A stretch of 64,000 bases of DNA from a virus. Below the pieces are notes generated by a model. That model did not search any database and was not told the DNA's origin. It saw only the letters and a list, made by a program, of their open reading frames with translations. The DNA lies in the IMG/VR virus record IMGVR_UViG_3300046791_000443, positions 6,648 to 70,647 of that record; one strand, given 5' to 3'. The first letter of the stretch is position 1. Each line of letters begins with the position of its first letter. Positions 1 to 64,000 of this stretch are shown here, piece by piece. Made by a program: the position numbers and the translations under genes.

Positions 1-1285
1 AGCGCAGCGTCAGTTCGCCGCCTGCACCGGGCCAGCCGATGAAGTCCCACCGCTTGGCGCCGACAGGGTTGCTCTGGATCTCCCACAGGAAGCCCGGCCA
101 CTCGGTGCGCTGCGCGCGGATGTAGGGCGCAATGACCTCGGTCGACGCGACCAGACTGCCGGTCACGAAAGCGTACAGGCTCGCAGGATTGAGATAGAGG
201 CTGCCAACCGACGTAGCGATGTAGCTGTCAGTGGCATTCGACTGCAGCCGCATGATGAAGTCGGACGCATCGGTGCCGATGTCGATGTAGCCGCCGGTCG
301 GACTTTTGACTTCGATGGATGAATAGAACTGCGAGTTGTCGCCCAGGGCGATGAGCCTGCGGTAGGCGTAGAAATCGCCGGTCGACTCCAGGCGCGCCCG
401 CTGCGGCGATCCTGCACCGTCCCCTGCATTCAGGTTGAAGTACATGATGCTGTTGCCGCCGCCAGCGGGGTTCGCGCCGACCAGATTGACCCCGATGCCG
501 CCGAACTCCGCGTAGGCGCTGTCGCCGCCGATGCCGTTGAAGACCAGCCGGCCGATCAGCGCGCCCGCCGCCGCAGGGCCGCCGCCGGCCGCCTGGCGCC
601 ACAGCGACAGCAGGGTCGCGTAGCCGGTCGTCGGCGCATCGTTGATCAGGCGCAGCTGGGTCCAGGTGTCGCTCGGGTTCCTGGCATCGATGTTGTTGTC
701 GAAGTAGGAGAGCCCGTGCGCGGTGAAGGTGCCGGTGACGTAGAGGTTGCCTGGGCCGGCGAGCGTGCCGCCGATCAGCGGCAGGTAGGCGCCGCCGGTC
801 GCCGGGGCGTAACCCTTGGCCAGCACCCAGGCTGCCGTCACCGCCTCGTTGCCGGTCAGGGCGTTGGAGGGCGGCGGGATGACGAAGGTGCCGTCGCGCT
901 TGAACTGCCAGATCTGCGTGAAGACGGCGGCATCAGTGAAGGCCGCTATCTTGAACGAACCGTCCGCCGACATGAGGCCGGTAAAGCCATGCTCGTTGGC
1001 GGGCGCCGCGCTGTTCCAGACATCCCAGCCCGCCTCGGCACCATCGACGGCGCTGTTGCCGGACATGCTGATCCAGCCGATATCGGCATAGACGGTGACC
1101 GTGTCCGAGCCAGCGCCGACAACCAGGTCACCGGTCATCGGCAGGCTGCCGTCGCGCGGCAGGAAGTCGCCCGCCGTGCCGGGGGCGACGATCCACATGA
1201 TCCCCGTCCACTGGTAGGTCACGCCGTTGGCGGCCGTGAACTGCTGGCCGACCGTCGGTGAGGCTGGGAAGTCGATCGCTGCCAT
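1..1285 (-). CDS. Tail fibre / receptor-binding protein, 3' end outside the window
   Basis: Not in the ORF track because it has no stop in the window. Read manually from ATG at 1285: MAAIDFPASPTVGQQFTAANGVTYQWTG...; it shares the W.F.RDGT and AVTAAWVLAK modules with the 1360-aa fibre. Confidence 0.75.
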   Translation of the reverse strand, partial: MAAIDFPASPTVGQQFTAANGVTYQWTGIMWIVAPGTAGDFLPRDGSLPMTGDLVVGAGSDTVTVYADIGWISMSGNSAVDGAEAGWDVWNSAAPANEHGFTGLMSADGSFKIAAFTDAAVFTQIWQFKRDGTFVIPPPSNALTGNEAVTAAWVLAKGYAPATGGAYLPLIGGTLAGPGNLYVTGTFTAHGLSYFDNNIDARNPSDTWTQLRLINDAPTTGYATLLSLWRQAAGGGPAAAGALIGRLVFNGIGGDSAYAEFGGIGVNLVGANPAGGGNSIMYFNLNAGDGAGSPQRARLESTGDFYAYRRLIALGDNSQFYSSIEVKSPTGGYIDIGTDASDFIMRLQSNATDSYIATSVGSLYLNPASLYAFVTGSLVASTEVIAPYIRAQRTEWPGFLWEIQSNPVGAKRWDFIGWPGAGGELTLR

Positions 1286-1294
1286 GCCGTGCCC

Positions 1295-1954
1295 CTAGGG
1301 GAAGAACGTGATGCGGACGCGGCCGATCGCGCCCGCCGGATTGCTGGCCGAAGTGTTCGACCCGCCGCCGCCACCAGGCGCCGTGCCCGCCAGGGTCGAA
1401 GCGCCGCCCGTGCCGGATCCCATCGGCGTCCCTGGGCTCAGGCCCGTCGTGTCCGTGCCCGCGGTCTGCAGCGACCCGGCACTGCTGGCGCCCGCGCCAC
1501 CGCCGCCGACCGAGTTGTTGCCGGTGCCGCCGTTGCCGCCCAGGCGCACTGTAGCACCGACGCCGCCCGCCGTGCTGCCGACGCCGGCCGTCGAGGCCGC
1601 CGCGTTGGTGCCACCCCTGGCGCGGGCGCCTGTCGTGGCCAGCGTCGGCACGGCGTTGGTGGTGTTGACCCAGCTGTCGGTGCCGCCGCCCGCGATCGCG
1701 ACCGAGTAGAAGATCGAGTTGCCGGGCGTGACGGCGATGCGCGCATTGGAGACCGCGAACTGGCCGCCACCGCCACCGGCACGCTGGCCGGTCGTCGCGG
1801 ATCCGAAGCCGTTGCCGCCCGAGGCCAGCGCCTCGCCGGTGTAGGAGTTGTAGCCCGCCGGGATGAGGACGCTGCCTGGGCCGGTCGCGGTGATGACCTG
1901 GACGATCGGCGGCAGACCGCCCGACGCCAGCAGTATGGCGGTGTTGGCGGGCAT
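1295..1954 (-). CDS. Glycine-rich tail-associated protein (about 219 aa)
   Basis: Likely start MPANTAILL at 1954 overlaps the upstream stop (TGATG); Gly-rich, ends GAIGRVRITF, typical of tail-region glycine-rich domain proteins. Confidence 0.65.
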   Translation of the reverse strand: MPANTAILLASGGLPPIVQVITATGPGSVLIPAGYNSYTGEALASGGNGFGSATTGQRAGGGGGQFAVSNARIAVTPGNSIFYSVAIAGGGTDSWVNTTNAVPTLATTGARARGGTNAAASTAGVGSTAGGVGATVRLGGNGGTGNNSVGGGGAGASSAGSLQTAGTDTTGLSPGTPMGSGTGGASTLAGTAPGGGGGSNTSASNPAGAIGRVRITFFP

Positions 1955-4900
1955 CAGGTGAGACCCGAGCCGCTGATGATCCAGCGCGTCGCCGTCACCT
2001 TGAGCGCGGTGGCGACGCCACCGACCGCCAGGGTGCGCGTGCCGGTCGTCGTCCCTGGGGACCACACCAGCACATCGGTGGACTGCACCAGGATCGTGAT
2101 CGCCGTCGCGCTGTCGTTCACGAAGGTGATCGTCGTGCCGATGATGTAGGGCAGCGTCGTGTTGTTGGGGATGGTGTAGGCCGCCGCCCCCGCACCGACC
2201 GCGTGATAGACATGCCCGCCCGCGTCGCCCAGGACGGTCGAGTAGTTGCCCGCCTGGATGGACTGCGGCAGGTAGCCGATCTCGGTCTGGACCCAGGCCG
2301 TGGTCGCGATCGAGGTGTCGTTGTCGCCCGCCGCGGGCGTCGGCGCGGTCGGGTTGCCCGTCAGCGCCGCATTGTTGAACGTCGTGAGGTAGCTGCCGAT
2401 CGGCTGGTAGGTCGCCGCCGCCGACGCGGTCGTCAGGAAGGCCGACATCCCCGCGATCGTCTGATAGGTCGACGCCGCCAGCGCCGTCGTCAGGTAGGCC
2501 GACATCGCGGCCACTGTCTGGTAAGGGCCGCCCGTGACGTAAGCCTTCGCCAGCACCCACGCTGCTGTCACAACCTCGGTAGCTGTTGCAGCACCGGAGG
2601 GGGATGCTCCCAACAACATCGTGCCGTTACGCAAAAACTCGAACTGCTGGATCGTCCCAGCGCCATCAGCGAGAGCGCGGAGGTATAGATTGCCGTCTGT
2701 CCAGGCCAGCGTATCCCAACGCTTGAGATCGACGCCTGCGTCGGCGTTCCACCACTCGAGGATCGGATTGCCGGTCGCCGGCGCGATGAGGATGTTCGCG
2801 GCCTGGAGCTGCCCGGTGAATTGCGGGCTGGGCGCGAAGCCGGGGTTGGGATAGCTGCCCGCCAGCACGCCGCCCGCAGGCCCTGACGGCGCTCCACCGC
2901 CGCCGCCCCCGCCGCCACTGCTGGTCGAGGGCGAGGCCGGCACCCAGGTGGCGCCCGTGCCGTCGTCGTAGAAGATGTAGAGCGTGGCGCCGCCGGTCCC
3001 GTCGGTCGCGTTCCACCACAGGTTCCCTGGGCTGGGCGAGGCCGGTGGCGTGAGCCCGATGGTGACCGAGGCGCCGCCGCCGCCCGTGCTGTAGCCCTGG
3101 TCCTTCACCCACTTGGTGGTCGCGACGATCTCGTCGTTCTGGATCAGCGGGATCGGCGCCATCGCCATGTAGCCTGGCGCCTTTACCACCCCGCCGTACT
3201 TGTTGAGGAACAGGGTGTACTTGTTGGTCGGCGTCGCCTGCTCAAACACCTCCACGATCATCTCGTTGACCGTGTCGGAGTAGATCATCAAATCAGCATG
3301 ATTGTTGCTGATGAAATTATGCGTCGAGCCGGCACCATCGGTGCCGAACCGCGTGCTGCCGAGAGCGATCAGATTGCTGATGAACGTCGCGTTGCTCGAG
3401 GGGTCGATGTGCAGCGCGCCGTTCCGGCCGAAGTAGGTGTCGCCGCTCGGTCGCGCCTCCCAGGCGACATAGTTGGACGCGCCCCCGATATGCCGGAGGC
3501 TGACCGTGATCGGCATGTTGCCGCCGACGACACCGGGCGTGCCCGTGACGGTGAAGTCGAAGAAGGGGCCGTAGACCCAGTCGTTGGTGAAGCCGACGCC
3601 GTTGGCCTGGATCCAGCCGATGCTGTCGCCATCCTGCAGCGACACCATCGCCGCGGGCGTGCCGCGCGCCGCCCACATCTCGAGGCCGCCGCCCCAGGTG
3701 CCATGCACCGGGTTGTTGCTGTAGGAGAAGACGCCGGCGCTGGTGTGGTAGCCGGCGTACTGCGTCGGCGTGCCGTTGGGATCCTCGTACCAGGACGAGA
3801 AGTAGCCCAGCGGCTTGTGATTGACCTCGGTCTCGAGCGTGCGCGTCCAGGTCGCTGCCGTCGGCGTCGCCAGGTCGACCGGATCGAGGACGGCGACGCT
3901 GCCCTTCTCGTTGATGTGCAGCGCGCTGTTGATGCCGAAGTAGGCGTTGCCGTCGGCATGGATCATCCAGCCGGCCCAGTTGCCCAGGAGGCCGTTGGCC
4001 ATCGTGAGCCGGATGCTGGTCGGCATGGTGCCGCCGACACCCGGCGTGCCCTCGACGCGGATATCGAGGCCGCCCGTGTAGGGCCAGCTGGAGCCGTTGT
4101 AGCCGCGTGCAGCGTAGTAGCCGATGAGATCACCATCAGCGACCGCCAGGGGCGCGACCATTGTGCCGCGTGCACGGGCGAAGATGAAGCCGGGGCTGTT
4201 CTCAGAGCCGGTGCCGTAGCCGTAGACATTGAACTCGGTGAACCATTCACCTGGGCCGTTCTGCCAGATCAGCTCATCACGCATGACGCCAGTGAAGCCG
4301 CTGCCGTTGCCCAGTTTGAACGTGTTGTCGATGACGCCGCTGGCGGGCTCGTAGTAGCCGATCTGCTGCAGCGAGCCGTCGCGCCGCCACACATCCTGCG
4401 CCTGGACCGCGTAGTCGGGGCCGTCACCGAAGGCAGTGATCTTGAGCGAGCCCTCGTCCACGCCCGCTGAAGGATCTGGAACCTCGAGGGCCCACTCTTT
4501 CTTGCCGGCCGCGTTGGCCGTGTTGGTGAGACCATAGCCGGGCCAGGCGCTCTCGACCTGGAGCCAATTCGGCACGATCAGCGTGCCGTCGCGCTGGAAG
4601 GTGTAGCTCTTCAGGAGCGCGCCTAAATCGGCGTTCGCCTGAACGACGAGCGACCCGCCGGACGATGAAGGCAGCATGTTGATCGACCAGAATTTCTGGT
4701 CGACCGCGTTCGTCGGGATCTGGAAGTCGTAACCAGGATTGAGACCCCAGTTGCTGATCCAGCCCGCATTGTCGAGCCACACACCGTCGCTGCCGTAGAC
4801 ACCGACCATGAGATCGCCCGACATCGTGTCGCCGATCTTCTTGACGTAGAGACCGTCCGCCCCGGTGATCGTCAGGTAGCGCGTGTCGAGATCCGCGATG

Positions 4901-6036
4901 TCGACACCGACCGTGCCGGTCGAGGTGAGAGGGTTGGGCGTCAGCGTGATGCCGAAGGCCTCGCTGATCGAGGTGACGCCGCCCAGGCTCGCGGTCAGGT
5001 AGCCCTGGTCCCTGACCCATGCCGTCGTGGCGATGTGGGTCGAGCCAGCGGCGGCCGTCAGCGGCGGGAAGGTCAGGAAGGCGTGACCGTCGGGCTGGAC
5101 ATGGATGGCGTCGGCCTTGCCGAAGTAGGTGGTGCCGTCGGACATGGCGCGCCACGCGAGCCAGTTCGCGTAGCCGCCATTGACCATCTCGAGGGCGACC
5201 GACATCGGCACGGTGCCGCCGCCGACGCCAGGGATCGTCGGCAGGACCGGACCATCGACGTTCCAGGTGATCAGCGGGCCCCATGTCCAGGCAACGCCAT
5301 CCCACCCGACCGCCTCGACCCACATGACGTTGTCGGGCGCCGCCACCGGCAGCCTCGCGTTGGGCGTGCCGCGCGACCCGAAGGACTGGTAGCCGGCGCC
5401 ATAGACGCCACCGAACCCCTCGATGTGGTCGGAGAAGGCATAGAGCGACACATCGCCGTGCCAGCCGTCGGCGGCGCCCCAGGCCCACAGCAGGCCGAGG
5501 TTGTTCGTGTTGAAGTCGACGCTGCGCGGGTCGGTGACGACGAAGCCCAGGTTGGACTTGAAGTAGCCGGTGTCGGCCGTGACATCGCCATCGAACACCG
5601 GGTTGGGGGCGAAGCCTGGGTTGGGGTAGGTGTCCTTGAGCACGCCGCCCGCCGGGCCCATCGGCAGGGTCTCGATGGTGCTGGCCGGCACCCACTGCGG
5701 CGGCCCGCCCGTCTGGCCGATCAGCACCTCGCCGGCGAGCCCGGCCGGCGTCGTCTCGACCGGCAGCAGGCCCATGCCGTAGACCAGGCCGAACTGCAGG
5801 AGCTCGGTGACGCCCGTGCCGCCGTGGTCGACCGGCACCGTCTCGAGCGTGACGATCGTGCCGGTGCGATGGAGCGGCGAGACGAAGCTGAGCTGCAGCA
5901 GCGCCGCCACGAAGCTCGTCATCTCGTCGACTGACGCCTTGTACGAAACGCCCGCCTGGACGACCTCAAAGAGCGCGGCACCCGAGAGGGTGCCGACGTC
6001 AGGGAGGTTGGGGATCTGCTTGTATCCCTCGGTCAT
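1954..6036 (-). CDS. Long tail fibre protein (1360 aa) with internal domain repeats
   Basis: IATTAWV-type fibre motifs, YVKKIGDTMSGDL, AGGVLAGSYPNP, and three copies of an RGT...YFG..ALHI module. Confidence 0.8.
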   Translation of the reverse strand: MTEGYKQIPNLPDVGTLSGAALFEVVQAGVSYKASVDEMTSFVAALLQLSFVSPLHRTGTIVTLETVPVDHGGTGVTELLQFGLVYGMGLLPVETTPAGLAGEVLIGQTGGPPQWVPASTIETLPMGPAGGVLKDTYPNPGFAPNPVFDGDVTADTGYFKSNLGFVVTDPRSVDFNTNNLGLLWAWGAADGWHGDVSLYAFSDHIEGFGGVYGAGYQSFGSRGTPNARLPVAAPDNVMWVEAVGWDGVAWTWGPLITWNVDGPVLPTIPGVGGGTVPMSVALEMVNGGYANWLAWRAMSDGTTYFGKADAIHVQPDGHAFLTFPPLTAAAGSTHIATTAWVRDQGYLTASLGGVTSISEAFGITLTPNPLTSTGTVGVDIADLDTRYLTITGADGLYVKKIGDTMSGDLMVGVYGSDGVWLDNAGWISNWGLNPGYDFQIPTNAVDQKFWSINMLPSSSGGSLVVQANADLGALLKSYTFQRDGTLIVPNWLQVESAWPGYGLTNTANAAGKKEWALEVPDPSAGVDEGSLKITAFGDGPDYAVQAQDVWRRDGSLQQIGYYEPASGVIDNTFKLGNGSGFTGVMRDELIWQNGPGEWFTEFNVYGYGTGSENSPGFIFARARGTMVAPLAVADGDLIGYYAARGYNGSSWPYTGGLDIRVEGTPGVGGTMPTSIRLTMANGLLGNWAGWMIHADGNAYFGINSALHINEKGSVAVLDPVDLATPTAATWTRTLETEVNHKPLGYFSSWYEDPNGTPTQYAGYHTSAGVFSYSNNPVHGTWGGGLEMWAARGTPAAMVSLQDGDSIGWIQANGVGFTNDWVYGPFFDFTVTGTPGVVGGNMPITVSLRHIGGASNYVAWEARPSGDTYFGRNGALHIDPSSNATFISNLIALGSTRFGTDGAGSTHNFISNNHADLMIYSDTVNEMIVEVFEQATPTNKYTLFLNKYGGVVKAPGYMAMAPIPLIQNDEIVATTKWVKDQGYSTGGGGASVTIGLTPPASPSPGNLWWNATDGTGGATLYIFYDDGTGATWVPASPSTSSGGGGGGGGAPSGPAGGVLAGSYPNPGFAPSPQFTGQLQAANILIAPATGNPILEWWNADAGVDLKRWDTLAWTDGNLYLRALADGAGTIQQFEFLRNGTMLLGASPSGAATATEVVTAAWVLAKAYVTGGPYQTVAAMSAYLTTALAASTYQTIAGMSAFLTTASAAATYQPIGSYLTTFNNAALTGNPTAPTPAAGDNDTSIATTAWVQTEIGYLPQSIQAGNYSTVLGDAGGHVYHAVGAGAAAYTIPNNTTLPYIIGTTITFVNDSATAITILVQSTDVLVWSPGTTTGTRTLAVGGVATALKVTATRWIISGSGLT

Positions 6037-6536
6037 TAAAGCGGCCCAGTCTCGGGCACTTCATCGTTGCCAGGGGGCAGGCCGATATCGGTGTCGCCGG
6101 GTGCCTGGGTACCAGGCTGTTCGTTGAGACCAGCAGGCGGCTCGCCGGTCTGCTGTGGCACGCGACGACGGTCCTCCTGGGTGGTGCGGAACGAACCGCC
6201 AGGGATCGGGATGCCGGTGAAGGGCAGCGTGTCGTAGGGCGGCCCACCCGTGACGCGGAAGTCAGCCGTCAGCCGCTCGACGTTCTGCTCGGGGCGCGGG
6301 TTCATGATCGGGATCGGGTCGGCCGGCAGGATGATGGCGCGCAGCTGCATCTGCGGCCGATCGAGGCAGCGCGGGCACACCAGGATCCGCTTGTTGATCA
6401 GCGATGCGCCGGCCCAGTCGAACTGCCAGCGCAGCTTGTTGTGATTGTACCAGATGCCACAGCCGTCGCAGACCGCGAAGGCCCGCGGCCGTGTCATGCT
6501 GGCGTGAGCTCGACCGGCGCGTGATGCGTAGCCCAT
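6036..6536 (-). CDS. Conserved phage protein with CxxC...CxxC motifs (head-tail region)
   Basis: AFAVCDGCG...LVCPRCLD; tightly coupled to the neighbouring genes. Confidence 0.7.
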   Translation of the reverse strand: MGYASRAGRAHASMTRPRAFAVCDGCGIWYNHNKLRWQFDWAGASLINKRILVCPRCLDRPQMQLRAIILPADPIPIMNPRPEQNVERLTADFRVTGGPPYDTLPFTGIPIPGGSFRTTQEDRRRVPQQTGEPPAGLNEQPGTQAPGDTDIGLPPGNDEVPETGPL

Positions 6537-6538
6537 GG

Positions 6539-7237
6539 TCAGTTCCTGTAGTAGCCGCCCAGCATCGGGCTGATGTAGAAGCTCGCGTTCTCCACATCGT
6601 TGCCTGCTGCCGTGGCGTAGGACTTCTCCGCGAAGGGCGCCAGCGCCGTGATCAGTGACGGCGCCCAGGAGCGTGCGAGCTGCAGCGCCAGGCCATCGGC
6701 AAAGGCGTTGAACCAGCGATAGGGCAGATCCATCGTCTTGCCGGCGTCGAGCGCGGCGTCCTGGACCTGGGTGACGCGGTAGTATTCGAGCGTGTCGCCG
6801 CTCACGCCATCAGGCACCGGCCACAGCGTCACCGTCGGGTGGATCAGGCGATCGAACCAGAAGACCGAGGTGAAGCCCTGGTGGTCCTTGTTGGGGTAGC
6901 TGGCGTACTCGGTGCGACTGACCGGCAGGATGATGCGGTCGATCTTCGGCGTCACCGGGGCGTACTGCTTTCGGATGTAGGCATCGAGGATCATGATCGT
7001 CTTGGGGTCGACCGCGTAGGTCGACTGGCCCTCGATCAGGGGCTCGCTCACCAGGTCGACCTTCCACAGGTTGACGCCCTGCTGCGACCAGTCGGCCAGC
7101 AGCAGGTTGGCCGCCATCCTCGACGTCTCCATGTGCGCCTGGGTCAGCGCCGGGCTGCGGATCTGGCACAGGTTGAAGGCGTAGAGGACCAGCTCACCGA
7201 GCGAAGGGCTGAAGGTATACGTCTCGCTGGTAGCCAT
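6539..7237 (-). CDS. Putative head-tail adaptor / tail tubular protein
   Basis: 232 aa downstream of the capsid genes; NLLLADW...GVNLW and LWPVPD motifs typical of podoviral adaptors. Confidence 0.65.
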   Translation of the reverse strand: MATSETYTFSPSLGELVLYAFNLCQIRSPALTQAHMETSRMAANLLLADWSQQGVNLWKVDLVSEPLIEGQSTYAVDPKTIMILDAYIRKQYAPVTPKIDRIILPVSRTEYASYPNKDHQGFTSVFWFDRLIHPTVTLWPVPDGVSGDTLEYYRVTQVQDAALDAGKTMDLPYRWFNAFADGLALQLARSWAPSLITALAPFAEKSYATAAGNDVENASFYISPMLGGYYRN

Positions 7238-7243
7238 GCGACC

Positions 7244-7888
7244 TCACAGATTGACGACGCCTGGCTGGGTGAACGTGGCGGTGACGAGACCCGTGCCGCT
7301 GTTCAGGAAGATGCGGGCGTAGGCCCAGGGCACGACGAGCTGGCCCGAGGCATTGGCCGTCTTGCCGACCAGTGCCGCATCCGGCGCATCGATCCATACC
7401 ATGTCGTTGATCGCGACCGGGTTGGTCGGTGAGTTGGGGTCGTCAGCCGTGACCTCGATGTCGTAGGCGACCGTGCCGCCGACCTTCACCATCACGCCGA
7501 TCGGCGTCCACGCCCAGGGATCGAGCGCCACCATCGGGCTGGCGCCGACGCTGGCCGTGCCGATGCTGACCGCGCCCAGGGAGGCCTGGTTGCCGTTCAC
7601 ACCGGTGACCTTGTTGTACTGGTTGACCGACATCACGGTGCCGGGCGCCGCCGGACCGTAGATGGTCTCGCTCACGGTGTTGCCCGCCACGTTGCGGCCA
7701 GAGAGCTCCAGGCGCAGGCCAGGCTCGGCCGCGGCGAAGGTGAAGAGGATGTTGCGATCGACGCCGGCGCCCATGCTCGTGGCGCCGTCCAGAACGAGCG
7801 CACCGGCCGGTGCGACCAGCGCGGTGCGGACTAGGACGGCGTTACCGGCGACAGCCAGGTTGCCTACTGAAACGGTGATCGGGCGCAT
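7244..7888 (-). CDS. Virion structural protein
   Basis: 214 aa, beta-rich composition, GGAG Shine-Dalgarno, in the capsid operon. Confidence 0.65.
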   Translation of the reverse strand: MRPITVSVGNLAVAGNAVLVRTALVAPAGALVLDGATSMGAGVDRNILFTFAAAEPGLRLELSGRNVAGNTVSETIYGPAAPGTVMSVNQYNKVTGVNGNQASLGAVSIGTASVGASPMVALDPWAWTPIGVMVKVGGTVAYDIEVTADDPNSPTNPVAINDMVWIDAPDAALVGKTANASGQLVVPWAYARIFLNSGTGLVTATFTQPGVVNL

Positions 7889-7942
7889 CGCAGTCTCCTT
7901 GGCGCGCCCACGGTCACGCTGTCAGCGGCACGCCCTCGTTGG

Positions 7943-8233
7943 TTACTTGGATCCGGGGGTCGCGTGCCCCTTGGTCTTGCCTTTGCCGGAGGCGGTGCCC
8001 GCCATCGGGTTGCCGTTCCAGCCGCCCATCGACTTGCTACCGCTGACAGTACGCCCACCGCTCGCTCGGCCGAAGCGGCCGGCGTGTGGCGATGGCTTTC
8101 CGCCCTTGATAGGTCCGATAGAGACCCCGCCGCCTTTCTTGCGAGCGACGGCGCCACCAGCATTCTTGCCGACCGCGCCTCCGCTCTGCTTGGCGACAGC
8201 GCCCCCCGCGGCGTGACCTGTACGTCCCTTCAT
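7943..8233 (-). CDS. Small basic Gly/Lys-rich protein with tandem xxGG motifs (putative internal head protein)
   Basis: MKGRTGHAAGGAVAKQSGGAVGKNAGGAVARKKGG...; GGAG Shine-Dalgarno upstream of ATG at 8233. Confidence 0.65.
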   Translation of the reverse strand: MKGRTGHAAGGAVAKQSGGAVGKNAGGAVARKKGGGVSIGPIKGGKPSPHAGRFGRASGGRTVSGSKSMGGWNGNPMAGTASGKGKTKGHATPGSK

Positions 8234-8244
8234 GAATGCTCTCC

Positions 8245-9333
8245 CTACGCCTGGGCAACGCCATAGACGCCGTTCTGCAGGCTCATGATCATCGGTGTGG
8301 GCGACTGTGTCACCACCAGACGCTTGGAGCCATCCGACGCCGACTGCACCGCGTAGGTGCCGCGGACGTCGCCGGTCGTCGGGGTCGAGGGGCCGCCGAT
8401 GCCAGCCAGGTAGCCCGTGGTCGCCGTGACGGCGGCACCGGCCCAGGTGATGGCGACATCCTGGAAGCTGCCGCTGTAGAGCGGGAAACCGAAGATGTCG
8501 GTCGTGCCGACCGTCACCGTGGCACCGACGATGCCGACCGGCGTGACGCTCTGCAGCCACTTGAAGGCCTTCTTGCCCGAGACCGTGGTCGCGCCGGCGG
8601 CGGTGAGGGCCTCCGTCAGCGGCATGCCGTAAACGTCGAGGCCACGCAGCGTGTAGACCGCCGTGTCGCCCGCAGCCGTCGTGATGCTGAGAGCGCGCCC
8701 GGCCATGGTCATCGGGTTGTAGAGGCTCGACCCGGTCTGGCTGGGATTGCCTGGGATGACGGGGACGCCACGATAGCCGGGGGCACCGATCAGGGCGCCC
8801 GAGGCGAAGGTCTGGGAGCGGTCCAGGATGTAGGTGCCGGTGTCGCCGCGGCCGGTGCCGTAGCCTACCACGGTGGCCGGCTGGAGCGTGCCGCCGGCAT
8901 CCCAGATGACGGTGCCTGGAGTGATCGTTCCGGTGACGACAGTGGCGGTGAGGACGTTGCCCGCGATCGAGCCCGTGAGCGAGACGCGGAGCGCATCGAT
9001 CAGCAGGAGACCCGTCAGCCCGCCAGCCGCCGCGCCGACCGTGACGACCGTCGAGTTGACGGTCGGCAGGACGAGAGGCGTGCCGTTGACCGGCACCTGC
9101 GAGCCGATGACCGTCGCCGCACCCAACGCCGTCGGGATGAAGTTGATCGTGTCGATCTTGCTCATGCCGAGCCAGCCGGCCGGCACCTTGGACGAGCCGG
9201 GGGTGTAGCCCTGCGGCCCGAGGATCCCGACGCCGCCATAGAACAGCGACGACCCGAGGTATGGGTTGTTGTCCATGCCACCGGGCGCCTCACCGAAGAC
9301 GATCAGCGGGCCAGTGAATGCTGAGACAGACAT
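8245..9333 (-). CDS. Virion structural protein (head fibre or decoration-like)
   Basis: 362 aa, Thr/Gly-rich, directly after the capsid gene, GGAG Shine-Dalgarno. Confidence 0.65.
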   Translation of the reverse strand: MSVSAFTGPLIVFGEAPGGMDNNPYLGSSLFYGGVGILGPQGYTPGSSKVPAGWLGMSKIDTINFIPTALGAATVIGSQVPVNGTPLVLPTVNSTVVTVGAAAGGLTGLLLIDALRVSLTGSIAGNVLTATVVTGTITPGTVIWDAGGTLQPATVVGYGTGRGDTGTYILDRSQTFASGALIGAPGYRGVPVIPGNPSQTGSSLYNPMTMAGRALSITTAAGDTAVYTLRGLDVYGMPLTEALTAAGATTVSGKKAFKWLQSVTPVGIVGATVTVGTTDIFGFPLYSGSFQDVAITWAGAAVTATTGYLAGIGGPSTPTTGDVRGTYAVQSASDGSKRLVVTQSPTPMIMSLQNGVYGVAQA

Positions 9334-9349
9334 TCAGCTTCTCCCTTGA

Positions 9350-10264
9350 TTACGCCGTCGGGTAGGTGCCGTAGATGGCGCGCCAGTTGTAGTAGGCGAA
9401 CGAGTACCGCTCGTAGCCCTTCACCAGCAAGTTGTCGGTGATGAAATCCACCTGCATGTCAGTCTCGAAACTGATGCGGGTCATGTAGCTGAGACCGTCG
9501 ATGTTGGTCAGCAGGAACCACGGGAAAGCCGAGGTGAGGAAGTCCATCACCATGAAGCTCTCCGGCAGGCCGCCGGCGGTGCTCAGGATTGCGTTGACGT
9601 CGTTGTCGGCCGTTCCAGGGCGCAGCTCGGTCTTGAGCAGGCGGATCGCGGTCGGCTCGTTCTGCGGCGCGATGATCAGCTTGCGCGCCCGCGCCAGCAT
9701 CTTGAGGCCGGCGATGTCGCGGAAGTTGGTGCGGATCGCGACCTGGGCGTTGAGCAGCGACGCCTCGTTGAGATCGACGTCGACCGAAGGTCGATTGGAG
9801 ATCGTCTGCCCGTCGATCGGATGCGCGACGTTGATCATGCTGACGCCGTCACCCCCGATGTTGGGGTTGTAGACGTTGCCGGTGTTGAGGAGGTCGGCGC
9901 CGTAGATCTCCTTGGTCTGATGGAAGCTCTCCGTCAGGCCGAGGTTGGAGGGCGCGAACTGGGTCTTGTAGAGGTTGTCGTCGATCGCCTTGCGCGTCAT
10001 CGCGTAGCCGAGACCGACTTCCAGGTGCTCCTGGTTGTAGATGAAACGCTCGCCGGCGCCGTTGTCGAAGGCAGTCTGGCCGCCTTCTGTCTTCAGCTGA
10101 GCGAGGCCCATGTACCGCATCTCGGCGGTGCGCTCGAGAGCCATCTTGCTCTCGTGCTTGGCATAGACCTTGTCGTACTGCGACGGGATCTGTTCGTACT
10201 TGCCCTCGACGCCGCGCAGGCCCGGCAGGAGCAGATCCTTGATCTGTGAGAGATTGACGGCCAT
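9350..10264 (-). CDS. Major capsid protein
   Basis: 304 aa; LLPGL start, K.EGG, AIDDNLY, HP, KLIIAP, K..ERYSF...WRAIYG; position after scaffold and decoration genes. Confidence 0.85.
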   Translation of the reverse strand: MAVNLSQIKDLLLPGLRGVEGKYEQIPSQYDKVYAKHESKMALERTAEMRYMGLAQLKTEGGQTAFDNGAGERFIYNQEHLEVGLGYAMTRKAIDDNLYKTQFAPSNLGLTESFHQTKEIYGADLLNTGNVYNPNIGGDGVSMINVAHPIDGQTISNRPSVDVDLNEASLLNAQVAIRTNFRDIAGLKMLARARKLIIAPQNEPTAIRLLKTELRPGTADNDVNAILSTAGGLPESFMVMDFLTSAFPWFLLTNIDGLSYMTRISFETDMQVDFITDNLLVKGYERYSFAYYNWRAIYGTYPTA

Positions 10265-10276
10265 GGCTGCTTCTCC

Positions 10277-10906
10277 CTAGGCGATGCCGACTGGGCCGGC
10301 ACCGTTGGTGCGCTGCCACTCGTTGTTGAAGCCGACGATGACCTGGTTGTAGGCCGTGGTCGGATCGGCTCCTGGGGCTCCCGGCGGGAAGGTGCGGAGG
10401 TCGCGCACGATGAACGGGAACGTCGCCGTCGTGCCGAGCGAGTTGAGGAAGGCGCCGGAGCGGCCGGTGTTGACGTTGCCGGTGCCGATCGCGAACTGGG
10501 CATACTGGCCGATCGGGGAGGTGCCCCAGGCGCCGAGCGTGCCGCTGATGTTGAAGGTGGTGCCGTTGCCCATGACGACGAACTGGGCGTTGGGGTCGTC
10601 GATGATGTGGGCGCTGACATCACCGTTGGCGTTGGAGCCGGGCCAGTAGTTGGCCCACACCTTGCGCTTCTCGGAGACCGAGAGGTACTCGCAGCCATTG
10701 AAGATGCCGTCGATGCGGGTCGTGCCTGGCGCGCCCTGGGTGATGTACCCGGTCGCGGCGCCGATCACCGGCATCACCGGGTCGCCAGAAAAGATTGGGG
10801 TCGCGTTGCCCGCGGCTACCTTGCGAATGACTTCAGCGAAGGTCGGCACGCCACCCGAGCCGCCGTACCACTGCTGGAAGCCGTTTGGCGCATTGAAATT
10901 CGCCAT
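10277..10906 (-). CDS. Head decoration / minor capsid protein
   Basis: MAN.NAP.GF, IFSGDPV, G.F.GCEY, DDPN motifs; directly upstream of the capsid gene. Confidence 0.7.
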   Translation of the reverse strand: MANFNAPNGFQQWYGGSGGVPTFAEVIRKVAAGNATPIFSGDPVMPVIGAATGYITQGAPGTTRIDGIFNGCEYLSVSEKRKVWANYWPGSNANGDVSAHIIDDPNAQFVVMGNGTTFNISGTLGAWGTSPIGQYAQFAIGTGNVNTGRSGAFLNSLGTTATFPFIVRDLRTFPPGAPGADPTTAYNQVIVGFNNEWQRTNGAGPVGIA

Positions 10907-11040
10907 GACGGAATGCTCCTTTCGGAAGCTCCATCATCGCGCGCCGGGGCGACTATAGGGGCCGGGAAACTTAGACGCTCCCACACCGGGGGGAGCACAA
11001 GCGGGTGCAATCTGCCCCCGATACGGGGGCCTTGTAAAGC
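10907..11040 (-). promoter_or_regulatory. Putative promoter and structured leader of the capsid operon
   Basis: Minus strand TTTACA (11038-11033), spacer palindrome GCCCCCG-TAT-CGGGGGC, further GC stems, AAAGGAG Shine-Dalgarno. Confidence 0.45.
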
Positions 11041-11042
11041 CT

Positions 11043-11681
11043 TTACGTTTTCGGGCGGTCGGTCGGGATCTGCAGCGGCTCGTAGCTGCGCTTGATGTTG
11101 ACCATGGAGTTGCCCTTGTTGTCGCGCTCGAAATGGCCAGCAGGTGCCTGGTTCATCTGCTTCTGCTTGATGTTGATCTGGTCGCGCGCACGCTGGTAGG
11201 CGTTGTTCTGGCGCACCTTCATGACCTGGGTCGGGATCTCCATCAGGATCAGCCCCTCGCGCTCGATCGCGAGATGCGTGCCGCCGACCGGCATGAACTC
11301 GGGGTGACGCTCGGCTGGCACCGGACGCCAGCCGTTGGTGGCGAGCGTGATGGCGTAGCTGCGGTCCTCGAACCCCATCACCGATTTCTTCTTCCACTCG
11401 TAGTGGAAGCCGTCAGGCGGGCCACCTTCCGGCATCGGGAACTTGTCGACGAAGTCACCGACCTGTTCATCGCGTGCCAGGATCTCGGCCGACAGCCGAT
11501 CGGCGCGCTCGCGTGAGCTCTCCTCACGCTGCTCCGAGCGCATGTCCTGGCGCATATCGTCGGCCGGGATCTCCTGGCGGCGCTCCTCGACGGTGGGGAT
11601 CGGCGCTGCCTCGGCGGCAGCTGCTTCAGGCAGATCGGCGCGAGGCGCGATGCGACGACGGCGGCGCGGCTGGTCATTCAT
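11043..11681 (-). CDS. Conserved phage head-region protein
   Basis: 212 aa; PPDGFHYEW, GWRPVPAERHPE, GLILME. Confidence 0.7.
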   Translation of the reverse strand: MNDQPRRRRRIAPRADLPEAAAAEAAPIPTVEERRQEIPADDMRQDMRSEQREESSRERADRLSAEILARDEQVGDFVDKFPMPEGGPPDGFHYEWKKKSVMGFEDRSYAITLATNGWRPVPAERHPEFMPVGGTHLAIEREGLILMEIPTQVMKVRQNNAYQRARDQINIKQKQMNQAPAGHFERDNKGNSMVNIKRSYEPLQIPTDRPKT

Positions 11682-11690
11682 GTGAAACTC

Positions 11691-12533
11691 CTAGTGCCGC
11701 GTGATGCGGCCTTCCTTGACCAAGGCGTCCTGGGCGTCGGCGTACTCCTGGTCGGTCTGGCCGGCGATCTTGGCCGCCTCGCGCTCCAGGGGCGACAGGG
11801 TGCGGATGCGACCGCCACCACCGCCACGCGGTGGCGCTGCCGGCGGCGGCGTGTCGCGCTGCTTGATGGCGGCTGCCGACAGCGCGCCGTTGTCTTCGGT
11901 GTCGGCACCGTTACGGGGCGGCGCCGTCGTGACCTCGAGCATGCGCTCGATGTCGCTGAAGTAGTCCGGCGTGTCGGCAATCTTGCCACGCGCCAGGGCG
12001 GCGTTGTGGGCGCCCACCAGGGCGTTCACGTTGGCCTCGCTCTGGGCCCACTCGGGATGGCTCCGCACCCAGGCGGCCGACAGCGGGCTGAGACCGTTGG
12101 CGATGCGATCGACGCGCTCCTTCATCGACAGCGAATTGAACGGCCGCGTGTCCTGGGCGGGCGCCGGCGGGTTCTCGATCTGGTGCTGGAGCTGCGCCTT
12201 GCCGTTCTCCAGGCTCAGGAGGCGGGCACCAACGTCGCTCATCTCCATCGTGATCTCGGCCACCGCATCGTGGTCGCCCTCGGCCGAGGCGTTGCGCAGA
12301 CGATCGCGCAGGATGTCGCGGTTGGTCTTGATCTGGTCGATCGAGCTGTCGAGCACCTGCAGACGGTTGCGCTGGATCTCGTTGCCGGCGTTGCCCGCCG
12401 CCTGGGCGCTGCGATCGGCGCGGGTCTCGGCAGCGGAGGCCCGGCCCTCGGCCTCGAGGCGCGCGTTGCGCTCCTCCTCGAGCTTGGCCTTCAGTGTCTC
12501 GATGCTTTCATCTACCTGGTCGTTGTCAGCCAT
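11691..12533 (-). CDS. Putative scaffolding protein
   Basis: Acidic, coiled-coil, C-terminal LSPLEREAAKIAG...EYA; start taken at MADNDQ. Confidence 0.65.
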   Translation of the reverse strand: MADNDQVDESIETLKAKLEEERNARLEAEGRASAAETRADRSAQAAGNAGNEIQRNRLQVLDSSIDQIKTNRDILRDRLRNASAEGDHDAVAEITMEMSDVGARLLSLENGKAQLQHQIENPPAPAQDTRPFNSLSMKERVDRIANGLSPLSAAWVRSHPEWAQSEANVNALVGAHNAALARGKIADTPDYFSDIERMLEVTTAPPRNGADTEDNGALSAAAIKQRDTPPPAAPPRGGGGGRIRTLSPLEREAAKIAGQTDQEYADAQDALVKEGRITRH

Positions 12534-12538
12534 GATGA

Positions 12539-12928
12539 TCACCACACGATGTCTGGATAAGGGATCTTCATGCGCACGGCGGTGTCGTTCATCATCCGGC
12601 ACTTCGCCTTGTTCAGGCTGAGCTGCCAGGTGTCACCAGGGCGGGCAATGATCCAGTCTCCCACCTCGGGTCCACCGTTCGTGAACCACTTGCCGTCGGA
12701 CGCAAAAGCTTGCGGCCCAACCTTGAGGATGAGCATGGCCTTGCCCTGGTACTCGTCTTCACGCTGGGCTGCAACGCCGGTGTAGACGCCGCCCTTGGTC
12801 TTCTCGGAGCGGACGTAGATCGCGACCAGTACCTGGTTGTTGTAGACCTCGACCTCGCTGAGATCCCCGACCTGTTTCAGCAGCTCCATCGCCGGGTCTT
12901 TGTCATGCTCCATCCGCATGGCAGTCAT
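12539..12928 (-). CDS. groES: GroES/Cpn10-like co-chaperonin
   Basis: NQVLV...EKTKGGVY mobile loop, LKVGP, VGDWI, R.MND motifs. Confidence 0.8.
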   Translation of the reverse strand: MTAMRMEHDKDPAMELLKQVGDLSEVEVYNNQVLVAIYVRSEKTKGGVYTGVAAQREDEYQGKAMLILKVGPQAFASDGKWFTNGGPEVGDWIIARPGDTWQLSLNKAKCRMMNDTAVRMKIPYPDIVW

Positions 12929-12931
12929 TGG

Positions 12932-13129
12932 TTAGCCCTTCTGGATATCTACCAGGGCCTGGCCGAGGAAATCCTTCGCCAATCGCAGCCCCGCTATGAT
13001 GCCGCAATGGTACTTGTAGTCGGCGTGGCTCTGCAACTGCCCAGATGACAGCGTCGCGGTGCTGTCCGCGAGCGCCTGGTCGATCAGCATCTGCGTGCGC
13101 TGCTCGACCCGCTGGTCAAAGGACGACAT
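12932..13129 (-). CDS. Small conserved phage protein
   Basis: 65 aa, DYKYHCGIIAGL; coupled to neighbours, usual position before phage groES. Confidence 0.65.
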   Translation of the reverse strand: MSSFDQRVEQRTQMLIDQALADSTATLSSGQLQSHADYKYHCGIIAGLRLAKDFLGQALVDIQKG

Positions 13130-14313
13130 CAGCTCCTGAAGCCTGGCGTGTGCTGGCCTTCCTTGTGGACCTTGCGCAGGCGGCCCAGGGCCGAACCTGC
13201 ACCGGCATCCTTGCTCATGTAGCCGGTACGGCCACCGCGGGCGCGCGGCATGCCTGGGGGCATGTCAGGTGGCCCCCCAGGCGGGGGGCCCATGGGAGGA
13301 CCACCTGGCGGCGGCCCAGGAGGGGGGCCGCCCATGCCCGGCGGCGGACCAGGCGGCATCGCCTGGGGCGGCGGCGGGGGCGGGCGCACCGGCGCCTGGG
13401 GCGGCGGTGTGTTGGGCTGCTGGCCGCCACCTGGGCTGCCGATGATGATGTTGATGTTGGTCTTGCCCTTGGTGCGACCTCCCTTGGCGCGTTTCTCGCG
13501 CAGGGTCTTCTGGTCTGCATCCTTCGGCCGGGTCGCGTCCTTGACGGTAGCCGCGATCTCGCGCTGCTTGTCGCTCAGCGGGACCATGCGCTCGCTGGCG
13601 CCGCCATTGGCACGCTCGACGCGGCCACCGGCACTGTCAGCCCCGCCGCCCTTCTTCAGGCCCTTGGTGAGCTTGCCCTCGTGCATCTGCTTGTCGTGTT
13701 TGTGGATCGCGGTCTTGATCTCGGCCTTGTCCTGTTTCTTGTCGTCGGCCTTGCCGCCCTTGCTGTGCAGCGTCACGCCGGCCGGGCGCATCGGCGGATC
13801 ATCCGACTTCTCACGGGCGCGCTTGCTCGCCTCGTACTTCTCCATCGCGCCCTCGCGCGGCGGCAGGTACTCGACGCGCTTGGTGCGGATCTGCATCAGC
13901 GGATCGACCACGGGCTTCTTGTCGGCCTTGCCGCCCTTGGCCTTCTCGGCCCGGCCGCCCTTGTTCATCGAGCCGCCGCCGCACTTCTCGGCGCGGCCGC
14001 CGCCTTTGTAGCCACCCTCGTGGAAGCTGCCCTTGGCCTTCTTGTTCTCGTCGGGCACGTTGGTCATCGACAGCGCACCTCCGTTGGCGCGCGGCTCCTT
14101 GCCAGCGTTCACCGGGCCACGATCGCCCTGGACCCGTCCGCCGGCCTTGTAGATCCGCGCCCGCAGCGGCCTGGCGCCGGTTTTCTTGTCGGCATGGAGC
14201 GGCTCGCTGGGCGACCAGGAGCTGGCGTCGACCTTGGTCGGGGACTTGGCGTTGGCCATTTTATTGGCCTTCGCGCGCATCTCAGAGCGGGCTTTCTTCG
14301 CCATAGCTGACAT
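13129..14313 (-). CDS. Basic low-complexity protein with many xxGG motifs and a Pro-rich tail (putative internal head protein)
   Basis: YKAGGRV, RANGGAL, KAKGGKA, RAKGGRT, RARGGRT; start taken at MSAMAKK. Confidence 0.7.
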   Translation of the reverse strand: MSAMAKKARSEMRAKANKMANAKSPTKVDASSWSPSEPLHADKKTGARPLRARIYKAGGRVQGDRGPVNAGKEPRANGGALSMTNVPDENKKAKGSFHEGGYKGGGRAEKCGGGSMNKGGRAEKAKGGKADKKPVVDPLMQIRTKRVEYLPPREGAMEKYEASKRAREKSDDPPMRPAGVTLHSKGGKADDKKQDKAEIKTAIHKHDKQMHEGKLTKGLKKGGGADSAGGRVERANGGASERMVPLSDKQREIAATVKDATRPKDADQKTLREKRAKGGRTKGKTNINIIIGSPGGGQQPNTPPPQAPVRPPPPPPQAMPPGPPPGMGGPPPGPPPGGPPMGPPPGGPPDMPPGMPRARGGRTGYMSKDAGAGSALGRLRKVHKEGQHTPGFRS

Positions 14314-14350
14314 GGGCTCTACCTCGCAGGCCTGGTGTAACGGGGTCTTA

Positions 14351-17300
14351 TCACGCCTCGCCGCCCTCTGCATAGCGACCGGCGACGTCGATCACCCGGC
14401 GGATCTTGCGGTGGAAGTTCTCGCTGATGCGTTCGCCAACGCGGCCGCCGTCAGCGAAGCTGCGCTGACCCCTGCGGATGCTGGCCCGCATCGCCGGCGT
14501 CACATCGAGCTCGTGCAGGCTGTAGCTGTCGCCGCTCTTGCGGCGAAAGTGCTCGGCAAAGTGCTGCTCGCGCATCTCCGGCGTGAGGGCGCGCCAGTAG
14601 GTGTCCTGGGCGTCGGGGTCGACACCGAGCTCGTTCATGACCTCGGTGCCGCTGGCGCCCTCGGGTGGCTTCTTCAGCTTGAAGCCGCCCAGCTTCACCT
14701 CGGCCTTGGGGTCGTGCATGCGGGCGAGCTTCTCGAGCCGCTTGGGCACGATCTTGTCGTAGTAGCCGTTCATCCCCTCGCCGCCGACCTTGAGATCCAT
14801 GCCGCTGTAGGTCTTGGTCTGGTCGGGCTCGGCCTCCTTCATCACCCGCTCGGCCAGCTCGTGGCCGATGACGCCGGGCAGATCCTTCGGCTGATGATTG
14901 CCGTAGTGAACCTGGTTCTCATTCTTGTCGAACGCCCAGATCTCATGGAAGTCGTTAAGGGCTCGTTTGTGCGCGACAATCCTGCTGATCTGTTTGCTGA
15001 GATCGTAGCGATCGGCCTGGTCCTTGCCTCGCGTGAACACGATCTTCTGGTAGTTACCCGCCGCCGCCTCGTGCAGCACGCGCTTCAGCGCCAGGTCGGT
15101 CCACTTCTCGGTGCTCTCGATGAAGGGCGCCCGCGGCGTGCCGTACTTGGCCTCGCGATTGCGATCGCTGTAGGCGCCACCGAAGCGATCGTCGGGGCTC
15201 TCCTTCAACGCCTTGGCATGGATGTCGTCCAGGCTCAGCGGTGCGAAGGCGTAGTGCCAGTCCTTCTGGCCCTTCATCCGGTGGCGCGTGTAGGGCGCAT
15301 CGTCGGCCAGGCCGTTCTCCTTGCGCCAGGGCACGGCGTGGTCCTTGATGATGCCGGCACCGAGATCCTCCTCGGCCTGCTGCGGCGTTACATGCTCGTG
15401 CTCGATCTCGTCCTTCGTGAGCGGCGGCTTGCGGAAGCCCTTGTCGCGCCCTTCCTGGCCCCAGTCGCTCTGGATCTCCTCGACATGCAGGATCTTCTCG
15501 CCGTTGGGCCCGGTGCGATCGCTCATGCGCAGGTGGAACAGCGGGTTCCGCTGATCCCAGTGGCCCGACTTGTAACTGACGCTGTTCTCGTATGCCCTGA
15601 GTTCGTCAGTCGTCTCGGCAAGCTGATCGGTCGCCGCGGTGTGCTCCCTGGACGCCGCCACGAAGGCATCGTGCGAGGCGTCGGACTGCTCGTGCTTGTG
15701 TCGCGCTGCCGCGCGCACCTTGGCCTTCGCCGCCTCGGAGCGGCGCGCCATGGCGGCTGTCATCGCGTTCTTGAGCTCCTGCGTCGTCATGTCGTGCTCT
15801 ATCGGCATGTGGGTTACCACCTCACGGTAGTTCTCGCCCTCCGGCAGCTGGTAGCCCTCGTACTTGGCCGGGCCGATGTTGCCGAAGTCGTTGACGCCGC
15901 GTGAGCGCATCGGCTCGGTGCTGCCGAGCGTCGTCTCCTCGAGCTTCGGCATGTTGTTCAGGAAGTGGTCGCGCACCTCCTTCTTGGTCACGAAGTCACG
16001 GCCGGCGAAGGCCTGGTCGTAGCCCGTCCACTTGAACTCGTCAGGCTTGACGCCGTGCTTGTTGATCAGCGTCGACTTGAACTGCGCCGGGCTCGCCTTC
16101 ATCTGCGGCTGCTTCCACACCGCCTCGGCAGCATGACTGTAGAGCCCGATCGGGGAGAGCTCGCGCTGGTAGTCGTCGACCGGTGCAGGCGGCGGCACGG
16201 GCGTCGGGTCCGTTACGGCACCACCACTGGCGTAGGCGCGCTGGCCCTTGAGGATGCTGGCCTTCATCTTCGGTGTGAGATCGAGCGCGTGCAGCTTCGG
16301 CACTGCCTTGGCCTCGAGCTCGGCCATCTGCGCTCGAGCTTTCTTCTCGTCCTGTGTGACTGGCGTCACATATTCATCTTTCTCAATATCACGCACCCTG
16401 AGATTGCTCAGCACACCCCCGCGATTGGTGAACGACAGCGTGTACTTATCGTGGCCCTTCACCGGATGCGCGTGCAGCTTCACCTCGGCCGCGGGGTCGT
16501 GCTGCTTCGCCAGCTTCTCGAGCGCCCTGGGCACGATCTTGTCGTAGTAGCCCTTCATGCCTTCGCCGCCGACCTTGAGATCGTCGCCACCGAGAATGTG
16601 CGTTCCCGTGCTGGGCAGCTTATTGTCGGGATGCATCAGTTTTTCCGCGACTTCGCGGCCGACGTACTTGTGCAGATCCTCCGGCGTCACGTTGCCCTCG
16701 TTGATCGGCATGCCGCCCTTATGATCGTAGGCAACGAGGGCGTTGTTATCGGAAGAGTAGTGGATCTCTTTGACCTGTTTGCTGAGATCGTAACGCTTGG
16801 CCTGCTCCTCACCCGGCGTGAACACGATGCGATCGTAACCGCCCTTGGCGGCCTCGTGCAGCACGCGCTTGAGGCCGAGCTCGGTCCACTTGCCGGTGTT
16901 GTCGATGTAGGGCGCCGGCGGGACACCATTCTTCTCGGCCGGCGTGGTGAGCTCTGATGCGTAACGTTCTGCTTGCTCTCGATCGTAGTATGCCATCCGG
17001 CGCTGTCCGTTAACAAATACACCGAACGCCGGGCGCCCCTCGAAATTGATCTCACGGATTTCATGAGGCGGCGGTCTGTCAGCACCACTCGCGATACCAT
17101 GGTCGCGCGCCGCCTGGCCCCAGTCGCTCTGCAGCTCCTCGACATGCAGCACCTTCAGCGGCTTGCGCACCTTCTTGAGCTCGAGGCCGGCGTGCAGCTT
17201 CGCCGGCAGGGTCGCCAGGTGTGCCCGCGCCTCCTCCTCGCTGTTGAAGGTCTTGGTCCGGTTACCCGACAGCTTGTTCTGCCAGGCGTACTTCACCACC

Positions 17301-20300
17301 ATCGGCCCGGCACGATCGCTCATGCGGAGGTGCAACAGCGCGTTTTTCTCATCCCAGTGTGATGACTTGTAGCCCTCATGCGACGCATCAAACCGGCGCG
17401 TGATGTCAGCCAGGCGATCGCTCTCTTCCGGCGTCAGCGTCGCCTGTCGCTTCTGCAGCCTGTCTGCTTCGCTGAGCTCCTCTCGGGTCAGCCCCTTGTG
17501 GGGCATGTGCAGCACGACCTCGCGATAGTTCTGGCCACCCGGCAGCTGGTAGTCGCTGTATTTTACGCCGCCCTCTTCACCATCGTCGCCCATGCGATCG
17601 TAACGGCCCTCCTGGTACTGCTTCTCCTCGACCCCCGGCATGTTCTGCAGGAAGTGGTCGCGCACCTCGCGCTTGGTCACCATGTCGCGACCGGCGAAGG
17701 CGCGGTCATAGTTGCTCCACTTGAACTCGTCGGGCTTCACGTTGTGCTTGTTGATCAGCGTCGACTTGAACTGCGCCGGCGAGGCCTTCATCTGCGGCTG
17801 CTTCCACACCGCCTCGGCAGCGTGTGAGTAGAGGCCGAGCGGGTTGACCTGGCGCTGGTAGTCGTCGACTGGCGCTGCAGGCGCCGTCGGCTCCGGCGGC
17901 TGGTTGTGGCCCATAGGAGGTGGTGCCTGGACGGGGCCACCGTCGGCGCGCTTCTTCCAGGTGAGCTTCGGACTGATCGCTGACCTGGCATGCTGCGGAT
18001 GGAAGAGGCGGTACTCCTTCTCCATCGCGGTGACATTGTTTCCGTTGTGGATGGCGCCGTCGTAGCCCGCCTTCACCGCCGCGCGCACGAACTTGGGATC
18101 GTCGAGCACCGGATAGGCGTCCAGATAAAGCTGGCGGTGGCCGTCGGGGTTTTTCTTCAGGAAGTCATCGACGCTGTCGTACTTGTTGTCGGCGTTGACA
18201 TGCTCATGCCAGTTGCTGGTGTTCGTGACATGGTAGGCGTGCTTGCGCGCCAGGCGCCGTGCCTCGAGGCGGCCGAGCTTCTTCTCGATGTCGCCGAGCT
18301 CGACAAACGGATCGTCGGGGCTGTTGATCACCGGGTTCTCGATCTTGAGATAGGCCGGCGTCACCCTGGGCGCATCGATGTACTTGTTCCGGCTGTTGGG
18401 CTCGGTCGCGTAGGTGTTGGCGGCTTCCTTTGAGCCGAACGAGATCGAACCAGGCATTCTGGTGTGGAAGGTGGTGCTGTCGGGGTTCTCCTCGCCGTAC
18501 TCGCCGCGGTAGACGACCAGCGGCTCGCCCTTCTCATCGACCACCTTGCTGTTGCCGAACCACTGGCGCGTCTCGTCGTCGATCGGCCCGCCCATCGCGC
18601 GGGCGACGCGACCGCCGGCGGCGCGGCCCGTTATGGTGCTCCTCACCTGGTCTGGGTCGAAGACGGTGTAGATGTCGGCGTCGCCCTTGCTCTTGTCACC
18701 GACGACATGGACGCCGTCGTGGCCCTGCTTCTTCATGTCGGCCACATCGTCGGCATCCCACTCGAAATGCCGGCCCGCCGTGGCCGCGTCGATGATGTGC
18801 GGGTTCTCCAGCCTCAGATGGACCGGATAGACAGAGCTCTCTCCAAACTTGCCGGCGAACGACGGGCTGTTGCTGAAGTAGGCGGGCGTGCGGAACTTGT
18901 GGATCGACTTCTTGTAGTTGGTGGCGTGGTAGACCGTGAGCGGCTTGCCCTTCTCGTCGACCACCTTGCTCTTGCCGAACCACTTGCGGTGCTCGTCGCT
19001 GCCGACACGGCCACCTGATGCGAAGCCGTACTTCGCGTGCTGCTCCTCGGCAGCACCGACCTCGTCGGCCCACTGCGGCGTGATCTTCTGCACCGGATTG
19101 TGGAGCTGGCGGATCTTGTCCCAGGTACCGCGGCCATAGGCGTCCGCCGAGAACGGATGGGCAATCACCGGCGCCTTCTTGCCGGTCGGCGTCATCATGC
19201 GCTCGAACACCGGGTCGGACATGACATGGTGGCTCTGCAGCGGCGCCGTATCACCCCAATAACTGCCAGCGATCGGCGCCGCGCCGCGGTAGGTGCCGTG
19301 CTTCAGGCGGGTCTCTTCAGCGATGCGATCGGGATCGAAGCGGACGATGCGCGGGCCGATCGTGTTGCCCGGTGTCTCGCGCAGCTCGGGCTCGGTGATG
19401 GCCACGCGCGTGATGCCGACATGGGGCATGCCGCGCCTGTGCCACTCCTTGTTGTCCATGTGCTTGATGATCGTGGCGCGGTGCTCACCACTCAGGCCGG
19501 CAGCAAATTTTGCCGCCTCCCGAGGGTTATCGAGGCCGGGCCACTTCTTCATGATGTCGATCGCCTTGGCGCGCTGCTCCTTCGAGTTTGCCTTGCTCTC
19601 GACGATCGGAACGTGTTCGCCCCTCTTCAGCGATCGATCGAACGCTGTCTTCGTCGTGGCACTCATGCCGCTGCCCGGCATCTGCGCCATCATGGTCTCG
19701 AACATGTGGACTGAGCTGTCGCCTGACGTCGCGCCCATTGGCGCGAAGGCGCCGTAGACCGGCCCGGTCTTGGCGGCCTCCCTGATCTTGTTCTGGAGCT
19801 TGGTGGTGGCCCCTGGCGCACTCTTCCACACCGCACCAGGGTTGAGCTCGCGCATGTAGTCCATGCCAGCGTCCAGGCGAACCGGCCAGGCGAGCTTCTT
19901 GCCGTTGATGTGGGTCAGCACGCCCTGCCGGGTGCGGTCGCCACCCAGGCCGATCAGCGTGCCACCCTTGCCCTCGGTGTAGAGATGCTGCCAGGGCCGT
20001 GTGATCTTGTCCTTGGGCACGACACCACGGATCGGCTTGATGGTTTCGGTGACGTCCTTGGGCGCGATCGCGTGCTGGATGCCGTAGTAGCGATTTTCAT
20101 CAACGATGCGCGGGTTCGTCGTCACCCGGTAGGCGTTAACGATGCCCTTGGCCTTCTCGCGGCTCTCGGGACTGTCGCTGAACGGCGTATGGATCTTCTC
20201 GAGCGCCTGCATGACCGCCTGGGGGTCACGATCACGCAGCTTCTCGGCGTCGCGACCGAAGCCGGCCATCTCCATGGCCCTCAACAGGTGCTCCTGAAGC

Positions 20301-21241
20301 GGTATTTCGGGGCGCCCACCGCGTCCGCCGACAGCGCGGGCGATGCGACCGCCCCTCTTGGCCGTTCGCAGGGCGTCGATGACGTCCTGGTGGGTGGTTT
20401 TCTCGCCCTCGGCGGCGTCCCAGATCGCGTGGTGCGCCAGGTGCTGGTAGTGCGGCGCCAGATCCTTCGGCAGGCTGAGATCCATCGCGCTCTGGCGCCC
20501 CGCCAGGCGCTTCACGGCCTCCGTTGCGCCCTGGCCGGCCTGCCGGCGCAGGTACGGCGACGATGCCTTGCTCGGTTCACCGGTGTTGAGGATCAGCTGG
20601 CGCGCATCGAGCGTCGGCTGGTCACCGCGGCCGAGCTGGGCGGCGAGGAAACCGGCCTTGGCACTCCTGATGCCCTTGAGGCCGCGCATCTCGTCGCGCC
20701 ATTCGCTGGGATCGCTCTGCCCCTTCATCGATCGGCGCACCAATTCGGAGACGCGCCCCTCCTGGCCAGGCAAATTCTTGGGTGCCCAGCGCAGCGCGTC
20801 GGGCATGTCCTTGTCGACCTTGCCGTAGGTCCGCAGTTTCTGCTGCGCGTCGTGGATTGCCTCCTCGTCGACCCGTCCGGCCTCGGCATTGTCGAGGTAC
20901 TGCTGCCCCATCTTGGTGTGCAGCCAGTGTCCGAAGGCGCCCTCGGGCCGTACCCTGTCGTTGTCGTCGACCGATGGCGGCAACAGCAGACCCGCCTTGC
21001 GCAGGATCAGCGCCTTGCGTGCCGTGCGCTGGATCGAGAAGCGCGTCAGCGTGTAAGCCTTGACCAGATCACGAGGTGACAGGCCCTGCTCGGCGGCGCG
21101 ACGCGCCGTCTCGTTCATGAACTCACCGAACTTCTCGACATGCGAGGGGATCTCGTCGAGCGAGAGCTCGTCGCGTACCTTCTTCAGCGACCGCCACTTC
21201 CAGTCACCGATCACCGGGCTCCTGGGGTCACGGTAGCTCAT
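14351..21241 (-). CDS. Large polyvalent protein (2296 aa): HhH glycosylase-like domain, unknown domain, two ADP-ribosyltransferase-like domains, two copies of an EE.QSDW domain
   Basis: Two WFG.SKVVDEKG.PL.VY[HR]...L..ENP...G.DG domains; duplicated PQMKASPAQFKSTLINKH...LRMSDR...LHVEE.QSDWGQ domain. Confidence 0.8.
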   Translation of the reverse strand: MSYRDPRSPVIGDWKWRSLKKVRDELSLDEIPSHVEKFGEFMNETARRAAEQGLSPRDLVKAYTLTRFSIQRTARKALILRKAGLLLPPSVDDNDRVRPEGAFGHWLHTKMGQQYLDNAEAGRVDEEAIHDAQQKLRTYGKVDKDMPDALRWAPKNLPGQEGRVSELVRRSMKGQSDPSEWRDEMRGLKGIRSAKAGFLAAQLGRGDQPTLDARQLILNTGEPSKASSPYLRRQAGQGATEAVKRLAGRQSAMDLSLPKDLAPHYQHLAHHAIWDAAEGEKTTHQDVIDALRTAKRGGRIARAVGGRGGRPEIPLQEHLLRAMEMAGFGRDAEKLRDRDPQAVMQALEKIHTPFSDSPESREKAKGIVNAYRVTTNPRIVDENRYYGIQHAIAPKDVTETIKPIRGVVPKDKITRPWQHLYTEGKGGTLIGLGGDRTRQGVLTHINGKKLAWPVRLDAGMDYMRELNPGAVWKSAPGATTKLQNKIREAAKTGPVYGAFAPMGATSGDSSVHMFETMMAQMPGSGMSATTKTAFDRSLKRGEHVPIVESKANSKEQRAKAIDIMKKWPGLDNPREAAKFAAGLSGEHRATIIKHMDNKEWHRRGMPHVGITRVAITEPELRETPGNTIGPRIVRFDPDRIAEETRLKHGTYRGAAPIAGSYWGDTAPLQSHHVMSDPVFERMMTPTGKKAPVIAHPFSADAYGRGTWDKIRQLHNPVQKITPQWADEVGAAEEQHAKYGFASGGRVGSDEHRKWFGKSKVVDEKGKPLTVYHATNYKKSIHKFRTPAYFSNSPSFAGKFGESSVYPVHLRLENPHIIDAATAGRHFEWDADDVADMKKQGHDGVHVVGDKSKGDADIYTVFDPDQVRSTITGRAAGGRVARAMGGPIDDETRQWFGNSKVVDEKGEPLVVYRGEYGEENPDSTTFHTRMPGSISFGSKEAANTYATEPNSRNKYIDAPRVTPAYLKIENPVINSPDDPFVELGDIEKKLGRLEARRLARKHAYHVTNTSNWHEHVNADNKYDSVDDFLKKNPDGHRQLYLDAYPVLDDPKFVRAAVKAGYDGAIHNGNNVTAMEKEYRLFHPQHARSAISPKLTWKKRADGGPVQAPPPMGHNQPPEPTAPAAPVDDYQRQVNPLGLYSHAAEAVWKQPQMKASPAQFKSTLINKHNVKPDEFKWSNYDRAFAGRDMVTKREVRDHFLQNMPGVEEKQYQEGRYDRMGDDGEEGGVKYSDYQLPGGQNYREVVLHMPHKGLTREELSEADRLQKRQATLTPEESDRLADITRRFDASHEGYKSSHWDEKNALLHLRMSDRAGPMVVKYAWQNKLSGNRTKTFNSEEEARAHLATLPAKLHAGLELKKVRKPLKVLHVEELQSDWGQAARDHGIASGADRPPPHEIREINFEGRPAFGVFVNGQRRMAYYDREQAERYASELTTPAEKNGVPPAPYIDNTGKWTELGLKRVLHEAAKGGYDRIVFTPGEEQAKRYDLSKQVKEIHYSSDNNALVAYDHKGGMPINEGNVTPEDLHKYVGREVAEKLMHPDNKLPSTGTHILGGDDLKVGGEGMKGYYDKIVPRALEKLAKQHDPAAEVKLHAHPVKGHDKYTLSFTNRGGVLSNLRVRDIEKDEYVTPVTQDEKKARAQMAELEAKAVPKLHALDLTPKMKASILKGQRAYASGGAVTDPTPVPPPAPVDDYQRELSPIGLYSHAAEAVWKQPQMKASPAQFKSTLINKHGVKPDEFKWTGYDQAFAGRDFVTKKEVRDHFLNNMPKLEETTLGSTEPMRSRGVNDFGNIGPAKYEGYQLPEGENYREVVTHMPIEHDMTTQELKNAMTAAMARRSEAAKAKVRAAARHKHEQSDASHDAFVAASREHTAATDQLAETTDELRAYENSVSYKSGHWDQRNPLFHLRMSDRTGPNGEKILHVEEIQSDWGQEGRDKGFRKPPLTKDEIEHEHVTPQQAEEDLGAGIIKDHAVPWRKENGLADDAPYTRHRMKGQKDWHYAFAPLSLDDIHAKALKESPDDRFGGAYSDRNREAKYGTPRAPFIESTEKWTDLALKRVLHEAAAGNYQKIVFTRGKDQADRYDLSKQISRIVAHKRALNDFHEIWAFDKNENQVHYGNHQPKDLPGVIGHELAERVMKEAEPDQTKTYSGMDLKVGGEGMNGYYDKIVPKRLEKLARMHDPKAEVKLGGFKLKKPPEGASGTEVMNELGVDPDAQDTYWRALTPEMREQHFAEHFRRKSGDSYSLHELDVTPAMRASIRRGQRSFADGGRVGERISENFHRKIRRVIDVAGRYAEGGEA
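15962..16182. repeat. Direct repeat copy (pairs with about 17651-17870) inside the polyvalent gene
   Basis: Near-identical stretch gcttgttgatcagcgtcgacttgaactgcgccgg...gccttcatctgcggctgcttccacaccgcctcggcagc at both positions. Confidence 0.8.
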
Positions 21242-23589
21242 GTCGAGATGTCACCCAGGCTCTTGGTCGGGCCCTCGACGCCCTTGCTCGAGCGCCGGTC
21301 CTGCTCCTGCTGACGCTGCTGGATATCCTGGAAGGCCTCCTTGGCGATCGGCTCGACCAGGGCGGCACTCTCGGGATGGACGGCGATGTTCTGCGCCAGG
21401 TCGATCAGCTGCAGACGCGCGCCCATCAGGCGGTCCTCGTCCTTGCTGTCGAGATCCTTCTGCTTCATCGCGATGTCGCTGCGCGCCTTGATGGCGCCCA
21501 GGCCCTGCTCGTTGGTGCCGAGCTCCTTCTCCATCTGCAGCTTGGCCTGGCCGAGGCCGAGGTTGCCGTCGATCTTGCGCTGCTCGAGCTGGAGCTCGCC
21601 CTGCTTGATGCCCAGGTTCTGCTTCTTGATGTCGATCTCGGCCTTGTCGTTCTCCATCTCGGGCGTCGGCTTGCCGAGCGCCTCGGGCGGCGCCAGCAGC
21701 TGGTCGGGGTTGTAGCCGATGGTGCGCACGACGATGCGCTCGACGGCGATCGGGTCGTACATGCCCGGCGGCGCCGCGCCCTGGGCGCTCTTGAGGGCGA
21801 CCACCTTGGCGATGCGCTGGGTCTGGCTGGCGGTGTTGGGGTCGGCCACTGGGACCAGGTTGCACTGGCCCAGGGCGCGCTCGAACGTCTCCTGGTCCCA
21901 CGGGTAGGAGGGGGCGTCGTTGCACTCCCAGAAGCTCTCCGGGTGCTCCCTGAAGACGTCGAGGATGCAGGCGAACTCGAGCGACTGGGCGGCGTGCATC
22001 CGCTTGTGGACGCTGTTGATGATCTTCTGGGCCTGCTCGATCGTGGCCAGCGTCGTGCCCACCGGGGTGTTGCCCCTGGGCTCCTCGACGGGCTGCTCGC
22101 TGGTGCCGCCCAGGCGCATGCCGGTCTGCGCCATGTTGTCGACCAGCGTCATCAGCGGCGCCATCTGGGTGGTGTTGTAGGGCAGCGGCATCACCGCCTG
22201 GCCGATCGGCATGCCCTGGGTGTCGATGGGCGAGCCGCCCCCTGGCGGCACGCGCTTCACCAGCGTGTCCTGGCGACCGGCCTGCTTGGCGTAGAGAAAC
22301 CCAGGGAAGTTGGCGAACATTCCATTGTCCAGCATCTCGCGCCACGCAGCAGTGATAGCGTTCGTGGTGTTGCCGAGGATGTGGAGAAGACCGATGCCAT
22401 AGAAACCGAAACCAGGGACGAACAGGTAGGGCACGAATGTACGACGGCGCTCGGGAAGAGGTCCGACTGATTTCTTGTTGTAGTCGCGGCAGACCGAAAG
22501 GATCTGACGGGAGGATATATCGAGGGTGACACGGTACGGCACCTCCAGGCCCGATGGTTTGCCACGCCACTTGTGCTCGAAACCCTTGATGTCGAGCTCG
22601 CAGTAGGTCTCGTACATCGGGCGGTCGCGGTCCGCGGCGCGCAGGCTCGCCTGGCTGATGCCCTGCTGGTCCTTCTCGGCACGATCGATGGCGTTGAGGT
22701 CGGGCTCCTTGGCGTCACCGACATCGACGTCGCGATAGACGCCCAGGATCTGCATGCGCTTGAAGGTCGATCGCTTCATGGCGATGCGATGGGTGATGCG
22801 CGAGGCGGTCTGCAGCGACGTCGCCTCGTTGTTGACGATCAGATCCTTGGCCTCGACAGTCTCGCTGACCGGCCGGTTTCGGATCGGGCAGAAGTAGATC
22901 TTCTTGAAGCCCATGCCCTGGAAGCCGAGCTTCAGGAACATGCGATCGGTGTCAGGATAGTACTCGGTCGCCGTCGAGGTCAGGTAATGGTTGATGTCTT
23001 TCTGGAAGTGGTTGGCGAGCTCATCGAGGTCAGGGCTGGAGTTGTTGTCGTCGTCGCGGATCTTTACCGGGCCATCGACCGGGAGGAACTCCCCGTTGGC
23101 GTTCGCCTGGAACCGCAGAATGGCTTCCAGCAGCAGCGGGTGACGTACCCGGCTCATGCCCTCGACAGCAGCCCCGTCGCCCTGGGCGCCGCTTTCCGGT
23201 TTTTCAAGCTTGAGACCGAGAAGAGCCACGCTCTCTGCGACCATGTCGACCCACTCCTGGCGCGACAGGTCGTCCTCTTCGATGCCGCGGATGAGCTCGT
23301 CGCAGATCCGTGACAGCTCGTTGGGGTCGATGTCGTCGGCCAGGTTCTTGAACCAGCCCTCGTTGGCGGCGCGCTCGGCCGACTGCACCGGCTTGCCGTC
23401 CATCGAGATCGTGATCGAGCCGTCGGCGTGCTCGATCTTGATGACGTTGCCCTTGTCGTCGAGGATCGGCTGGTCGACGCCCTCGGGCGGGTCGTCGCTG
23501 GTGTTGACCTCGACCGGCTCGAGCTGCTTCTCGGGCTCGTCGCGGCTGTCGACCAGTCGCAGGTTGGGGTTCAGTCCAGGTGTCGCCAA
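21238..23589 (-). CDS. Portal protein
   Basis: 783 aa after terL; SRQEW, HPLLLEA..RFQA, FKKIY, GFGFYGIGL.H, GTTLA.IEQ, VHKRMH, PVADPN; TTG start. Confidence 0.85.
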   Translation of the reverse strand: MATPGLNPNLRLVDSRDEPEKQLEPVEVNTSDDPPEGVDQPILDDKGNVIKIEHADGSITISMDGKPVQSAERAANEGWFKNLADDIDPNELSRICDELIRGIEEDDLSRQEWVDMVAESVALLGLKLEKPESGAQGDGAAVEGMSRVRHPLLLEAILRFQANANGEFLPVDGPVKIRDDDNNSSPDLDELANHFQKDINHYLTSTATEYYPDTDRMFLKLGFQGMGFKKIYFCPIRNRPVSETVEAKDLIVNNEATSLQTASRITHRIAMKRSTFKRMQILGVYRDVDVGDAKEPDLNAIDRAEKDQQGISQASLRAADRDRPMYETYCELDIKGFEHKWRGKPSGLEVPYRVTLDISSRQILSVCRDYNKKSVGPLPERRRTFVPYLFVPGFGFYGIGLLHILGNTTNAITAAWREMLDNGMFANFPGFLYAKQAGRQDTLVKRVPPGGGSPIDTQGMPIGQAVMPLPYNTTQMAPLMTLVDNMAQTGMRLGGTSEQPVEEPRGNTPVGTTLATIEQAQKIINSVHKRMHAAQSLEFACILDVFREHPESFWECNDAPSYPWDQETFERALGQCNLVPVADPNTASQTQRIAKVVALKSAQGAAPPGMYDPIAVERIVVRTIGYNPDQLLAPPEALGKPTPEMENDKAEIDIKKQNLGIKQGELQLEQRKIDGNLGLGQAKLQMEKELGTNEQGLGAIKARSDIAMKQKDLDSKDEDRLMGARLQLIDLAQNIAVHPESAALVEPIAKEAFQDIQQRQQEQDRRSSKGVEGPTKSLGDIST

Positions 23590-23597
23590 GGGGCCCC

Positions 23598-23876
23598 CTA
23601 GTGGAGCTGGATCGCGGGCTCCGAAAATTCATCCTCGAACAGTCTGAGGCCTTGCTTGGCCGCGCCGTTGTCGTCAAGCGCCTTGACCAGGTACATCTTG
23701 CGCCTGGGCGGGCCGTTGCGCCAATCAGGACGTTCCTCGACGAACACATGCCACCAGGAGAGCGCACTGTCGCCGTCGTCGGAGGTACGACACCATTCGA
23801 CGACACAGTGGCAGGCAACCTTAGCCTGGATAGAGCGGCGCGAGACGCTGTCTGGAGAGGGCATTGAGACCATCAT
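23598..23876 (-). CDS. Small hypothetical protein (start uncertain, overlaps the end of terL)
   Basis: ORF fills the gap between terL and portal. Confidence 0.4.
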   Translation of the reverse strand: MMVSMPSPDSVSRRSIQAKVACHCVVEWCRTSDDGDSALSWWHVFVEERPDWRNGPPRRKMYLVKALDDNGAAKQGLRLFEDEFSEPAIQLH

Positions 23877-25500
23877 CGAGGTCGGCCATGCGCTCGGCCG
23901 AGCGGGTCAACATACCGATGTCGCGGAGATGGCGCAAAGCCTGGCTCACCGTGTCGACGAAGTCGTCGTGCTCGGCGTTGGGGAAGGTACCGCACTGCGC
24001 GATCACCTCCTCGGCCCACGATCGATCGGGCGCGTAGACCGCGCCCTCCTCGAAGATGTTCTGCACCGAGTAGAGGCGGGCCACCTTGTCGACGCGACCA
24101 GGGTCGTTGAGCTGGATGCCGAAGCCCTCGTGCGCGAACAGGCGGCGCAGCTCCTGGGCGACGCTGATGCCCGACGCCTTGGCCTCGATCATCAGCTTGT
24201 CGACATGCAGCCCCGGCGCCTTGCGGCCGCACAGCCTGGCGACATGGTTGACCAGGTCGTGCAGCTCCATGCGGCCCGACCAGGCGTACATCAGCATGAC
24301 GCGCTGGGTGGCCTCGCCAAACACGCGGTGGCTCTGGCCGAGGCCACCGTACTTGATGTCGCGGGCCACGACATCGCCCGAGAAGACGCCCCAGATGGTG
24401 AGCGCGCTCGGGTCGTTCATGTTGTCGGTCGTGTAGGCGGTGTCGAGGCTGGCCAGGATGAAGTCCATCGGCGGGTAGGCGGCGGGGCGCAGCGGCTGGC
24501 CGACGTTGTCCATCTCCTCGCCCTCGGGCGGCCACAGCACCCAGTGCTTGCGCTTGATGATGCCGCCGCCGGCCGGCTCGGGCCTCTGCTGGAGCTGCCC
24601 GGCGGTGCGCCAGGAGCCCAGGTTGCCCTTGATTATGGAAACTTCCTTGTGCCCGAAGCGTTCCGGCCACAGCAGCTCGCCCTCTTCGGTGCGCGGATCC
24701 TTCCAGCCGATCGATGTAACAAAACTGCGTCTACTCTCGTACTCCATCGGCAGGCAGAGGTGGGTCCAGTTGGGCCACTCGTCCTTGCGCATGATATGGC
24801 CCGAGAGATCGCTCTCGCCCAGGCGCTGCTGGATGACAATGAACGCGCCGGTCTTGGGATCGTTGAGGCGGGTCGACATGGTGCCATCCCACCAGTCCTC
24901 GTTGGTCGTCTCGATGACGGCATCCGACAGCACCTCCTTGGCGTTGTTGGGGTCGTCGATGATGATGATCTGGCCACCTTCGCCGGTCACACCGCCATCG
25001 ACCGACGTCACCAGGCGCTCGCCGCCCGCGGTGTTGCCGAAGCGGATCTTCTGGTCGTTGTCGGGCGAGATCTTCACCCGATCGCCCCACAGGCGCTGGT
25101 ACCAGGGCGACTTGATCAGGCGGCGGCACTTGATCGAGTCACGCACGCTGAGCTTGAAGGCGTAGGAGCCGCTCACGATCGGCACGCTCGGGCCCGAGGT
25201 CGGGCTGTCGACCGGCTGCAGCCACACCCAGGCCGGGAAGGCCACGCTGCAGATGCTCGACTTGGAGCACCTGGGCGGGATGTGGATCATCAGGCGCGAG
25301 ATCTCGCCATCGACCACGGCCTCGAGATGGTCGGCCAGAGCATCGATCACCCAGCCGCGATTGAACGGCGCCGGATCGACGAACTGCCAGCCACGCTCGA
25401 GGAAGGTCGCGAGGCTCTCCTCGCACTCGAAACGATCGAACGCCTCGAGCTGCCCGGTCGCGTCGAGCTTGCGGCCGTTCCAGTCGATCAGCGTCGACAT
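23821..25500 (-). CDS. terL: Terminase large subunit
   Basis: IPPRCSKS Walker A-like, IIIIDDP Walker B, IQQRL, LWPERF, QQRP, SLDTA nuclease motif, IEAKASG, FPNAEHDDFVD. Confidence 0.95.
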   Translation of the reverse strand: MSTLIDWNGRKLDATGQLEAFDRFECEESLATFLERGWQFVDPAPFNRGWVIDALADHLEAVVDGEISRLMIHIPPRCSKSSICSVAFPAWVWLQPVDSPTSGPSVPIVSGSYAFKLSVRDSIKCRRLIKSPWYQRLWGDRVKISPDNDQKIRFGNTAGGERLVTSVDGGVTGEGGQIIIIDDPNNAKEVLSDAVIETTNEDWWDGTMSTRLNDPKTGAFIVIQQRLGESDLSGHIMRKDEWPNWTHLCLPMEYESRRSFVTSIGWKDPRTEEGELLWPERFGHKEVSIIKGNLGSWRTAGQLQQRPEPAGGGIIKRKHWVLWPPEGEEMDNVGQPLRPAAYPPMDFILASLDTAYTTDNMNDPSALTIWGVFSGDVVARDIKYGGLGQSHRVFGEATQRVMLMYAWSGRMELHDLVNHVARLCGRKAPGLHVDKLMIEAKASGISVAQELRRLFAHEGFGIQLNDPGRVDKVARLYSVQNIFEEGAVYAPDRSWAEEVIAQCGTFPNAEHDDFVDTVSQALRHLRDIGMLTRSAERMADLDDGLNALSRQRLAPLYPG

Positions 25501-25808
25501 TACGCAGTGGCTTGCGGCGGATCCTCGACCGGAGCGGGCGGCGTCTCGGTTCCCTGCGCCGGATCGGGCTCGTCGTCGGGCTTGGGCTCGGGCGGATCGC
25601 CGCCCTGGCTCTGCAGCTGAAAGCCCTTCCTGAGATCGGCCAGGGTCACGCCCGGCGACACGGCGCCGAGCAACGGCTTGGTGTACTCGATCCAGCTGAT
25701 CACCGTATCGAGGTCGTTGGCCGCCGAACTGTCGGGGTTGGCGTCGCGCAACAGCCCGACCTGGGCGCGCAGACGATGGAGAACAGGATCGATCGGGTGG
25801 TATGACAT
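25500..25808 (-). CDS. Hypothetical protein with Pro/acidic tail
   Basis: AGGAGG Shine-Dalgarno before MSYHPID; stop overlaps the terL start. Confidence 0.6.
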   Translation of the reverse strand: MSYHPIDPVLHRLRAQVGLLRDANPDSSAANDLDTVISWIEYTKPLLGAVSPGVTLADLRKGFQLQSQGGDPPEPKPDDEPDPAQGTETPPAPVEDPPQATA

Positions 25809-25862
25809 GACGAAGCCTCCTGGGCGCGTGCGTGTGGGGCCATCATACAGGAGGCCACCGAA

Positions 25863-26099
25863 ATGGACAGGCCACCCTTCGATCCGATCAAGGCGAGCTT
25901 CTACCTGGTCGCCGGCATCCTCGCCGTGCAGTGTCTCGTCGTGCTGATCACCCTGGGCTGGTGCATGCGCGCACTCGACCCTGTTAATCTTCCCGACTTC
26001 AAATGCGATCGCGAGGGGTCGCTCAACCAGCTCCTGACCGGCGCCCTGGCGGCGGCGCTGGCCTTCGCCGGCGGCTTCCAACGAAAGGACAAGCCATGA
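25863..26099 (+). CDS. Putative holin-like membrane protein
   Basis: 78 aa, one clear and one possible hydrophobic segment, basic C-terminus, GGAGG Shine-Dalgarno, ATGA overlap with the endolysin. Confidence 0.5.
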   Translation: MDRPPFDPIKASFYLVAGILAVQCLVVLITLGWCMRALDPVNLPDFKCDREGSLNQLLTGALAAALAFAGGFQRKDKP

Positions 26100-26539
26100 C
26101 CAACCCGATCCATTTCACGCTCGAAGAGTTCCTCCACAGCGACACTGCCAAGGCCAACGGCATCGAGAACACGCCGACCTGGGATGTCGTCGACAACCTC
26201 AGACGGCTGGGCGGCCTGATGGACCAGATCCGCGGCGGTGGTGGCGGCAATCCGGTCACCATCCTGTCGGGCTACCGCTGCCCCGAGGTCAACGCGCTGG
26301 TCGGCGGCGCCACCAACTCGGCGCACCTCTACGGGCTGGCGTGCGACTTCGTGATCCCGGCCTACGGCTCGCCGCGCGACATCTGCCTGGCGATCGAGCC
26401 GCACATGGCGTTCCTCCAGATCGACCAGCTGATCCTCGAGTTCGATGACTGGGTCCACCTCGGCCTGGCGGAAGTCGGCGCGAGCCCGCGCTGCCAGTGC
26501 CTGACGATCAACAACGCGGGAACCTGCGAGGGCTTCTAG
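26096..26539 (+). CDS. Endolysin, peptidase M15 family
   Basis: HFTLEEF..S.TA...GI.N.P, SGYRC..VN..VGG..NSAH..G.ACD, DQLILE...WVH zinc-peptidase motifs. Confidence 0.9.
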   Translation: MTNPIHFTLEEFLHSDTAKANGIENTPTWDVVDNLRRLGGLMDQIRGGGGGNPVTILSGYRCPEVNALVGGATNSAHLYGLACDFVIPAYGSPRDICLAIEPHMAFLQIDQLILEFDDWVHLGLAEVGASPRCQCLTINNAGTCEGF

Positions 26540-26751
26540 ACGACGCGCAGGATCGGCTTCCTGCCGCCCTTGACGCGCAACACGATCGAGCCGTCGCTGC
26601 GGTCCTGGACCGTGAGCGTGCCCTCGGCGGCGGCCTCGAGCTCCTTGCGCGTCATCACCAGCATGTTCATGACGCCGTACTGCTGCACCGCCACCGCCAG
26701 CAGCAGGCGCATGGTGTTGACGACGTCGTCCTGGTTCAGTCGCTTGGCCAT
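26536..26751 (-). CDS. Small hypothetical protein
   Basis: GGAGG Shine-Dalgarno, MAKRLNQDDVV...; converges on the endolysin. Confidence 0.55.
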   Translation of the reverse strand: MAKRLNQDDVVNTMRLLLAVAVQQYGVMNMLVMTRKELEAAAEGTLTVQDRSDGSIVLRVKGGRKPILRVV

Positions 26752-26761
26752 CGCGCCCTCC

Positions 26762-26802
26762 AAAAAATAACGCCACCGACGGCGCCGGCCGTCGGTGGCG
26801 TT
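26762..26802 (-). terminator. Rho-independent terminator
   Basis: Perfect 15-bp stem AACGCCACCGACGGC / GCCGTCGGTGGCGTT with 4-nt loop, followed on the minus strand by ATTTTTT. Confidence 0.8.
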
Positions 26803-26860
26803 GCCGCGACGAGGCGGCACTGGAGACCGGGCCCGTGATGGCAGGCCCGGCCACCCCCTT

Positions 26861-27049
26861 CTAGGAACGCCGGACGACCGTGACCAGCGGCCAGGTGACC
26901 AGCGCGTTGGTGGTGAGGTAGGGCGGCGTGTTGTAGGTGGCGTAGGTCCACGCCGGGCCCGGCGACGGGGCATAGGCGAGCGGACCGGGGATATGCATGG
27001 CGCCGTTCGACGCACACAGGATGGCTCCGACGATGCAGCTCGTGAACAT
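26861..27049 (-). CDS. Small hypothetical, possibly exported protein
   Basis: MFTSCIVGAILC..., AGGA Shine-Dalgarno, follows the upstream stop closely. Confidence 0.4.
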   Translation of the reverse strand: MFTSCIVGAILCASNGAMHIPGPLAYAPSPGPAWTYATYNTPPYLTTNALVTWPLVTVVRRS

Positions 27050-27051
27050 GT

Positions 27052-27438
27052 TCAGTCCTGTCTCGGCATGAAGCCGTAGGTGGTGGCCTGGTGCGGCTCG
27101 AGCATGGGAAGGATCTGGGTCGGGCCGGTGACGGTCTGGCCGGCGCCGATGAACGGGCCGCCGGTGCCGGGGTTGATGATGATGCCCGAGCCCACGGCGC
27201 TGGCGTTTGGATCGGTCGTGCCGTTGCCGGTGTAGACGTTGCCCTCGGGCGTCACGGTCTGCCAGTAGCCGCTCTGGCACAGCATGGTGCGGTTGAGCCC
27301 ATTGGGCACATCCCAGCAGACGTCGGTGTTCTGCGCCCGCACGCTCGAGTGCAGCAGCGTCACGACGCTGGCGATGAGGAGCGCGATGATGAGGAACATC
27401 ACCACGCCCAGGAGAAAATCAGAGATCGGTTTCGGCAT
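27052..27438 (-). CDS. Membrane-anchored or exported protein
   Basis: Long N-terminal hydrophobic segment ending VRA-Q, two Cys, AGGAG Shine-Dalgarno. Confidence 0.6.
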   Translation of the reverse strand: MPKPISDFLLGVVMFLIIALLIASVVTLLHSSVRAQNTDVCWDVPNGLNRTMLCQSGYWQTVTPEGNVYTGNGTTDPNASAVGSGIIINPGTGGPFIGAGQTVTGPTQILPMLEPHQATTYGFMPRQD

Positions 27439-27554
27439 CGACAGCTCCTGGGCCAGGCCGCCCCGTCCGTCCACCTCTGGGGGAGACATAAAACGGACGG
27501 GGCGGGGTGCGTGCGTTGGGATACCTGGGACGGTACACACGCACCCGTGGGTTT

Positions 27555-28265
27555 CTAGCTCTGGCAGTTGTCAACGATGCCCGCGCGCGGGTTGCAGCGA
27601 GGATAGACCTTGGCGGCCATCGGCGCCACGACCGGCACCGGCATGGGCGGCGGGACGGGCTGCTGCGCCGCCATCGGCGGCTGGCTGCCCTGGGGCTCGA
27701 ACTGCGAGCGCCAGGCGCACTGCTGGCCGCGCGTCATCTTGACGGCGTTGTAGGTCGCGCGGTCGTTGCACATCAGCTCGAAGGCAACGTCGTGGCGCCC
27801 CGAATTGTGCACCAGGGCGATCTTCTGGCGGGTCGCGCACTCCTCGTCGACCCAGGTGCCGCCGGCCGCGGCGCCCCAGCCAATCACCGAAACGCCACCA
27901 CTCGCACTAAGCGTGCAGGGGTTCCCTCCCGAAACCGATGGGCTGTAGACGGTGGGCGTCGTGCGCACCGTCACATCGCTGGTGGTGTGGCCCTGGTTCG
28001 TGTTGGTGTTGTTGGTGCCGCCGCTGACACGCTCGTTCGAGTTGAAGTTGGTCGTGTTGGTGGTGTTGGCGGGCACGCTGTTGGTCGTGCTCTGGTTGAT
28101 GATCGCCGCCGCGCCGGATCCCGACTGCGAGGACGCGCCGGCTGCCGAGTTGGAGCCCGACTGCGAGTTCGCCGTCTGCGCGTCGCTTGGCGTCGCCGCC
28201 ATCAGCATCGCCCAGGCGGCGCTGAAGGCGAAGCCGTAACTGAGGGTCTTCCTGAAATTGATCAT
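27555..28265 (-). CDS. Secreted protein with an S/N/T-rich region and a Cys-containing domain
   Basis: Signal peptide MINFRK...SDA-Q; NPC..SASGG...DEEC...LMC.D...C. Confidence 0.75.
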   Translation of the reverse strand: MINFRKTLSYGFAFSAAWAMLMAATPSDAQTANSQSGSNSAAGASSQSGSGAAAIINQSTTNSVPANTTNTTNFNSNERVSGGTNNTNTNQGHTTSDVTVRTTPTVYSPSVSGGNPCTLSASGGVSVIGWGAAAGGTWVDEECATRQKIALVHNSGRHDVAFELMCNDRATYNAVKMTRGQQCAWRSQFEPQGSQPPMAAQQPVPPPMPVPVVAPMAAKVYPRCNPRAGIVDNCQS

Positions 28266-28406
28266 GGTGATTGTGTTGCCTCTCGATTGAAGTCGCACGC
28301 CTTGAAACTGAGAAGGGTGGGAGGCCGATGCGTGCGCACCGACCTCCCTCTCCCGTCTATGGCTGGCCCTAAGACCTACCACCGCCGAGAGCCGCACTGG
28401 CTCCGA

Positions 28407-28814
28407 TTAGGGAGCCAGCTTGATCACGAAGTAGCCGCCCTGCGCCTGGCCCAGCGACTGCGATCCGCCGATGGCGGTCGAGTTGTTGGTCGTGGCGGCG
28501 AGGCCGAGGGCACCGGAGATCGTGTTGGTGCCGCTGGACGAGGTGCTGGCGTTCTCCGCGATGGAGGTGTTGCTGCCCGCGCCCGTGGTGTTCTGGCCAG
28601 CCGACGAGCCGGTCGTGGTGGACGCGCCGTTGGTGGCGCCGCCGGCGATGCCGACCAGGAGCGCGCCGCTGTTCGACTGGCTGCCCGAGATCGTGCCGCC
28701 GCCGGAGACGGCCGAGGTCGTGCCCGCACCGATGGTGAGGCTCTGCGCTGCCGCGATACCGGCGAACGCAACGCTGGCGATACCGGCCAGCAACAGCATC
28801 TTGAGGTTCTTCAT
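28407..28814 (-). CDS. Secreted Gly/Ser/Thr/Ala-rich protein
   Basis: Signal peptide MKNLKMLLLAGIASVAFAGIAAA-Q; nearly uncharged mature region; GGAG Shine-Dalgarno. Confidence 0.75.
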   Translation of the reverse strand: MKNLKMLLLAGIASVAFAGIAAAQSLTIGAGTTSAVSGGGTISGSQSNSGALLVGIAGGATNGASTTTGSSAGQNTTGAGSNTSIAENASTSSSGTNTISGALGLAATTNNSTAIGGSQSLGQAQGGYFVIKLAP

Positions 28815-29000
28815 GAAGTAGCTCCCATTCATAGCCACGGGGACCAGGATCCTGGGCCCCGGCAAGGTGTCGTTATGACCCCAAAGCCGCGGGACGATGA
28901 CAGAGCTCCGGGGAGCTGTAAAGTCACAAAACGATCACAGGAGAGATCAGAACGGTTCCAGACAGCCGTCGCCCCGCTAAGGAGGCACTAGGGCACCGTT

Positions 29001-29261
29001 TCAGGCGCGCCCGGCATAAGGGTGGACGAGCCTGACCGGGCCGGCGGCGGCGCGGCCCTGGTCAGTGATGCTGAACCAGTCGCCGTCCTGAACAATCCAG
29101 CCGAGCTGCACCATGTCGGGCGCGAAGTGGGCAACGTCCTCGGGAAAGCAGATGTAGCCGGTGCCGCCATGCATGCGATCGAGCTCGGAGGCGTGGTTGA
29201 ACATCGCCAGCACCTCCCAGATCGTGGGGTCGGCCGAGCCGACGATCGGCAGCGAGGCCAT
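29001..29261 (-). CDS. Hypothetical protein
   Basis: 86-aa ORF with GGAGG Shine-Dalgarno. Confidence 0.5.
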   Translation of the reverse strand: MASLPIVGSADPTIWEVLAMFNHASELDRMHGGTGYICFPEDVAHFAPDMVQLGWIVQDGDWFSITDQGRAAAGPVRLVHPYAGRA

Positions 29262-29262
29262 G

Positions 29263-29664
29263 CTACGCCCTCCGGTCGGTGCCCTGGGGCCGGGCCTGGT
29301 TGAGGATGGTCAGGAACTGCTCGACGCGCCCCCGCACATCGGCCGCGGCGTGCTCGAGCCGCCCGTGCAGGGCCTCGTAGGTCGCGGCGCGCTCGCGCCA
29401 GTAGGTGACCTCGCCCTCGAGGTTGACGACGCGCACTTTCAGCTCGCTGTCGTCGGTCGCCTCGAGATAGAGCCGGGCGAGCTGCTCGCGCAGGTTGGCG
29501 ATCACCGCATCGCCGGCGTCGCTGGGCGTGTAGCCGCGGCCGATCTCGAGGCTGCCGTCGGCCCTGAACGACAGGATGGTGCCGGTCTCGGTGGAGTGGA
29601 ACGAGATCGCGGTGTCCCTGGGCTGGGCGATCGTGACGTCGCGGGGGATCTCGCCCTGGCTCAC
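29263..29664 (-). CDS. Hypothetical protein with C-terminal coiled coil
   Basis: GTG start overlapping the stop of an upstream 25-aa hydrophobic ORF (29661-29738). Confidence 0.5.
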   Translation of the reverse strand: MSQGEIPRDVTIAQPRDTAISFHSTETGTILSFRADGSLEIGRGYTPSDAGDAVIANLREQLARLYLEATDDSELKVRVVNLEGEVTYWRERAATYEALHGRLEHAAADVRGRVEQFLTILNQARPQGTDRRA

Positions 29665-29737
29665 AGCACGCGCTCCGGCAAGAAGGCCAGAACCAGCGCC
29701 AGCAAGAGCAGAACGAAGAGGATCTGGAGCGCCATCA

Positions 29738-30115
29738 TCAGACATCGACGCCCGCGGTGTGGTCGCGCTGCAGCCAGTGAAAGGCGAACATCGGCCAGAG
29801 CTGGCGGATGCCATCCTCCCAGGCAAAGGTCCGGCCCTTTTCGGGATCGAAGTTCTCGGCGCTCAGCGGCGCGCTCTTGCCGATGATAATGAAACCGGAC
29901 TTCATCACGATGAAACATAGCGTCAGCCTGGTGAGAGGTTCGTGCGCCAGGATCTTCGACCGCTCGGCAATACACCGATCGCCGGTCGTGAACCAGAAGT
30001 GACCGATCTGGCTCTTGATGAAATCGAGCGTGATGCGCCTGGCCGTCGCGCCCTGGTTGCCGAGCTCCTCAGTCGCGTCGAGGGCCTTGCTTGATGGCTC
30101 CGTATTGTCGGTCAC
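29738..30115 (-). CDS. Phage Gp49/66-family protein (Acb4-like nucleotide sponge candidate)
   Basis: RIT...I...I, LT.C..VM.SGF...G.SA.LS.ENFD.E.GR..A.ED...QLW motif string. Confidence 0.75.
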   Translation of the reverse strand: MTDNTEPSSKALDATEELGNQGATARRITLDFIKSQIGHFWFTTGDRCIAERSKILAHEPLTRLTLCFIVMKSGFIIIGKSAPLSAENFDPEKGRTFAWEDGIRQLWPMFAFHWLQRDHTAGVDV

Positions 30116-30305
30116 GTTCCGGTGCTCCTTCCAGGAAGTCGTAGAGTTGCTTGAGACTGGGCGTGTTGTCGAGGATGCGCTGCTCGACGGCGCGCGGCGC
30201 CAGGCTGTCGATCGGCGGCGTCGGCGAGGCGCGCAGCTCGGCCTTCTTCGGCCAGACGCTGAAGACCGGCTTGCGCCGCACGCCGCTCCTGATGTTCCTG
30301 GTCAC
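30069..30305 (-). CDS. Hypothetical basic protein
   Basis: GTG start overlapping the stop of the Tad2-like gene; overlaps the next gene by 47 nt. Confidence 0.4.
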   Translation of the reverse strand: MTRNIRSGVRRKPVFSVWPKKAELRASPTPPIDSLAPRAVEQRILDNTPSLKQLYDFLEGAPERDRQYGAIKQGPRRD

Positions 30306-30529
30306 GCCACCTGCTCCGGCAGGATGTACCAGTCGAGGCCCCACAGATCCTGCTGCGCCGGCGTCCAGGGCACGCGCCAACCGTAGTCGCTGGCGACGAA
30401 GGCATAGGGCTCGGTCATCTTGCTGTGGGCGTCGGGACGCTGCAGCTGGATCCAGCTGTGGCTCGTCCACTCGTAGCGGGCAACGCGCCTGCCCTGGCGC
30501 ATCGCCTCCTGGGCCTGGCCAAAATTCAT
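30302..30529 (-). CDS. tad2: DUF2829 / Thoeris anti-defence Tad2-like protein
   Basis: MNFGQA.EAMRQG.RVAR..W...PY...VPW.P.Q.D....DW, the DUF2829 pattern. Confidence 0.8.
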   Translation of the reverse strand: MNFGQAQEAMRQGRRVARYEWTSHSWIQLQRPDAHSKMTEPYAFVASDYGWRVPWTPAQQDLWGLDWYILPEQVA

Positions 30530-30801
30530 GGGTCGTACCTCTTCAGAAACATCGGCGTGTTGGGGCCCATCCAGGCGCCCAGGGTGTTGAAGCCGAGGAA
30601 CTCCTCGGCGCCGTCGTAGTCCATGCCGTCGCGCTTCATCAGCACCTCGATGCACTTGTCGAGGTCGTAGCAGGCGATCGGCTCCTGGGTGTGCCTCTGC
30701 ACCATGCCGATGAAGGCATCCTCGAAGCCGTCGGCCAGCAGCGCCTCCTCGTTGAAGGCGGATGCCCACTCGCGCAGGGTCTCCAGGTCACGCTTGTCCA
30801 T
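30526..30801 (-). CDS. Conserved phage hypothetical protein
   Basis: LLADGFEDAFIG...ACYD..KCIE.L...GM....A.EF..FN..GAW.G..TP.F; ATGA-coupled to the Tad2-like gene. Confidence 0.7.
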   Translation of the reverse strand: MDKRDLETLREWASAFNEEALLADGFEDAFIGMVQRHTQEPIACYDLDKCIEVLMKRDGMDYDGAEEFLGFNTLGAWMGPNTPMFLKRYDP

Positions 30802-30809
30802 CAGAACAC

Positions 30810-30892
30810 CTACCACCCTTTATGGGGCCCCTACAACACCGTAATGGGGCCCCAGTTTCTCTACCACCCTTTTAGGGGCCCCTGGGGCCCCC
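30810..30892. repeat. Cluster of GGGGCCCC palindromes and direct repeats
   Basis: ctaccacccttt..ggggcccc at 30810 and 30861; four GGGGCCCC octamers within about 70 bp. Confidence 0.7.
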
Positions 30893-30989
30893 GACCTCCT
30901 GTGTCGGTGCAGCTGATCTGAAGCCGTCACCGGGGGCGGCGCGCCGGCCGGCTTTCGGTCGTCTTCGACGACACTACCTGAGCGAGCCC

Positions 30990-31211
30990 TCACTCCGCTG
31001 GTGGCGCCACTACCAATGGCGCCTGCCGGATCTCCTCCACTACCACTAGCGCCCTGGCCACCAGGGCCAGGCCACGGCCCACGACCAGGGCGTGGGTCAG
31101 GCCCAGCGCCTCGACCGGCCGACCGCGGCGATGCAGCTCATCAGCCTGGCGGTGTGCGTCGTCGAGCACCTGCTCATAGCCCGCTAGATCTTGTGCCAGT
31201 GTTGTCGTCAT
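30990..31211 (-). CDS. Small hypothetical protein
   Basis: 73-aa ORF with GAGGAG Shine-Dalgarno. Confidence 0.45.
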   Translation of the reverse strand: MTTTLAQDLAGYEQVLDDAHRQADELHRRGRPVEALGLTHALVVGRGLALVARALVVVEEIRQAPLVVAPPAE

Positions 31212-31233
31212 CCACTAATCTCCTCGATCGCAT

Positions 31234-31261
31234 CGATCGTATAATGTCTATTATGGAAAAT
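31234..31261 (+). other. dif: dif-like XerC/XerD recombination site
   Basis: CGATCGTATAA-TGTCTA-TTATGGAAAAT, 11-6-11 layout comparable to E. coli dif GGTGCGCATAA-TGTATA-TTATGTTAAAT; intergenic AT-rich island. Confidence 0.75.
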
Positions 31262-31319
31262 CTAACCTGATACCAGGTTGAGCTATTACGGTGTCGTAAT
31301 GGCCCAGGGCGAGTGTAGC

Positions 31320-31580
31320 CTATCGCTCGGCCTGGCGCCAGCGCATCAGGCCTCGAGCCAGGTCGCTGGCCACCACACGCGCATCGCGCTTGAGCTCGCG
31401 ATAGCGTTCACCATCGAAGCCCAGCACAGGCATGCGGAAGTCGCTGTTGGCGAAGGCATGGAGCTCGTCGATCGCGGCCTGGAAGCGCGCGAGCACGAGC
31501 GTGTCCTGGGCGTCGTAGGCAGCGCGCAGCACGGGATCGTCGCGCTCGCCGTCACCCGGCCTCGTGATGATCTGCGGCAT
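31320..31580 (-). CDS. Hypothetical protein
   Basis: 86-aa ORF overlapping the end of terS. Confidence 0.5.
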   Translation of the reverse strand: MPQIITRPGDGERDDPVLRAAYDAQDTLVLARFQAAIDELHAFANSDFRMPVLGFDGERYRELKRDARVVASDLARGLMRWRQAER

Positions 31581-32196
31581 CGTCCTCGTCTCCCTTCTCG
31601 TCGTTGTCGATCGCCAGCAGCGCCTGCTTCAGCAGCTGGCGCTGGTGTGGGTTCATATCCCTGGGATTTAGGACCGTGTGAGCATGCAGGTGATTGATCT
31701 GGCCAGTGTGCTCGACACGATCAGGACCGAGCATCTGGATGAGCTTGGCGAGGTCCATCAAGGCTGCTCGCTTGTCGGTCAGCTTGAGCTTGGTGCGCAT
31801 GCCAATGCGCGTGCCAGACGACGTCTTCATCTCCTCGGTGACGATCTCGGTCAGGCTCGCCATCTGATCCCTGGTGACACCGCTGAAATCCACCAGGGCC
31901 TCGTTGTCTTCAGTGAAGGCAATGAAGTCATCGAGGCTGCTGAAGGCCAGCAGTGCCATCTCCCTGATGATCTTCTGCGGATCGACATCATAGCGATCGA
32001 GCCTGGCTGCGATGCGCCTGTCGATCTCGCCTCTGATCCTGGGGTTGGCCAACCACTTCGCACCGACCGAGCTCGCAGTCTTCGGATTTGCGCCCGCGGC
32101 GATCGCCGAGTTGGTCACATGCCGTGTCTTGCAATACTCGAGAATGAACACCTGCTGACGGGCCGTGAACTCTTCGATCGGGAACGTGCGCGCCAT
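31552..32196 (-). CDS. terS: Terminase small subunit
   Basis: T.RQ..FI.EY......T.SAI.AG...KTA...G...L.NP.I N-terminal HTH; E...LAFS; KLKL.DK..AL..L. Confidence 0.9.
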   Translation of the reverse strand: MARTFPIEEFTARQQVFILEYCKTRHVTNSAIAAGANPKTASSVGAKWLANPRIRGEIDRRIAARLDRYDVDPQKIIREMALLAFSSLDDFIAFTEDNEALVDFSGVTRDQMASLTEIVTEEMKTSSGTRIGMRTKLKLTDKRAALMDLAKLIQMLGPDRVEHTGQINHLHAHTVLNPRDMNPHQRQLLKQALLAIDNDEKGDEDDAADHHEAG

Positions 32197-32206
32197 GCAT
32201 CATCTC

Positions 32207-32482
32207 CTAACGCTTCATCCGCAGCGGCCTGTCGATTTGCTCACGAGTGATCCACATACAGCTGTATTCCTGACCAGGAAAGTCACGTTCTGCCTCGATC
32301 AGCGCGAGCTCGCACAGCGTCACGTTCCTGGTCGCCTCACCATACATGAGACAGTCCAGGCGCAACCTGAAGTCACCCCCTCGACACACGAACGGCTGCC
32401 AGGCAACGCCCTGCTCGACACCTGCCGCCTCGATCGGCACGCCCATCACCATCATGATCGTGGCCAGCGTCATCGCCATCAT
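32207..32482 (-). CDS. Hypothetical Cys-containing, possibly exported protein
   Basis: Hydrophobic N-terminus, GAGGAGG Shine-Dalgarno, coupled to the upstream gene. Confidence 0.45.
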   Translation of the reverse strand: MMAMTLATIMMVMGVPIEAAGVEQGVAWQPFVCRGGDFRLRLDCLMYGEATRNVTLCELALIEAERDFPGQEYSCMWITREQIDRPLRMKR

Positions 32483-32745
32483 GACTTGGCCTCCTCGTCG
32501 ATCGGCGCGTTCCAGTACACCCGACAGCGGCCGGCCAGATCCTGGAGCTCGGCCTTGAGCTCGAGCAGCCTGATCACCGCATGCGGGATCGGCGTGTCGC
32601 CAACCAGCCACCTGTGAACCGTCGAGCGATCGACATCACACATCTTCGCCAGGTCGGCATTGAGCAGATCAAGCCGCACCAGCAGATGCGCCAGGTGCTG
32701 GTGGCTGGTGTCGAGCTTCTGGGGGAACGGTATGCCTGTCATCAC
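32479..32745 (-). CDS. XRE/Cro-like helix-turn-helix protein
   Basis: LLNADLAKMCDVDRSTVHRWLVGDTPIP. Confidence 0.75.
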   Translation of the reverse strand: MMTGIPFPQKLDTSHQHLAHLLVRLDLLNADLAKMCDVDRSTVHRWLVGDTPIPHAVIRLLELKAELQDLAGRCRVYWNAPIDEEAKS

Positions 32746-32759
32746 ATCAACCTAATATG

Positions 32760-33015
32760 CCTGGTGCATTTTGCAACATCTCACCGCAGACAACGCCGCG
32801 TGCGCCTGGGGTGCAAAGGTGCAATGGGGTGCGTTGTTTTCTACAGAACCCCTATAAAAGTCAGAGCACCCCACAAGCCAGTAATCTCATCCATCTATAG
32901 GACTTTTAGTAAATATCTTTGCACCTTTGCACCCTACTACTAATAAACTGTTGATATTAAACAAAACCTAGGGTGCAAAGCGGGGTGCATTGGTAGGGTG
33001 CATTGGTGCATTGGT
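32760..33015. other. Candidate replication origin (GGTGCA iterons, inverted repeats, AT-rich core)
   Basis: About nine GGTGCA/TGCACC hexamers; perfect 16-bp inverted repeat 32809-32824 / 32919-32934; AT-rich stretch at 32937-32966; just downstream of the primase. Confidence 0.6.
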
Positions 33016-33019
33016 CGGC

Positions 33020-35380
33020 TCACTCATCAGGCTCCTCCCTGCGCCGCACCAGGTGAAGCCCGGCCCGTTGCTGGGCCGTCAGCGGCGTCCGGTACTGTGG
33101 CACCCACCAGCCGCGCTTGCCCTTGATCGTGGCATAACGCGCCCAGCCCGTGCGCTCGAGCCTGGCGTTGAGATCCTGGCGGCTGACAAATGCGCGCCCC
33201 ATCGGCGTGCCGTAATGCTCGAGCAGCTCCTTGGCCGTGGCGTGCACCCAGCTGTCGTCCGGCTCGGCAGCGCCCTGGCGCCGGTAGTCGAGGTCGCGGA
33301 TGACGTCCTGCACATCGCTGTCGACCTGGTGCTCCTGGCTGACCGCGTTGTGCAGCTCGATCTCCTTGTCGGTCAGCCAGTACTGCTCGCCCTGGTCGGC
33401 CAGGATGGCGACCTGGACCCACAGCTGCTGCAGATCGACGTCGTGCTGCCAGTCGCAGCTCTCCACCGCCAGCGTCCAGAAGCGCCGCTCGCCCGAGGCG
33501 TCGACCAGGAAGCCGGCGGGGTTCACCGTCGCGACGTAGCCCGTGCACCTGGGCCGCTTCTCCTCGCCGCGGCCGTAGGCCGAGCGATAGACGTCGACCG
33601 TGGTGGTGAGGAAATTCTTGAGCGCCGCCGTGTCGCTCTTCCTGAACGAGGCCTCGACCTCACCGAGCTCGACGATCGGCGTCATCGTCGCCCGCCGCAC
33701 CACATCGCGCTCGTTGTTGTTGCCCAGGTGCAGCGTGATGCCGCCCGTCACCCACTGCGGCGGCAGCAGCGCGTGCTGCACCCACTTCGACTTGCCGATG
33801 TCCTGCTTGCCCTGGAGGACGAGACAGTAGCCGACGTCGGTCGGCATCTCGCGGTCCCAGTTGGTCATCGCCACCATCGCCTGGATCAGCCAGCGCCGCA
33901 CCACGATGTCGCGCCACCGCGACAGTGACGGGTCGCGCATCTTCAGGGTGGCCGCCAGGGCGCCGATGCGATCGACGCCGTCCCAGTCCCTGCTGTCGAT
34001 CCAGTCGAGCACCGGATGATAGCGATGCCCATCGGCGTAGGCCGTCATGGCGTGGCGGATGCGATCCTGGGCGTCCATCCCGCACCGCTGGCAGGCGTGC
34101 ACCAGCAGCGCCAGCATGTTCTCGGGCGCCTCCTCGCGATCGTACTCCTCGAGCGTCGCCTCGACCTCGTAGGTCATCACGTTGCGCCTGGCGTGCAGCC
34201 CGATCGCCCGCATCACCGCGTGCACCTTGGCGTCGCTCGTCGACTGCTTGAGCGCGATGTTGCCCTTCGCCGTCAGCGTCACGTTGGGCAGGATCTCCGG
34301 CCCCAGCGCCAGGTCGTCGATGTGGCGCGCCAGCCGCAGCGCCGGGCTGAGCTCGCCCAGGTAGGCGCCGGCCCCAGGTGGTGCCACGAAGCGCACGCTC
34401 TCCTGTCCAGCACGCTGCTCGCGATTTTCACCCGAGCTCCGTTCCAGTATGGCGCCCAGGCGCTGGCCGATCGCCGGGATGTCGATCGCGTCGGTGATGT
34501 CGAGCCGGGCCTCGGGATCCTGCTCGAGGATCCAGGCCTCGAGATCCCTGGTGCGCTTGTCGGCGCAATGGCCGTGCAGGCAGCTGAAGATCCCCGGCAC
34601 CCCAGGATGGTAGTCTGTGCCGTGCTCGGGGTCGGTCGTGTGACCATCCTCCCAGGGACACACGATCGGATACCAGCCGCGGCCACCGCCGCCCTCGCGC
34701 ACCATGCCGTGCTCGAGCAGCCACTCGAACTTGGGATCGACCTGACCCTCGGGCAGCTCGGGCAGCTCGTCCTGCAGCGGCGGCACGCCGGCCGGCAGCA
34801 CATCGAAGCCGACGGCGATGCGCGCCAGGGTGAACAGCCGCTCGTCGTGGTGCTCGAGCACGCGGGCCACGAAGTTGCCGCGCTTGGTGTTGACGCTGCC
34901 AGGCACGCGCAGCAGCCGGTCGGCGCGCTTGGCGCCTTTATCGGTAAATCCGGCCTCGGCCAGGGCCTCGATCAGGGCATGGGCGTCGGCCGGCGCCACC
35001 GGCTCCTCCAGGACATAAAACCACTGCTCGTTGCCTGGGCTGGTCTCTATGCGGGTTGTAGGGGGCAGGGGAATTTTATCGGGGTGGATGCGGCTGTTGG
35101 GCGCCGTGCCGACGTCGTCGAGGCCGATCACCCAGGTGCGCAGCAGATCCGCGGCACCCTTCCTGACCCGCTGCTGGCGGGCGCCCGTGACGCGCACAGT
35201 GGATATGCAGAAGTAGAGCCGGCCAACCGGCTGCGCCTCGCGCCCCTCGCGCCAGCGCCGCGACCTGAAGTCGGGCTTGCCGTCCTCGAAGTCCTTGTCG
35301 CCGCCGATCGCCACCGCCTCGCCCGGATCGTCGGCATTGACACCGGGGAAAATGAACCCCAGAAACTCGTCTACATTCAT
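33020..35380 (-). CDS. Primase-helicase: RepB-like primase N-terminus, Cys/His zinc motif, VapE-like P-loop ATPase
   Basis: LDDVG, IETSPGNEQW.Y.L, RLLRVPGSVNTK, CPW..GHT, CLHGHC, LQGKQDIGKS, VELGE, YRSAYGR, G.RRFW. Confidence 0.88.
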   Translation of the reverse strand: MNVDEFLGFIFPGVNADDPGEAVAIGGDKDFEDGKPDFRSRRWREGREAQPVGRLYFCISTVRVTGARQQRVRKGAADLLRTWVIGLDDVGTAPNSRIHPDKIPLPPTTRIETSPGNEQWFYVLEEPVAPADAHALIEALAEAGFTDKGAKRADRLLRVPGSVNTKRGNFVARVLEHHDERLFTLARIAVGFDVLPAGVPPLQDELPELPEGQVDPKFEWLLEHGMVREGGGGRGWYPIVCPWEDGHTTDPEHGTDYHPGVPGIFSCLHGHCADKRTRDLEAWILEQDPEARLDITDAIDIPAIGQRLGAILERSSGENREQRAGQESVRFVAPPGAGAYLGELSPALRLARHIDDLALGPEILPNVTLTAKGNIALKQSTSDAKVHAVMRAIGLHARRNVMTYEVEATLEEYDREEAPENMLALLVHACQRCGMDAQDRIRHAMTAYADGHRYHPVLDWIDSRDWDGVDRIGALAATLKMRDPSLSRWRDIVVRRWLIQAMVAMTNWDREMPTDVGYCLVLQGKQDIGKSKWVQHALLPPQWVTGGITLHLGNNNERDVVRRATMTPIVELGEVEASFRKSDTAALKNFLTTTVDVYRSAYGRGEEKRPRCTGYVATVNPAGFLVDASGERRFWTLAVESCDWQHDVDLQQLWVQVAILADQGEQYWLTDKEIELHNAVSQEHQVDSDVQDVIRDLDYRRQGAAEPDDSWVHATAKELLEHYGTPMGRAFVSRQDLNARLERTGWARYATIKGKRGWWVPQYRTPLTAQQRAGLHLVRRREEPDE

Positions 35381-35550
35381 TGTTGTCGTCCTTCAAAATG
35401 CACAATGGGTGGGGTCGTAGCGCGTAAGCCCTTCCCGGCAGATGCGTGAAAGCTCAAGCTTCTGTGGCAGGAAGCACTCTCGGAGGCCCCGTCGTTGATC
35501 GCGTCGGGGCCTCTCTCGTCTACGCCCGACTCATCGGCACGCGCAACAGC

Positions 35551-35967
35551 TCAGTCGAAGCCCACCGGCCCGCTCAGTCCACAGTGCCCTGGGCGATCGC
35601 CTGGCGCGAAAACCTTGAACCAGAAATCACGCAGGCCGTCCCAGGTGAACGTCGCATCGACACCAGGCGGCAGGATGGCCGGCACGACACGGCGCAGCGT
35701 GCCGGTGACCGGATCGCGCACCCACACCTTGGGCGAGCTCGCCAGCGGCGAGACGCGCAGCAGCGTGTCGTCGCCATCCCAGCGCCACTGCGAGCACTGG
35801 TGGCCGATGCAGGTGCCGACCTCGACCTGGGGCGAGCCGATCGGCCCCGGCGTGTAGGCGTTGGAGCCGCCCACCGTCTCGACGATCGCCGGCGGCCCAG
35901 GCGCATCGAAGCTCAGCGTCGTGCGCCGATGCGGGCACCACTGCAGCTTGCGGTCGCTCTCCTTCAT
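35551..35967 (-). CDS. Conserved Cys-motif phage protein
   Basis: WCP...CIG..C.QWRW...GHCGL.G. Confidence 0.6.
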   Translation of the reverse strand: MKESDRKLQWCPHRRTTLSFDAPGPPAIVETVGGSNAYTPGPIGSPQVEVGTCIGHQCSQWRWDGDDTLLRVSPLASSPKVWVRDPVTGTLRRVVPAILPPGVDATFTWDGLRDFWFKVFAPGDRPGHCGLSGPVGFD

Positions 35968-36206
35968 GGCAGCAGCGCGCCCTGGACGCCGTCGGTCGCG
36001 AGCTCGGGCGGCTTGTCACCGATCGGCTCGTCGTGCGTGAAGTCGATGACCTTGTGGCCGCCCCGCTTCCACACCTTGGCCTTGTCCTCGTCCATCGTCA
36101 GCTCGGCCATCGTGCCGTCGGCCGTGCAGATCCCCCAGGCGCGCCAGCGCCTGTAGTAGGGCCCGTCCTGGTTGGGTGGTGAGTAGAGTATCGGCTTCTG
36201 TCGCAT
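35964..36206 (-). CDS. Hypothetical protein
   Basis: GGAGG Shine-Dalgarno before MRQKPIL; ATGA-coupled downstream. Confidence 0.55.
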   Translation of the reverse strand: MRQKPILYSPPNQDGPYYRRWRAWGICTADGTMAELTMDEDKAKVWKRGGHKVIDFTHDEPIGDKPPELATDGVQGALLP

Positions 36207-36279
36207 GTGACCTCCGAGGCTCGAGAGAGGCGGCGGCGCGCCCACAGGAGAGCAAGCGCGCCGCCGGTCCAGCCCGCTG

Positions 36280-37104
36280 CTACGCAACAACCACGGAGCG
36301 CGGAGCAGGCTGGACAGTCTCTGCCAGATCAGCCGCGGCTGACCAGAGCTTCTTGTTGAAGTCGATGTCGACCGCCAGGCTCTTGATGCCCTGGACCGCG
36401 CGCCAGGCACCCTTGGCGCTGCGGCCCTGGGCGCCACCGCGCGTCATGTTCTCCTGGGCGCGGTTGAAGACGCTCCACAGGTCGGCACCGTTGTCGAGCG
36501 CACGCCGGCTCCACAGCACATGCTGCTCGGGTACCTCGATCGTGGTGCCGCGAAGCTCGAGCGCCTTCATCGCGAAGGCGCGCGTCTGGTCGGGGCTGAG
36601 CTCGATCTTCTGCCACCGCTTGGCCACTTCGACCACGCGCGCGAACTGGCTGGTGATCGACTGCACCGCGCCCAGGAAGTTGCCGGTCAGCTCGCGACCC
36701 GTGTGGCGCACGCTGAAGCGCATGTCGCTGTCCATCACCGTCATGCCGTTCAGGCACACCAGGCGCTTGAGCCCGGCCGACATGTCGGCGCCGCTCGTGC
36801 GATCGTGGCTGTTCCTGAACAGGGCCTGCGGCACGATCATGCCGAGCTCCTTGGTCTGGTTGGCCCAGTCGACGCCGGCCTTCTCGAAGCGGATCTCGTG
36901 CATCGCGTACTCGCGGCCGTCGGGAGCCTTCTTGACGCCCTGGCGGACCTCGACCGGCTGGAAGCCGAGCGAGCGCATCGAGCGCACGACATGGTAGGAG
37001 GGCAGGTAGGCGTAGCGGTCGCTCACCTTGCTCGAGGCGTGCGTGGCAAACACCGAGGGGGCGGCTTGTCTGATCTGGTCGTCTGTCAATCCATCGAAAG
37101 GCAT
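36280..37104 (-). CDS. DUF932/DUF945-family protein
   Basis: APSVFA....S.RY.Y.P, H.IRF, NSHD..S...AG..RLVC.NG, DLWSVFNR.QEN..RGG, N..LW. Confidence 0.88.
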   Translation of the reverse strand: MPFDGLTDDQIRQAAPSVFATHASSKVSDRYAYLPSYHVVRSMRSLGFQPVEVRQGVKKAPDGREYAMHEIRFEKAGVDWANQTKELGMIVPQALFRNSHDRTSGADMSAGLKRLVCLNGMTVMDSDMRFSVRHTGRELTGNFLGAVQSITSQFARVVEVAKRWQKIELSPDQTRAFAMKALELRGTTIEVPEQHVLWSRRALDNGADLWSVFNRAQENMTRGGAQGRSAKGAWRAVQGIKSLAVDIDFNKKLWSAAADLAETVQPAPRSVVVA

Positions 37105-37124
37105 GGTCGTCTCCTTGTGGCAGG

Positions 37125-37376
37125 TTAAGAGTTGTCGTCGTTGTCGGGGTCGTCGTCTTCATCGTTGCAGGGCGGCATCTCGATCTCCTCGATCACCGTG
37201 CCGTCCGCTTCGGTGATGATGACATGACGCCCGAGGTCCACGCGCTGGAACTCGAGCCGCCAATTCTCCAGCCACGCCAGGGCGGCTGCGCGATCGTCGA
37301 ACGTCTCCTCGACGACGCGGATCGGGTCGGCCTCGTCGAACGAGACGACGTAGTCGACGCAGCGCCCGGCGATCAT
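37125..37376 (-). CDS. Acidic hypothetical protein
   Basis: 83-aa ORF, ATGA-coupled. Confidence 0.5.
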   Translation of the reverse strand: MIAGRCVDYVVSFDEADPIRVVEETFDDRAAALAWLENWRLEFQRVDLGRHVIITEADGTVIEEIEMPPCNDEDDDPDNDDNS

Positions 37377-37858
37377 CGTGCCACCTCGAACTTGACCGGC
37401 ATATCAGCCACCTTGTGGGGGCCGATGCGACGCGCCATCAGCACGGCGCCGTAGCCCTGGAGGTACATCCGCGCCATGCGGCCCTCGGGCGAGTTGCCGT
37501 GCTTCTCGAGCTCGGCGCCCTGCTTGGCGATGAAGCCGGCGATCTCGTTGTCGTCGAGCTTGGTGCCCATCAGGTAGGCGTTGGCGTAGGCCATCACCTC
37601 CATGTGCTTGAGCTCGGGTGCCGACACCAGGTCGGCCTGCTCGTGCGTCTCGGCGTGCGAGGCGCCGTCGTCGTAGCCGATGCAATCGTCGACCAGCAGC
37701 TTGTCGTTGAGGTAGACCGCGACGGTGGTGTCGAGCGTGCCGGGGGTGCGACGGCCACGCAGCTCGTAGACACCCTTGCGGCCGTTGACGGCCAGGTAGG
37801 AGGTGCGGTCAGAGAAGGTGGTGAGCGTCCAGATCAGATTGTGCGTTGTCATTTTCAT
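37373..37858 (-). CDS. Early hypothetical protein
   Basis: Preceded by the conserved ACCAACCACGGAG leader. Confidence 0.65.
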   Translation of the reverse strand: MKMTTHNLIWTLTTFSDRTSYLAVNGRKGVYELRGRRTPGTLDTTVAVYLNDKLLVDDCIGYDDGASHAETHEQADLVSAPELKHMEVMAYANAYLMGTKLDDNEIAGFIAKQGAELEKHGNSPEGRMARMYLQGYGAVLMARRIGPHKVADMPVKFEVAR

Positions 37859-37931
37859 CTCCGTGGTTGGTACCGCCGAAGCCCCGCATCAGCTTCTCGG
37901 GGCTGAGCGGGGCGAGGGGGATGCGAGGATC

Positions 37932-38171
37932 TCAGAACGGGATGTCGAGGGCCGGCGCGTCGACCTGGGCATGGATCTGGGCGCGATGATCGAACGGCGA
38001 GGCACCGACCGGCACCACCACCGTGTAGACGTCGTCGCCGCGATCGAGCATGCGGGCGACGGCCAGGGCGCCGTACTGCGTCAGGAAGGCGTAGGGATGA
38101 ACGTGAGCCGAGAAGCCGCTGACCGCGTCGCGGCCGTCGAAGGAAGGAACGATTGAGTAGACGTTGTACAT
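37932..38171 (-). CDS. Early hypothetical protein ending in LDIPF
   Basis: ATG at 38171 directly follows a promoter/leader cassette. Confidence 0.65.
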   Translation of the reverse strand: MYNVYSIVPSFDGRDAVSGFSAHVHPYAFLTQYGALAVARMLDRGDDVYTVVVPVGASPFDHRAQIHAQVDAPALDIPF

Positions 38172-38225
38172 GAGGGTCTCCGTGGTTGGTCCGACTGTAA
38201 TGGCACCGTAACGGCACCGTGTCAA
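38172..38225 (-). promoter_or_regulatory. Early promoter/leader cassette, copy A
   Basis: TTGACA, then CATTAC -10-like box, then ACCAACCACGGAG-N6-ATG. Confidence 0.75.
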
Positions 38226-38301
38226 CAGCCCTGGATCAACAATCGTCCTGGGGATAGAAACAGCCCTCGCCGCGTACCCCGTAGAACAGGAGGTCCGTCC
38301 C

Positions 38302-38580
38302 ATGATCGGTTGCTTGCTTCTCGCGTTCGCGCTCTGCGCCCCGCCCGGCTACGCTGGCCCGGCCTATGGCTACGGCCAGGGCTATGCCTATTCCCAGGGC
38401 TACAGCCAGGCCTACAGCCAGGCCTACGTCGTCCAGGCGCCCCCGCCCCAGGTGGTCTACGTCCAGGCCCAGCCGGTCTACTACGCCCCGCCGATCGCCT
38501 ATCCAGGCATCAACGTGAACCTGGGCGGCTGGAACCGGAGCACCTGGGGTGGCCAGGGCTACTACCGCGGCCGCCACTAG
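38302..38580 (+). CDS. Exported Tyr/Pro/Gln/Gly-rich protein
   Basis: AGGAGG Shine-Dalgarno, hydrophobic N-terminus, YSQ repeats; opposite strand to its neighbours. Confidence 0.6.
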   Translation: MIGCLLLAFALCAPPGYAGPAYGYGQGYAYSQGYSQAYSQAYVVQAPPPQVVYVQAQPVYYAPPIAYPGINVNLGGWNRSTWGGQGYYRGRH

Positions 38581-38786
38581 CCCCAGGCGACCCACAGCAG
38601 CCCCAGGGCGGCCAGGAGCGGCGGACCCAGCCACGCCAGCAGCAGGACGGCCCAGGCCATCCAGAGGGGCGGAAACAGGCCCCGGCGGCCGCCTCCAGGC
38701 GGCTCCCAGTCCTGCCACAGGATCATGTTCTCGGTCTCGGCCACCTTGACCTGGTAGTCGCCGTCCAGGGGCCGCTGCCGGCGCAT
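38577..38786 (-). CDS. Small membrane protein
   Basis: Hydrophobic C-terminal half. Confidence 0.4.
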   Translation of the reverse strand: MRRQRPLDGDYQVKVAETENMILWQDWEPPGGGRRGLFPPLWMAWAVLLLAWLGPPLLAALGLLWVAWG

Positions 38787-38787
38787 G

Positions 38788-38961
38788 TCAGCGCGTCAGC
38801 ATGGCCAGGGCGAAGGCGCCACCCGAAAGAATGGCCACGGCTGAAATGGCCAGGATCATCTCGAGCAGGATCCTGCCGGGGCTCTTGCCCGGCCCGTCGA
38901 TCGGCTGAACGATCGCCCCCGTCGCGATCATCATCTTCCAGGGCGTGTCGCTGTCTTTCAT
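38788..38961 (-). CDS. Small membrane protein
   Basis: MKDSDTPWK..., C-terminal hydrophobic helix, ATGA overlap. Confidence 0.45.
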   Translation of the reverse strand: MKDSDTPWKMMIATGAIVQPIDGPGKSPGRILLEMILAISAVAILSGGAFALAMLTR

Positions 38962-39176
38962 AGCTCGATCCTTTCCGCTCGGTTGAGCTCGTCGCAGGCG
39001 CGCTGCAGGGCCTCGTCCTGCCACTCCTCCCACGGCATCATCTCGTCGTTGAACGTGCGGATCCAGGTCGTGCCGCAGAAGAGGTGCCGCTTGTTGCGGT
39101 CCTCGCCGTGCGGGAACGACAGCAGGCTCGTGGTGAGGTACCAGCCGCGTCCGAGAAGATAGCCGCTGATGGTCAT
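38958..39176 (-). CDS. Hypothetical protein
   Basis: MTISGYLL..., coupled on both sides. Confidence 0.45.
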   Translation of the reverse strand: MTISGYLLGRGWYLTTSLLSFPHGEDRNKRHLFCGTTWIRTFNDEMMPWEEWQDEALQRACDELNRAERIEL

Positions 39177-39345
39177 GTCACGAGCCTCTGCAGGATGCCC
39201 TGGAGCAGGGCGAGCTTGATCGTCACCGCGTCGACCGCCCTGGGGTCGAACGCCTCCGGGTGGTCGAGGACGAGACCGGACATCGTGATCTCGGCCTCGA
39301 CCGCCTGGGTGAGGAAGTCGGCCTCGAGCTCGGTGAGCTCGAGCG

Positions 39346-39588
39346 TCACCCCGACACCCCGAAGAAGTCATGCGGGTTGGGCGCGCAGGCGACCGGCCCA
39401 ACATCCTCGTGCCAGGTGTACGACACCGGGTCGTCGCACTCCACGACGCGCGTCTCGCGCACCAGGGTCCAGCGCCGCGCCAGGTCGCGGACGTAGGCCT
39501 CGGCGTTCGCCCTGGTATCGAAGCGCAGCAGGTTGGCGGCCCAGGTGCCGCTGCTGTCGGCAATCACTTCAGCTTTGAAAGACGTCAC
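39346..39588 (-). CDS. Hypothetical protein
   Basis: GTG start with GAGGAG Shine-Dalgarno; SFKAEVIADSSGTWA.N.LRF.T..AE.Y..DL..RW. Confidence 0.55.
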   Translation of the reverse strand: MTSFKAEVIADSSGTWAANLLRFDTRANAEAYVRDLARRWTLVRETRVVECDDPVSYTWHEDVGPVACAPNPHDFFGVSG

Positions 39589-39812
39589 GGTCGTGCTCCT
39601 CTGTTGATTGGCGGTCGATGCTGGAATTGTCTGAGTTGCGTCACGGCATTGGCGAAGCCGCAGGCCGGTCGGAGATTGGATCCGGTGATCACCGTCATCC
39701 CGCCTGGCGCCAGCCACTTCAGGTGACCGCGCCTCGTCTTGCCGGCGAACTGGTAGCCGAGATCCTCTGCTATTCGACCGATGTCCCTCGCGTGCTGCTT
39801 TCGACTGACCAT
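39585..39812 (-). CDS. Small basic protein, weak HicA-like pattern
   Basis: A..LGY....TRRGHLKW..PGG..V.T. Confidence 0.45.
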   Translation of the reverse strand: MVSRKQHARDIGRIAEDLGYQFAGKTRRGHLKWLAPGGMTVITGSNLRPACGFANAVTQLRQFQHRPPINRGARP

Positions 39813-39899
39813 GCTGGCTCCGTTGCGGCTGGTGGCGGTCGCACTGACCGCGGGCGTAGAGCGCGCATGTCCACCAGCCAGGGCAGGCGCACGGTCTCA

Positions 39900-40178
39900 T
39901 CAGTGACATCCAGGACGCGCCGACATCTGTTCGAAGATGTCGTCGTAGATCAGCTGCAGCTCGGCCTTGACGAGCTCGAGCCTGGCCAGGCGCTGGCGGT
40001 GCTCGTGCATCGCCACCGAGCTGGCGCTGTCGTTGATCGTGTAGTAGTCGCGACCATGCACAGAGATCTCGCGGATCGCAGCGATCGCTATCTCGAGCAC
40101 GGTGATGGCGGCGCCGTACTGCTCGGCCAGGTCGCGGCCGTCGGTGCCATTGAGGTGGATCCGGGGGAACTGGGTCAT
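39900..40178 (-). CDS. Hypothetical protein
   Basis: P.IHLNGT....L...Y...HGRDYY; GGAGG Shine-Dalgarno. Confidence 0.6.
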   Translation of the reverse strand: MTQFPRIHLNGTDGRDLAEQYGAAITVLEIAIAAIREISVHGRDYYTINDSASSVAMHEHRQRLARLELVKAELQLIYDDIFEQMSARPGCH

Positions 40179-40492
40179 CGCGCGGCCCTCCGCGCGATGA
40201 TGCCCCAGGCGGCCATGCTGATCTTGGCCTTGGTGCCGTCGAGGCTGCACAGCTTGCACCACTTGCGGCCCTCGCGGACCCACACCAGGCGCTGCCCGCT
40301 GCCGATCGGCGCCGCCTCGTCCAGGAGGAAGACGTTGACGAGCTCGGCCGTCGCCCAGGTCTCGCCCTCGGGGCGATGGATGGGGCGCTTGCGCCACCGC
40401 TTGCGCCTGGGCGCCGTGTTGGCGATCAGCAGCTGCACCGGCTGGCCGGTGCGCTCGCGGCGCAGGAAGTCGGGGATGTCGAGCGTGTCCAT
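40175..40492 (-). CDS. Hypothetical protein beginning MDTLDIPDFLRR
   Basis: TGATG-coupled to the upstream gene; W.REGRKW motif. Confidence 0.6.
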   Translation of the reverse strand: MDTLDIPDFLRRERTGQPVQLLIANTAPRRKRWRKRPIHRPEGETWATAELVNVFLLDEAAPIGSGQRLVWVREGRKWCKLCSLDGTKAKISMAAWGIIARRAAR

Positions 40493-40797
40493 CACCACAC
40501 CCCCAGCGTCTCGAGGACGTTGCGATCGCGATCGAGCTTGCGCAGCTCGGGATGCGCGTCGCAGTACGTCTTGACCTCCTCGAAGATCGCCTTCTCTTCG
40601 ACCGAGGCCATCATCATCATCATGATGCTGACCTTGTACGGGTTGATGCTGAGCATCGCGCCGTGCCAGGCCGCGTTGGCCTTGGGATCCTTGGCGTAGC
40701 TCGGCGCCTTGGCCAGGAAGTGGCCGACCCGCTTGCCGCGGCTGATCAGGCACATGTTGAAGGCCTTGCGGGCCTCGAGAGATAGCGTTGCTGTCAT
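40492..40797 (-). CDS. Early hypothetical protein
   Basis: Directly follows promoter cassette B. Confidence 0.7.
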   Translation of the reverse strand: MTATLSLEARKAFNMCLISRGKRVGHFLAKAPSYAKDPKANAAWHGAMLSINPYKVSIMMMMMASVEEKAIFEEVKTYCDAHPELRKLDRDRNVLETLGVW

Positions 40798-40852
40798 TTC
40801 AGTCTCCGTGGTTGGTGGGGTGAGAGTGGGGCCCCTACGGCCCCACTGTCAA
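40798..40852 (-). promoter_or_regulatory. Early promoter/leader cassette, copy B
   Basis: TTGACA-GTGGGGCC-GTAGG-GGCCCCAC...ACCAACCACGGAGACTGAA-ATG. Confidence 0.8.
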
Positions 40853-40861
40853 CTGTTGATT

Positions 40862-41827
40862 TCAGAACGCGACCCGCTCGAACTTGAGGCCGGGGCGGTT
40901 GATGCGGCCGGCGCACACCGGACCGATGCCGGCATCGACGCTGTCCTGGTTCTCGAGGTGGCGGCCGCACACCGAGCACGAGCTCGTGACCTGGGCGTAG
41001 GCGATCGCCGCTGCCATCGGGTCGGCTGCGATCAGCAGGATGCGGGCGATCACCGCCGGGTTGACGTCGCGGCCAGGGCGGAAGGCGCCCTGGTTGATGC
41101 GGCCGTACTTGGCGGTGCCGTAGCCGCCCTCCGAGATCCAGATCAGGGTCGGGTCGTTGCGGTCGACCTGGAAGTGGATGCCCTCGAAGCGCAGCGTGAA
41201 ACGCTTCAGGCCGGCTTCCTGGGCGCGCTGGAAGGCATCGACGATCCTGGAGACGTCCATGGCCGGCGCGGCCGGGGCGGCCACCACAGGGGCCTGGATG
41301 GCCTTCTGGGCGCGGTCCTGGGCCCAGGCGGCGTCACGGGCCATGCCGCGATCGACCACGCCCTGGCGGCCCTCGGAGAGGATCCGACCGGCCTCGAGGG
41401 CCTCCAGGCAGCTGCGCAGGATGTCAGCGAAGGTCGCCGGCAGCTTGTCGCCGCGGGCCAGGGTCTTGCGGATCCAGGCGATCTGCGGGGCGGCCTCCTC
41501 GCGGATGGCGGCCTTCTGCTCCTGGCGGCGCTCCTTGGCGCGCTCGAGCTGGGCCGGGGCGGTCTTGCGCTCGAGGGCGCCCTTGCCCTTGCAGCTGAAG
41601 CAGGGGCCGCAGTCGCGGCCGCTGTAGCTGATGAAGCGGCCGGTGCCGCGGCACTTGGTGCAGGCGATCCTGAAGGCCTTGGCGGCCGGCACCAGGCCGG
41701 TGCCCTGGGCGCGGATGCGGGCGAAGGCCTCGTCCTGGGGGAGGCTCTTGGGGGTCTCGGATATCTCGCCGCCGAAGAGATCAGAGAGGTCGTCGCCGTT
41801 GTTGAAGTCGATCGGTTGCTTGGTCAT
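40862..41827 (-). CDS. Zinc-finger protein with DnaJ-type CxxCxGxG repeats and a C-terminal DUF6011-like domain
   Basis: CTKCRGTG, CFSCKGKG, CSVCGR.L....S...GIGPVC. Confidence 0.8.
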   Translation of the reverse strand: MTKQPIDFNNGDDLSDLFGGEISETPKSLPQDEAFARIRAQGTGLVPAAKAFRIACTKCRGTGRFISYSGRDCGPCFSCKGKGALERKTAPAQLERAKERRQEQKAAIREEAAPQIAWIRKTLARGDKLPATFADILRSCLEALEAGRILSEGRQGVVDRGMARDAAWAQDRAQKAIQAPVVAAPAAPAMDVSRIVDAFQRAQEAGLKRFTLRFEGIHFQVDRNDPTLIWISEGGYGTAKYGRINQGAFRPGRDVNPAVIARILLIAADPMAAAIAYAQVTSSCSVCGRHLENQDSVDAGIGPVCAGRINRPGLKFERVAF

Positions 41828-41908
41828 TTCAGTCTCCGTGGTTGGAGAAATGATAATGGGGCCATTAAGGCCCCATCGTCAACCCCTCCCTGGGGATTAT
41901 TTTCAGCC
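41828..41908 (-). promoter_or_regulatory. Early promoter/leader cassette, copy C
   Basis: GGCTGAAAATAATCCCC...TTGACG-ATGGGGCC-TTAAT-GGCCCCAT-TAT...CCAACCACGGAGACTGAA-ATG. Confidence 0.8.
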
Positions 41909-42265
41909 GCGGACGGCCTTGAGGCCGAAGCCCGAGAAGGCCTCGAGCATCTCGTCGGTCACCTTGGGCGCCGACAGGTTGGTCACCGGGAAGATGCCCA
42001 GGACGACGGCGCTGTGGTCCCAGTCGTAGTTGCCGGCGGCGGCGTTGCGGGCCGCCTGCTCGCTGCCGTGCCAGGTCACCGCGAAGCCGCGGTCCTTGGC
42101 CCACCGGCCCTGGACGCCGCCGTAGGTCTTGCAGCCCTTGGCGGTGTGGTTCTGGAAGGCCTCCAGGGCGCGCGGGCAGCTGCGCACGACAGCGTGGGTG
42201 TAGGCCCTGGTGGCCTTGCGGGTGAACTCGCCGTGCGGGGTCGAGATCTTCAGGTTGAAGGTCAT
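41903..42265 (-). CDS. Early hypothetical protein
   Basis: MTFNLKISTPHGEFTRK.TR.YTHAVV; GGAG Shine-Dalgarno. Confidence 0.65.
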   Translation of the reverse strand: MTFNLKISTPHGEFTRKATRAYTHAVVRSCPRALEAFQNHTAKGCKTYGGVQGRWAKDRGFAVTWHGSEQAARNAAAGNYDWDHSAVVLGIFPVTNLSAPKVTDEMLEAFSGFGLKAVRG

Positions 42266-42266
42266 G

Positions 42267-42470
42267 TCAGGCTCCGATCTTCTTGAGGGCGCCGCGCAGC
42301 TCGTCGGCGGCGTTGCTGACGTCGAGCAGCTTCTGGATGCGGGCGAACTCGGCACCCATGCCGTGCGCCCGGTCGGCCTGCTCGTTGTAGTGCTGGCTGG
42401 CCTTGAACAGGCCGAAGGTGATGAGGGCCAGGTCGTCCTTGCTGACTTCGATGGTGATCTTGTCGGTCAT
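42267..42470 (-). CDS. Early hypothetical protein
   Basis: Directly follows promoter cassette D. Confidence 0.65.
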   Translation of the reverse strand: MTDKITIEVSKDDLALITFGLFKASQHYNEQADRAHGMGAEFARIQKLLDVSNAADELRGALKKIGA

Positions 42471-42551
42471 TTCAGTCTCCGTGGTTGGTGAAATGATAAT
42501 GGGGCCGTTACGGCCCCACTGTCAACACCCCCTTGGGGATTATTTTCAGCC
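42471..42551 (-). promoter_or_regulatory. Early promoter/leader cassette, copy D
   Basis: GGCTGAAAATAATCCCC...TTGACA-G-TGGGGCCG-TAA-CGGCCCCA-TTAT...ACCAACCACGGAGACTGAA-ATG. Confidence 0.8.
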
Positions 42552-42746
42552 CTACGCACCTGCCCTGGTCGCGGCGTCGATCGCCACGATCCGTGTCTCG
42601 ATGACACGCCAGCGGCCCTTCAGCTTGCGTGCCTCGCGCATCGCGTCGGCACGGCTCTCGTAGGTCGAGTAGGACGTCACGACGTCCCACTTCTCGGTCC
42701 GCGGATCCTGGAAGATCTGCTGCAGCTCAAACACGCTCCCGCTCAT
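42552..42746 (-). CDS. Early hypothetical protein
   Basis: 64 aa, GAGGA Shine-Dalgarno. Confidence 0.55.
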   Translation of the reverse strand: MSGSVFELQQIFQDPRTEKWDVVTSYSTYESRADAMREARKLKGRWRVIETRIVAIDAATRAGA

Positions 42747-42749
42747 TGG

Positions 42750-42977
42750 TCAGTCCTCGTTGGGGTTGGTTGTGATCATGCGCTCGACGATGCGGCCGGC
42801 GAGGCCCTTGAAGGGCGCCGCGTAGATGCTGCGGAAGCGATCGTCGCGGGCGATGAAGTCGTTGCCGCTCTTGCGTCGGTAGACCTCACCGATCAGCTGC
42901 CCGTCGGCGTAGACGAAGCGGCTGGTGCTGTGGTGGAGGCCGAAGTGGCCGATGCGGGAGCCGAAGGTGATGTTCAT
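42750..42977 (-). CDS. Early hypothetical protein
   Basis: 75 aa, GAGGA Shine-Dalgarno, ends MITTNPNED. Confidence 0.55.
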   Translation of the reverse strand: MNITFGSRIGHFGLHHSTSRFVYADGQLIGEVYRRKSGNDFIARDDRFRSIYAAPFKGLAGRIVERMITTNPNED

Positions 42978-42980
42978 GGC

Positions 42981-43181
42981 TCAATCCTCGTTGGGGTCGG
43001 TTTCGATCATGCCGACGCCGATCGGCAGCTTCAGCTTCCTGGCGTTGCGCCGGAACCACGCCTGGGCGGCGCGCTCGGCTTCCGGGTAGGTGGCGAAGGC
43101 GCGCAGGCTGCCGTCGGGGAATGCGACCATCCAGTCGCCGTCCAGCTTGCAGATGTGTGAGCGGCCCTGGTTGGGGATCAT
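42981..43181 (-). CDS. Early hypothetical protein
   Basis: 66 aa, GGAGG Shine-Dalgarno, ends MIETDPNED. Confidence 0.55.
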   Translation of the reverse strand: MIPNQGRSHICKLDGDWMVAFPDGSLRAFATYPEAERAAQAWFRRNARKLKLPIGVGMIETDPNED

Positions 43182-43184
43182 GGC

Positions 43185-43484
43185 TCAGCCTCCCGTGATC
43201 GCGGCGAACAGGGCCCGCCGGTCGCGTTCCGCCTTGGAGAAGGCGATCTGAACGTGGAGGCTGGGCTTGCGCACGGCGTGCCACCTGGGGCCGAAGGTGG
43301 CCTGGTAGCGGCCACCGATCTGGCGGCGGATGATCTTGGTGTAGCCTGCGACCAGGCGCTGGACGCCCGCGACCATGAGGCGGTCGGAGACGACCCGGCC
43401 GGCACCGAAGCCGATCATGTCGCCCGGCAGGGTGACGCGGCTGGCACGGTACTGGGTGCCCTTGTGGGTGATCTCGATGTTCAT
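43185..43484 (-). CDS. Early hypothetical basic protein
   Basis: Start MNIEITHK follows the upstream stop closely. Confidence 0.5.
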   Translation of the reverse strand: MNIEITHKGTQYRASRVTLPGDMIGFGAGRVVSDRLMVAGVQRLVAGYTKIIRRQIGGRYQATFGPRWHAVRKPSLHVQIAFSKAERDRRALFAAITGG

Positions 43485-43486
43485 GT

Positions 43487-43777
43487 TCAGCCCTCGACCA
43501 GAGACCGGGCATAGCCCGTGATGATGGCGACGTTCGCGAGCCGCACCCGCACCCGATGCTCGATCTCGACCAGCAGCTTCTTCTGCACCCAGCCACTGAC
43601 GTTGACCCGCGGCAGCCAGGTGCCCTCGACAGGCACGAAACTCAGGTTCTTCCGGTACTCCCGGCCCTGGAAGTGGTCGCTGTGCTCCCGGATCTCTCCG
43701 ATCAGCAGGCCGTTCATGTAGACGTACCGCTTGGGGCCGAGCGCCCGGTCGTTGATCTTGGTGGTGAGGTTCAGCAT
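43487..43777 (-). CDS. Early hypothetical protein
   Basis: Directly follows promoter cassette E. Confidence 0.6.
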   Translation of the reverse strand: MLNLTTKINDRALGPKRYVYMNGLLIGEIREHSDHFQGREYRKNLSFVPVEGTWLPRVNVSGWVQKKLLVEIEHRVRVRLANVAIITGYARSLVEG

Positions 43778-43832
43778 TGGTGTCTCCGTGGTTGGTCCGA
43801 AGATAATGATGCATTAACGGCACCAGTGTCAA
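43778..43832 (-). promoter_or_regulatory. Early promoter/leader cassette, copy E
   Basis: TTGACA-N18-CATTAT...ACCAACCACGGAGACACCA-ATG. Confidence 0.75.
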
Positions 43833-44058
43833 CAGCCCCGGCAAACTAATTCACATGAATTTTACTGCCCGCCCCACGGCCCGAAAGTGACCGATCCTGG
43901 ATGCCCCCGTGCAAGCCTGGATAACAGTGGACACTGGGGAGAATTAGCTTTCCTAATGTCCCGCGAGCAACTTAGTGGAGGCGTATTGACACACTGTCCC
44001 ACGAGGGCAGATGCTTCCTGTCCCGCGAATATCGCGCGGGGTAACGAGGAGAACAGCA

Positions 44059-44673
44059 ATGCCTGCCAGGAACAGCACCCAGCGTCAGCGTCCGCGTCAT
44101 GTTTTCGAGACCGAGATGGACTATCACGACGGCAGCGGGGCGGTGAAGGTCAAGCACCGGGCCAAGGTCGTCCACGCCCGCAGGGCGGTCAATCTGATCC
44201 TCACCGTTGCCGATATCGAGGAGTCACTGGCCCTTAACGGCACCGGTAACTCGATGCTCTGCGCGATGAGCCAGAGCTGCAAGCGCCAGAAGAACCAGTT
44301 CCCGCACCCCTTCCTGGGGCCGATCGACTGGCTCTACAAGACCACCTTCGTGGCCACTGCCAAGGATGGCGACGGCAGGATCACCAAGTGCGTGAAGTAC
44401 GAACACCGCGACGACATCGCCAAGCTGTTCGACAAGCCGGCCGGTCTGCGCAAGCTGATCGCGCGGGCCCAGGCGAACGACGGCAAGATCGCGGTCAGGC
44501 TGATGCCGCCGCGCAACCGTGCCGGCGAGAGCCGCCAGGGCGGCAACGTCCGCAACCCGACCGGCGCCCGCACGCGGCCGACCGACCTGGGCCGGGCCAG
44601 CAATCGCCGCTTTGCCGAGGTGCTGGCCGGTCGTGGGGTGTCGCTGCGGCCGGTGATCGAGGCTGCAGCCTAG
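44059..44673 (+). CDS. Hypothetical basic protein
   Basis: GAGGAG Shine-Dalgarno before MPARNS; TTGACA near 43986; divergent from the early operon. Confidence 0.65.
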   Translation: MPARNSTQRQRPRHVFETEMDYHDGSGAVKVKHRAKVVHARRAVNLILTVADIEESLALNGTGNSMLCAMSQSCKRQKNQFPHPFLGPIDWLYKTTFVATAKDGDGRITKCVKYEHRDDIAKLFDKPAGLRKLIARAQANDGKIAVRLMPPRNRAGESRQGGNVRNPTGARTRPTDLGRASNRRFAEVLAGRGVSLRPVIEAAA

Positions 44674-44695
44674 GCCCTGGGGGCGGCCCTGTGGA

Positions 44696-46015
44696 CTACC
44701 TCCGCAGGGCCGCCCACAGCCCGTCCTGGGTGCGGTTCTTCGACCAGGCCATGTTGATGACCGCCTGGTCGACCGTCTGCCTGGCGGCGAGCTCGTAGCT
44801 GTAGACCAGGTCGCTCGCCTGGCCGCGGCGCTGCAGCCGGCCGATCGTCTGGTCGTAGAGCTCGAGGTCGTCCGGCGTCTGCCACCAGATGATGCTGTTG
44901 CCGCCTCCCTGGAGGTTGAGGCCGTGCCCGGCCGAGGCCGGATGGATCCCCATCACCGGCAGCCGGCCGGCGTTCCAGTCCGCGATCGTGGCCTCGTCGT
45001 TGGTGCTGCTGCCGCCGATGAAGGGCAGCCCAGGCCACCGCCGCAGCATCATGGCGAGCTGCTCGCGGAACTCGTAGGCGATCAGGGTCGGCCGTCCGTT
45101 CTGCTCTTCCAGAATTTCCTCGATTGCCTCGAGGCGATAGCCATCAAGACCCACAGGGTCACCAGCATTATCGTAAACGAAACCGCTGGCCATCTGTCGA
45201 AGCTTGCCGCGCAGCACGCCGTTGTTGCCGGCGATGATGTCGTGGTCAGACAAGACGCTGGTCCGCCGAAAATCGTCGTACTGCTGGCGCAGAGCGGCGG
45301 GGAGATCGAGCTCGATGGGAGGCCTGACGATCGTGGGTAGCTCAACGGCGTCGTCCTCCAGCACATAGGTCCAGGGCTTGATGATGTCGGCCAGCTCGGC
45401 GGGCGTGTCCTTGAAGGCGCACCAGCGGTGCTGCTCGTAGTCTTCCGGGTAGAAGTACTGGCGCAACCACTTGTCGTAGTTCCGGCCGAACATGTTGAGG
45501 CCGACGGTCGCCGCCATGCCGTAGAGGCTGGTCAGCCCGTTGGGCGCCGGCGTGCCGGTGCCGCCGCTCTTGATGCCGAAGCCCCTGGTGAGGTCGCGCA
45601 TCTCCTTCTGGCGCTTGCCGGTGCCGTTGCGCCAGCGGCTGAGCTCGTCGAACACGATCGCGTCGCAGCCGTGCGTGCCGTCCGCGACGATCTTGCAGGC
45701 CATCTCGACGTTCACGACCAGGATGTCGGTCTGCGCCTGGACGGCATCGCGCTGGCGCCTGGCCGTCATCTCGCCGGTGCAGAGGACCATCGACAGCGGG
45801 ATGCTCCACTTGTCGCGCTCCTGGCGCCACACGTTGTTGACGACGCGCAGCGGCGCCACGACCATGACGCGCCTGGCCGCCTTGCTCTCGAGCCAGTCCT
45901 GCATCGCCATCAGGTAGGCCAGCGTCTTGCCGGTCCCCATCCTGGCGAACAGCATCGAGTGATCGCGCTCGAACACGAACTGGCTGGCGTCGACCTGGTA
46001 GTTGGCGGGCTTCAT
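44696..46015 (-). CDS. SNF2-like superfamily 2 helicase
   Basis: YQ, MGTGKT, VVAPLRV, VFDELS, TGTP.PNG, KLRQMASG, HPASAGHGLNLQ, Q..GRL.R.GQ. Confidence 0.92.
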   Translation of the reverse strand: MKPANYQVDASQFVFERDHSMLFARMGTGKTLAYLMAMQDWLESKAARRVMVVAPLRVVNNVWRQERDKWSIPLSMVLCTGEMTARRQRDAVQAQTDILVVNVEMACKIVADGTHGCDAIVFDELSRWRNGTGKRQKEMRDLTRGFGIKSGGTGTPAPNGLTSLYGMAATVGLNMFGRNYDKWLRQYFYPEDYEQHRWCAFKDTPAELADIIKPWTYVLEDDAVELPTIVRPPIELDLPAALRQQYDDFRRTSVLSDHDIIAGNNGVLRGKLRQMASGFVYDNAGDPVGLDGYRLEAIEEILEEQNGRPTLIAYEFREQLAMMLRRWPGLPFIGGSSTNDEATIADWNAGRLPVMGIHPASAGHGLNLQGGGNSIIWWQTPDDLELYDQTIGRLQRRGQASDLVYSYELAARQTVDQAVINMAWSKNRTQDGLWAALRR

Positions 46016-46296
46016 TCGGGCTTCCTGAACTTGATGACCTCGGCGCTGGCCGGGAACCGCTTGCGGAACCGGACCATAGCCTCGTGGTGCTGGCGCAGCG
46101 CGTCGCGTTGCGCCCACAGCTCCATGTCGATCGCGAGCTGACGCGCGCGGGCGACCTCGCCCAGGTCACCGTCGGGCGCGTGGCCCTTGGCGATCGCGAG
46201 CTCGCGTCGGCGCGCCCACTGGCGGATCAGGCTGGGCGCCAGCGGGTCGCTGGCGCGCAGCACGAAGGTTGGCTCGACGAGCTCGAGCTTGGACAT
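46012..46296 (-). CDS. Conserved phage hypothetical protein
   Basis: EP.FVLRA.D.LAP..IR.WA; ATGA-coupled to the helicase. Confidence 0.6.
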   Translation of the reverse strand: MSKLELVEPTFVLRASDPLAPSLIRQWARRRELAIAKGHAPDGDLGEVARARQLAIDMELWAQRDALRQHHEAMVRFRKRFPASAEVIKFRKPE

Positions 46297-46298
46297 GG

Positions 46299-46580
46299 TC
46301 ACCCCCGCTTGCGGCAGATGGCACAGAACTGCGTGTACGACGCCACCTCCCAGGCCGGGATCCCCATCGCCGTGAGGTAGGTCTGCCAGTGCAGCTGCAT
46401 GGCCGACTTGCGTCCGGTGCCCTTCGGATGTTTGAACTCGAGAAAGGCTGCGAACCTGGGCAGGATCAGCAGACGATCGTGGAAGCCGCGCGTTCCCGGC
46501 GTCCTGATCTTGAGAAGGCGGCCTCCCTGGGCCTCGGCGTAGGTCCGACATTTCTTTTCAAGGTCACGTTCCAGGGCCAT
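46299..46580 (-). CDS. VRR-NUC domain nuclease
   Basis: E..LE, G..DRLL, F.EFK..K.G....Q PD-(D/E)XK pattern. Confidence 0.85.
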   Translation of the reverse strand: MALERDLEKKCRTYAEAQGGRLLKIRTPGTRGFHDRLLILPRFAAFLEFKHPKGTGRKSAMQLHWQTYLTAMGIPAWEVASYTQFCAICRKRG

Positions 46581-46692
46581 AATGGGCTCTCCACAGTGGT
46601 GGGACTATAGTGGTGTGTAATTGACACCACTATCGTGGTCAAGTATGACTGCCCGCCACGCTACCCCGAACCTAGAATGAGGAGACCTCCAG
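46581..46692. promoter_or_regulatory. Divergent promoter region with operator-like inverted repeat
   Basis: ATAGTGGTGT (46607-46616) / ACACCACTAT (46624-46633) overlapping TTGACA at 46621; TATGAC 17 nt downstream. Confidence 0.6.
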
Positions 46693-46869
46693 ATGGCCGC
46701 CAGGATGCCAAAAAACAAGAACACAGTCAGGGCGCATGTTCAGATGCCGCCGGCCTGGAAGAGGCTGATCGATCGTGCTGCGCGCGAGCTCAACATGAGC
46801 CGCAGCAATTTCATCGCCAACGCGGCCAAGACCGCCGCCGAGGCGGCGCTCGTCCAGGCGAAGAAGTAG
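46693..46869 (+). CDS. Ribbon-helix-helix DNA-binding protein (58 aa)
   Basis: Read manually: MAARMPKNKNTVRAHVQMPPAWKRLIDRAARELNMSRSNFIANAA...; GAGGAG Shine-Dalgarno. Confidence 0.7.
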   Translation: MAARMPKNKNTVRAHVQMPPAWKRLIDRAARELNMSRSNFIANAAKTAAEAALVQAKK

Positions 46870-46872
46870 CGC

Positions 46873-47979
46873 ATGCCGACCCGTCACGCCGTCTACGGCG
46901 GCTCCAACGCATCGATGTGGCTCAACTGCCCAGGCGGCGTGGCGCTGCGCACCCAGGTGCCGAAGCGGCCCGCCGGCCAGGCCGCGATCCACGGCAGCGC
47001 CCAGCACGAGATCATGGAGCAGCTGCTGCTCGAGCCCAACAACACGCCCGACATGTACGGCGGCGCCGTCATCCTGGGCGTGACGATCGAGCAGGAGCAT
47101 GTCAACGCCGTCGCCCTGGCGCTCGAGGAGTTCCTCAAGATCGAGGAGACCTTCCCCGAGGATGCCATCATCTATTCCGAGCGCGAGGTGGCGCTGAGCG
47201 ACGAGGCCTTCGGCACGCTCGACGCGGCCATCATCCACGGCAAGCGCGCCGCCATCATCGACTTCAAGTTTGGCCAGGAGGAAGTCGAGGCTGACAGCGA
47301 CCAGGGGAAGACCTACGCGGTCTACTGCATGGAGAGCCTGCCGGAGTTCAAGGACGTCGAGGAGATCGAGCTCTACATCATCCAGCCGGCGCTCGACCCG
47401 GCGGTCGACAAGCTGGTCGTCTCGCGCGAGATCATCGAGACCTTCAAGACCACCCTGGTCACCGCCATCCGGGTTTCCAAGCAGCCCCAGGCGCCCTACG
47501 TCGAAGGCGAATGGTGCAAGTACTGCGACGCCAAGCTGGTGTGCCCGCCCAAGACCCAGCGCCTCGAGACGCTGACGGCGCCCAACCACATCCTCGACCT
47601 GGCCGAGCTCGGCGCCCAGCTCAAGAAGATCAAGGCCTGGGAGAAGTGGGCCGACGAGGCCCAGGAGCGGCTGCAGCACGAGATCGAGAACGGCGCCAAG
47701 GGCACCGGCTGGAAGCTGGTCGCCAAGCGCGCCATCCGCAAATGGAAGAGCGAGCCCGACACCGTCGCCATGTTCAGGAAGGCCAAGATCCCGGCCGCCA
47801 AGTACATGGTCACCGAGCTGGTCTCGCCGGCCCAGGCCGAGAAGCTGGTGCCGAAATCCCTGGTCACGCCCCTGGCCAACCCGGTCTCGTCCGGGAACAC
47901 GATTGCCCCAGCCGACGATCGTCGACCGGAAGTGATCAACACCGCGGCGATCGCTGCGGTCTTGAAAAGGATCACCTGA
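46873..47979 (+). CDS. DUF2800-family Cas4-like PD-(D/E)XK exonuclease
   Basis: HA...S....W..CPG, GT.D, IIDFKFG, Q...YA, IIQP, G.WC.YC.....CP, GWKLV. Confidence 0.88.
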   Translation: MPTRHAVYGGSNASMWLNCPGGVALRTQVPKRPAGQAAIHGSAQHEIMEQLLLEPNNTPDMYGGAVILGVTIEQEHVNAVALALEEFLKIEETFPEDAIIYSEREVALSDEAFGTLDAAIIHGKRAAIIDFKFGQEEVEADSDQGKTYAVYCMESLPEFKDVEEIELYIIQPALDPAVDKLVVSREIIETFKTTLVTAIRVSKQPQAPYVEGEWCKYCDAKLVCPPKTQRLETLTAPNHILDLAELGAQLKKIKAWEKWADEAQERLQHEIENGAKGTGWKLVAKRAIRKWKSEPDTVAMFRKAKIPAAKYMVTELVSPAQAEKLVPKSLVTPLANPVSSGNTIAPADDRRPEVINTAAIAAVLKRIT

Positions 47980-48043
47980 TCCTTATGATGCGACTGTCGC
48001 TTAACGGCGGCATTAACCGGTAACACGAAAAGCGAGAACGAAG

Positions 48044-48862
48044 ATGAACGACATCGTGAAGTTTAAAGGTGCGGCTCTGCCTGCGAAGGGTCTAGGTGCC
48101 AATCTGCGCAGCGCGATCATGCGGGCCAAGGACACGGTCGGTGTAGTCGGCAACACGCCATTCCTGCGTCTGACGAAAGGAACCGGTGAGTGGGTCTACG
48201 GAGCTCAGAACACTGACGTTGAAGACAACAGCCTGTGGGCCGTTAACCCGAGCTCGTTCATGGTCGGCTTCATCGCCTGGAAGGGCGGTCGGCCGGTCGG
48301 CAAGAAGATGCGCCCGATCTCCGCGACGCCCGTCACGATCGACGAGCTGCCGGATGTCGGCGCTGACTGGGACGTCAACGTCGGCTTTTCACTGCAGTGC
48401 GTTTACGGTGAAGACAAGGACACGGTCGTCGAATACACCGCCAACTCCTACGGCGGGAAGAAGGCCTACAACGATCTGCTGACCGCTCTGTTCAAGCAGG
48501 CCGAGGTCGATGAGCTCAACATCGTGGCGATTGTCGAGCTGAAGAGCGATTTCTACATCCATCCCGAATGGGGCAAGACCTACAACCCCATTTTTGAAGT
48601 CAAGAAGTGGGTCGGTTACGACGGGGACCAGGCGGGCTCGCCCGAGGCGTCGCCCCCGACTAACGGTGCCGGCACGAAGGAACAGGACCAGGAAGCGCCG
48701 CCGAAGGCTGCGACCAATGGTGCTGCCACCCCTCGCCGCCGGGCTGCCCCGGTGACCGATGTGGAAGACCAGACTGCCAAGCAGCCGGAAAAGGCGGCTT
48801 CTCCTGAGAAGCCCGCGGAACCCGTGCAGCGTCGTAGGCGCCGCGCAGCCGCTCCGGCCTAG
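48044..48862 (+). CDS. Putative ssDNA-binding / annealing protein
   Basis: Between exonuclease and polymerase; FL...K.GEW.YG, VNP.S...GF..W, Y.H..WGK.Y.P.F...W; disordered tail. Confidence 0.65.
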   Translation: MNDIVKFKGAALPAKGLGANLRSAIMRAKDTVGVVGNTPFLRLTKGTGEWVYGAQNTDVEDNSLWAVNPSSFMVGFIAWKGGRPVGKKMRPISATPVTIDELPDVGADWDVNVGFSLQCVYGEDKDTVVEYTANSYGGKKAYNDLLTALFKQAEVDELNIVAIVELKSDFYIHPEWGKTYNPIFEVKKWVGYDGDQAGSPEASPPTNGAGTKEQDQEAPPKAATNGAATPRRRAAPVTDVEDQTAKQPEKAASPEKPAEPVQRRRRRAAAPA

Positions 48863-48873
48863 CGATCGAGACG

Positions 48874-48904
48874 AGAGCCGCAGCGGCAACGCTGCGGCTC
48901 TTCT
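48874..48904 (+). terminator. Strong hairpin (terminator or attenuator) between the SSB-like gene and the polymerase
   Basis: 12-bp stem AGAGCCGCAGCG-GCAA-CGCTGCGGCTCT with a short pyrimidine tail. Confidence 0.55.
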
Positions 48905-48908
48905 CACC

Positions 48909-50975
48909 ATGAAAATCTGCAACTGGGATCTCGAGACCGGCAGCGAGGTCGACCTCACGGTGGTCGGCGCCTACAACTACGCGCGCCACCCGAGCACGCG
49001 CGTCCACATCCTCAAGTACACGTTCAACAAGGCCAGGAAGATGCACACCTGGCACGTTGCCCGCGGTGATGCGCTGCCGGCCGACCTCGATGCCGCCCTG
49101 GACGATCCCGAGATCATGTTCGAGGGCTGGAACGCCAATTTCGAGCGGCTGATCTTCAAGTACGTCCTCGACATCGAGATCCCGATCCGCCGCTTCCGCT
49201 GCACCATGGCGCGGGCCCGTGCGATGGCGCTGCCCGGCTCCCTGGGCCTCTGCGGCCGCGCGCTGCGCGTGGAGTGGCAGAAGGGCGACGACGGCGCGAT
49301 GAAGAAGTGGATGAAGCCGAAGCCCGACGGCACCTGGCACACGCCGGAGAAGGATCCCGAGAGCTACGCCGAGCTCGACCACTACTGCGGCCTCGACGTC
49401 ATCAGCGAGATCGAGATTGGCGACAACCTGCGCGATCTCAGCGACGAGGAGTGGGAGGACTACTGGCTCAACGAGAAGGTCAACGACCGCGGCCTGCCGG
49501 TCGACCTCGAGCTCGCCGCGGCGGCGCAGAGCTACGCCGAGGAGGAGATGCGCGACATCAAGCGCGTGCTCAACGTGCTGACCAGGGGCGCGGTGACGTC
49601 GCCCAAGCAGTTCATCAGGATCAAGGCCTGGCTGAAGGATAACCTGCCACCCGACATGCAGCTCCTGCCCGACGACGAGGGCAAGGTAACCTTCGACCGC
49701 GCCGTGCGGGAGGAGCTGCTGTCGATCGACAACGAGGATGTGATCGCAGGAGATGTCCGTGAATTTATCCAGCTCATTCATGATGGTGGCCGCGCGAGCA
49801 CTGCCAAATTTGCAGCGATGCAACAACGGGCTGATCGAAGTGGTCGCGTTAGAGGATGTTATGTTTTTAACGGCGCCGGACAGACCCACCGCTTCAGCTC
49901 CCACGGGCTTCAGGTCCACAACTTCGTCCGCAAGAAGCTTCAGAACATCGAGGGCGTGGTCGACGCCATCCTTGCCCGAGCCGACCCCGACGAGCTGATC
50001 CGCATCGCCAGCTACGACAAGAACGGCGCCCTGGTGATCGACCCCGGCGAGAGCGAGCCGATCCGCCAGCCCTACGACATCATGACCATCCTGTCGCGCT
50101 GCCTGCGGCCGGCGATCGTGGCCGAGGAAGGCAAGACCCTGGTGTGGGGCGACTGGGAGCAGATCGAGGCGCGCGTGCTGCCCTGGCTGAGCGGCCAGAA
50201 CAGCGCCAGCGAGCTCTTGGAGCTGTTCGCCCGCGGCGAGGATGTCTACCGCCACCAGGCGGCGCTGACCTACGGCGTCAGCCACGCCGCGGTGACCGCG
50301 ACGATGCGCCAGAACGGCGGCAAGATCCCGGTGCTGAGCTTCGGCTTCGGCGGCGGCGCCGGCGCCGTGCTGGCCATGGCGCGGGCCTATGGCGTGTCCC
50401 TGTCCAGGGACGAGGCCGAGACGCTGAAGGTGCGCTGGCGCACCACCAATCCCTGGGCGCAGCGGTTCTGGCTCGATCTCGAGATCGCCGCCTACAACGC
50501 CACCAACCACCCTGATACCGAGCACCACGCCGGCCGCGTGACCTACCTGCACACCCAGGACGTCCTGTGGTGCATGCTGCCGAGCGGCCGCATGCTCGCC
50601 TACCCGTTCGCGCGCGTCGAGGAGATCGAGGGCCGCTTCGGGCCGCAGTCGGTGGTGACGGCGATGAAGGGCAGCTTCCGGCCGAAGAAGGACGAGAAGT
50701 ACTGGCCCCGGATGAAGCTGTGGGGCGGCTTCCAGGCCGAGAACGTCACCCAGGCCGAGGCAGCGTCGCTGCTGCGCTACGGCGCCCGCGAGCTCGACGC
50801 CAACGACTGGAACCTGGTCGGCCACACCCACGACGAGCTGCTGCTCGAGGTGCTCGACGACGAGGTCGAGGAGGCCTCGCTGGCGCTGCACGACATCATG
50901 ACGAATGCGCCGGACTGCTACGCGGGCCTGCCGCTGGCGGCGGCGGTGAAGTCGGGATTTGTCTATGGGAAATGA
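48909..50975 (+). CDS. polA: DNA polymerase family A with 3'-5' exonuclease domain
   Basis: Exonuclease motifs DLET, NANFER, YC..DV; motif A DWEQIEARVL, motif B R...KIPVLSFGFG, motif C HDEL. Confidence 0.93.
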   Translation: MKICNWDLETGSEVDLTVVGAYNYARHPSTRVHILKYTFNKARKMHTWHVARGDALPADLDAALDDPEIMFEGWNANFERLIFKYVLDIEIPIRRFRCTMARARAMALPGSLGLCGRALRVEWQKGDDGAMKKWMKPKPDGTWHTPEKDPESYAELDHYCGLDVISEIEIGDNLRDLSDEEWEDYWLNEKVNDRGLPVDLELAAAAQSYAEEEMRDIKRVLNVLTRGAVTSPKQFIRIKAWLKDNLPPDMQLLPDDEGKVTFDRAVREELLSIDNEDVIAGDVREFIQLIHDGGRASTAKFAAMQQRADRSGRVRGCYVFNGAGQTHRFSSHGLQVHNFVRKKLQNIEGVVDAILARADPDELIRIASYDKNGALVIDPGESEPIRQPYDIMTILSRCLRPAIVAEEGKTLVWGDWEQIEARVLPWLSGQNSASELLELFARGEDVYRHQAALTYGVSHAAVTATMRQNGGKIPVLSFGFGGGAGAVLAMARAYGVSLSRDEAETLKVRWRTTNPWAQRFWLDLEIAAYNATNHPDTEHHAGRVTYLHTQDVLWCMLPSGRMLAYPFARVEEIEGRFGPQSVVTAMKGSFRPKKDEKYWPRMKLWGGFQAENVTQAEAASLLRYGARELDANDWNLVGHTHDELLLEVLDDEVEEASLALHDIMTNAPDCYAGLPLAAAVKSGFVYGK

Positions 50976-51153
50976 GCGACATCGCGGTCGCACAGTGGGG
51001 ACCACAGAACGACAGCATCAGCTTCGCGTCGTAGTAGAGCGGTGCCATGATCGTCCAGGTATGCCGCGGCTTTCTGACTGAGCCCTCGTAGTAGTTGTGC
51101 TCACAGATGGCGCAGCGGCGGCCGCAGACGGCGCAGGACGGCAGCAGGCTCAC
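50896..51153 (-). CDS. Small Cys-rich hypothetical protein
   Basis: CAVC..CAIC...FCGPHC; coupled to the fibre gene, overlaps the end of the polymerase gene. Confidence 0.35.
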   Translation of the reverse strand: MSLLPSCAVCGRRCAICEHNYYEGSVRKPRHTWTIMAPLYYDAKLMLSFCGPHCATAMSLISHRQIPTSPPPPAAGPRSSPAHSS

Positions 51154-52724
51154 GCGCGCAGGCCCATGATGACGAAGGTGCCGGTCATGGTGCCGCCGAC
51201 CCCGGTGAACTTCAGCGCCTGGATCGGCCCGACCGAGTCAAACATGTGGACGGTGTTCAGTCGGACCATGGAGATGTTGCCGACGTCGTTGTGGTGGAAG
51301 GCGCCCGTGACGATCGCCATCTGCCACACCGGGCTCTGCAGGTGGTTGAAGCTCATCTCGAACTGGACGCCGTCGGTGTTGGGCAGCACGCCGACGAGGC
51401 CGAAGAGGTGGGCGGTCGTGTTGGCGGCATAGGCGAAATAATTGAAGCTGGATCCGGCAGTGCTATCCCGGAAACTGTTGATCGACGAGTAGCCGTAGGT
51501 GGCACTGACATCAACGACGCCGCCGCGCACCAGGTTCATCTCGATGCTGGTGCCGTTTACGCTGAACTGCACCTGGGCATAGATCTTGAGCATCTTCACA
51601 TCGCTCGGGAACGCCGCGGTCTGGAACGTCGCCGCGCCCGCCGGATTGATGACCTGCAGGATCTGCCAGGTGTTGGTGCCGATGACCGGCGGGATGTCGG
51701 CGATCGTCGCGATCTGCGAGTTGCCCGACCCAGGCGGCTGCTTGGGCGCCGTCGGCGTGCCTGTGAGGATCGGGCTGTCGGCCAGCACGAAGGGGCCCGT
51801 GCCGGTCGTGGCGCCCACGCCGTTCAGGTCGAGGAAGTCGACCGAGAGGATGTTGGTGGTGTCGTCGTAGAAGAAACTCGCCTCGGCCGCGAAGGAGCCG
51901 GCGGTGGGGCCGTGATACTGGATGTTGCCGGCAGCGCCCGCCGGGCCCGTCGTGATGGTCGAGAGGGGGAACTCGAGGCCACTCGCCGCGATCGTGCCGC
52001 CGACCGAGAGAGCCGCGGTGCCGATCGGGGCGGCGATGTTGATGCCGACCTGGTCGAAGAGCGCACCGAACAGCACGAGCTGGTCGCTGTTGAAGTTGAG
52101 CCCGGCCGCCGCGGTCACCGGCACGCCCGTGATCGTCAGCAGATCGGCTGCGTCGTTGCCCAGGACCGTGTTGCCGGTGACGGTCAGGAGGGGAACGGTG
52201 AGCAGCCCGGTCGTCTTGTCCCAGGTGAAGCCCGCGGTGCCGGACAGGATGCCGTTGTCGTTGAACTGCACCTGGGTGTTGGCGCCGCCCGCCGGCGTGG
52301 CGGTGAAGGCCAGGAACATGCCCGACGCCGAGCCGTCGCAGGTGACCAGGATGTTGGTGCCGGCGGGGATCGGGATTGGCGCCCCGCCCGCCGCCGAGAC
52401 GATCGACACCTGGTTGAAGGTGCCCGTGGTGTCGTTGCGGACGACCCAGATGCCACCGACGCCAACCGGCATGACCAGCGTGACCGCCCCGGTCGGCACA
52501 CCCTGGGCCACGATCTTGAGCGCCTGCCAGTCCGGCGGGACCGGCGCCACGTTGAGCAGCAGCAGACGGACGCCGGTCACGCCGGTCAGATTGATGTTGG
52601 TCGAGCCGCCCAGGGCACGATCGATCGCTGCCCAGTCGGCATTGACCGGGATGTCCCAGCTGTCGACGTAGTCGTTGTTCGCCGGCTGCTCGAGGTTCTT
52701 GTTGGGTGTGAATGCCGAACTCAT
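51150..52724 (-). CDS. Tail fibre / tail protein
   Basis: TPNKNLEQP....W..PVN.DW..ID anchor, GG.NTQVQFND.G motif, LTGTPTAP, IAT. Confidence 0.75.
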   Translation of the reverse strand: MSSAFTPNKNLEQPANNDYVDSWDIPVNADWAAIDRALGGSTNINLTGVTGVRLLLLNVAPVPPDWQALKIVAQGVPTGAVTLVMPVGVGGIWVVRNDTTGTFNQVSIVSAAGGAPIPIPAGTNILVTCDGSASGMFLAFTATPAGGANTQVQFNDNGILSGTAGFTWDKTTGLLTVPLLTVTGNTVLGNDAADLLTITGVPVTAAAGLNFNSDQLVLFGALFDQVGINIAAPIGTAALSVGGTIAASGLEFPLSTITTGPAGAAGNIQYHGPTAGSFAAEASFFYDDTTNILSVDFLDLNGVGATTGTGPFVLADSPILTGTPTAPKQPPGSGNSQIATIADIPPVIGTNTWQILQVINPAGAATFQTAAFPSDVKMLKIYAQVQFSVNGTSIEMNLVRGGVVDVSATYGYSSINSFRDSTAGSSFNYFAYAANTTAHLFGLVGVLPNTDGVQFEMSFNHLQSPVWQMAIVTGAFHHNDVGNISMVRLNTVHMFDSVGPIQALKFTGVGGTMTGTFVIMGLRA

Positions 52725-55700
52725 CTAGAGCCCCCTGCTCGCGGTGGCCAGCGCGTCGGCCACGGCATCGTCCGGTGTGTGAAGGAACGCCTTGGTCTCC
52801 TTGCCGTGCCCCTTGCGGATCTGCTCGGCCTTGCGGACCAGGGCGGCGGCCCTGCTCTTGTGATCGAGCTTGAACGTCGTGCGGCCACCAGCGGCGCGCT
52901 TGCCGCGCGCCTTCTCGGTCTCCTTGGCGCCGGCCACCACGCCCGGCATGGCGTAGTAGGCTGAGTCCGCCAGGGCCTGGCCCACGCGCATGGGGTAACT
53001 CGGGTCGGTGTACTTCTCGGCACCGATGCGAAGCATCTTGAGACCGAGCTCCGGGTCGATGATGCCAGCGCGGATCAGGTCGTTGCGACTGGTGATGCCG
53101 GCGAGCTTGGCATTGTGCGCCATCTGCTGAAGCTTCTGCCAGCCGATGTCGGCCGCCTTGATGGCGAGGCCCGGCCAGATACCCTGCAGCCCGCCGATGA
53201 TCGTGAAGTCACGAAGGTTCTTCGGCTGGAACGGCGCCTTCTCCGCAGCAAAGGCCCGATCGATCGCTTCCAGGTTGCCCGCCGTGATCGAGTTCTGGCG
53301 CAGCTTGCCGGGGATGGCGACGTTCTCGTGCGCGGCCTGGCTGGAGAAGTCCTTCGCCAGCGCCTCCCACACCTTCATGTGCTCGGCGGTGAAGCCGGCC
53401 GCCTCGAGGACGGCGCGGTTGCTGTTCATCAGCTTGAGGAACTTCGGACCGTTGAACGTGTGCGGGTTGCCGGCGACCTGGTCGATCGAGCCGCCGAACA
53501 TGTTCTCGATGAGGAGATGCTTCATGCCCTCGACCACATCGGGCGGCGCGTCCTTCATGAAGGCCTGCAGCTTGGACGGGCCGTTGCGCGGATCCCCCAT
53601 GATGTCACCGACGATGGCGCGGCTCGCCTCGGCGCCCTTGGCGCCGCTGCGCTCGTCGATGAATTTCCGCGCCAGCTCCGACTGCACGTTGGCGACGTTC
53701 TGGAACTTGGCCATGAAGCCCGGCTGCGCCTCCTCGAGCGCCGCCAGCGAGCCGCCGTACTTCTCGAGGAATTTTTGCACTGACTTGGGCGTGATGCGGG
53801 TGACGGTGCCGCCCTCGGCCGTCTGCATCGTCTCGCCCATGCTCTGCAGCAGCGCGACAGCGTGATCCTGCAGCGCGCTGATCGCCTCGGGCGCGTTGTT
53901 GGTCGCCTGGAGCACCTTGCGGGTGACCTCGGCGCCGGTGTCGATGCCGCCTCCCGTCTTCCCAGGGAACGCCTTCGCCGCCAGCTTGCCGGCGTCGCTC
54001 TCGCCGGCGCCGATGATGCCGCGCACCAGGGAGTTGTCGAAGATGTTGGCCTGCTGGACGCGGTTCGCCAAAGCCGCCTGGAGATCGCCCGCCGCCTGCG
54101 GCGTGAGGTTGGGCTCGCCCGGCACCGCCGATGTCGGCCCGGCCTCCTCGACGTCGAGCTTGGCCAGGCGCGCCGCCAGCGTGTCGCCCTCCTTCATCTT
54201 GCCCTGCTTCACCAGCTCGGCTTCGTGCGCAGCCTGGTTGGCGACCGCGTTCTTGACGTCGCCCATGGCGGCGTCGCGCAGGATCTTGTAGTGCCGGTGC
54301 GCCCCTGGGTCGCCCTGGCTGGTCGCCGTCGGTGCCGTCTCGCGGACCTTGAGATTGATCTCCTTGAGGTAGGCCTGGAGATCGTTGAAGCCGACGACCT
54401 TCGGCCAGGTCGTGGCGCGATCGAGGTAAGTCTTGACGCCCGGCGACGGCGCGCCACCGAAGCCGGGGCGTTCCTCGGCGGCGATCGTCTTGACCGCCTC
54501 CTGCACGCCCGGCGTCAGCAGCTGGAACTGATCGTGCGGATCGATCGCGTTGTAGAGCCGGCTGGTCTGCTGCTTGAACCACTTCCAGTACTCGGTGGCC
54601 TTCTGCTTCAGGAGGCCGCCGGCCTCACCCGCCGCCATCGGGTCACCGAGCTTCGACACACCCTCGTCGAGCGCCCGCTGCCGCTCCTCGACGAACTGCG
54701 CCACCGCAAGCGGCGATGAGTCAGGGTCGAGCGTTCCCTTGCCGGCCTCGACGCGGCCCTGGGCGCGGTCGGTCTTCACATCGTCGATCGTGCGCGCAGC
54801 GCCCGCCTCGCTACCTTCCGGCAGCGGCTTGCCTTCCGCTCGCGCGGCGCGCTCGAGCGCAGCCAGGCCCTCGTCACCGGTCAGCTCAGCGATCGTCTTG
54901 GTGCCTTGCGGCAGCACACGATTTGGCGCGCCTGGACCGTGCTCGCCCTCGGCCACCTGGCCCTCGATCAGGCCGCCCGTCTCGTCGGCCATCTTGGCCT
55001 TTTCGTAGAGCGCCTGCTTGTCCTTGGCCGCGGCGGTCCTGGCCAGCTCGCGCGACGCCTCGCGGAAGGTCTGGTCGGGGCTGGTCTTCGGCATGTAGCG
55101 ATCCTTGGCGTAGCGAGCGCCCTGGACGCCGAACGGCAGCGCGAACGATGTGATCAGCCCTGGGTTGGGATTATTCGGTGAGACGTCGTTGACCACATCG
55201 GTCGCCACGCCGGTGCCGAAGCCGGTCGCCAGGGCGCCGAACCCGGCGCCAGGCGACAACAGCATCGGCATCGCCATCTCGCCGCCGGCCCTGATCTTCT
55301 TACCGACCCAGCTCTTCGGCTCGTACTCACCGACCAGCGGCTTGAAGGTCTCCTTGTAGATGCTCTCGGCGGTCTCACCCAGCGGGTGCGCCTTCTCCTT
55401 GTCGATGAAGTACTTCAGGCCCCACTTGTTGGCGCCGTCGGGCATGGCGTCGTAGGCGCGCTGCCAGGCGGCCATCTTCCGCTCGTGCGCCTCCATCCGC
55501 TCTTTTTCATTTCGCTCCAGGATCTCCTTGGTCGTGGTGGGCCCGCTCCAGATCGACTGCACGCCGGCGCCGATCGCGCGGCCGGTGTCCATGACGCCCT
55601 GGCCGATGCCCTTCATGCCGGCGACGCCCTTGAGGACTGTCGTGGCGATGTTCTTGGCGCCGCCCAGGGGATCGTCGGCGCTGCTGTTGCCAAGCATGCC

Positions 55701-55853
55701 GGGGCGCATGGCAGCGAGATCCTCGTCCGACATGCCTTCGGTGCCTGGAAGCTTGTAGCCAGGCGGCTCGGCAGCCTTGTCCGTCGCGGCCTTGGCGGCA
55801 GCCGCCTTGGCTTTTGCTTCGGCATCGAGCTGGGCGAGTTCTTCGTCGGTCAT
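52725..55853 (-). CDS. Internal virion / DNA ejection protein
   Basis: About 1040 aa, Ala-rich helical, hydrophobic GxxxG segments, at the end of the tail operon. Confidence 0.6.
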   Translation of the reverse strand: MTDEELAQLDAEAKAKAAAAKAATDKAAEPPGYKLPGTEGMSDEDLAAMRPGMLGNSSADDPLGGAKNIATTVLKGVAGMKGIGQGVMDTGRAIGAGVQSIWSGPTTTKEILERNEKERMEAHERKMAAWQRAYDAMPDGANKWGLKYFIDKEKAHPLGETAESIYKETFKPLVGEYEPKSWVGKKIRAGGEMAMPMLLSPGAGFGALATGFGTGVATDVVNDVSPNNPNPGLITSFALPFGVQGARYAKDRYMPKTSPDQTFREASRELARTAAAKDKQALYEKAKMADETGGLIEGQVAEGEHGPGAPNRVLPQGTKTIAELTGDEGLAALERAARAEGKPLPEGSEAGAARTIDDVKTDRAQGRVEAGKGTLDPDSSPLAVAQFVEERQRALDEGVSKLGDPMAAGEAGGLLKQKATEYWKWFKQQTSRLYNAIDPHDQFQLLTPGVQEAVKTIAAEERPGFGGAPSPGVKTYLDRATTWPKVVGFNDLQAYLKEINLKVRETAPTATSQGDPGAHRHYKILRDAAMGDVKNAVANQAAHEAELVKQGKMKEGDTLAARLAKLDVEEAGPTSAVPGEPNLTPQAAGDLQAALANRVQQANIFDNSLVRGIIGAGESDAGKLAAKAFPGKTGGGIDTGAEVTRKVLQATNNAPEAISALQDHAVALLQSMGETMQTAEGGTVTRITPKSVQKFLEKYGGSLAALEEAQPGFMAKFQNVANVQSELARKFIDERSGAKGAEASRAIVGDIMGDPRNGPSKLQAFMKDAPPDVVEGMKHLLIENMFGGSIDQVAGNPHTFNGPKFLKLMNSNRAVLEAAGFTAEHMKVWEALAKDFSSQAAHENVAIPGKLRQNSITAGNLEAIDRAFAAEKAPFQPKNLRDFTIIGGLQGIWPGLAIKAADIGWQKLQQMAHNAKLAGITSRNDLIRAGIIDPELGLKMLRIGAEKYTDPSYPMRVGQALADSAYYAMPGVVAGAKETEKARGKRAAGGRTTFKLDHKSRAAALVRKAEQIRKGHGKETKAFLHTPDDAVADALATASRGL

Positions 55854-58800
55854 TACTTCACCGGTTGCCACTTCTTGATGGGGCCCTGCCAGACGTAGGT
55901 GACGCCACCAACGACCGTCGTCGTCTCGCCGGCCACGCGCTCTGCTTCGACGGGCACACCCGGCAACGACACCGCGCCTTCACGCGCCGGTGTCGCCTTG
56001 GGCGGTGAGGCCCACATGTTCTTCGGGTCACTCTGCCACTGCTGCCAGGGGACGGTGTAGTCCGTCGTGTAGGGCAGCGGCTGGCCATCCTTGTCCCTGA
56101 TCGCCTGCGGCGAGCGCATCTGGATGTCGGCGCGCCGCTCCATCAGCTCGAGCATCGTCTTGATCGCCTCGGGCGTCAGGTTGACCGATGGTGTGCCTTC
56201 GGTGGCCTGCGTGAACGAGCCCTGGTGCAGCGCCGACCCCGGCACGGCATTCTGGGCGGCGAGACCCTGCAACGCGAACTGCAGCTTCCTCGACTCCTCG
56301 ACCGCCGCGGCATCCGTGCCCGTGGCCTTCTTGACGTCGATCGGATCGAGGCCGAGGTACTGCAAGCCTGCCGCGATGGCGGACGCCTGCCCGGCATAGA
56401 CGCCGAGCTTGGTCGTCGGCGTCAGCTTCGGCTTGCCGTTCTCGTCGACCGCCGGCAGGCCAGTCTTCGTGTCGGTGTCCTGGGTGAACAGGGTGTTGCG
56501 GAACGTGTTGACCAGCTGCTTGGCCTGCAGCCCCTGCTGGTGCTCTTTGGCGAGCTGTTCCTTGAGCGCGTTGTTGGTCGCGAAGATGTTCTTGTTGCGC
56601 TCCTCCTCGCCCCTCCGCTCGACCGTCCCCGGCGTGATGCTGCCCGAGACCTTGCCGGTGTCGTCGACCGACGAGGTGACGCCCGTGGTGACACGCGCCT
56701 TGTCGAGATCGTCGGCCTTCTTGTAGAGCTCCTCGGCAACATCACCCAGGCCAGCGGCTGCGGCCTCGGCCGCCCTGGCACGCAGCCCGGCGGGATCCTG
56801 GCTGAGTTGCGCCGCACCGACACCAGGCGGGAGATCCTTGGGCGGCGTGGTCGGCGGCGGCGGACGCTTCATGGCCCCCGCAGGCGGCGGTGGCGGCTCG
56901 GGGCGAAACTGGGCCAGCTGGACCGGCGGCTGCTCCTCCTCTTCGCCGGTCACTGAGCCGGCATCCTGCTTGCGGATCCGCTTGGGCATGTAGAGATGAG
57001 CACGCCCACCGAAGCGGCGCGTCGAGGGTCCGGCCGCCTCGGCGCGCCGTGCGGCGGCCAGGGCTTCGGTGAGCCGCTCCCATTCCTTCTGCTCGTCGGC
57101 GTTCCTGCCGCGACCGCGGGTGCTGGCCTCGAAATTCTTGAGCTCCTGGTCGGCCCGATCGACGGCCGCCTTGAGCACCGACATGCCGCCCTGGCTCCCG
57201 GCCGCCACCTTGCGGCGCTCCCACTCGAGAAGCGACTGCGTGAACTCGGGTGTCACGCCGAGGGACTTGCCATCCCTGCCGAGCGCATTGCCGCTGCGTG
57301 CCCGCTCGAGGGCAGCGTCAGCCTCGCGCATGCGCCGCTCGCGCTCGGCCGGATCCTGCGTCGACATGGCGTTGTGATAGAGTGCCACGAAGTCGTCGCG
57401 CGGCGAGACGGCATTGCTGAAGGCCTGGATGGCGGGTGACTGCGTCTTGAGATAGTCGGTGTAGCCGGCGGGCCTGGTGTCGATGTTGGCGCCCGACATG
57501 CCGACCAGTTCCAGATACTTGTTGCGCATCTGGTTGTAGATCTTGTCGTAGGCCGACACATCGGCGCGGGGGTCGGCGGCCAGGATGCCGGAACGCTCGC
57601 GGCTGATGTTGGTCATCGCCTCGGAGATCTTGCCGGCCTGGGCGATCGACTGCGTCTGCTTGCTGATGTCGAGCTGCTGCTGGCGCTGGCCCCATGTCGC
57701 GTACTGCGGCGCCGCCGCCTGGAGGCCCTCACCGATCGCCACACCGAGCCACGGCGACTTCGACGCCATCATGTTGCCGACGAAGCTCAGCCCAGGGACG
57801 ATGTAGCGTTCGTTGCGATCGAGCCAGTCGCCGGCGTCGCCCCACAGGCTCTTCGCCTTGGGCGTCGCGGCACCGAGACCACTGGCCGACGGTTCGATCG
57901 GCGGTGCGCCCGTGCCGGGGTCTGTCTTGGCACCACCAACACCCTTCTCCAGGGGCTTGCCCATGCGCTGGCCGGAGATCTTCCACAGGTAGTCCTGGGT
58001 CTCAGCCGGCAGGAACTTGCTCCACTCGGCGCCACCCTTCCTGACCGCCTCGGTCACGGCGCCGGGGCCGGCGTTGTAGGCCGCCGCCGCCTTGTAGCTG
58101 TCTCCGAACACCCGCAGCTGCTCGTTGTAGTAGGCCGTGCCGAGCGAGCGGTTGTAGTCCTCGGCTGCCTTGTCCTTGACCGGGTCGCCGGTCTTCGGCT
58201 GGTTGAAGAGATCCGGCCGCCATTCGACACCAGCCAGGCGCGCCGCCTCGGGGCCTGTCTTGGGCATCACCTGCATGATGCCGACCGCGCCCGCCGTCGA
58301 TGTCGTCGGCTTGCCCTCCTTGTTGAAGTGGCTGTTGGAGCTCTCGATCGTCGGGATGCGACCGAGGACGCCCTGCCCGCTGTTGAAGGCCTTGTCCTTG
58401 TCATCGGTCGACGCCACAGGCGGCTGAGCGGGCGGGACGGGGTCCGGTGGCGACGGCACGCCGCCCTCGTTGATGTCGCCCATGCTCGTCCGCTCTGCAT
58501 TCGCGACGGCCTGCGCACCGCCGACACCAGGTGTCGGGGACGGTGGCACCACGACAGGAGGCGCTCCAGGAGGCCTGCCAGCCCCGCCCACGCCTGGTGG
58601 CGGCGCGGCCGACGGAGGCGCTCCAGGGGGCTCATCCAGCCTCTGGCGGGGCCTCTGATCGGCCCCACCCAGGCCGGGGGCCGGTGGCTTCAGGCGCTCG
58701 AGCAGCTGGTCGCGCTCGGTGTCCTCGGGCGTGATCTCCCGGCGCAGGCCCTGGGCGTTGCTCGCCTCGGTCGCCATCAGGCGGGCGCGCTCCTCCTCGG

Positions 58801-61800
58801 TCATGTCGTCCGGCCCGCCGCCGAACTGGAAGCCGGCCCGGCCGCCGGTCGCCAGTCGGGTCTTGCCCGGCTTGCGGTCGGGATGGATCTCTTTGACGAA
58901 GTGATCGTAGGCGCCGTAGGCGTTGTCGCGCCGGTCACGGGCCCGGCGGGCGCCCACCAGGGTGGTGGCCTTGCCGACCAGCTTGTGGCCCTGGGAACGC
59001 GAGAAGATGCCGTAGGCGACCGGCGTGGTCGCGGCCGCGCCCAGGCCAGGACTCAATTCCTCGGTGGGCTCCTCGGGCACCTCGCCGCCCTCGGCGTAGG
59101 CCGCGCCACCACGCCGGAGCTCGTCAGCTGCAGCGCCTGCCATGCTGATGAAGGGTGCAAAGGCCGCCCCGCCAGGGATCAGGGACGCGCCAGCTGCCGC
59201 CAGGCCGCCCACCATTTTGCCGGTGCTGCTCTTCTTTTTGCCGCTGCCGGCAGCCTCGGCGACCTTGGGGTCGGGCGGCTTGGGTGCATTGTCGGCCACA
59301 GCTGGATCATAGCTGCCCTCGGGCACGACGCTGGTGCTGCCGAAGGGCATGTCGACGTCCTCGACATCGCCGCCTTTCGAGTACTTCGACCAGTCAGCGA
59401 TCTCGTTGCCGATGCCGCTGGCCTCGGTGGTGTTGTCGCGCTCGTCGAGCCAGCCGTAGCGCGAGCTGTCGCCGCCGCGGCCGAACAGGCCGCCGGTCTC
59501 TGGCTCGTAACCCTTGGTGCCCGGCGTGCCCTTGGCCTCGCTGCCGAACAGGGCCGCCTTGCCGGACTTGTAGGCCCCCTTGGCGTCGCTCCCCAGGTCG
59601 CTGATCTTCCTGGCGCTGCTGACGCCCTCGTCGACTGTCGACTTGGGTGCCGCCTGCTGCTTCATCTCGGGCGGCTTGACCAGGGTCGAGGCCTTGGCCG
59701 GCTGGGCGTTCACGATCCCGGCATTGCCGACGCCAGCGGCGTTCTTGCCGGTCCAGGGCGCGTCGCCGTAGGCCGCCCGCTGGGCCTCCAGGATGGCGTC
59801 CAGGCTGCCAAAACCGCCCGTGTAGCCACCGACCGAGCCACCCTTGGCGTAAGTACCGCCCGTGCCGCCGCCCGTGGCGTCGCCTCCACCAGTACCACCG
59901 CCGCCGCCCGCACCGGGACCACCAGGGCCAGCGCCACCGCCGCCCTCGCCCACACCGTTGCCCGACCCGGCGCTGCCACCGTCCCCGGCAAAGGCCGACC
60001 CGCCAGGGGGCAGCGCCCCGTAGTGGTAACCGTAGCCCGGCGTGTAGAGCAGGAGCCGGTCGTCACCACCTCCTGCAGCCGCTGCAGGGGCCGCTGGAGC
60101 GGGTGTGGGCGTCGAGCCTGTCGGTAGCGCCCCGCTGCTGGGCGGGCTCCCAGGCATGTTTATACCGTCCTGGGAGGGCGGACCGCCGTTGTGGCCCATG
60201 CCCGGCGCGTTGGCGGCCAGGGAGGCGCGCTGCAGGCCGACGATGTCGCTGATGCTGCCGCCCGTGGACGGCGTCGGTCCGGCCGTCGGCATGGTCGCCG
60301 GCTGGCCCAGGACACCGACCCCCGGCGCCAAGCCGGGCTGCGGCGGCTCGTAGCCGAAGACGTCGCTGCCCAGAGGCCCGCCCGCGGCCTTGTGGGGCCG
60401 CGCCGAGGCGTCGGTGGCGCCGGCGTAATCGACAGTCTTGATGCCGCCCTCGCTGCCGACCGCCTCGGGGTGTTTCTTCTCGACGTCCTGGGCCGACAGG
60501 CCGATCTGGGGCTGGTTGGTGCCCTTGTAGTTGAACCGGATGATCGGGATCCCGTCGTGCGTCGCGCCGATCGTCTCGATGTTCTCCTTGACGCGCTCGT
60601 CGGAGAAGAACGGCTGCGGCTGCCAGGCACCGGCATAGGCGCTCGAGCCCGAGAGCGGGCCCGTGCCCATGACGGCATTGGTGTAGAACTGGCTGGTCTG
60701 GAACGGGTAGCCACGCTCCTGCATCCACTGGTTATAGAGGGCGCTGTCCTGCGCCTGCTGGGTCTGCTGCTGCAGCGAGCCGAAGCCGATCTGGCCCTGG
60801 GCGGTCTGCAGGTTCTGCCCGAACGCCTGGTTGGCCAGCGCCGCCTGCTTGGCCGCGACGTCGCCGTACATGCCGTAGTTGGCAGCACCCAGGCCCTGCT
60901 GCGCCTGCCCGGCGCCGATGCCCTGGCCGTAGGCCTGCTGGCCCATCTGGCCGGTGAAGGCGGCCTGGCCCATGCCCTGCTGGTAGAGCTGGTTGGCGGC
61001 GCCCAGGCCCTGGGCGTAGCCCTGCTGGCCGATGTTGGCGAGCTGGCCGCTGCCCCACTGGCTGGCGGCACGGTTGGCCTGGGCAGCGCCCAGGCCGACG
61101 CCCTGCTGCTGCTGCGCGGCACTGAGAGCCGTGTTGAAGTTTTGCTGGTTGAGGCCCGACAGGACGCTGCCGGTGGCCATGTTCTGCTGGTTGACCAGGT
61201 TGGCGTTGGCCACGCCCGATCGATCGCCGCCGAAGCTGCCCTCGCGGATCATGTTGCCGCGCTGGTCGTTGCGCTGCTGGGCCTGCTGCTGGTTCAGCTG
61301 GGCCATCGTGGCCTGCGTCACCTGCTGCTGGAACGGATTGTAGAACTGGTTGAGGTTGAGCTGGCTCGGGTCGACGTTGGCCATGCCAAGACCGGCCATG
61401 CCGGTGGCCGCCTGGTTGTAGCCCTGGGCGCCCTGGTAGGCGTTCTGGGTCATGGGCGCGGCGCCGCGGTAGGCCTGGGCCGCCTGCCCGAGGCCGGCAC
61501 TGGTGAGCGCCTGGCCCTGCGCCTGGCCGGTGTTGATCGAGCCGCTCGCCTGGTTCATCAGCGGCTGTGCCGCACCGACACCCTGCTGGATCGACTGGTT
61601 GGGCGCCGCCCACCCGGCATCGGTGTACGACTGCCCATTCATCATGGTGCCGTAGCCGGCCTGCTGGGTCTCGTTGACGGGCGCTACGAACTGGCCGTTG
61701 TAGTTCTGCCAGGGGATCTTGGAGACCTCTTCGGCGCGGTTGGTCGCCTGGTTGTAGCGCGCCATGACCTCCGGCGGGATCTGCACGCCAGAGTATTGGG

Positions 61801-61834
61801 TCGAGGTGCCGGAGCCACCTTTGCCGCCGCCCAT
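55853..61834 (-). CDS. Large internal virion / ejection protein with an S74-type chaperone domain and a lytic transglycosylase domain
   Basis: MGGGKGG start and Q/G/A-rich pilot-like region; SDERVKENI...IG..AQDVE...PEAV...VDY; IES...AGAVGIMQVMP.T...AAYNAGPG. Confidence 0.8.
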   Translation of the reverse strand: MGGGKGGSGTSTQYSGVQIPPEVMARYNQATNRAEEVSKIPWQNYNGQFVAPVNETQQAGYGTMMNGQSYTDAGWAAPNQSIQQGVGAAQPLMNQASGSINTGQAQGQALTSAGLGQAAQAYRGAAPMTQNAYQGAQGYNQAATGMAGLGMANVDPSQLNLNQFYNPFQQQVTQATMAQLNQQQAQQRNDQRGNMIREGSFGGDRSGVANANLVNQQNMATGSVLSGLNQQNFNTALSAAQQQQGVGLGAAQANRAASQWGSGQLANIGQQGYAQGLGAANQLYQQGMGQAAFTGQMGQQAYGQGIGAGQAQQGLGAANYGMYGDVAAKQAALANQAFGQNLQTAQGQIGFGSLQQQTQQAQDSALYNQWMQERGYPFQTSQFYTNAVMGTGPLSGSSAYAGAWQPQPFFSDERVKENIETIGATHDGIPIIRFNYKGTNQPQIGLSAQDVEKKHPEAVGSEGGIKTVDYAGATDASARPHKAAGGPLGSDVFGYEPPQPGLAPGVGVLGQPATMPTAGPTPSTGGSISDIVGLQRASLAANAPGMGHNGGPPSQDGINMPGSPPSSGALPTGSTPTPAPAAPAAAAGGGDDRLLLYTPGYGYHYGALPPGGSAFAGDGGSAGSGNGVGEGGGGAGPGGPGAGGGGGTGGGDATGGGTGGTYAKGGSVGGYTGGFGSLDAILEAQRAAYGDAPWTGKNAAGVGNAGIVNAQPAKASTLVKPPEMKQQAAPKSTVDEGVSSARKISDLGSDAKGAYKSGKAALFGSEAKGTPGTKGYEPETGGLFGRGGDSSRYGWLDERDNTTEASGIGNEIADWSKYSKGGDVEDVDMPFGSTSVVPEGSYDPAVADNAPKPPDPKVAEAAGSGKKKSSTGKMVGGLAAAGASLIPGGAAFAPFISMAGAAADELRRGGAAYAEGGEVPEEPTEELSPGLGAAATTPVAYGIFSRSQGHKLVGKATTLVGARRARDRRDNAYGAYDHFVKEIHPDRKPGKTRLATGGRAGFQFGGGPDDMTEEERARLMATEASNAQGLRREITPEDTERDQLLERLKPPAPGLGGADQRPRQRLDEPPGAPPSAAPPPGVGGAGRPPGAPPVVVPPSPTPGVGGAQAVANAERTSMGDINEGGVPSPPDPVPPAQPPVASTDDKDKAFNSGQGVLGRIPTIESSNSHFNKEGKPTTSTAGAVGIMQVMPKTGPEAARLAGVEWRPDLFNQPKTGDPVKDKAAEDYNRSLGTAYYNEQLRVFGDSYKAAAAYNAGPGAVTEAVRKGGAEWSKFLPAETQDYLWKISGQRMGKPLEKGVGGAKTDPGTGAPPIEPSASGLGAATPKAKSLWGDAGDWLDRNERYIVPGLSFVGNMMASKSPWLGVAIGEGLQAAAPQYATWGQRQQQLDISKQTQSIAQAGKISEAMTNISRERSGILAADPRADVSAYDKIYNQMRNKYLELVGMSGANIDTRPAGYTDYLKTQSPAIQAFSNAVSPRDDFVALYHNAMSTQDPAERERRMREADAALERARSGNALGRDGKSLGVTPEFTQSLLEWERRKVAAGSQGGMSVLKAAVDRADQELKNFEASTRGRGRNADEQKEWERLTEALAAARRAEAAGPSTRRFGGRAHLYMPKRIRKQDAGSVTGEEEEQPPVQLAQFRPEPPPPPAGAMKRPPPPTTPPKDLPPGVGAAQLSQDPAGLRARAAEAAAAGLGDVAEELYKKADDLDKARVTTGVTSSVDDTGKVSGSITPGTVERRGEEERNKNIFATNNALKEQLAKEHQQGLQAKQLVNTFRNTLFTQDTDTKTGLPAVDENGKPKLTPTTKLGVYAGQASAIAAGLQYLGLDPIDVKKATGTDAAAVEESRKLQFALQGLAAQNAVPGSALHQGSFTQATEGTPSVNLTPEAIKTMLELMERRADIQMRSPQAIRDKDGQPLPYTTDYTVPWQQWQSDPKNMWASPPKATPAREGAVSLPGVPVEAERVAGETTTVVGGVTYVWQGPIKKWQPVK

Positions 61835-61837
61835 GCG

Positions 61838-62350
61838 CTACTCCGTCGAAGCACCACCCACCGCTTCCCCGGTGCGCGCGTTGTAGAGAAAGTAGGCTCC
61901 GGCTGGCTCACCGAAGTGTCGCTTGTACAGCCGGATCTTGGCCTCGGTCCGGCTGTTGCTTAACACCCCGATCAGCAGCGGCATGCCCATGCGGTCAGCC
62001 ACACGCTTGCTGAACTCGCACATCCTGCTCGCGCGGCCGCCCTTGGCGGACCGGTAATCGGGATGAATGAAAATGGCACGTTCCTCGATAACGCGATCGT
62101 CTGAGTACCACGGCGCGACGATCCGCAACAGCACGGCGCCCTGCGGCGGACCGTCAGGCGGGCCGATCAGGCCCATGATGCCGTGGTTGAGATTGAGCGC
62201 CTGCCAGACATCGTCGAGCAGCTTGAGCTCGTTGGGATTGACGAAGCCGTTCTCCCTGGTCGCCAGGCGCGTGAGATCCATGACATCGTGAACGTCATCG
62301 GGCGTGCCGGTGCGCACGACGAGCTCGGCAGCGGGCACCACGGTGTCCAT
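61838..62350 (-). CDS. GNAT-fold tail assembly protein
   Basis: VR..TPDD, FIHPDYRSAKGG; position just before the ejection proteins. Confidence 0.6.
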   Translation of the reverse strand: MDTVVPAAELVVRTGTPDDVHDVMDLTRLATRENGFVNPNELKLLDDVWQALNLNHGIMGLIGPPDGPPQGAVLLRIVAPWYSDDRVIEERAIFIHPDYRSAKGGRASRMCEFSKRVADRMGMPLLIGVLSNSRTEAKIRLYKRHFGEPAGAYFLYNARTGEAVGGASTE

Positions 62351-63066
62351 CAATCCTTCGCCGGGCCGGGCAGGTTCTTCAGCGTCTTGATGTGGCCGGC
62401 GCGCACCTGCTTGATGAACTCGTCGATGATGGCGTGGCCGTCATCGCGATCCTCCGAGCCGCAGCAACGGGCCAGGTACTCGACCTCCTCCGGCGAGATC
62501 ACATGCTCGCCACCGGCGGCGATGATCGGCACGCCCCTGGTGCGGCCGCCCTTGGCCTTGCCCTCCGGCGAGCCTACGCCGTAGGGCAGCCCGCTGCCGA
62601 ACTTGCCGTGCGGTGTGCCCTTGGTGATGTTGGGCACGCTGAACAGATCCTTGACGATCTTGAAGCCCGAGACGGTGTTGCCCTCGCCCAGGGCCGAGAC
62701 GACGTCGGCCGGCAGCACATGCGAGCCGCTGGGGACATGCATCGGCAGATGATCGGTGCGCCCGCTGACCTTGCTCGAGATCGCACCGATGTGGGTCTTG
62801 GGCTCGGCCACCCTGGGCATGGCCTTGAGGTTGAAGGGCTCGTCCTGGAACTCGTGACCGAAGCGGGTCTCGTGCCTGGTGTGGCTGTAGTCGAGATGCG
62901 TCTTGTCGAAGTCATCGGCACCGCCGTCGGCGCGCTTCTTGCGCCGCATCGCCTCGGCCACGCTGAGCGCCGCGGCGATCGCCTGGTTCTGCGGATGACC
63001 CGAGTGAACCATCTCGCTGATGTTGTGGCTGACCGTCTTCTGGCCCGATCCTTTCTTGAGAGGCAT
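62350..63066 (-). CDS. Conserved virion-associated protein (MPLKKG...QAIA.AL N-terminus; GRTD.LP...PADVV and GGE.VI motifs)
   Basis: Start MPLKKGSG at 63066; two related motifs VPSGSHVLPADVV and AAGGEHVISPEEV. Confidence 0.7.
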   Translation of the reverse strand: MPLKKGSGQKTVSHNISEMVHSGHPQNQAIAAALSVAEAMRRKKRADGGADDFDKTHLDYSHTRHETRFGHEFQDEPFNLKAMPRVAEPKTHIGAISSKVSGRTDHLPMHVPSGSHVLPADVVSALGEGNTVSGFKIVKDLFSVPNITKGTPHGKFGSGLPYGVGSPEGKAKGGRTRGVPIIAAGGEHVISPEEVEYLARCCGSEDRDDGHAIIDEFIKQVRAGHIKTLKNLPGPAKD

Positions 63067-63068
63067 CG

Positions 63069-63413
63069 TCACACCCTCGAGTAAAAGATGGCGCACTTCA
63101 CACCCGCAGCGCCCGCCAGCACAAGCCCGTTCACGAAGACCATGTTGGTCGGGTAGAAGCCCGGCGTCGCCGGCAGGGCGTAGATCGCATTGGTCGGTGC
63201 CACGTTGGGTACTCCCGCCGCATCGTGCAGCAGCGCGGTGCCGGCCATGACACTGATGCCGAGCACGCGCACGAAGCCCGACTGGATCAGCTTGTTGGTA
63301 TCGACGTAGCCTGACGAGTAGGTCGGGACCAGCTTTGACTGGGTCTGCTGCAGCTCCGACAGAACGGCGACGCCGGTCTGCAGCACACCCATGATGTCAT
63401 TGAGGCCCGCCAT
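63069..63413 (-). CDS. Virion structural protein
   Basis: 114 aa in the tail operon. Confidence 0.55.
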   Translation of the reverse strand: MAGLNDIMGVLQTGVAVLSELQQTQSKLVPTYSSGYVDTNKLIQSGFVRVLGISVMAGTALLHDAAGVPNVAPTNAIYALPATPGFYPTNMVFVNGLVLAGAAGVKCAIFYSRV

Positions 63414-63419
63414 GGCAGG

Positions 63420-63599
63420 TTAGCCCTGCACCGCCGCGCCGAAGACACGCCAGCCCAGGAGCAGGAACAGCAGGAACAGCATCAGCATGCTGCCGACGAC
63501 GCCGACCTGGGGGTTGGCGCCGAACCAGCCGAAGTGCTGGCCGAGACCGAACAGCAACCAGATCAGCATGATGACCCAGAAAATAAGACCGAGTGGCAT
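63420..63599 (-). CDS. Small two-transmembrane protein
   Basis: MPLGLIFWVIMLIWLLFG...LMLFLLFLLLGWRVFG; GGAGG Shine-Dalgarno. Confidence 0.6.
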   Translation of the reverse strand: MPLGLIFWVIMLIWLLFGLGQHFGWFGANPQVGVVGSMLMLFLLFLLLGWRVFGAAVQG

Positions 63600-63609
63600 G
63601 GCAGCCTCC

Positions 63610-64000
63610 CTAGTAGAATTTCCCGTCGGGCTGTGAGCGGTAGCGGTTGCCACCGACACGCCAGAACGAGTTGGTGTCGTTGCTCAGGAACTCGAGTGAG
63701 ACCAGGCGACCCCTGAAACGCGGCGTGATGTACTTCACGGCCTGGGTCAGCGTGAACGGACCGTACACCTTGTCAGGCTCGTTGGGGTACTCCTTGACGT
63801 AGAAGGTGAGCAGGACCGTGGAGGTGGTCGAGCCGGGGGTGTCCCACTTCATGTCGGGCCACACCTGGTCGACGAACATCAGGAGGTCGGCCTCGGTCAG
63901 CGCGAAGTAGCCGGTGCGGAGGAAGGACGTCATCGCCACATTGTCGGCGTCGTTGCCGCGCTCGTGCTCGTAGATCATGCGGCTGGCAGCGCCGGCGGCG
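63610..64000 (-). CDS. C-terminus of a tail tube / packaged-DNA stabilisation protein (5' end outside the window)
   Basis: IYEHE.G.DAD, ..PD, R.RGR, WR.G..R..QPDG C-terminal pattern; frame is open to the window edge. Confidence 0.65.
   Translation of the reverse strand, partial: AAGAASRMIYEHERGNDADNVAMTSFLRTGYFALTEADLLMFVDQVWPDMKWDTPGSTTSTVLLTFYVKEYPNEPDKVYGPFTLTQAVKYITPRFRGRLVSLEFLSNDTNSFWRVGGNRYRSQPDGKFY

Follow-up and report, generated by a model that had tools for sequence, protein, structure and literature searches.

Why should one short peptide recur at the domain boundaries of a giant phage protein and in the products of other genes nearby? The question is raised by a 64,000-nucleotide stretch of DNA (the window), part of a 70.6-kb podophage genome with a G+C content of 63-72%. 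The portal and adaptor are SU10-like, belonging to the same families as those of SU10 (Kuravirus). An original prediction made from the window had read Gly-Gly-containing strings in these proteins as a cleavage site or capsid-loading signal, which lets the phage pack several effector domains as a polyprotein and release them separately. The results presented here partly support that interpretation. Judged from their sequences, the strings are copies of one short linear motif, [YFRK]-[AK]-x-G-G-x-[VIAT], and a recognition site for proteolytic processing is tentatively proposed as its best explanation.

The 2296-aa protein (~250 kDa) is encoded in a cluster of terminase, portal, scaffold and capsid genes, and the start of its gene overlaps the end of the portal gene by 3 nt. 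It is a polyvalent protein with glycosylase-like, PUA/YTH-like, ART-PolyVal, ART-like and two GNAT-like modules (Table 1). Fold comparison of this protein detected an HhH-GPD fold, which is glycosylase-like (Z 16.2), and a PUA/YTH-like fold; for the GNAT-like modules (best Z 11.0) all 50 of the matches listed are acyltransferases. None of the folds matched by D1, D2 or the GNAT-like module is that of a protease. The ART-PolyVal module was identified with Pfam (E 3.2e-16) and the ART-like module with PHROGs.

Table 1. Positions of the genes, modules and motif-bearing junctions discussed in the text.
Feature	Nucleotides in window	Strand	Details
2296-aa polyvalent protein	14351..21241	-	gene directly downstream of portal gene
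Polyvalent modules, first part			D1, residues 1-296; D2, about 340-738; ART-PolyVal, 762-869
Polyvalent modules, second part			ART-like/phrog_8642, 927-1085; GNAT-like a, about 1129-1671; GNAT-like b, about 1690-2262; 30-residue tail
Junction D1/D2	20318..20362	-	AKRGGRI then RAVGGRG, residues 294-308, copies 8 residues apart
Junction D2/ART-PolyVal	19004..19024	-	FASGGRV, residues 740-746
Junction ART/ART-like	18581..18625	-	RAAGGRV then RAMGGPI, residues 873-887, 8 residues apart
Junction ART-like/GNAT-like a	17930..17950	-	RADGGPV, residues 1098-1104, then Pro-rich linker
Junction GNAT-like a/b	16214..16234	-	YASGGAV, residues 1670-1676
C-terminal tail	14354..14458	-	FADGGRV (2262-2268), 20-residue helix-like stretch, YAEGGEA (2290-2296), stop
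Portal protein, SU10_portal family	21238..23589	-	anchors head gene cluster; zero motif copies
394-aa Lys/Gly/Pro-rich protein	13129..14313	-	about ten motif copies
96-aa ORF	7943..8233	-	five motif copies, four exactly 8 residues apart, and two looser
1993-aa putative ejection protein	55853..61834	-	SLT, residues 1167-1268; S74-like, 411-459
About 1042-aa putative internal protein	52725..55853	-	RAAGGRT, nt 52878-52898, 53 residues from C-terminus
238-aa protein	62350..63066	-	RADGGAD straight after small N-terminal domain (phrog_2423); KAKGGRT at nt 62539-62559

All seven strings quoted from the polyvalent protein are present: AKRGGRIARAVGGR (residues 294-307), FASGGRV, RAAGGRVARAMGGPI (residues 873-887), RADGGPV, YASGGAV, FADGGRV and YAEGGEA. 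The motif was also said to separate every recognisable domain, and it does so at six of six junctions, with boundaries taken from homology, from Pfam and PHROG matches and from two structure models. At the D1/D2 junction, G297 and G298 are invariant in 61 aligned sequences, and pLDDT is below 50 at residues 297-316, between two confidently modelled domains. Behind D2, conservation in the alignment is 90% or more at G743 and G744, pLDDT is below 50 from residue 742 (742-745), and BLAST matches to relatives stop at residues 746-747. The ART/ART-like junction sits between the Pfam match to ART-PolyVal (762-869) and the match to phrog_8642 (927-1085). G1102, at the next junction, is invariant in alignment A4, and BLAST matches to GNAT-like module a begin at residues 1124-1132. 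This module is modelled as ordered to residue 1671, pLDDT being below 50 from 1672, and G1673 and G1674 at its junction with module b are invariant in 27 sequences. The protein ends in a GG-helix-GG tail, as does its closest relative (L002). A further 13 GG dipeptides in the protein are internal to domains and do not match the motif. Taken together, the models and boundaries show that each folded module is followed at its C-terminal edge by the motif, within a linker that is otherwise disordered, and the alignments show its Gly-Gly pairs to be conserved like domain core residues.

The strings and counts given for the other carrier proteins held on recounting. The 394-aa protein has nine strict matches besides looser ones (4 observed versus 0.05 expected in one enrichment count). 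It also contains a TNINIII strand and a Pro-rich stretch, and its C-terminus is conserved; in nearly all relatives the gene after the polyvalent gene encodes a member of its family. The 1993-aa protein carries KAAGGPL, YAKGGSV, YSKGGDV, YAEGGEV and LATGGRA at residues 482, 662, 818, 913 and 994; all five fall within the low-complexity stretch that connects the N-terminal domain to the SLT domain. The counterpart of the 1042-aa protein in MW202675.1 has RKSGGRV 51 residues from its end. Whether the 96-aa ORF is a real gene is uncertain, because no counterpart was found in MW202675.1. The carrier proteins are probably located inside the phage head, as suggested by gene order, the SLT domain and analogy to polyvalent proteins and the SU10 ejection proteins. 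Portal, terminase, capsid and replication proteins, described as free of such arrays, contain zero copies.

The motif is about seven residues long and spans both sides of the Gly-Gly pair, with small residues at P4, P2 and P1. Across 532 sites, P4, which the search pattern limits to these three residues, is Ala (0.79), Lys (0.16) or Ser (0.05), and the residue preceding P4, which is pattern-free, is Y/F/R/K. Gly-Gly is followed by A/S/E/R at +1, V/I/A/T at +2 (also limited by the pattern; V 0.61) and D/E/P at +3.

Gly/Ala composition alone does not account for the frequency of the motif. The regular expression of the original prediction has 17 matches, versus 0.41 expected, in seven proteins (the six named and one neighbour). 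This count was attained in 0 of 1000 shuffles, which were global or confined to windows of 15 or 30 residues that preserve nearby Gly/Ala richness. In the remaining 59 ORFs (13,108 aa with 123 GG dipeptides, from a crude ORF set), one match was found versus 0.34 expected, and other Gly-rich proteins encoded in the window, among them the tail fibre (31 GG dipeptides), show no more than one chance match. These counts support the view that the motif is confined to the products of the head and ejection-protein gene clusters, to which the six carriers belong. In an unbiased gapped-word scan of the window, the motif discovery that had been suggested as a check, RA.GG (12 observed versus 1.38 expected) and A.GGR (11 versus 1.38) rank right behind poly-proline words. 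Since the regular expression was derived from this window, the relatives serve as the independent test: 119 database relatives have 261 matches versus 6.8 expected, with none in 17 of the 119. Gly codons in the motif (GGC 36, GGT 12, GGG 6, GGA 4) are used as in the bulk (480, 128, 68 and 25, respectively), and flanking codons vary freely. Selection is on the protein and not on the DNA.

The motif recurs in 41 of 43 related loci and is found in the AT-rich pelagiphage HTVC027P. Enrichment was not seen in Caulobacter phage RW, Octadecabacter BD virus 1, F116 or the Dolichospermum phage homologue, and where other phage lineages have GNAT-like or ART homologues, these lack the motif. It is lineage-specific, and marks module ends in both the polyvalent protein and the putative ejection proteins of a large podophage clade whose portals are SU10-like. 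Relatives have the modules in different orders, with BLAST matches that end where the motif lies; the motif travels with the modules on shuffling and follows them in any order. GNAT-like module ends in relatives have the strict motif in 62 of 75 cases, and the rest of those shown are close variants. On enrichment at linkers, also suggested as a check, 0 of 52 stringent sites in 12 relatives lie inside Pfam-matched stretches (11% of residues; p about 0.002). Half of the relatives (120/239) end 2-40 residues past a motif site, in several tail classes, and short helices often lie next to the motif, giving the order GG-helix-GG. Some copies lie only 2-4 residues from the C-terminus, as in YAEGGEA-stop here and HARGGVAK-stop and FKNGGKK-stop in relatives. 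Small basic proteins contain arrays of 5-16 copies.

What does a motif of this kind do? The same core occurs after unrelated folds and in arrays of proteins without folded domains. It is constant beside sequence that varies on both sides, and we therefore infer that it is read by a common factor. Our best guess, which falls short of an even chance, is that the motif is a recognition site for proteolytic processing. An endoproteolytic cut at or beside Gly-Gly, during or after head assembly, would split the 250-kDa polyprotein into separate effectors, trim away the short helices found next to many sites, at termini or in linkers, and reduce the Lys/Gly-rich 394-aa protein to small basic peptides. 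The enzyme would have to come either from the phage, as a protein not recognised as a protease, or from the host, as one that is widely conserved. The clade infects hosts from SAR11 to Rhizobiales and cyanobacteria, and a host enzyme would therefore need to be universal. Cleavage sites would be expected to be conserved one by one, whereas redundant targeting tags would not, and GG-helix-GG, with tails extending 2-40 residues past a site, would look like the layout of a removable propeptide.

Against processing, cutting at the copies 2-4 residues from a C-terminus would be without obvious purpose. As noted in the original prediction, no canonical prohead protease is apparent: Pfam, PHROGs and NCBIfam recognise no protease family in the 70.6-kb genome besides the self-cleaving S74-like chaperone domain, in a search by sequence profiles that a very divergent protease could escape and with only some of the small ORFs folded. 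Pfam finds zero peptidase families in 34 polyvalent proteins of relatives, and a conserved 212-aa head protein has no conserved set of catalytic residues. No virion proteomics was found in the literature for any member of the clade, and "mass spectrometry" and "protease" occur 0 times in the CRP-901 paper.

It is possible, though doubtful, that the motif is instead an uncleaved docking or packaging signal, which alone or with the adjacent short helix binds a head component (capsid interior, scaffold or portal) and loads each module or protein into the procapsid. Its restriction to products of the head and ejection gene clusters would fit such a role, as would the copies at or near C-termini, including the half of the relatives that end within 40 residues of one. 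The arrays in small basic proteins would give avidity, and the major capsid protein is 71-88% identical across the clade, as highly conserved as a common receptor would be. A single tag per protein would be enough for docking, yet each junction retains a nearly invariant copy. In addition, only 6 of 50 complete motif-bearing ORFs of related loci have the motif in the last 25 residues, and the C-terminus of the scaffold, the obvious capsid-binding element, is without it. Docking invites comparison with the capsid-targeting sequence of T4 and with encapsulin cargo-loading peptides, which are short, conserved, usually C-terminal, connected by a flexible linker and targeted to the interior of an HK97-fold shell. 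The motif, too, is short and conserved, and 120 of 239 relatives end 2-40 residues after one, but its sequence differs from theirs, it is repeated and mostly internal (in the window, the polyvalent protein alone ends with it), and binding is only hypothesised.

A passive structural element is unlikely. Each module would carry a conserved helix stop and hinge, inherited on shuffling and acted on by no factor, which might aid unfolding of the chain and its threading through the tail channel. In the structure models D1, D2 and the GNAT-like module each end in a helix or strand that leads straight into the motif, Gly-Gly is flexible, and the conserved variant differs from one module type to the next (AM-R-H-A-A-x-GG after D1, SILKGQxAFAxGG after the GNAT-like module), all of which would suit a hinge. 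Yet ordinary linkers are not invariant, the same core with its preferred residues at -3, -2 and +3 follows unrelated folds and fills arrays without folded domains, and the GNAT-like and ART homologues of other phage lineages manage without it.

A role after ejection, in which the motif recruits a universal host factor such as a chaperone to each unfolded module, is improbable. Ejected proteins must refold, the diversity of hosts would fit a universal partner, and the head cluster includes a Cpn10-like (GroES-like) gene (12539-12928; PHROG E 7e-8, Pfam Cpn10 E 0.003), whose product has a loop K-T-K-G-G-V-Y. The mobile loop of GroES, which binds GroEL, contains GG followed by three hydrophobic residues, whereas in the motif only +2 (Val/Ile) is hydrophobic, between A/S/E/R at +1 and D/E/P at +3. 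Caulobacter phage RW has a GroES gene but lacks motif arrays. Finally, an artefact of Gly/Ala-rich, high-GC coding, or a nucleotide word promoting module recombination, is scarcely credible: the genome is GC-rich, several carriers are Gly-rich and modules are clearly shuffled at the motif, but the shuffles, HTVC027P, the near-absence of matches in the tail fibre and the codon use rule this reading out as far as sequence statistics allow.

Known systems resemble the proposed processing in different respects. Prohead proteases cut several internal head proteins at one short motif; T4 gp21, which cleaves after L/I-x-E and goes with a capsid-targeting sequence, has counterparts in the giant phages (phiKZ gp175, SPN3US gp245). 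Here, too, one short motif is common to several putative internal head proteins (six), sometimes in several copies each. In T4 and the giant phages the motifs adjoin short targeting peptides that are removed, and internal proteins can become small peptides. Their protease gene is recognisable in the head cluster and the cut follows Glu. Here sequence profiles recognise no such gene, Gly-Gly forms the centre of the motif, and cleavage is a proposal.

The likeness to Gly-Gly cleavage in large eukaryotic DNA viruses, which had also been drawn, stands in form only. Adenovirus adenain and ASFV pS273R are clan CE cysteine proteases whose sites have the form x-x-G-G plus a variable residue and occur in more than one core or internal protein, some of them small, basic and DNA-associated; the proposed sites here would share this format. 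Their P4 is Met, Ile or Leu, a large hydrophobic residue before x-G-G, whereas P4 at the 532 sites is Ala (79%), Lys (16%) or Ser, at a position limited by the pattern. Sequence profiles of Pfam and PHROGs matched no clan-CE-like protease in the genome.

Another parallel is that of the polyvalent proteins known from phages and conjugative elements (Iyer, Burroughs, Anand, de Souza and Aravind 2017, PMC5512222), also giant chains of unrelated effector domains encoded beside head genes. The protein described here joins several unrelated catalytic or effector domains, its gene adjoins head-morphogenesis genes, and it has the signature domain ART-PolyVal; relatives that share its modules add InPase, LPD23, PBECR5 and GP88, together with cell-wall hydrolases. 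Processing into separate domains, as proposed here, was already proposed by Iyer et al. 2017 (PMC5512222), who ascribed it to zincin-like metallopeptidase domains, whereas none was detected here or in the 34 relatives. The main text of that paper contains "linker" and "glycine" 0 times and no Gly-Gly junction motif. The SU10 head contains five ejection proteins, gp20-24, one of them a transglycosylase that can be compared to the 1993-aa SLT protein; the text consulted of that report (PMC9509320) contains "cleav" and "protease" 0 times and reports no polyvalent protein or Gly-Gly motif. We found no description of a Gly-Gly junction motif in print. Beside the prohead, polyvalent and encapsulin systems, the motif points to an undescribed cutting or docking signal.

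The results presented here reveal that a seven-residue peptide, [YFRK]-[AK]-x-G-G-x-[VIAT], is a lineage-specific, protein-level and position-specific linear motif of disordered linkers at module ends, and that its carriers are proteins of the head and ejection clusters. A common factor presumably reads the motif. Every string quoted in the original prediction was found where it had been placed, and the pattern first proposed, [KRYFH]-[AKS]-x-G-G-[RAPSED]-[VAT], matches 17 times in six named proteins and one neighbour, against 0.41 expected. None of 1000 shuffles reached that count, including shuffles within 15- or 30-residue windows, which keep local Gly/Ala richness. A single match (0.34 expected) occurs among the 59 remaining ORFs, which come from a crude gene set and comprise 13,108 residues with 123 GG dipeptides; a Gly-rich tail fibre with 31 GG dipeptides holds one loose match. 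Motif discovery on the window proteome, an assumption-free scan covering every gapped word of three or four letters, placed RA.GG (12 against 1.38 expected) and A.GGR (11 against 1.38) just behind poly-proline words. Composition therefore fails to explain the motif, and Gly/Ala richness, which the original prediction had named as an explanation that could overturn it, does not do so. A recombination word in the DNA is likewise ruled out: synonymous Gly codons are used in the motif as in bulk sequence, and selection therefore acts on the peptide. Both a composition artefact and a DNA-level signal are thus unlikely. A signal-peptidase-like A-x-G site was rejected by inference, as Lys often occupies that position and a hydrophobic core is missing, and the likeness of YADGGRI to YD/RHS repeats is in a different register.

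The source contig has 70,647 bases, of which the window covers 64,000, and a G+C content of 63-72%; the minus strand carries almost all genes of the window. The second structural cluster resembles, in position and type, the ejection proteins of short-tailed phages. According to the SU10 structure paper (PMC9509320), the SU10 head contains five ejection proteins, one of them a transglycosylase.

Coordinates of motif carriers and other features of the window
Feature	Position	Basis or content
SU10-like adaptor	6539-7237	profile search
Further motif carriers	7943-8233; 52725-55853; 62350-63066	
Major capsid protein	9350-10264	profile search
Conserved 212-aa head-cluster protein	11043-11681	no family match
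Scaffold candidate, coiled-coil	11691-12602	profile search
Cpn10-like protein	12539-12928	profile search
Lys/Gly/Pro-rich protein	13129-14313	motif carrier
Polyvalent protein, 2296 aa	14351-21241 (minus strand)	motif carrier
C-terminal GG-helix-GG	14354-14458	end of polyvalent protein
Two GNAT-like module copies	14456-17857	residues ~1129-2262 of polyvalent protein
D1	20354-21241	residues 1-296 of polyvalent protein
Portal, SU10 family	21238-23589	profile search
Large terminase	23821-25500	profile search
Small terminase	31552-32196	Terminase_2
Second structural cluster	51150-63413	1993-aa SLT transglycosylase-domain protein and large proteins without known family
1993-aa protein	55853-61834	motif carrier
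Peptidase_S74 match	60458-60604	residues 411-459 of 1993-aa protein
171-aa GNAT-like protein	61838-62353	
Tail fibres		profile search
Replication block (primase/VapE, family A polymerase, SNF2 helicase, DUF2800 exonuclease)		profile search

Several genes deserve comment in their own right. About 6 kb, occupied by small uncharacterised ORFs, separates the small terminase gene from the large one. The Cpn10/GroES-like gene within the head cluster has the loop K-T-K-G-G-V-Y and is shared with HTVC027P, MW202675.1 and Caulobacter phage RW. The 212-aa head protein carries the signature P-D-G-W-x-Y-E-W-K...G-W-E-P-V-P-A-S-R-H-P-E-M-M-P. Upstream of SLT, the 1993-aa putative ejection protein has a match to Peptidase_S74, a self-cleaving intramolecular chaperone, and the motif copy KAAGGPL follows 23 residues after it. 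The 171-aa GNAT-like protein, which lies among the putative ejection genes, is conserved in MW202675.1; its YRSAKGGRA resembles the junction motif, is counted by neither regular expression and probably corresponds to the acetyl-CoA loop typical of GNAT folds.

The closest named record is uncultured phage MW202675.1 (portal identity 58%), and more distant named relatives (25-31%) include HTVC023P-type pelagiphages, Roseobacter phages CRP-901/902, cyanophages and Caulobacter phage RW. Capsid genes that are 61-79% identical occur on phage-sized contigs binned with many phyla and also in large Rhizobium and Acidisoma isolate contigs. In five related loci (L096, L108, L109, L110 and L113), capsid genes 68-72% identical lie within contigs of 200-880 kb from Rhizobium, from Acidisoma and from a Rhizobiales isolate. 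Some relatives are therefore prophages of Alphaproteobacteria, and an otherwise lytic-looking clade has integrated members.

Polyvalent proteins are regarded as the earliest weapons that a phage delivers into the cell. The 2296-aa carrier clearly belongs to the polyvalent proteins as described by Iyer et al. 2017. Its first two domains, D1 and D2 (residues ~340-738), were modelled from a 61-sequence alignment with a mean pLDDT of 89.9. D1 adopts the HhH-GPD DNA-glycosylase fold: VIA-align superposes 205 residues on 3n0u_A (Thermotoga Ogg) with Z 16.2 and rmsd 2.9. D1 looks like a glycosylase-like enzyme and would probably be delivered from the head. D1 also has an invariant His/Asp cluster (H267, H270, H271, D275, H284 and D286) and is kept beside the portal gene in at least 193 homologues. 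D2 bears a weak likeness to YTH/ASCH/PUA-like domains (Z 5-6). An ART-PolyVal domain (residues 762-869) and the related domain phrog_8642 (residues 927-1085) precede two copies of a GNAT-like module of about 560 residues. The ordered core of the first copy (1129-1671) matches GNAT acyltransferases with a best Z of 11.0, and all 50 listed matches are acyltransferases. The GNAT-like module has large insertions and belongs to no Pfam family; its structural neighbours, alike at fold level only, include tRNA-acetylating toxins and an anti-CRISPR acetyltransferase. Relatives that share modules also encode InPase, LPD23, PBECR5, GP88, SLT, Hydrolase_2 and phage-lysozyme domains.

The motif separates these domains, as had been proposed. 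All nine copies in the polyvalent protein lie at six junctions or at the C-terminus, and the other 13 GG dipeptides lie within domains and do not fit the motif. In the D1-D2 model, pLDDT falls below 50 only at 297-316 and 742-745, which are both motif sites. In a second model, order ends at residue 1671 and disorder begins at 1672, with Gly-Gly at 1673-1674; pLDDT at 876-884 and 1098-1104 is uninformative because the N-terminal 266 residues (ART-like) lacked alignment depth and folded poorly. The relatives have permuted module order, with a GNAT-like module ahead of D1-D2, and BLAST matches begin and end at motif positions (query ends 746/747, 1676/1678 and 2270/2296). Of 52 stringent sites in 12 relatives, not one lies within a stretch matched by Pfam, and several are 5-25 residues outside one.

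These sites are strongly conserved. G297 and G298 are invariant across 61 D1-D2 homologues, G743/G744 are conserved in at least 90%, and an alignment of 27 sequences shows no variation at G1102 or at G1673/G1674. The end of the GNAT-like module reads ...SILKGQxAFAxGGxV, with the strict pattern at 62 of 75 ends and close variants at the remainder shown. Among related loci it ends with the pattern in 11 of 13 cases, both misses being truncated alignments. The consensus of 532 sites is [Y 0.27, F 0.18, R 0.16, K 0.14]-[A 0.79, K 0.16]-[D/R/E]-G-G-x-[V 0.61, I, A, T]-[D], in which the search pattern limited the residues allowed at positions -2, GG and +3, whereas position -3 was free. The commonest spacing of neighbouring copies is 8-9 residues, as in GGRIARAVGG, GGRVARAMGG and a 96-aa ORF of the window.

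The motif also has regular companions. Many sites are preceded or followed by a short amphipathic helix, and the D1/D2 linker in most homologues reads GG...HP-L-A-x-A-M...G-L-P-G...GG. The C-terminus lies 2-40 residues past a motif site in 120 of 239 relatives; 69 of these 120 have a tail of the type V-V-D-R-A-L-x-L with basic residues, and several further tail classes occur. At least six tail classes recur among the related proteins P0004-P0242, including N-I-E-R-A-L-S-L-T-S...H-D-R-D-A-G and V-Y-D-P-A-E-I-D-A-I-A-A, and many tails begin M-x-D-V-x-R-A-L-x-I-A. The polyvalent protein of the window ends GG-helix-GG, and the tail-helix pattern of the relatives has no match in the window proteins of interest. 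In nearly all relatives, the gene after the polyvalent gene encodes the Lys/Gly/Pro-rich protein, with 4-16 motif copies. Features of this conserved family (e.g., L048:2419-4365) are M-S-E...A-R...K-x-K...R-L at the N-terminus, numerous xxGG copies, the hydrophobic strand T-N-I-N-I-I-I, a segment rich in Pro and Met, and G-x-G-x-G-R-L-E-K...Y-G at the C-terminus.

The motif is tied to the phage lineage rather than to a particular domain, as indicated by its presence across the clade and its lack of enrichment in four other lineages. Among IMG/VR loci that encode a related portal followed by 3 kb or more of sequence, 41 of 43 have at least three loose matches in the ORFs after the portal gene. 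L063 and L042 fall short; the L042 ORF started before the cut-off and has three matches in a separate count. With only the 8000 candidates sharing most words scored for each query, at least 193 homologues of the D1-D2 pair (E of 1e-5 or better) and at least 1196 of the GNAT-like module (E of 1e-10 or better) were found in public protein data. The 119 listed GNAT-like-module proteins contain 261 matches to the pattern first proposed, against 6.8 expected, and 17 of them contain none. The AT-rich pelagiphage HTVC027P has the motif (KKADGGRIGYS, YADGGRIGFN and FKNGGKK-stop), which excludes a GC artefact. There is no enrichment in the internal proteins of Caulobacter phage RW (two loose matches in eight proteins), the 2986-aa protein of Octadecabacter BD virus 1 (1 against 0.95 expected), F116 gp60 (2 against 0.66) or a Dolichospermum phage protein with two GNAT-like module copies.

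Phage T4 and giant phages provide a precedent for processing at a motif shared by head proteins. We tentatively rank proteolytic processing first because each junction retains its own nearly invariant copy, because the length and small residues of the motif fit a protease site, because the flanking helices and tails resemble removable peptides, and because of this precedent and the processing of polyvalent proteins predicted by Iyer et al. (PMC5512222). Against cleavage, some copies lie only 2-4 residues before the C-terminus, the fold-assigned domains of the polyvalent protein are non-proteases, and no protease was detected. The original prediction had seen no canonical prohead protease in the window. 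Apart from the self-cleaving S74-like domain, searches with Pfam, PHROGs and NCBIfam detected no protease in the window or elsewhere in the genome, and Pfam found none in the polyvalent proteins of 34 relatives (22, then 12). No set of Ser, Cys, His or Asp residues is conserved in the 212-aa head protein. Atlas look-ups with it and a 248-aa protein returned only unnamed viral clusters; leads to DUF2213 and crAss cargo were weak and below significance.

The main rival, possible but rather improbable, is a docking or packaging signal that stays uncleaved. Had the scaffold C-terminus shared the motif, capsid binding would have been indicated; the tails of the scaffold proteins are conserved, yet they lack it and differ in sequence. 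A passive hinge comes next and is unlikely. Recruitment of a chaperone is also unlikely, and the case for GroES-loop mimicry is weak.

A broader scheme is conceivable, although we consider it doubtful. Effectors ending in [YF]-A-x-G-G-x-V, often with a short amphipathic helix after it, would plug into a head-cargo polyprotein under a clade-wide junction code, and an enzyme or receptor directed to Gly-Gly, of a type new to phages, would then free them or hold them in position. Candidates for such a factor would be an unrecognised protease fold, an activity of the portal or capsid, or a universal host enzyme. There is a minor but real chance that the machinery behind the motif is new; the missing protease would by itself count as a discovery.

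A seven-residue signal at every module boundary offers a testable handle on the packing, ejection and activation of a 250-kDa enzyme chain, and predicts at which sites cutting or holding of the chain would occur. In hundreds of unannotated metagenomic proteins, it also shows the borders between modules. More than 1000 public proteins share the modules, and the clade includes abundant, ecologically dominant marine pelagiphages (HTVC023P-type) as well as Rhizobiales prophages. If the broader scheme holds, it would represent a new processing system and provide a tag by which foreign proteins could be loaded into, and released from, phage heads. Should the motif be a cleavage or loading signal, it could likewise serve to load chosen proteins into phage heads.

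The motif is filed here as a shared signal in phage head cargo not previously described in the literature covered. The main text of Iyer et al. 2017 uses neither "linker" nor "glycine" and does not describe it, nor do the available texts of the SU10 structure paper (PMC9509320) and of papers on HTVC023P, HTVC027P and CRP-901-type phages. Literature containing the strings YADGG, FADGG, YAEGG, YAxGG, YASGG or YAKGG did not concern phages, and searches on prohead protease, Gly-Gly and internal virion proteins found nothing relevant. The Gly-Gly sites of adenovirus and ASFV are alike in format only. The closest functional likeness is to T4-type heads, in which motifs for cleavage and targeting are shared among proteins, although the system described here departs from them in having no recognisable protease and in the residue that would be cut.

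What the first reader, a model, noticed from the sequence alone, without database searches (positions are those of the whole stretch)
31234..31261. dif-like Xer site in a tailed phage with no visible integrase
Seen: an intergenic 28-mer CGATCGTATAA-TGTCTA-TTATGGAAAAT in otherwise GC-rich DNA. It matches the 11-6-11 dif layout. The right arm differs from the E. coli XerD arm TTATGTTAAAT at 2 positions and the spacer differs from TGTATA at 1. No tyrosine or serine recombinase and no ParA/ParB genes are visible, and the part of the genome outside the window appears to lie within the tail module. Known: host XerCD is hijacked for integration by filamentous phages (CTXphi-type IMEXs) and used by plasmids to resolve dimers. 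Inference: this podovirus-like phage may integrate at the host dif, or resolve genome multimers, using host Xer proteins only. The arms could also point to the host lineage.
Basis: partly seen in the sequence, partly recalled or inferred. Interest (0 to 1): 0.85.

Follow-up and report, generated by a model that had tools for sequence, protein, structure and literature searches.

The report
Host-type Xer site in tailed phages
A soil tailed phage with no integrase carries one conserved copy of the 28-base site that alphaproteobacterial hosts use to untangle their chromosomes, which suggests that it borrows the host enzymes to recombine its own DNA.

Summary
Window 31234-31261 reads CGATCGTATAA-TGTCTA-TTATGGAAAAT, and 0 of 100 shuffles gave a match. 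Its arms are those of alphaproteobacterial chromosomal dif sites, not just E. coli-like ones.

The site is under selection. Seven related phage contigs carry it 18-614 bp downstream of terS, in one orientation. Arm identity is 0.91-0.95, against 0.25-0.28 in the flanks. All seven 6-bp centres differ.

The whole 70.6-kb record has a circular map, one site, and no tyrosine or serine recombinase, XafT, ParA or ParB.

A collection scan found the same arms in 19 further viral contigs, 23 in all. None of the 24 site-bearing records, counting the window's own, holds an integrase. In several lineages the site lies next to the large terminase gene.

No integrated copy was found: no genome had two sites on one contig, and no phage genes lay beside bacterial dif.

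I am about 90% confident that this is a genuine XerC/XerD site. Its use is unsettled:
- Self-recombination of the circular phage genome (resolving multimers or closing the circle, like loxP or a chromid dif with the enzyme supplied by the host): about 0.42.
- Integration at dif, as in IMEXs (integrative mobile elements exploiting Xer): about 0.30.

My four literature searches found no report of a tailed phage with such a site.

The parts
31234..31261 (+). 28-bp Xer core site (11-6-11)
   Evidence: Sequence read. It is the only match in the window, with 0 of 100 shuffles matching. It is conserved in 7 related phage contigs.
31234..31244 (+). XerC-type arm CGATCGTATAA. The inner 9 nt, ATCGTATAA, are conserved; the outer 2 nt vary.
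   Evidence: Pairwise identity is 0.905 over the 9 inner positions among 7 phages. The same 9-mer, with C or T at position 7, occurs in 120 bacterial loci.
31245..31250 (+). Central region TGTCTA, where strand exchange would take place
   Evidence: All 7 relatives have a different centre (pairwise identity 0.587). A roughly 95%-identical strain in runs X3 and X4 reads TAGTCA here (tables 3 and 4).
31251..31261 (+). XerD-type arm TTATGGAAAAT
   Evidence: Pairwise identity is 0.948 among 7 phages. It is identical to the XerD arm of the Ehrlichia and Rickettsia dif in Carnoy & Roten Table 1 and to 91 of 120 bacterial hits.
31552..32196 (-). Small terminase subunit gene (terS). The site lies 290 nt downstream of its stop.
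   Evidence: Pfam Terminase_2, E = 4.5e-21. phrog_51, E = 2.3e-21. This gene was used to find the relatives.
31320..31580 (-). 86-aa ORF between terS and the site; no family match
   Evidence: Coding-type G+C by codon position: 0.76/0.45/0.84. Homologues in L228 (G002) and L234 (G001). No Pfam or PHROG match.
30990..31211 (-). Possible 73-aa ORF that starts 22 nt from the XerC arm; doubtful gene
   Evidence: G+C by codon position 0.86/0.45/0.73. No family match. No tblastx match in G002 or G003.
32479..32745 (-). 88-aa helix-turn-helix protein upstream of terS, conserved with terS in the clade
   Evidence: Weak HTH matches, E about 0.003-0.005. Weak repressor and terS PHROG matches. Homologues next to terS in L226, L227, L228 and L234.
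33020..35380 (-). Primase/helicase (VapE-like); end of the replication module
   Evidence: Pfam VapE-like_dom 7.2e-35 and RepB_primase 1.8e-5. PHROG DNA helicase and primase families.
23821..25500 (-). Large terminase subunit gene (terL), 5.7 kb downstream of the site in the direction of transcription
   Evidence: phrog_38 terminase large subunit, E = 9.6e-79.

Best explanation
The 28-mer is a genuine binding and recombination site for the host's XerC and XerD recombinases. The phage keeps it in order to recombine with another copy of its own site, not with the host chromosome.

Proposed mechanism:
1. XerC binds ATCGTATAA and XerD binds TTATGGAAAAT.
2. Two phage sites pair. They may lie on a dimer or multimer of the circular genome, or at the two ends of a terminally redundant virion DNA.
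3. Strands are exchanged at the borders of the 6-bp centre.
4. The product is a monomeric circle.

The phage-specific centre works like the divergent centres of secondary replicons. It allows self-recombination and disfavours fusion with the host chromosome or with other phages. Functionally this is a loxP, or a chromid or plasmid dif, whose recombinase is supplied by the host.

Shown: the identity of the site, its conservation, the circular map, the absence of a recombinase gene, and the divergence of the centres.
Inferred: Xer binding, the partner site, and the biological purpose.
For: (1) Site identity. The arms equal alphaproteobacterial dif arms. Of the 80 titles shown, 71 are alphaproteobacterial, 5 say only 'Proteobacteria' or 'Pseudomonadota', and 4 are other taxa. 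Published dif sites of Agrobacterium, Brucella, Ehrlichia and Rickettsia have the same arm cores. In an even sample of the class, 81 of 401 genomes have a match at <= 1 mismatch, and 80 of those have exactly one.

(2) Selection on the arms only. Among 7 phage contigs the pairwise identity is 0.905 (XerC arm), 0.948 (XerD arm), 0.587 (centre) and 0.25-0.28 (60-nt flanks). The position downstream of terS and the orientation are the same in 7 of 7.

(3) One site and no recombinase in all three complete genomes of the clade, G000, G002 and G003. None of 19 further site-bearing viral records has PF00589.

(4) Circular map. The ends of G000 overlap by 138 bp with 1 mismatch, inside an ORF. G000, G002 and G003 are collinear circular permutations of one another.

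(5) Centres.
- None of the 23 distinct phage centres is TGTATA, TATATA, GATAGA or GATATA, which make up 80 of the 120 bacterial hits.
- A roughly 95%-identical strain differs at 4 of 6 central positions but at only 1 arm position.
- The two copies in G813 have identical flanks and arms but differ at 2 of 6 central positions.
- Multi-replicon alphaproteobacteria carry 2-3 sites with the same arms and different centres.
- Val et al. 2008 (PMC2533119, passages read) argue that such divergence prevents fusion of replicons by Xer.

(6) No sign of integration.

(7) Link to packaging. The site lies just after terS in this clade. It lies 167-428 nt upstream of terL in G820, G823 and G824, and it overlaps the 5' end of the longest terL ORF in G827. 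This recalls loxP lying near pac in phage P1. That P1 fact is recalled from memory; the P1 genome paper is not held.
Against: - No partition genes: ParB_N and AAA_31 matched 0 of 10 records. No recognisable plasmid replication or repressor module. A stable plasmid prophage is therefore unsupported. ParM and TubZ were not searched.
- The phage looks virulent. It has its own DNA polymerase, helicase, primase and exonuclease. A lytic phage that packages from concatemers has no obvious need to make monomers.
- The flanks are not conserved, so there are no cer- or psi-type accessory sequences. Recombination would then probably need FtsK at a dividing septum, or an unknown activator. No XafT/DUF3653 was found.
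- Closing the circle needs two copies in one virion DNA. That was not shown. G817 may have fixed G/C-rich ends 125 nt from the site, which would fit cos ends rather than redundancy.
- Every previously described phage-borne dif-like site that I read about acts as attP for integration.
- One bacterial chromosomal dif (L025, in a housekeeping context) has the centre CATGTA. Three phage contigs of another lineage share it. Matching host centres do therefore exist.
- Only 3 GGGNAGGG motifs occur in the genome, with no polarity towards the site.
Confidence: 0.42

Rival explanations
1. IMEX-type lysogeny. The site is an attP. Host XerCD integrates the circular phage genome into the chromosomal dif, or into a secondary dif-like site, as reported for the non-tailed alphaproteobacterial phage Jorvik. 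The phage is then a temperate tailed phage without an integrase.
For: - A dif-like site plus no integrase is the signature of known IMEXs (passages read in PMC12715192, and in PMC2731167).
- Jorvik of Rhodobacter capsulatus lacks an integrase, has dif-like attP and attB, and integrates away from the terminus (PMC10589892, passages).
- 0 of 24 site-bearing viral records have PF00589.
- One bacterial chromosomal dif (L025) shares the centre CATGTA with G826, G830 and G831.
- 6 of the 7 centres in this clade start with TG, as in the common TGTATA.
- 4 of 24 records end within 125 nt of a site, where 0.28 are expected (Poisson p about 2e-4). This could reflect branching of the assembly graph at a recombination junction.
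Against: - No integrated copy was found. The terS scan of 185,579 species' genomes confirmed no relative. It used only two peptide patterns, so only close relatives would be found.
- 0 of 120 bacterial dif loci hold phage genes within their loci of up to 8 kb.
- 0 of 401 sampled alphaproteobacterial genomes have two sites on one contig, and by my reading none of their 82 sites has a phage centre.
- Distant portal-bearing elements in 5 of 401 genomes are not on contigs that carry dif.
- Only 1 of 24 records is classed as a provirus. Its site is at 208,887 of 359,044, not at a border.
- The contigs laid on the window show no joint or listed loose end at the site (many rows were not shown).
- Centres differ between near-identical strains. 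Integration would then require each strain to have a host with a different dif centre.
- No repressor or XafT was recognised.
Confidence: 0.3
2. XerC and XerD bind, but no productive recombination follows. The bound and bent site would serve another process at the boundary between the replication and packaging modules. Examples: an architectural host factor for terminase assembly at pac or cos, in the way I recall IHF acting at lambda cosB; or a stop for the FtsK translocase.
For: - The site is consistently close to terminase genes in several unrelated lineages.
- Contig ends are enriched near the site.
- FtsK stops at XerCD-dif (PMC2800217, seen in a search listing only).
- The centre is free to vary, as expected if only binding matters.
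Against: - The centre changes much faster than the flanks in two near-identical pairs: 4 of 6 positions against about 5% divergence, and 2 of 6 against identical flanks. This looks like activity at the centre, not neutral drift.
- The orientation relative to terL is not constant across lineages.
- I know of no precedent for Xer proteins as packaging factors.
Confidence: 0.1
3. Not a Xer site at all. It would be an AT-rich promoter or terminator, or the operator of a phage DNA-binding protein, that merely resembles dif.
For: The 28-mer contains TATAAT. It lies between minus-strand genes, next to two small palindromes at 31264-31279 and 31285-31300. An HTH gene is nearby.
Against: - No sigma-70-type promoter or intrinsic terminator was called in 30800-33100.
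- The arms are identical to host dif arms in at least ten viral lineages that share no flanking sequence. A phage-specific operator would not do this.
- 0 of 100 shuffles give a match.
Confidence: 0.03

Closest known systems
Chromosomal dif of Alphaproteobacteria (XerC/XerD/FtsK dimer resolution)
   Same: 11-6-11 layout. Arms are identical to those found once per genome in many Alphaproteobacteria. AT-rich and intergenic.
   Different: It sits on a 70-kb phage genome. The centre TGTCTA is not one of the common bacterial centres. No KOPS-like polarity was seen.
dif sites of secondary replicons, such as V. cholerae dif2 and the alphaproteobacterial multi-replicon genomes seen here
   Same: Canonical arms with a replicon-specific central region. 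Val et al. 2008 argue that this prevents fusions. Azospirillum G006 has 2 such sites and Rhizobium G007 has 3.
   Different: The replicon here is a virus with capsid, terminase and tail genes and no partition system.
Plasmid multimer-resolution sites cer (ColE1) and psi (pSC101)
   Same: They use host XerCD. The centre differs from dif. The purpose is to monomerise a circular replicon.
   Different: From my recall and Carnoy & Roten's discussion, cer and psi need about 180 bp of accessory sequence and accessory proteins, and cer has an 8-bp centre. Here the centre is 6 bp and the flanks are unconserved.
IMEXs: CTXphi-, VGJphi- and TLCphi-type inoviruses, dif-type double jelly-roll phages, gokushoviruses, and Jorvik
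   Same: Phage-borne dif-like site, no integrase of their own, reliance on host XerCD.
   Different: All of these are non-tailed, and their integrated forms are documented. Here the carriers are tailed dsDNA phages of 40-70 kb, no integrated form was found, the site lies at the packaging module rather than beside lysogeny genes, and no XafT was found.
Phage P1 loxP/Cre
   Same: A single recombination site on a circular or permuted tailed-phage genome near the packaging start. I recall it being used to close the circle of redundant DNA and to resolve dimers. This is recalled; the paper is not held.
   Different: P1 encodes its own recombinase and a ParAB system (Table 1 of PMC8026635, passage read). 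This phage encodes neither.

Membership tests
Xer (XerC/XerD) core recombination site | Two 11-bp arms in partial inverted repeat, separated by a 6-bp central region | tested here: met
   CGATCGTATAA / TGTCTA / TTATGGAAAAT. The inner ATAA...TTAT is an inverted repeat. The 6-bp spacing is kept in all 7 relatives and in the 24 stretches found in viral contigs.
Xer (XerC/XerD) core recombination site | Arms match the XerC- and XerD-binding consensus of the host lineage | tested here: met
   The exact arm pattern was found in 120 bacterial loci. Of the 80 titles shown, 71 are alphaproteobacterial. Published dif sites have the same arm cores. 81 of 401 sampled genomes match at <= 1 mismatch.
Xer (XerC/XerD) core recombination site | Bound and cleaved by XerC and XerD | not testable with these tools
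   Needs gel-shift and suicide-substrate assays with alphaproteobacterial XerC and XerD.
IMEX (integrative mobile element exploiting Xer) | Element lacks its own integrase and carries a dif-like attP | tested here: met
   PF00589 and PF00239 are absent from G000. PF00589 is absent from G001-G005 and from 19 other records.
IMEX (integrative mobile element exploiting Xer) | Integrated copies at host dif, flanked by hybrid sites | tested here: not met
   None found. The searches were samples or of limited sensitivity, so integrated copies were not found but are not excluded.
IMEX (integrative mobile element exploiting Xer) | Central region homologous to the host dif on at least the side that is exchanged | tested here: inconclusive
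   The host is unknown. TGTCTA shares TGT and the final TA with TGTATA. None of the 23 distinct phage centres equals a common bacterial centre. One centre of another lineage, CATGTA, equals the dif of L025.
IMEX (integrative mobile element exploiting Xer) | TLC-type only: a Xer activation factor (XafT, DUF3653) | tested here: not met
   PF12375 gave no match in G000 at E <= 10. The link between PF12375 and XafT is recalled; the term was not found in the paper I searched.
Plasmid cer/psi-type resolution site | Conserved accessory sequences beside the XerC arm | tested here: not met
   The 60-nt flanks are 25-28% identical among the 7 phages, which is random level.
Replicon-specific dif (chromid or secondary chromosome type) | Canonical arms, a 6-bp centre that diverges from the main chromosome's dif, one site per circular replicon | tested here: met
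   One site per complete genome. Circular map. Divergent centres. The host's own centre is unknown.
Replicon-specific dif (chromid or secondary chromosome type) | FtsK-orienting polar sequences that converge on the site | tested here: inconclusive
   Only 3 GGGNAGGG motifs occur in 70.5 kb, with no polarity.
Plasmid prophage (phage-plasmid) | Partition system and/or plasmid replication genes | tested here: not met
   ParB_N and AAA_31 matched 0 of 10 records. No such family was found among the proteins scanned. ParM and TubZ were not searched.

The most novel reading that the evidence does not exclude
Many tailed phages of Alphaproteobacteria have handed a P1-like Cre/lox function to the host. 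A single XerCD site, placed at the packaging module, lets the injected or replicating genome be closed into a circle or monomerised without any phage recombinase. Its fast-changing 6-bp centre acts as a private 'barcode' that keeps the phage from fusing with the host chromosome or with co-infecting relatives. Under this reading the phages may persist through host cell divisions as unintegrated circles, a carrier or plasmid-like state without known partition genes.
Probability: 0.3. Interest if true: 0.85.

Novelty: new variant of a known kind. Interest (0 to 1): 0.72.

Why it matters
In what I read, Xer exploitation by viruses is documented only for small non-tailed phages (inoviruses, microviruses, double jelly-roll phages), and only as integration. 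Here, tailed dsDNA phages of 40-70 kb from at least ten lineages carry perfect host-type Xer arms, have no integrase, and keep the site beside their terminase genes.

If the site drives integration, it reveals a hidden class of temperate tailed phages that integrase-based lifestyle predictors score as virulent. If it drives self-recombination, it is a new way for a phage to close or monomerise its genome with host enzymes, and an example of central-region 'barcoding' outside multipartite bacterial genomes.

Either way, the arms give a host-lineage marker for uncultured soil phages that needs no cultivation. The question can be tested with a two-site plasmid assay and long-read data.

Tried and rejected
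- Close DNA relatives among GenBank phages: one irrelevant 95-nt hit.
- terS as a single query in viral contigs: nothing. An alignment was needed.
- The exact 24-mer in viral contigs: 0 hits.
- tRNA genes as a clue to host or att site: none.
- More distant portal relatives carry no site at <= 3 mismatches. These were MW202675.1, the Bealeia plasmid pBealeia1, HTVC027P, CRP-902 and Caulobacter phage RW. The same holds at <= 5 mismatches in the parts I held.
- terS relatives L004, L006/L007, L140 and others have no dif-like core. L138 is too short to tell.
- 'An integrase replaces the site in relatives that lack it': not seen. G411 has neither. The integrases in G412 and G414 belong to distant proviruses.
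- KOPS polarity: too few motifs.
- The 167-aa ORF upstream of the site in G814 is not a terS homologue (hhalign probability 0.1%).
- Public runs: the phage occurs in soil and rhizosphere metagenome contigs, with word shares of 0.99, 0.40, 0.19 and 0.18. The contigs that were laid bridge the site (X1 record 6, X3 record 22, X4 record 31). No joint or listed loose end falls at 31245-31250, but 346 loose-end rows were not shown and contigs cannot show rare junctions.
- terS profile in 401 Rhizobiales genomes: 4 weak hits (best E = 4.8e-29) with no site nearby.
- Literature: four searches of the held library found no tailed phage with a host-type dif site. This is a statement about those searches only.
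Table S1/S2 of Carnoy & Roten and Figure S3A of the Jorvik paper, which shows its dif-like motif, could not be seen and may bear on the arm comparison.

Full report
**The observation.** One search shows CGATCGTATAA-TGTCTA-TTATGGAAAAT at window 31234-31261 (+). The 28-mer is 29% G+C, in a short AT-rich gap of a window that is about 66% G+C. It lies on a minus-strand gene train. The small terminase gene terS (31552-32196; Pfam Terminase_2, 4.5e-21) comes first, then an 86-aa ORF (31320-31580), then the site, then a doubtful 73-aa ORF (30990-31211). With up to 3 mismatches the arm pattern matches the window only here, and 0 of 100 shuffles gave any match.

**The genome.** The window is bases 6648-70647 of a 70,647-bp IMG/VR virus record, which CheckV rates 100% complete.
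- Its first 138 bases repeat its last 138 with one mismatch, inside an ORF. The assembly therefore closes into a circle of about 70.5 kb.
- Two other complete genomes of the clade, G002 (69.2 kb) and G003 (60.2 kb), are collinear with it but start at different points. The map is circular: either a circular molecule or a circularly permuted one.
- The phage encodes a portal, terL, a major head protein, tail fibres and very large internal virion proteins. It also encodes its own DNA polymerase, helicase, exonuclease and VapE-type primase/helicase.
- No tyrosine or serine recombinase, no DUF3653 and no ParB_N or AAA_31 were found anywhere in the record.
- The only candidate regulators are an 88-aa HTH protein and a 58-aa TacA1-like ribbon-helix-helix protein.

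- Of the 80 titles shown, 71 are alphaproteobacterial (Rhizobium, Azospirillum, Rhodospirillaceae, Rickettsiales, Acetobacteraceae and others). Five say only 'Proteobacteria', and 4 are other taxa.
- Their centres are TGTATA (29), TATATA (25), GATAGA (13), GATATA (13) and rarer ones.
- Carnoy & Roten list the same arm cores for Agrobacterium, Brucella, Mesorhizobium, Ehrlichia and Rickettsia. Caulobacter, Rhodobacter and Novosphingobium have different arms.
- In an even sample of the class, 81 of 401 genomes match at <= 1 mismatch. Eighty of them match once, and the Azospirillum genome G006 matches twice, on different contigs.

The arms are therefore those of chromosomal dif in a large part of the Alphaproteobacteria, which names the host lineage.

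**Conservation.** A terS alignment retrieved relatives from viral and metagenome contigs.
- Seven distinct contigs carry the site: the window, L002, L003, L005, L008, L139 and L142. Their terS identity to the window's runs from 38% to 66%.
- The site is always 18-614 bp downstream of terS, and the XerD arm is always nearest terS.
- Pairwise identity is 0.905 for the 9 inner XerC-arm positions, 0.948 for the XerD arm, 0.587 for the centre and 0.25-0.28 for the 60-nt flanks. The flanks do not align at all.
- All seven centres differ: TGTCTA, TGGACG, TGGCTA, TGTGTA, CGTACA, TGGGTA and TGTGCA.
- Some terS relatives lack the site (L004, L006/L007, L140). So do more distant portal relatives, including cultured Pelagibacter, Roseobacter and Caulobacter phages and a Bealeia 'plasmid'.

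**A wider phenomenon.** The same arm pattern occurs in 24 stretches on 23 contigs of the viral collection, 19 of them outside this clade.
- All-against-all blastn groups some of them: five loci (L229, L236, L239, L243, L244), and a pair (L238, L240). The rest are singletons. By my count from those groupings this makes at least ten lineages, with G+C from 33% to 65%.
- None of the 19 has PF00589. Seven of the 19 are at least 90% complete.
- None of the 23 distinct phage centres is one of the four common bacterial centres.
- Where I looked, the neighbour of the site is the large terminase gene. The gap is 257 nt in G820, 428 nt in G823 and 167 nt in G824. In G827 the site overlaps the 5' end of the longest ORF. 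In G817 the gap is about 1.8 kb if the contig ends are joined. In G829 and G813 it is 4.4 and 5.3 kb. Two of the ten proteins had no match.
- Four of the 24 site-bearing records end within 125 nt of a site, where 0.28 are expected. I cannot say whether this reflects true DNA ends, strain variation or recombination junctions.

**Fast-changing centres.** Contigs of a strain about 95% identical to the window (runs X3 and X4) span the site. They differ from the window by an insertion after 31245, a deletion at 31249 and A>T at 31259. This changes the centre from TGTCTA to TAGTCA and the XerD arm to TTATGGAATAT. That is 4 of 6 central positions, against about 5% divergence elsewhere. In G813 a 344-nt repeat at the two contig ends has identical near flanks and arms but centres TTGTTA and TCTTTA. 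I read this as a wrap-around of a circular genome assembled from two strains, because the sequence outside the first copy is phage DNA and not host DNA.

**Integration was looked for and not found.**
- The terS scan of 185,579 species' genomes confirmed no relative. It used only two peptide patterns, so only close relatives would have been found.
- None of the 120 bacterial dif loci has a tblastn match to any of 157 ORFs of the phage.
- In 401 sampled alphaproteobacterial genomes only 5 have a portal relative, at 28-34% identity, and none lies on a contig with a dif-type site.
- No genome has two sites on one contig.
- All site-bearing contigs of the clade with enough sequence have phage genes on both sides of the site.
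- On the other side of the argument, L025, a chromosomal dif in a housekeeping context (MazG, TatD, MetRS), has the centre CATGTA. This is the same as in three phage contigs of another lineage. Some hosts could therefore match some phages.

**Interpretation.** I am about 90% confident that this is a real Xer site. No phage-specific protein could explain arms that are identical to host dif across lineages that share nothing else. A promoter or terminator reading finds no support.

For its use I favour recombination between two copies of the phage's own site (0.42). Canonical arms with a private centre are what secondary replicons have. Genomes G006 and G007 show this, and Val et al. 2008 explain it as avoiding fusions. 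The map is circular. The site sits at the packaging module, as I recall loxP sitting near pac in P1. Centres differ even between near-identical strains, which only requires each phage to match itself.

The weaknesses are real. There are no partition genes, the gene set looks virulent, there are no accessory sequences, and there is no evidence that a virion carries two copies.

The IMEX reading (0.30) keeps the strength of precedent. Every phage-borne dif-like site described in the papers I read is an attP, including Jorvik in an alphaproteobacterium. The lack of prophages may only mean that the hosts are uncultured.

A binding-only role at pac or cos (0.10) and a non-Xer element (0.03) are the remaining options.

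**Novelty.** Four literature searches found Xer-exploiting inoviruses, microviruses and double jelly-roll phages. They also found plasmid prophages that encode their own Xer-like recombinases (PMC8026635, passages read). They found no tailed phage that carries a host-type dif site without a recombinase. I file this as a new variant of a known kind.

Noticed in passing
window 32805-33018: A cluster of GGTGCA-containing repeats lies in the 274-bp gap between the primase/helicase gene and the HTH gene, in the lowest-G+C part of the window. It includes a perfect 16-nt inverted repeat, GGGTGCAAAGGTGCAA / TTGCACCTTTGCACCC, and three GGTGCATTGGT copies. It looks like iterons or operators, so it may be a replication origin or a regulatory region.
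   Followed up: no
window 31264-31279 and 31285-31300; also near the sites in L002, L003 and L142: Two small palindromes lie just beyond the XerD arm: AACCTG-ATAC-CAGGTT and ATTACG-GTGT-CGTAAT. ATTACGG...CGTAAT-like motifs recur near the site in relatives whose flanks are otherwise unalignable. No terminator was called.
   Followed up: partly
G000:C1 1-138 and 70510-70647 (window 63863-64000 for the second copy): The record is labelled 'linear', but its ends overlap by 138 bp with one mismatch, inside an ORF of about 850 aa. It is therefore a closed circular assembly of about 70.5 kb.
   Followed up: yes
Viral loci L225-L248 (23 IMG/VR contigs): The same alphaproteobacterial Xer arms occur in 19 further viral contigs of other lineages. 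All lack PF00589 and all have unusual centres. Several have the site directly upstream of terL. Four of the 24 site-bearing records end within 125 nt of the site.
   Followed up: partly
G813:C1 1-344 and 63363-63695 (loci L249, L252): A 63.7-kb phage contig (41% G+C) has a repeat at both ends that is 80% identical overall. Each copy holds a Xer site with identical arms and near flanks, but the centres differ: TTGTTA and TCTTTA. I read this as a wrap-around of a circular genome assembled from two strains.
   Followed up: partly
Plasmid records NZ_CP133271.1, CP113869.1 and AP017967.1: 'Plasmids' of the ciliate endosymbionts Candidatus Bealeia and Candidatus Megaera (57-109 kb) encode portal homologues at 25-30% identity. 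pBealeia1 also has a Mu-like head gene and GroES. These look like phage-like episomes in Holosporales and Rickettsiales. No Xer-type site was found in pBealeia1.
   Followed up: partly
G006 (Azospirillum) and G007 (Rhizobium): Multi-replicon alphaproteobacteria carry 2-3 Xer-type sites with the same arms but different centres: TTTCAA and TCAGCA in G006; GATATG, GATAGA and GTTCTA in G007. The sites lie on different contigs, as expected for replicon-specific dif sites.
   Followed up: no
window 31138-31746: In the probable source run X1, a 540-bp contig that holds the site and the 86-aa ORF has depth 14.3, against about 9-10 for its neighbours. A second variant contig of depth 4.3 ends at 31206. 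Two co-occurring strains seem to share this segment.
   Followed up: no
window 46693-46869 (+): A 58-aa TacA1-like (ribbon-helix-helix antitoxin-like) ORF lies directly upstream of the exonuclease gene. No partner toxin was recognised.
   Followed up: no
L255 12589-13407 (G814): In the distant relative G814 the gene just downstream of the Xer site is a PAPS-reductase-domain protein. Upstream lies a VapE-like primase/helicase. The site therefore again marks the boundary between the replication and late modules.
   Followed up: no
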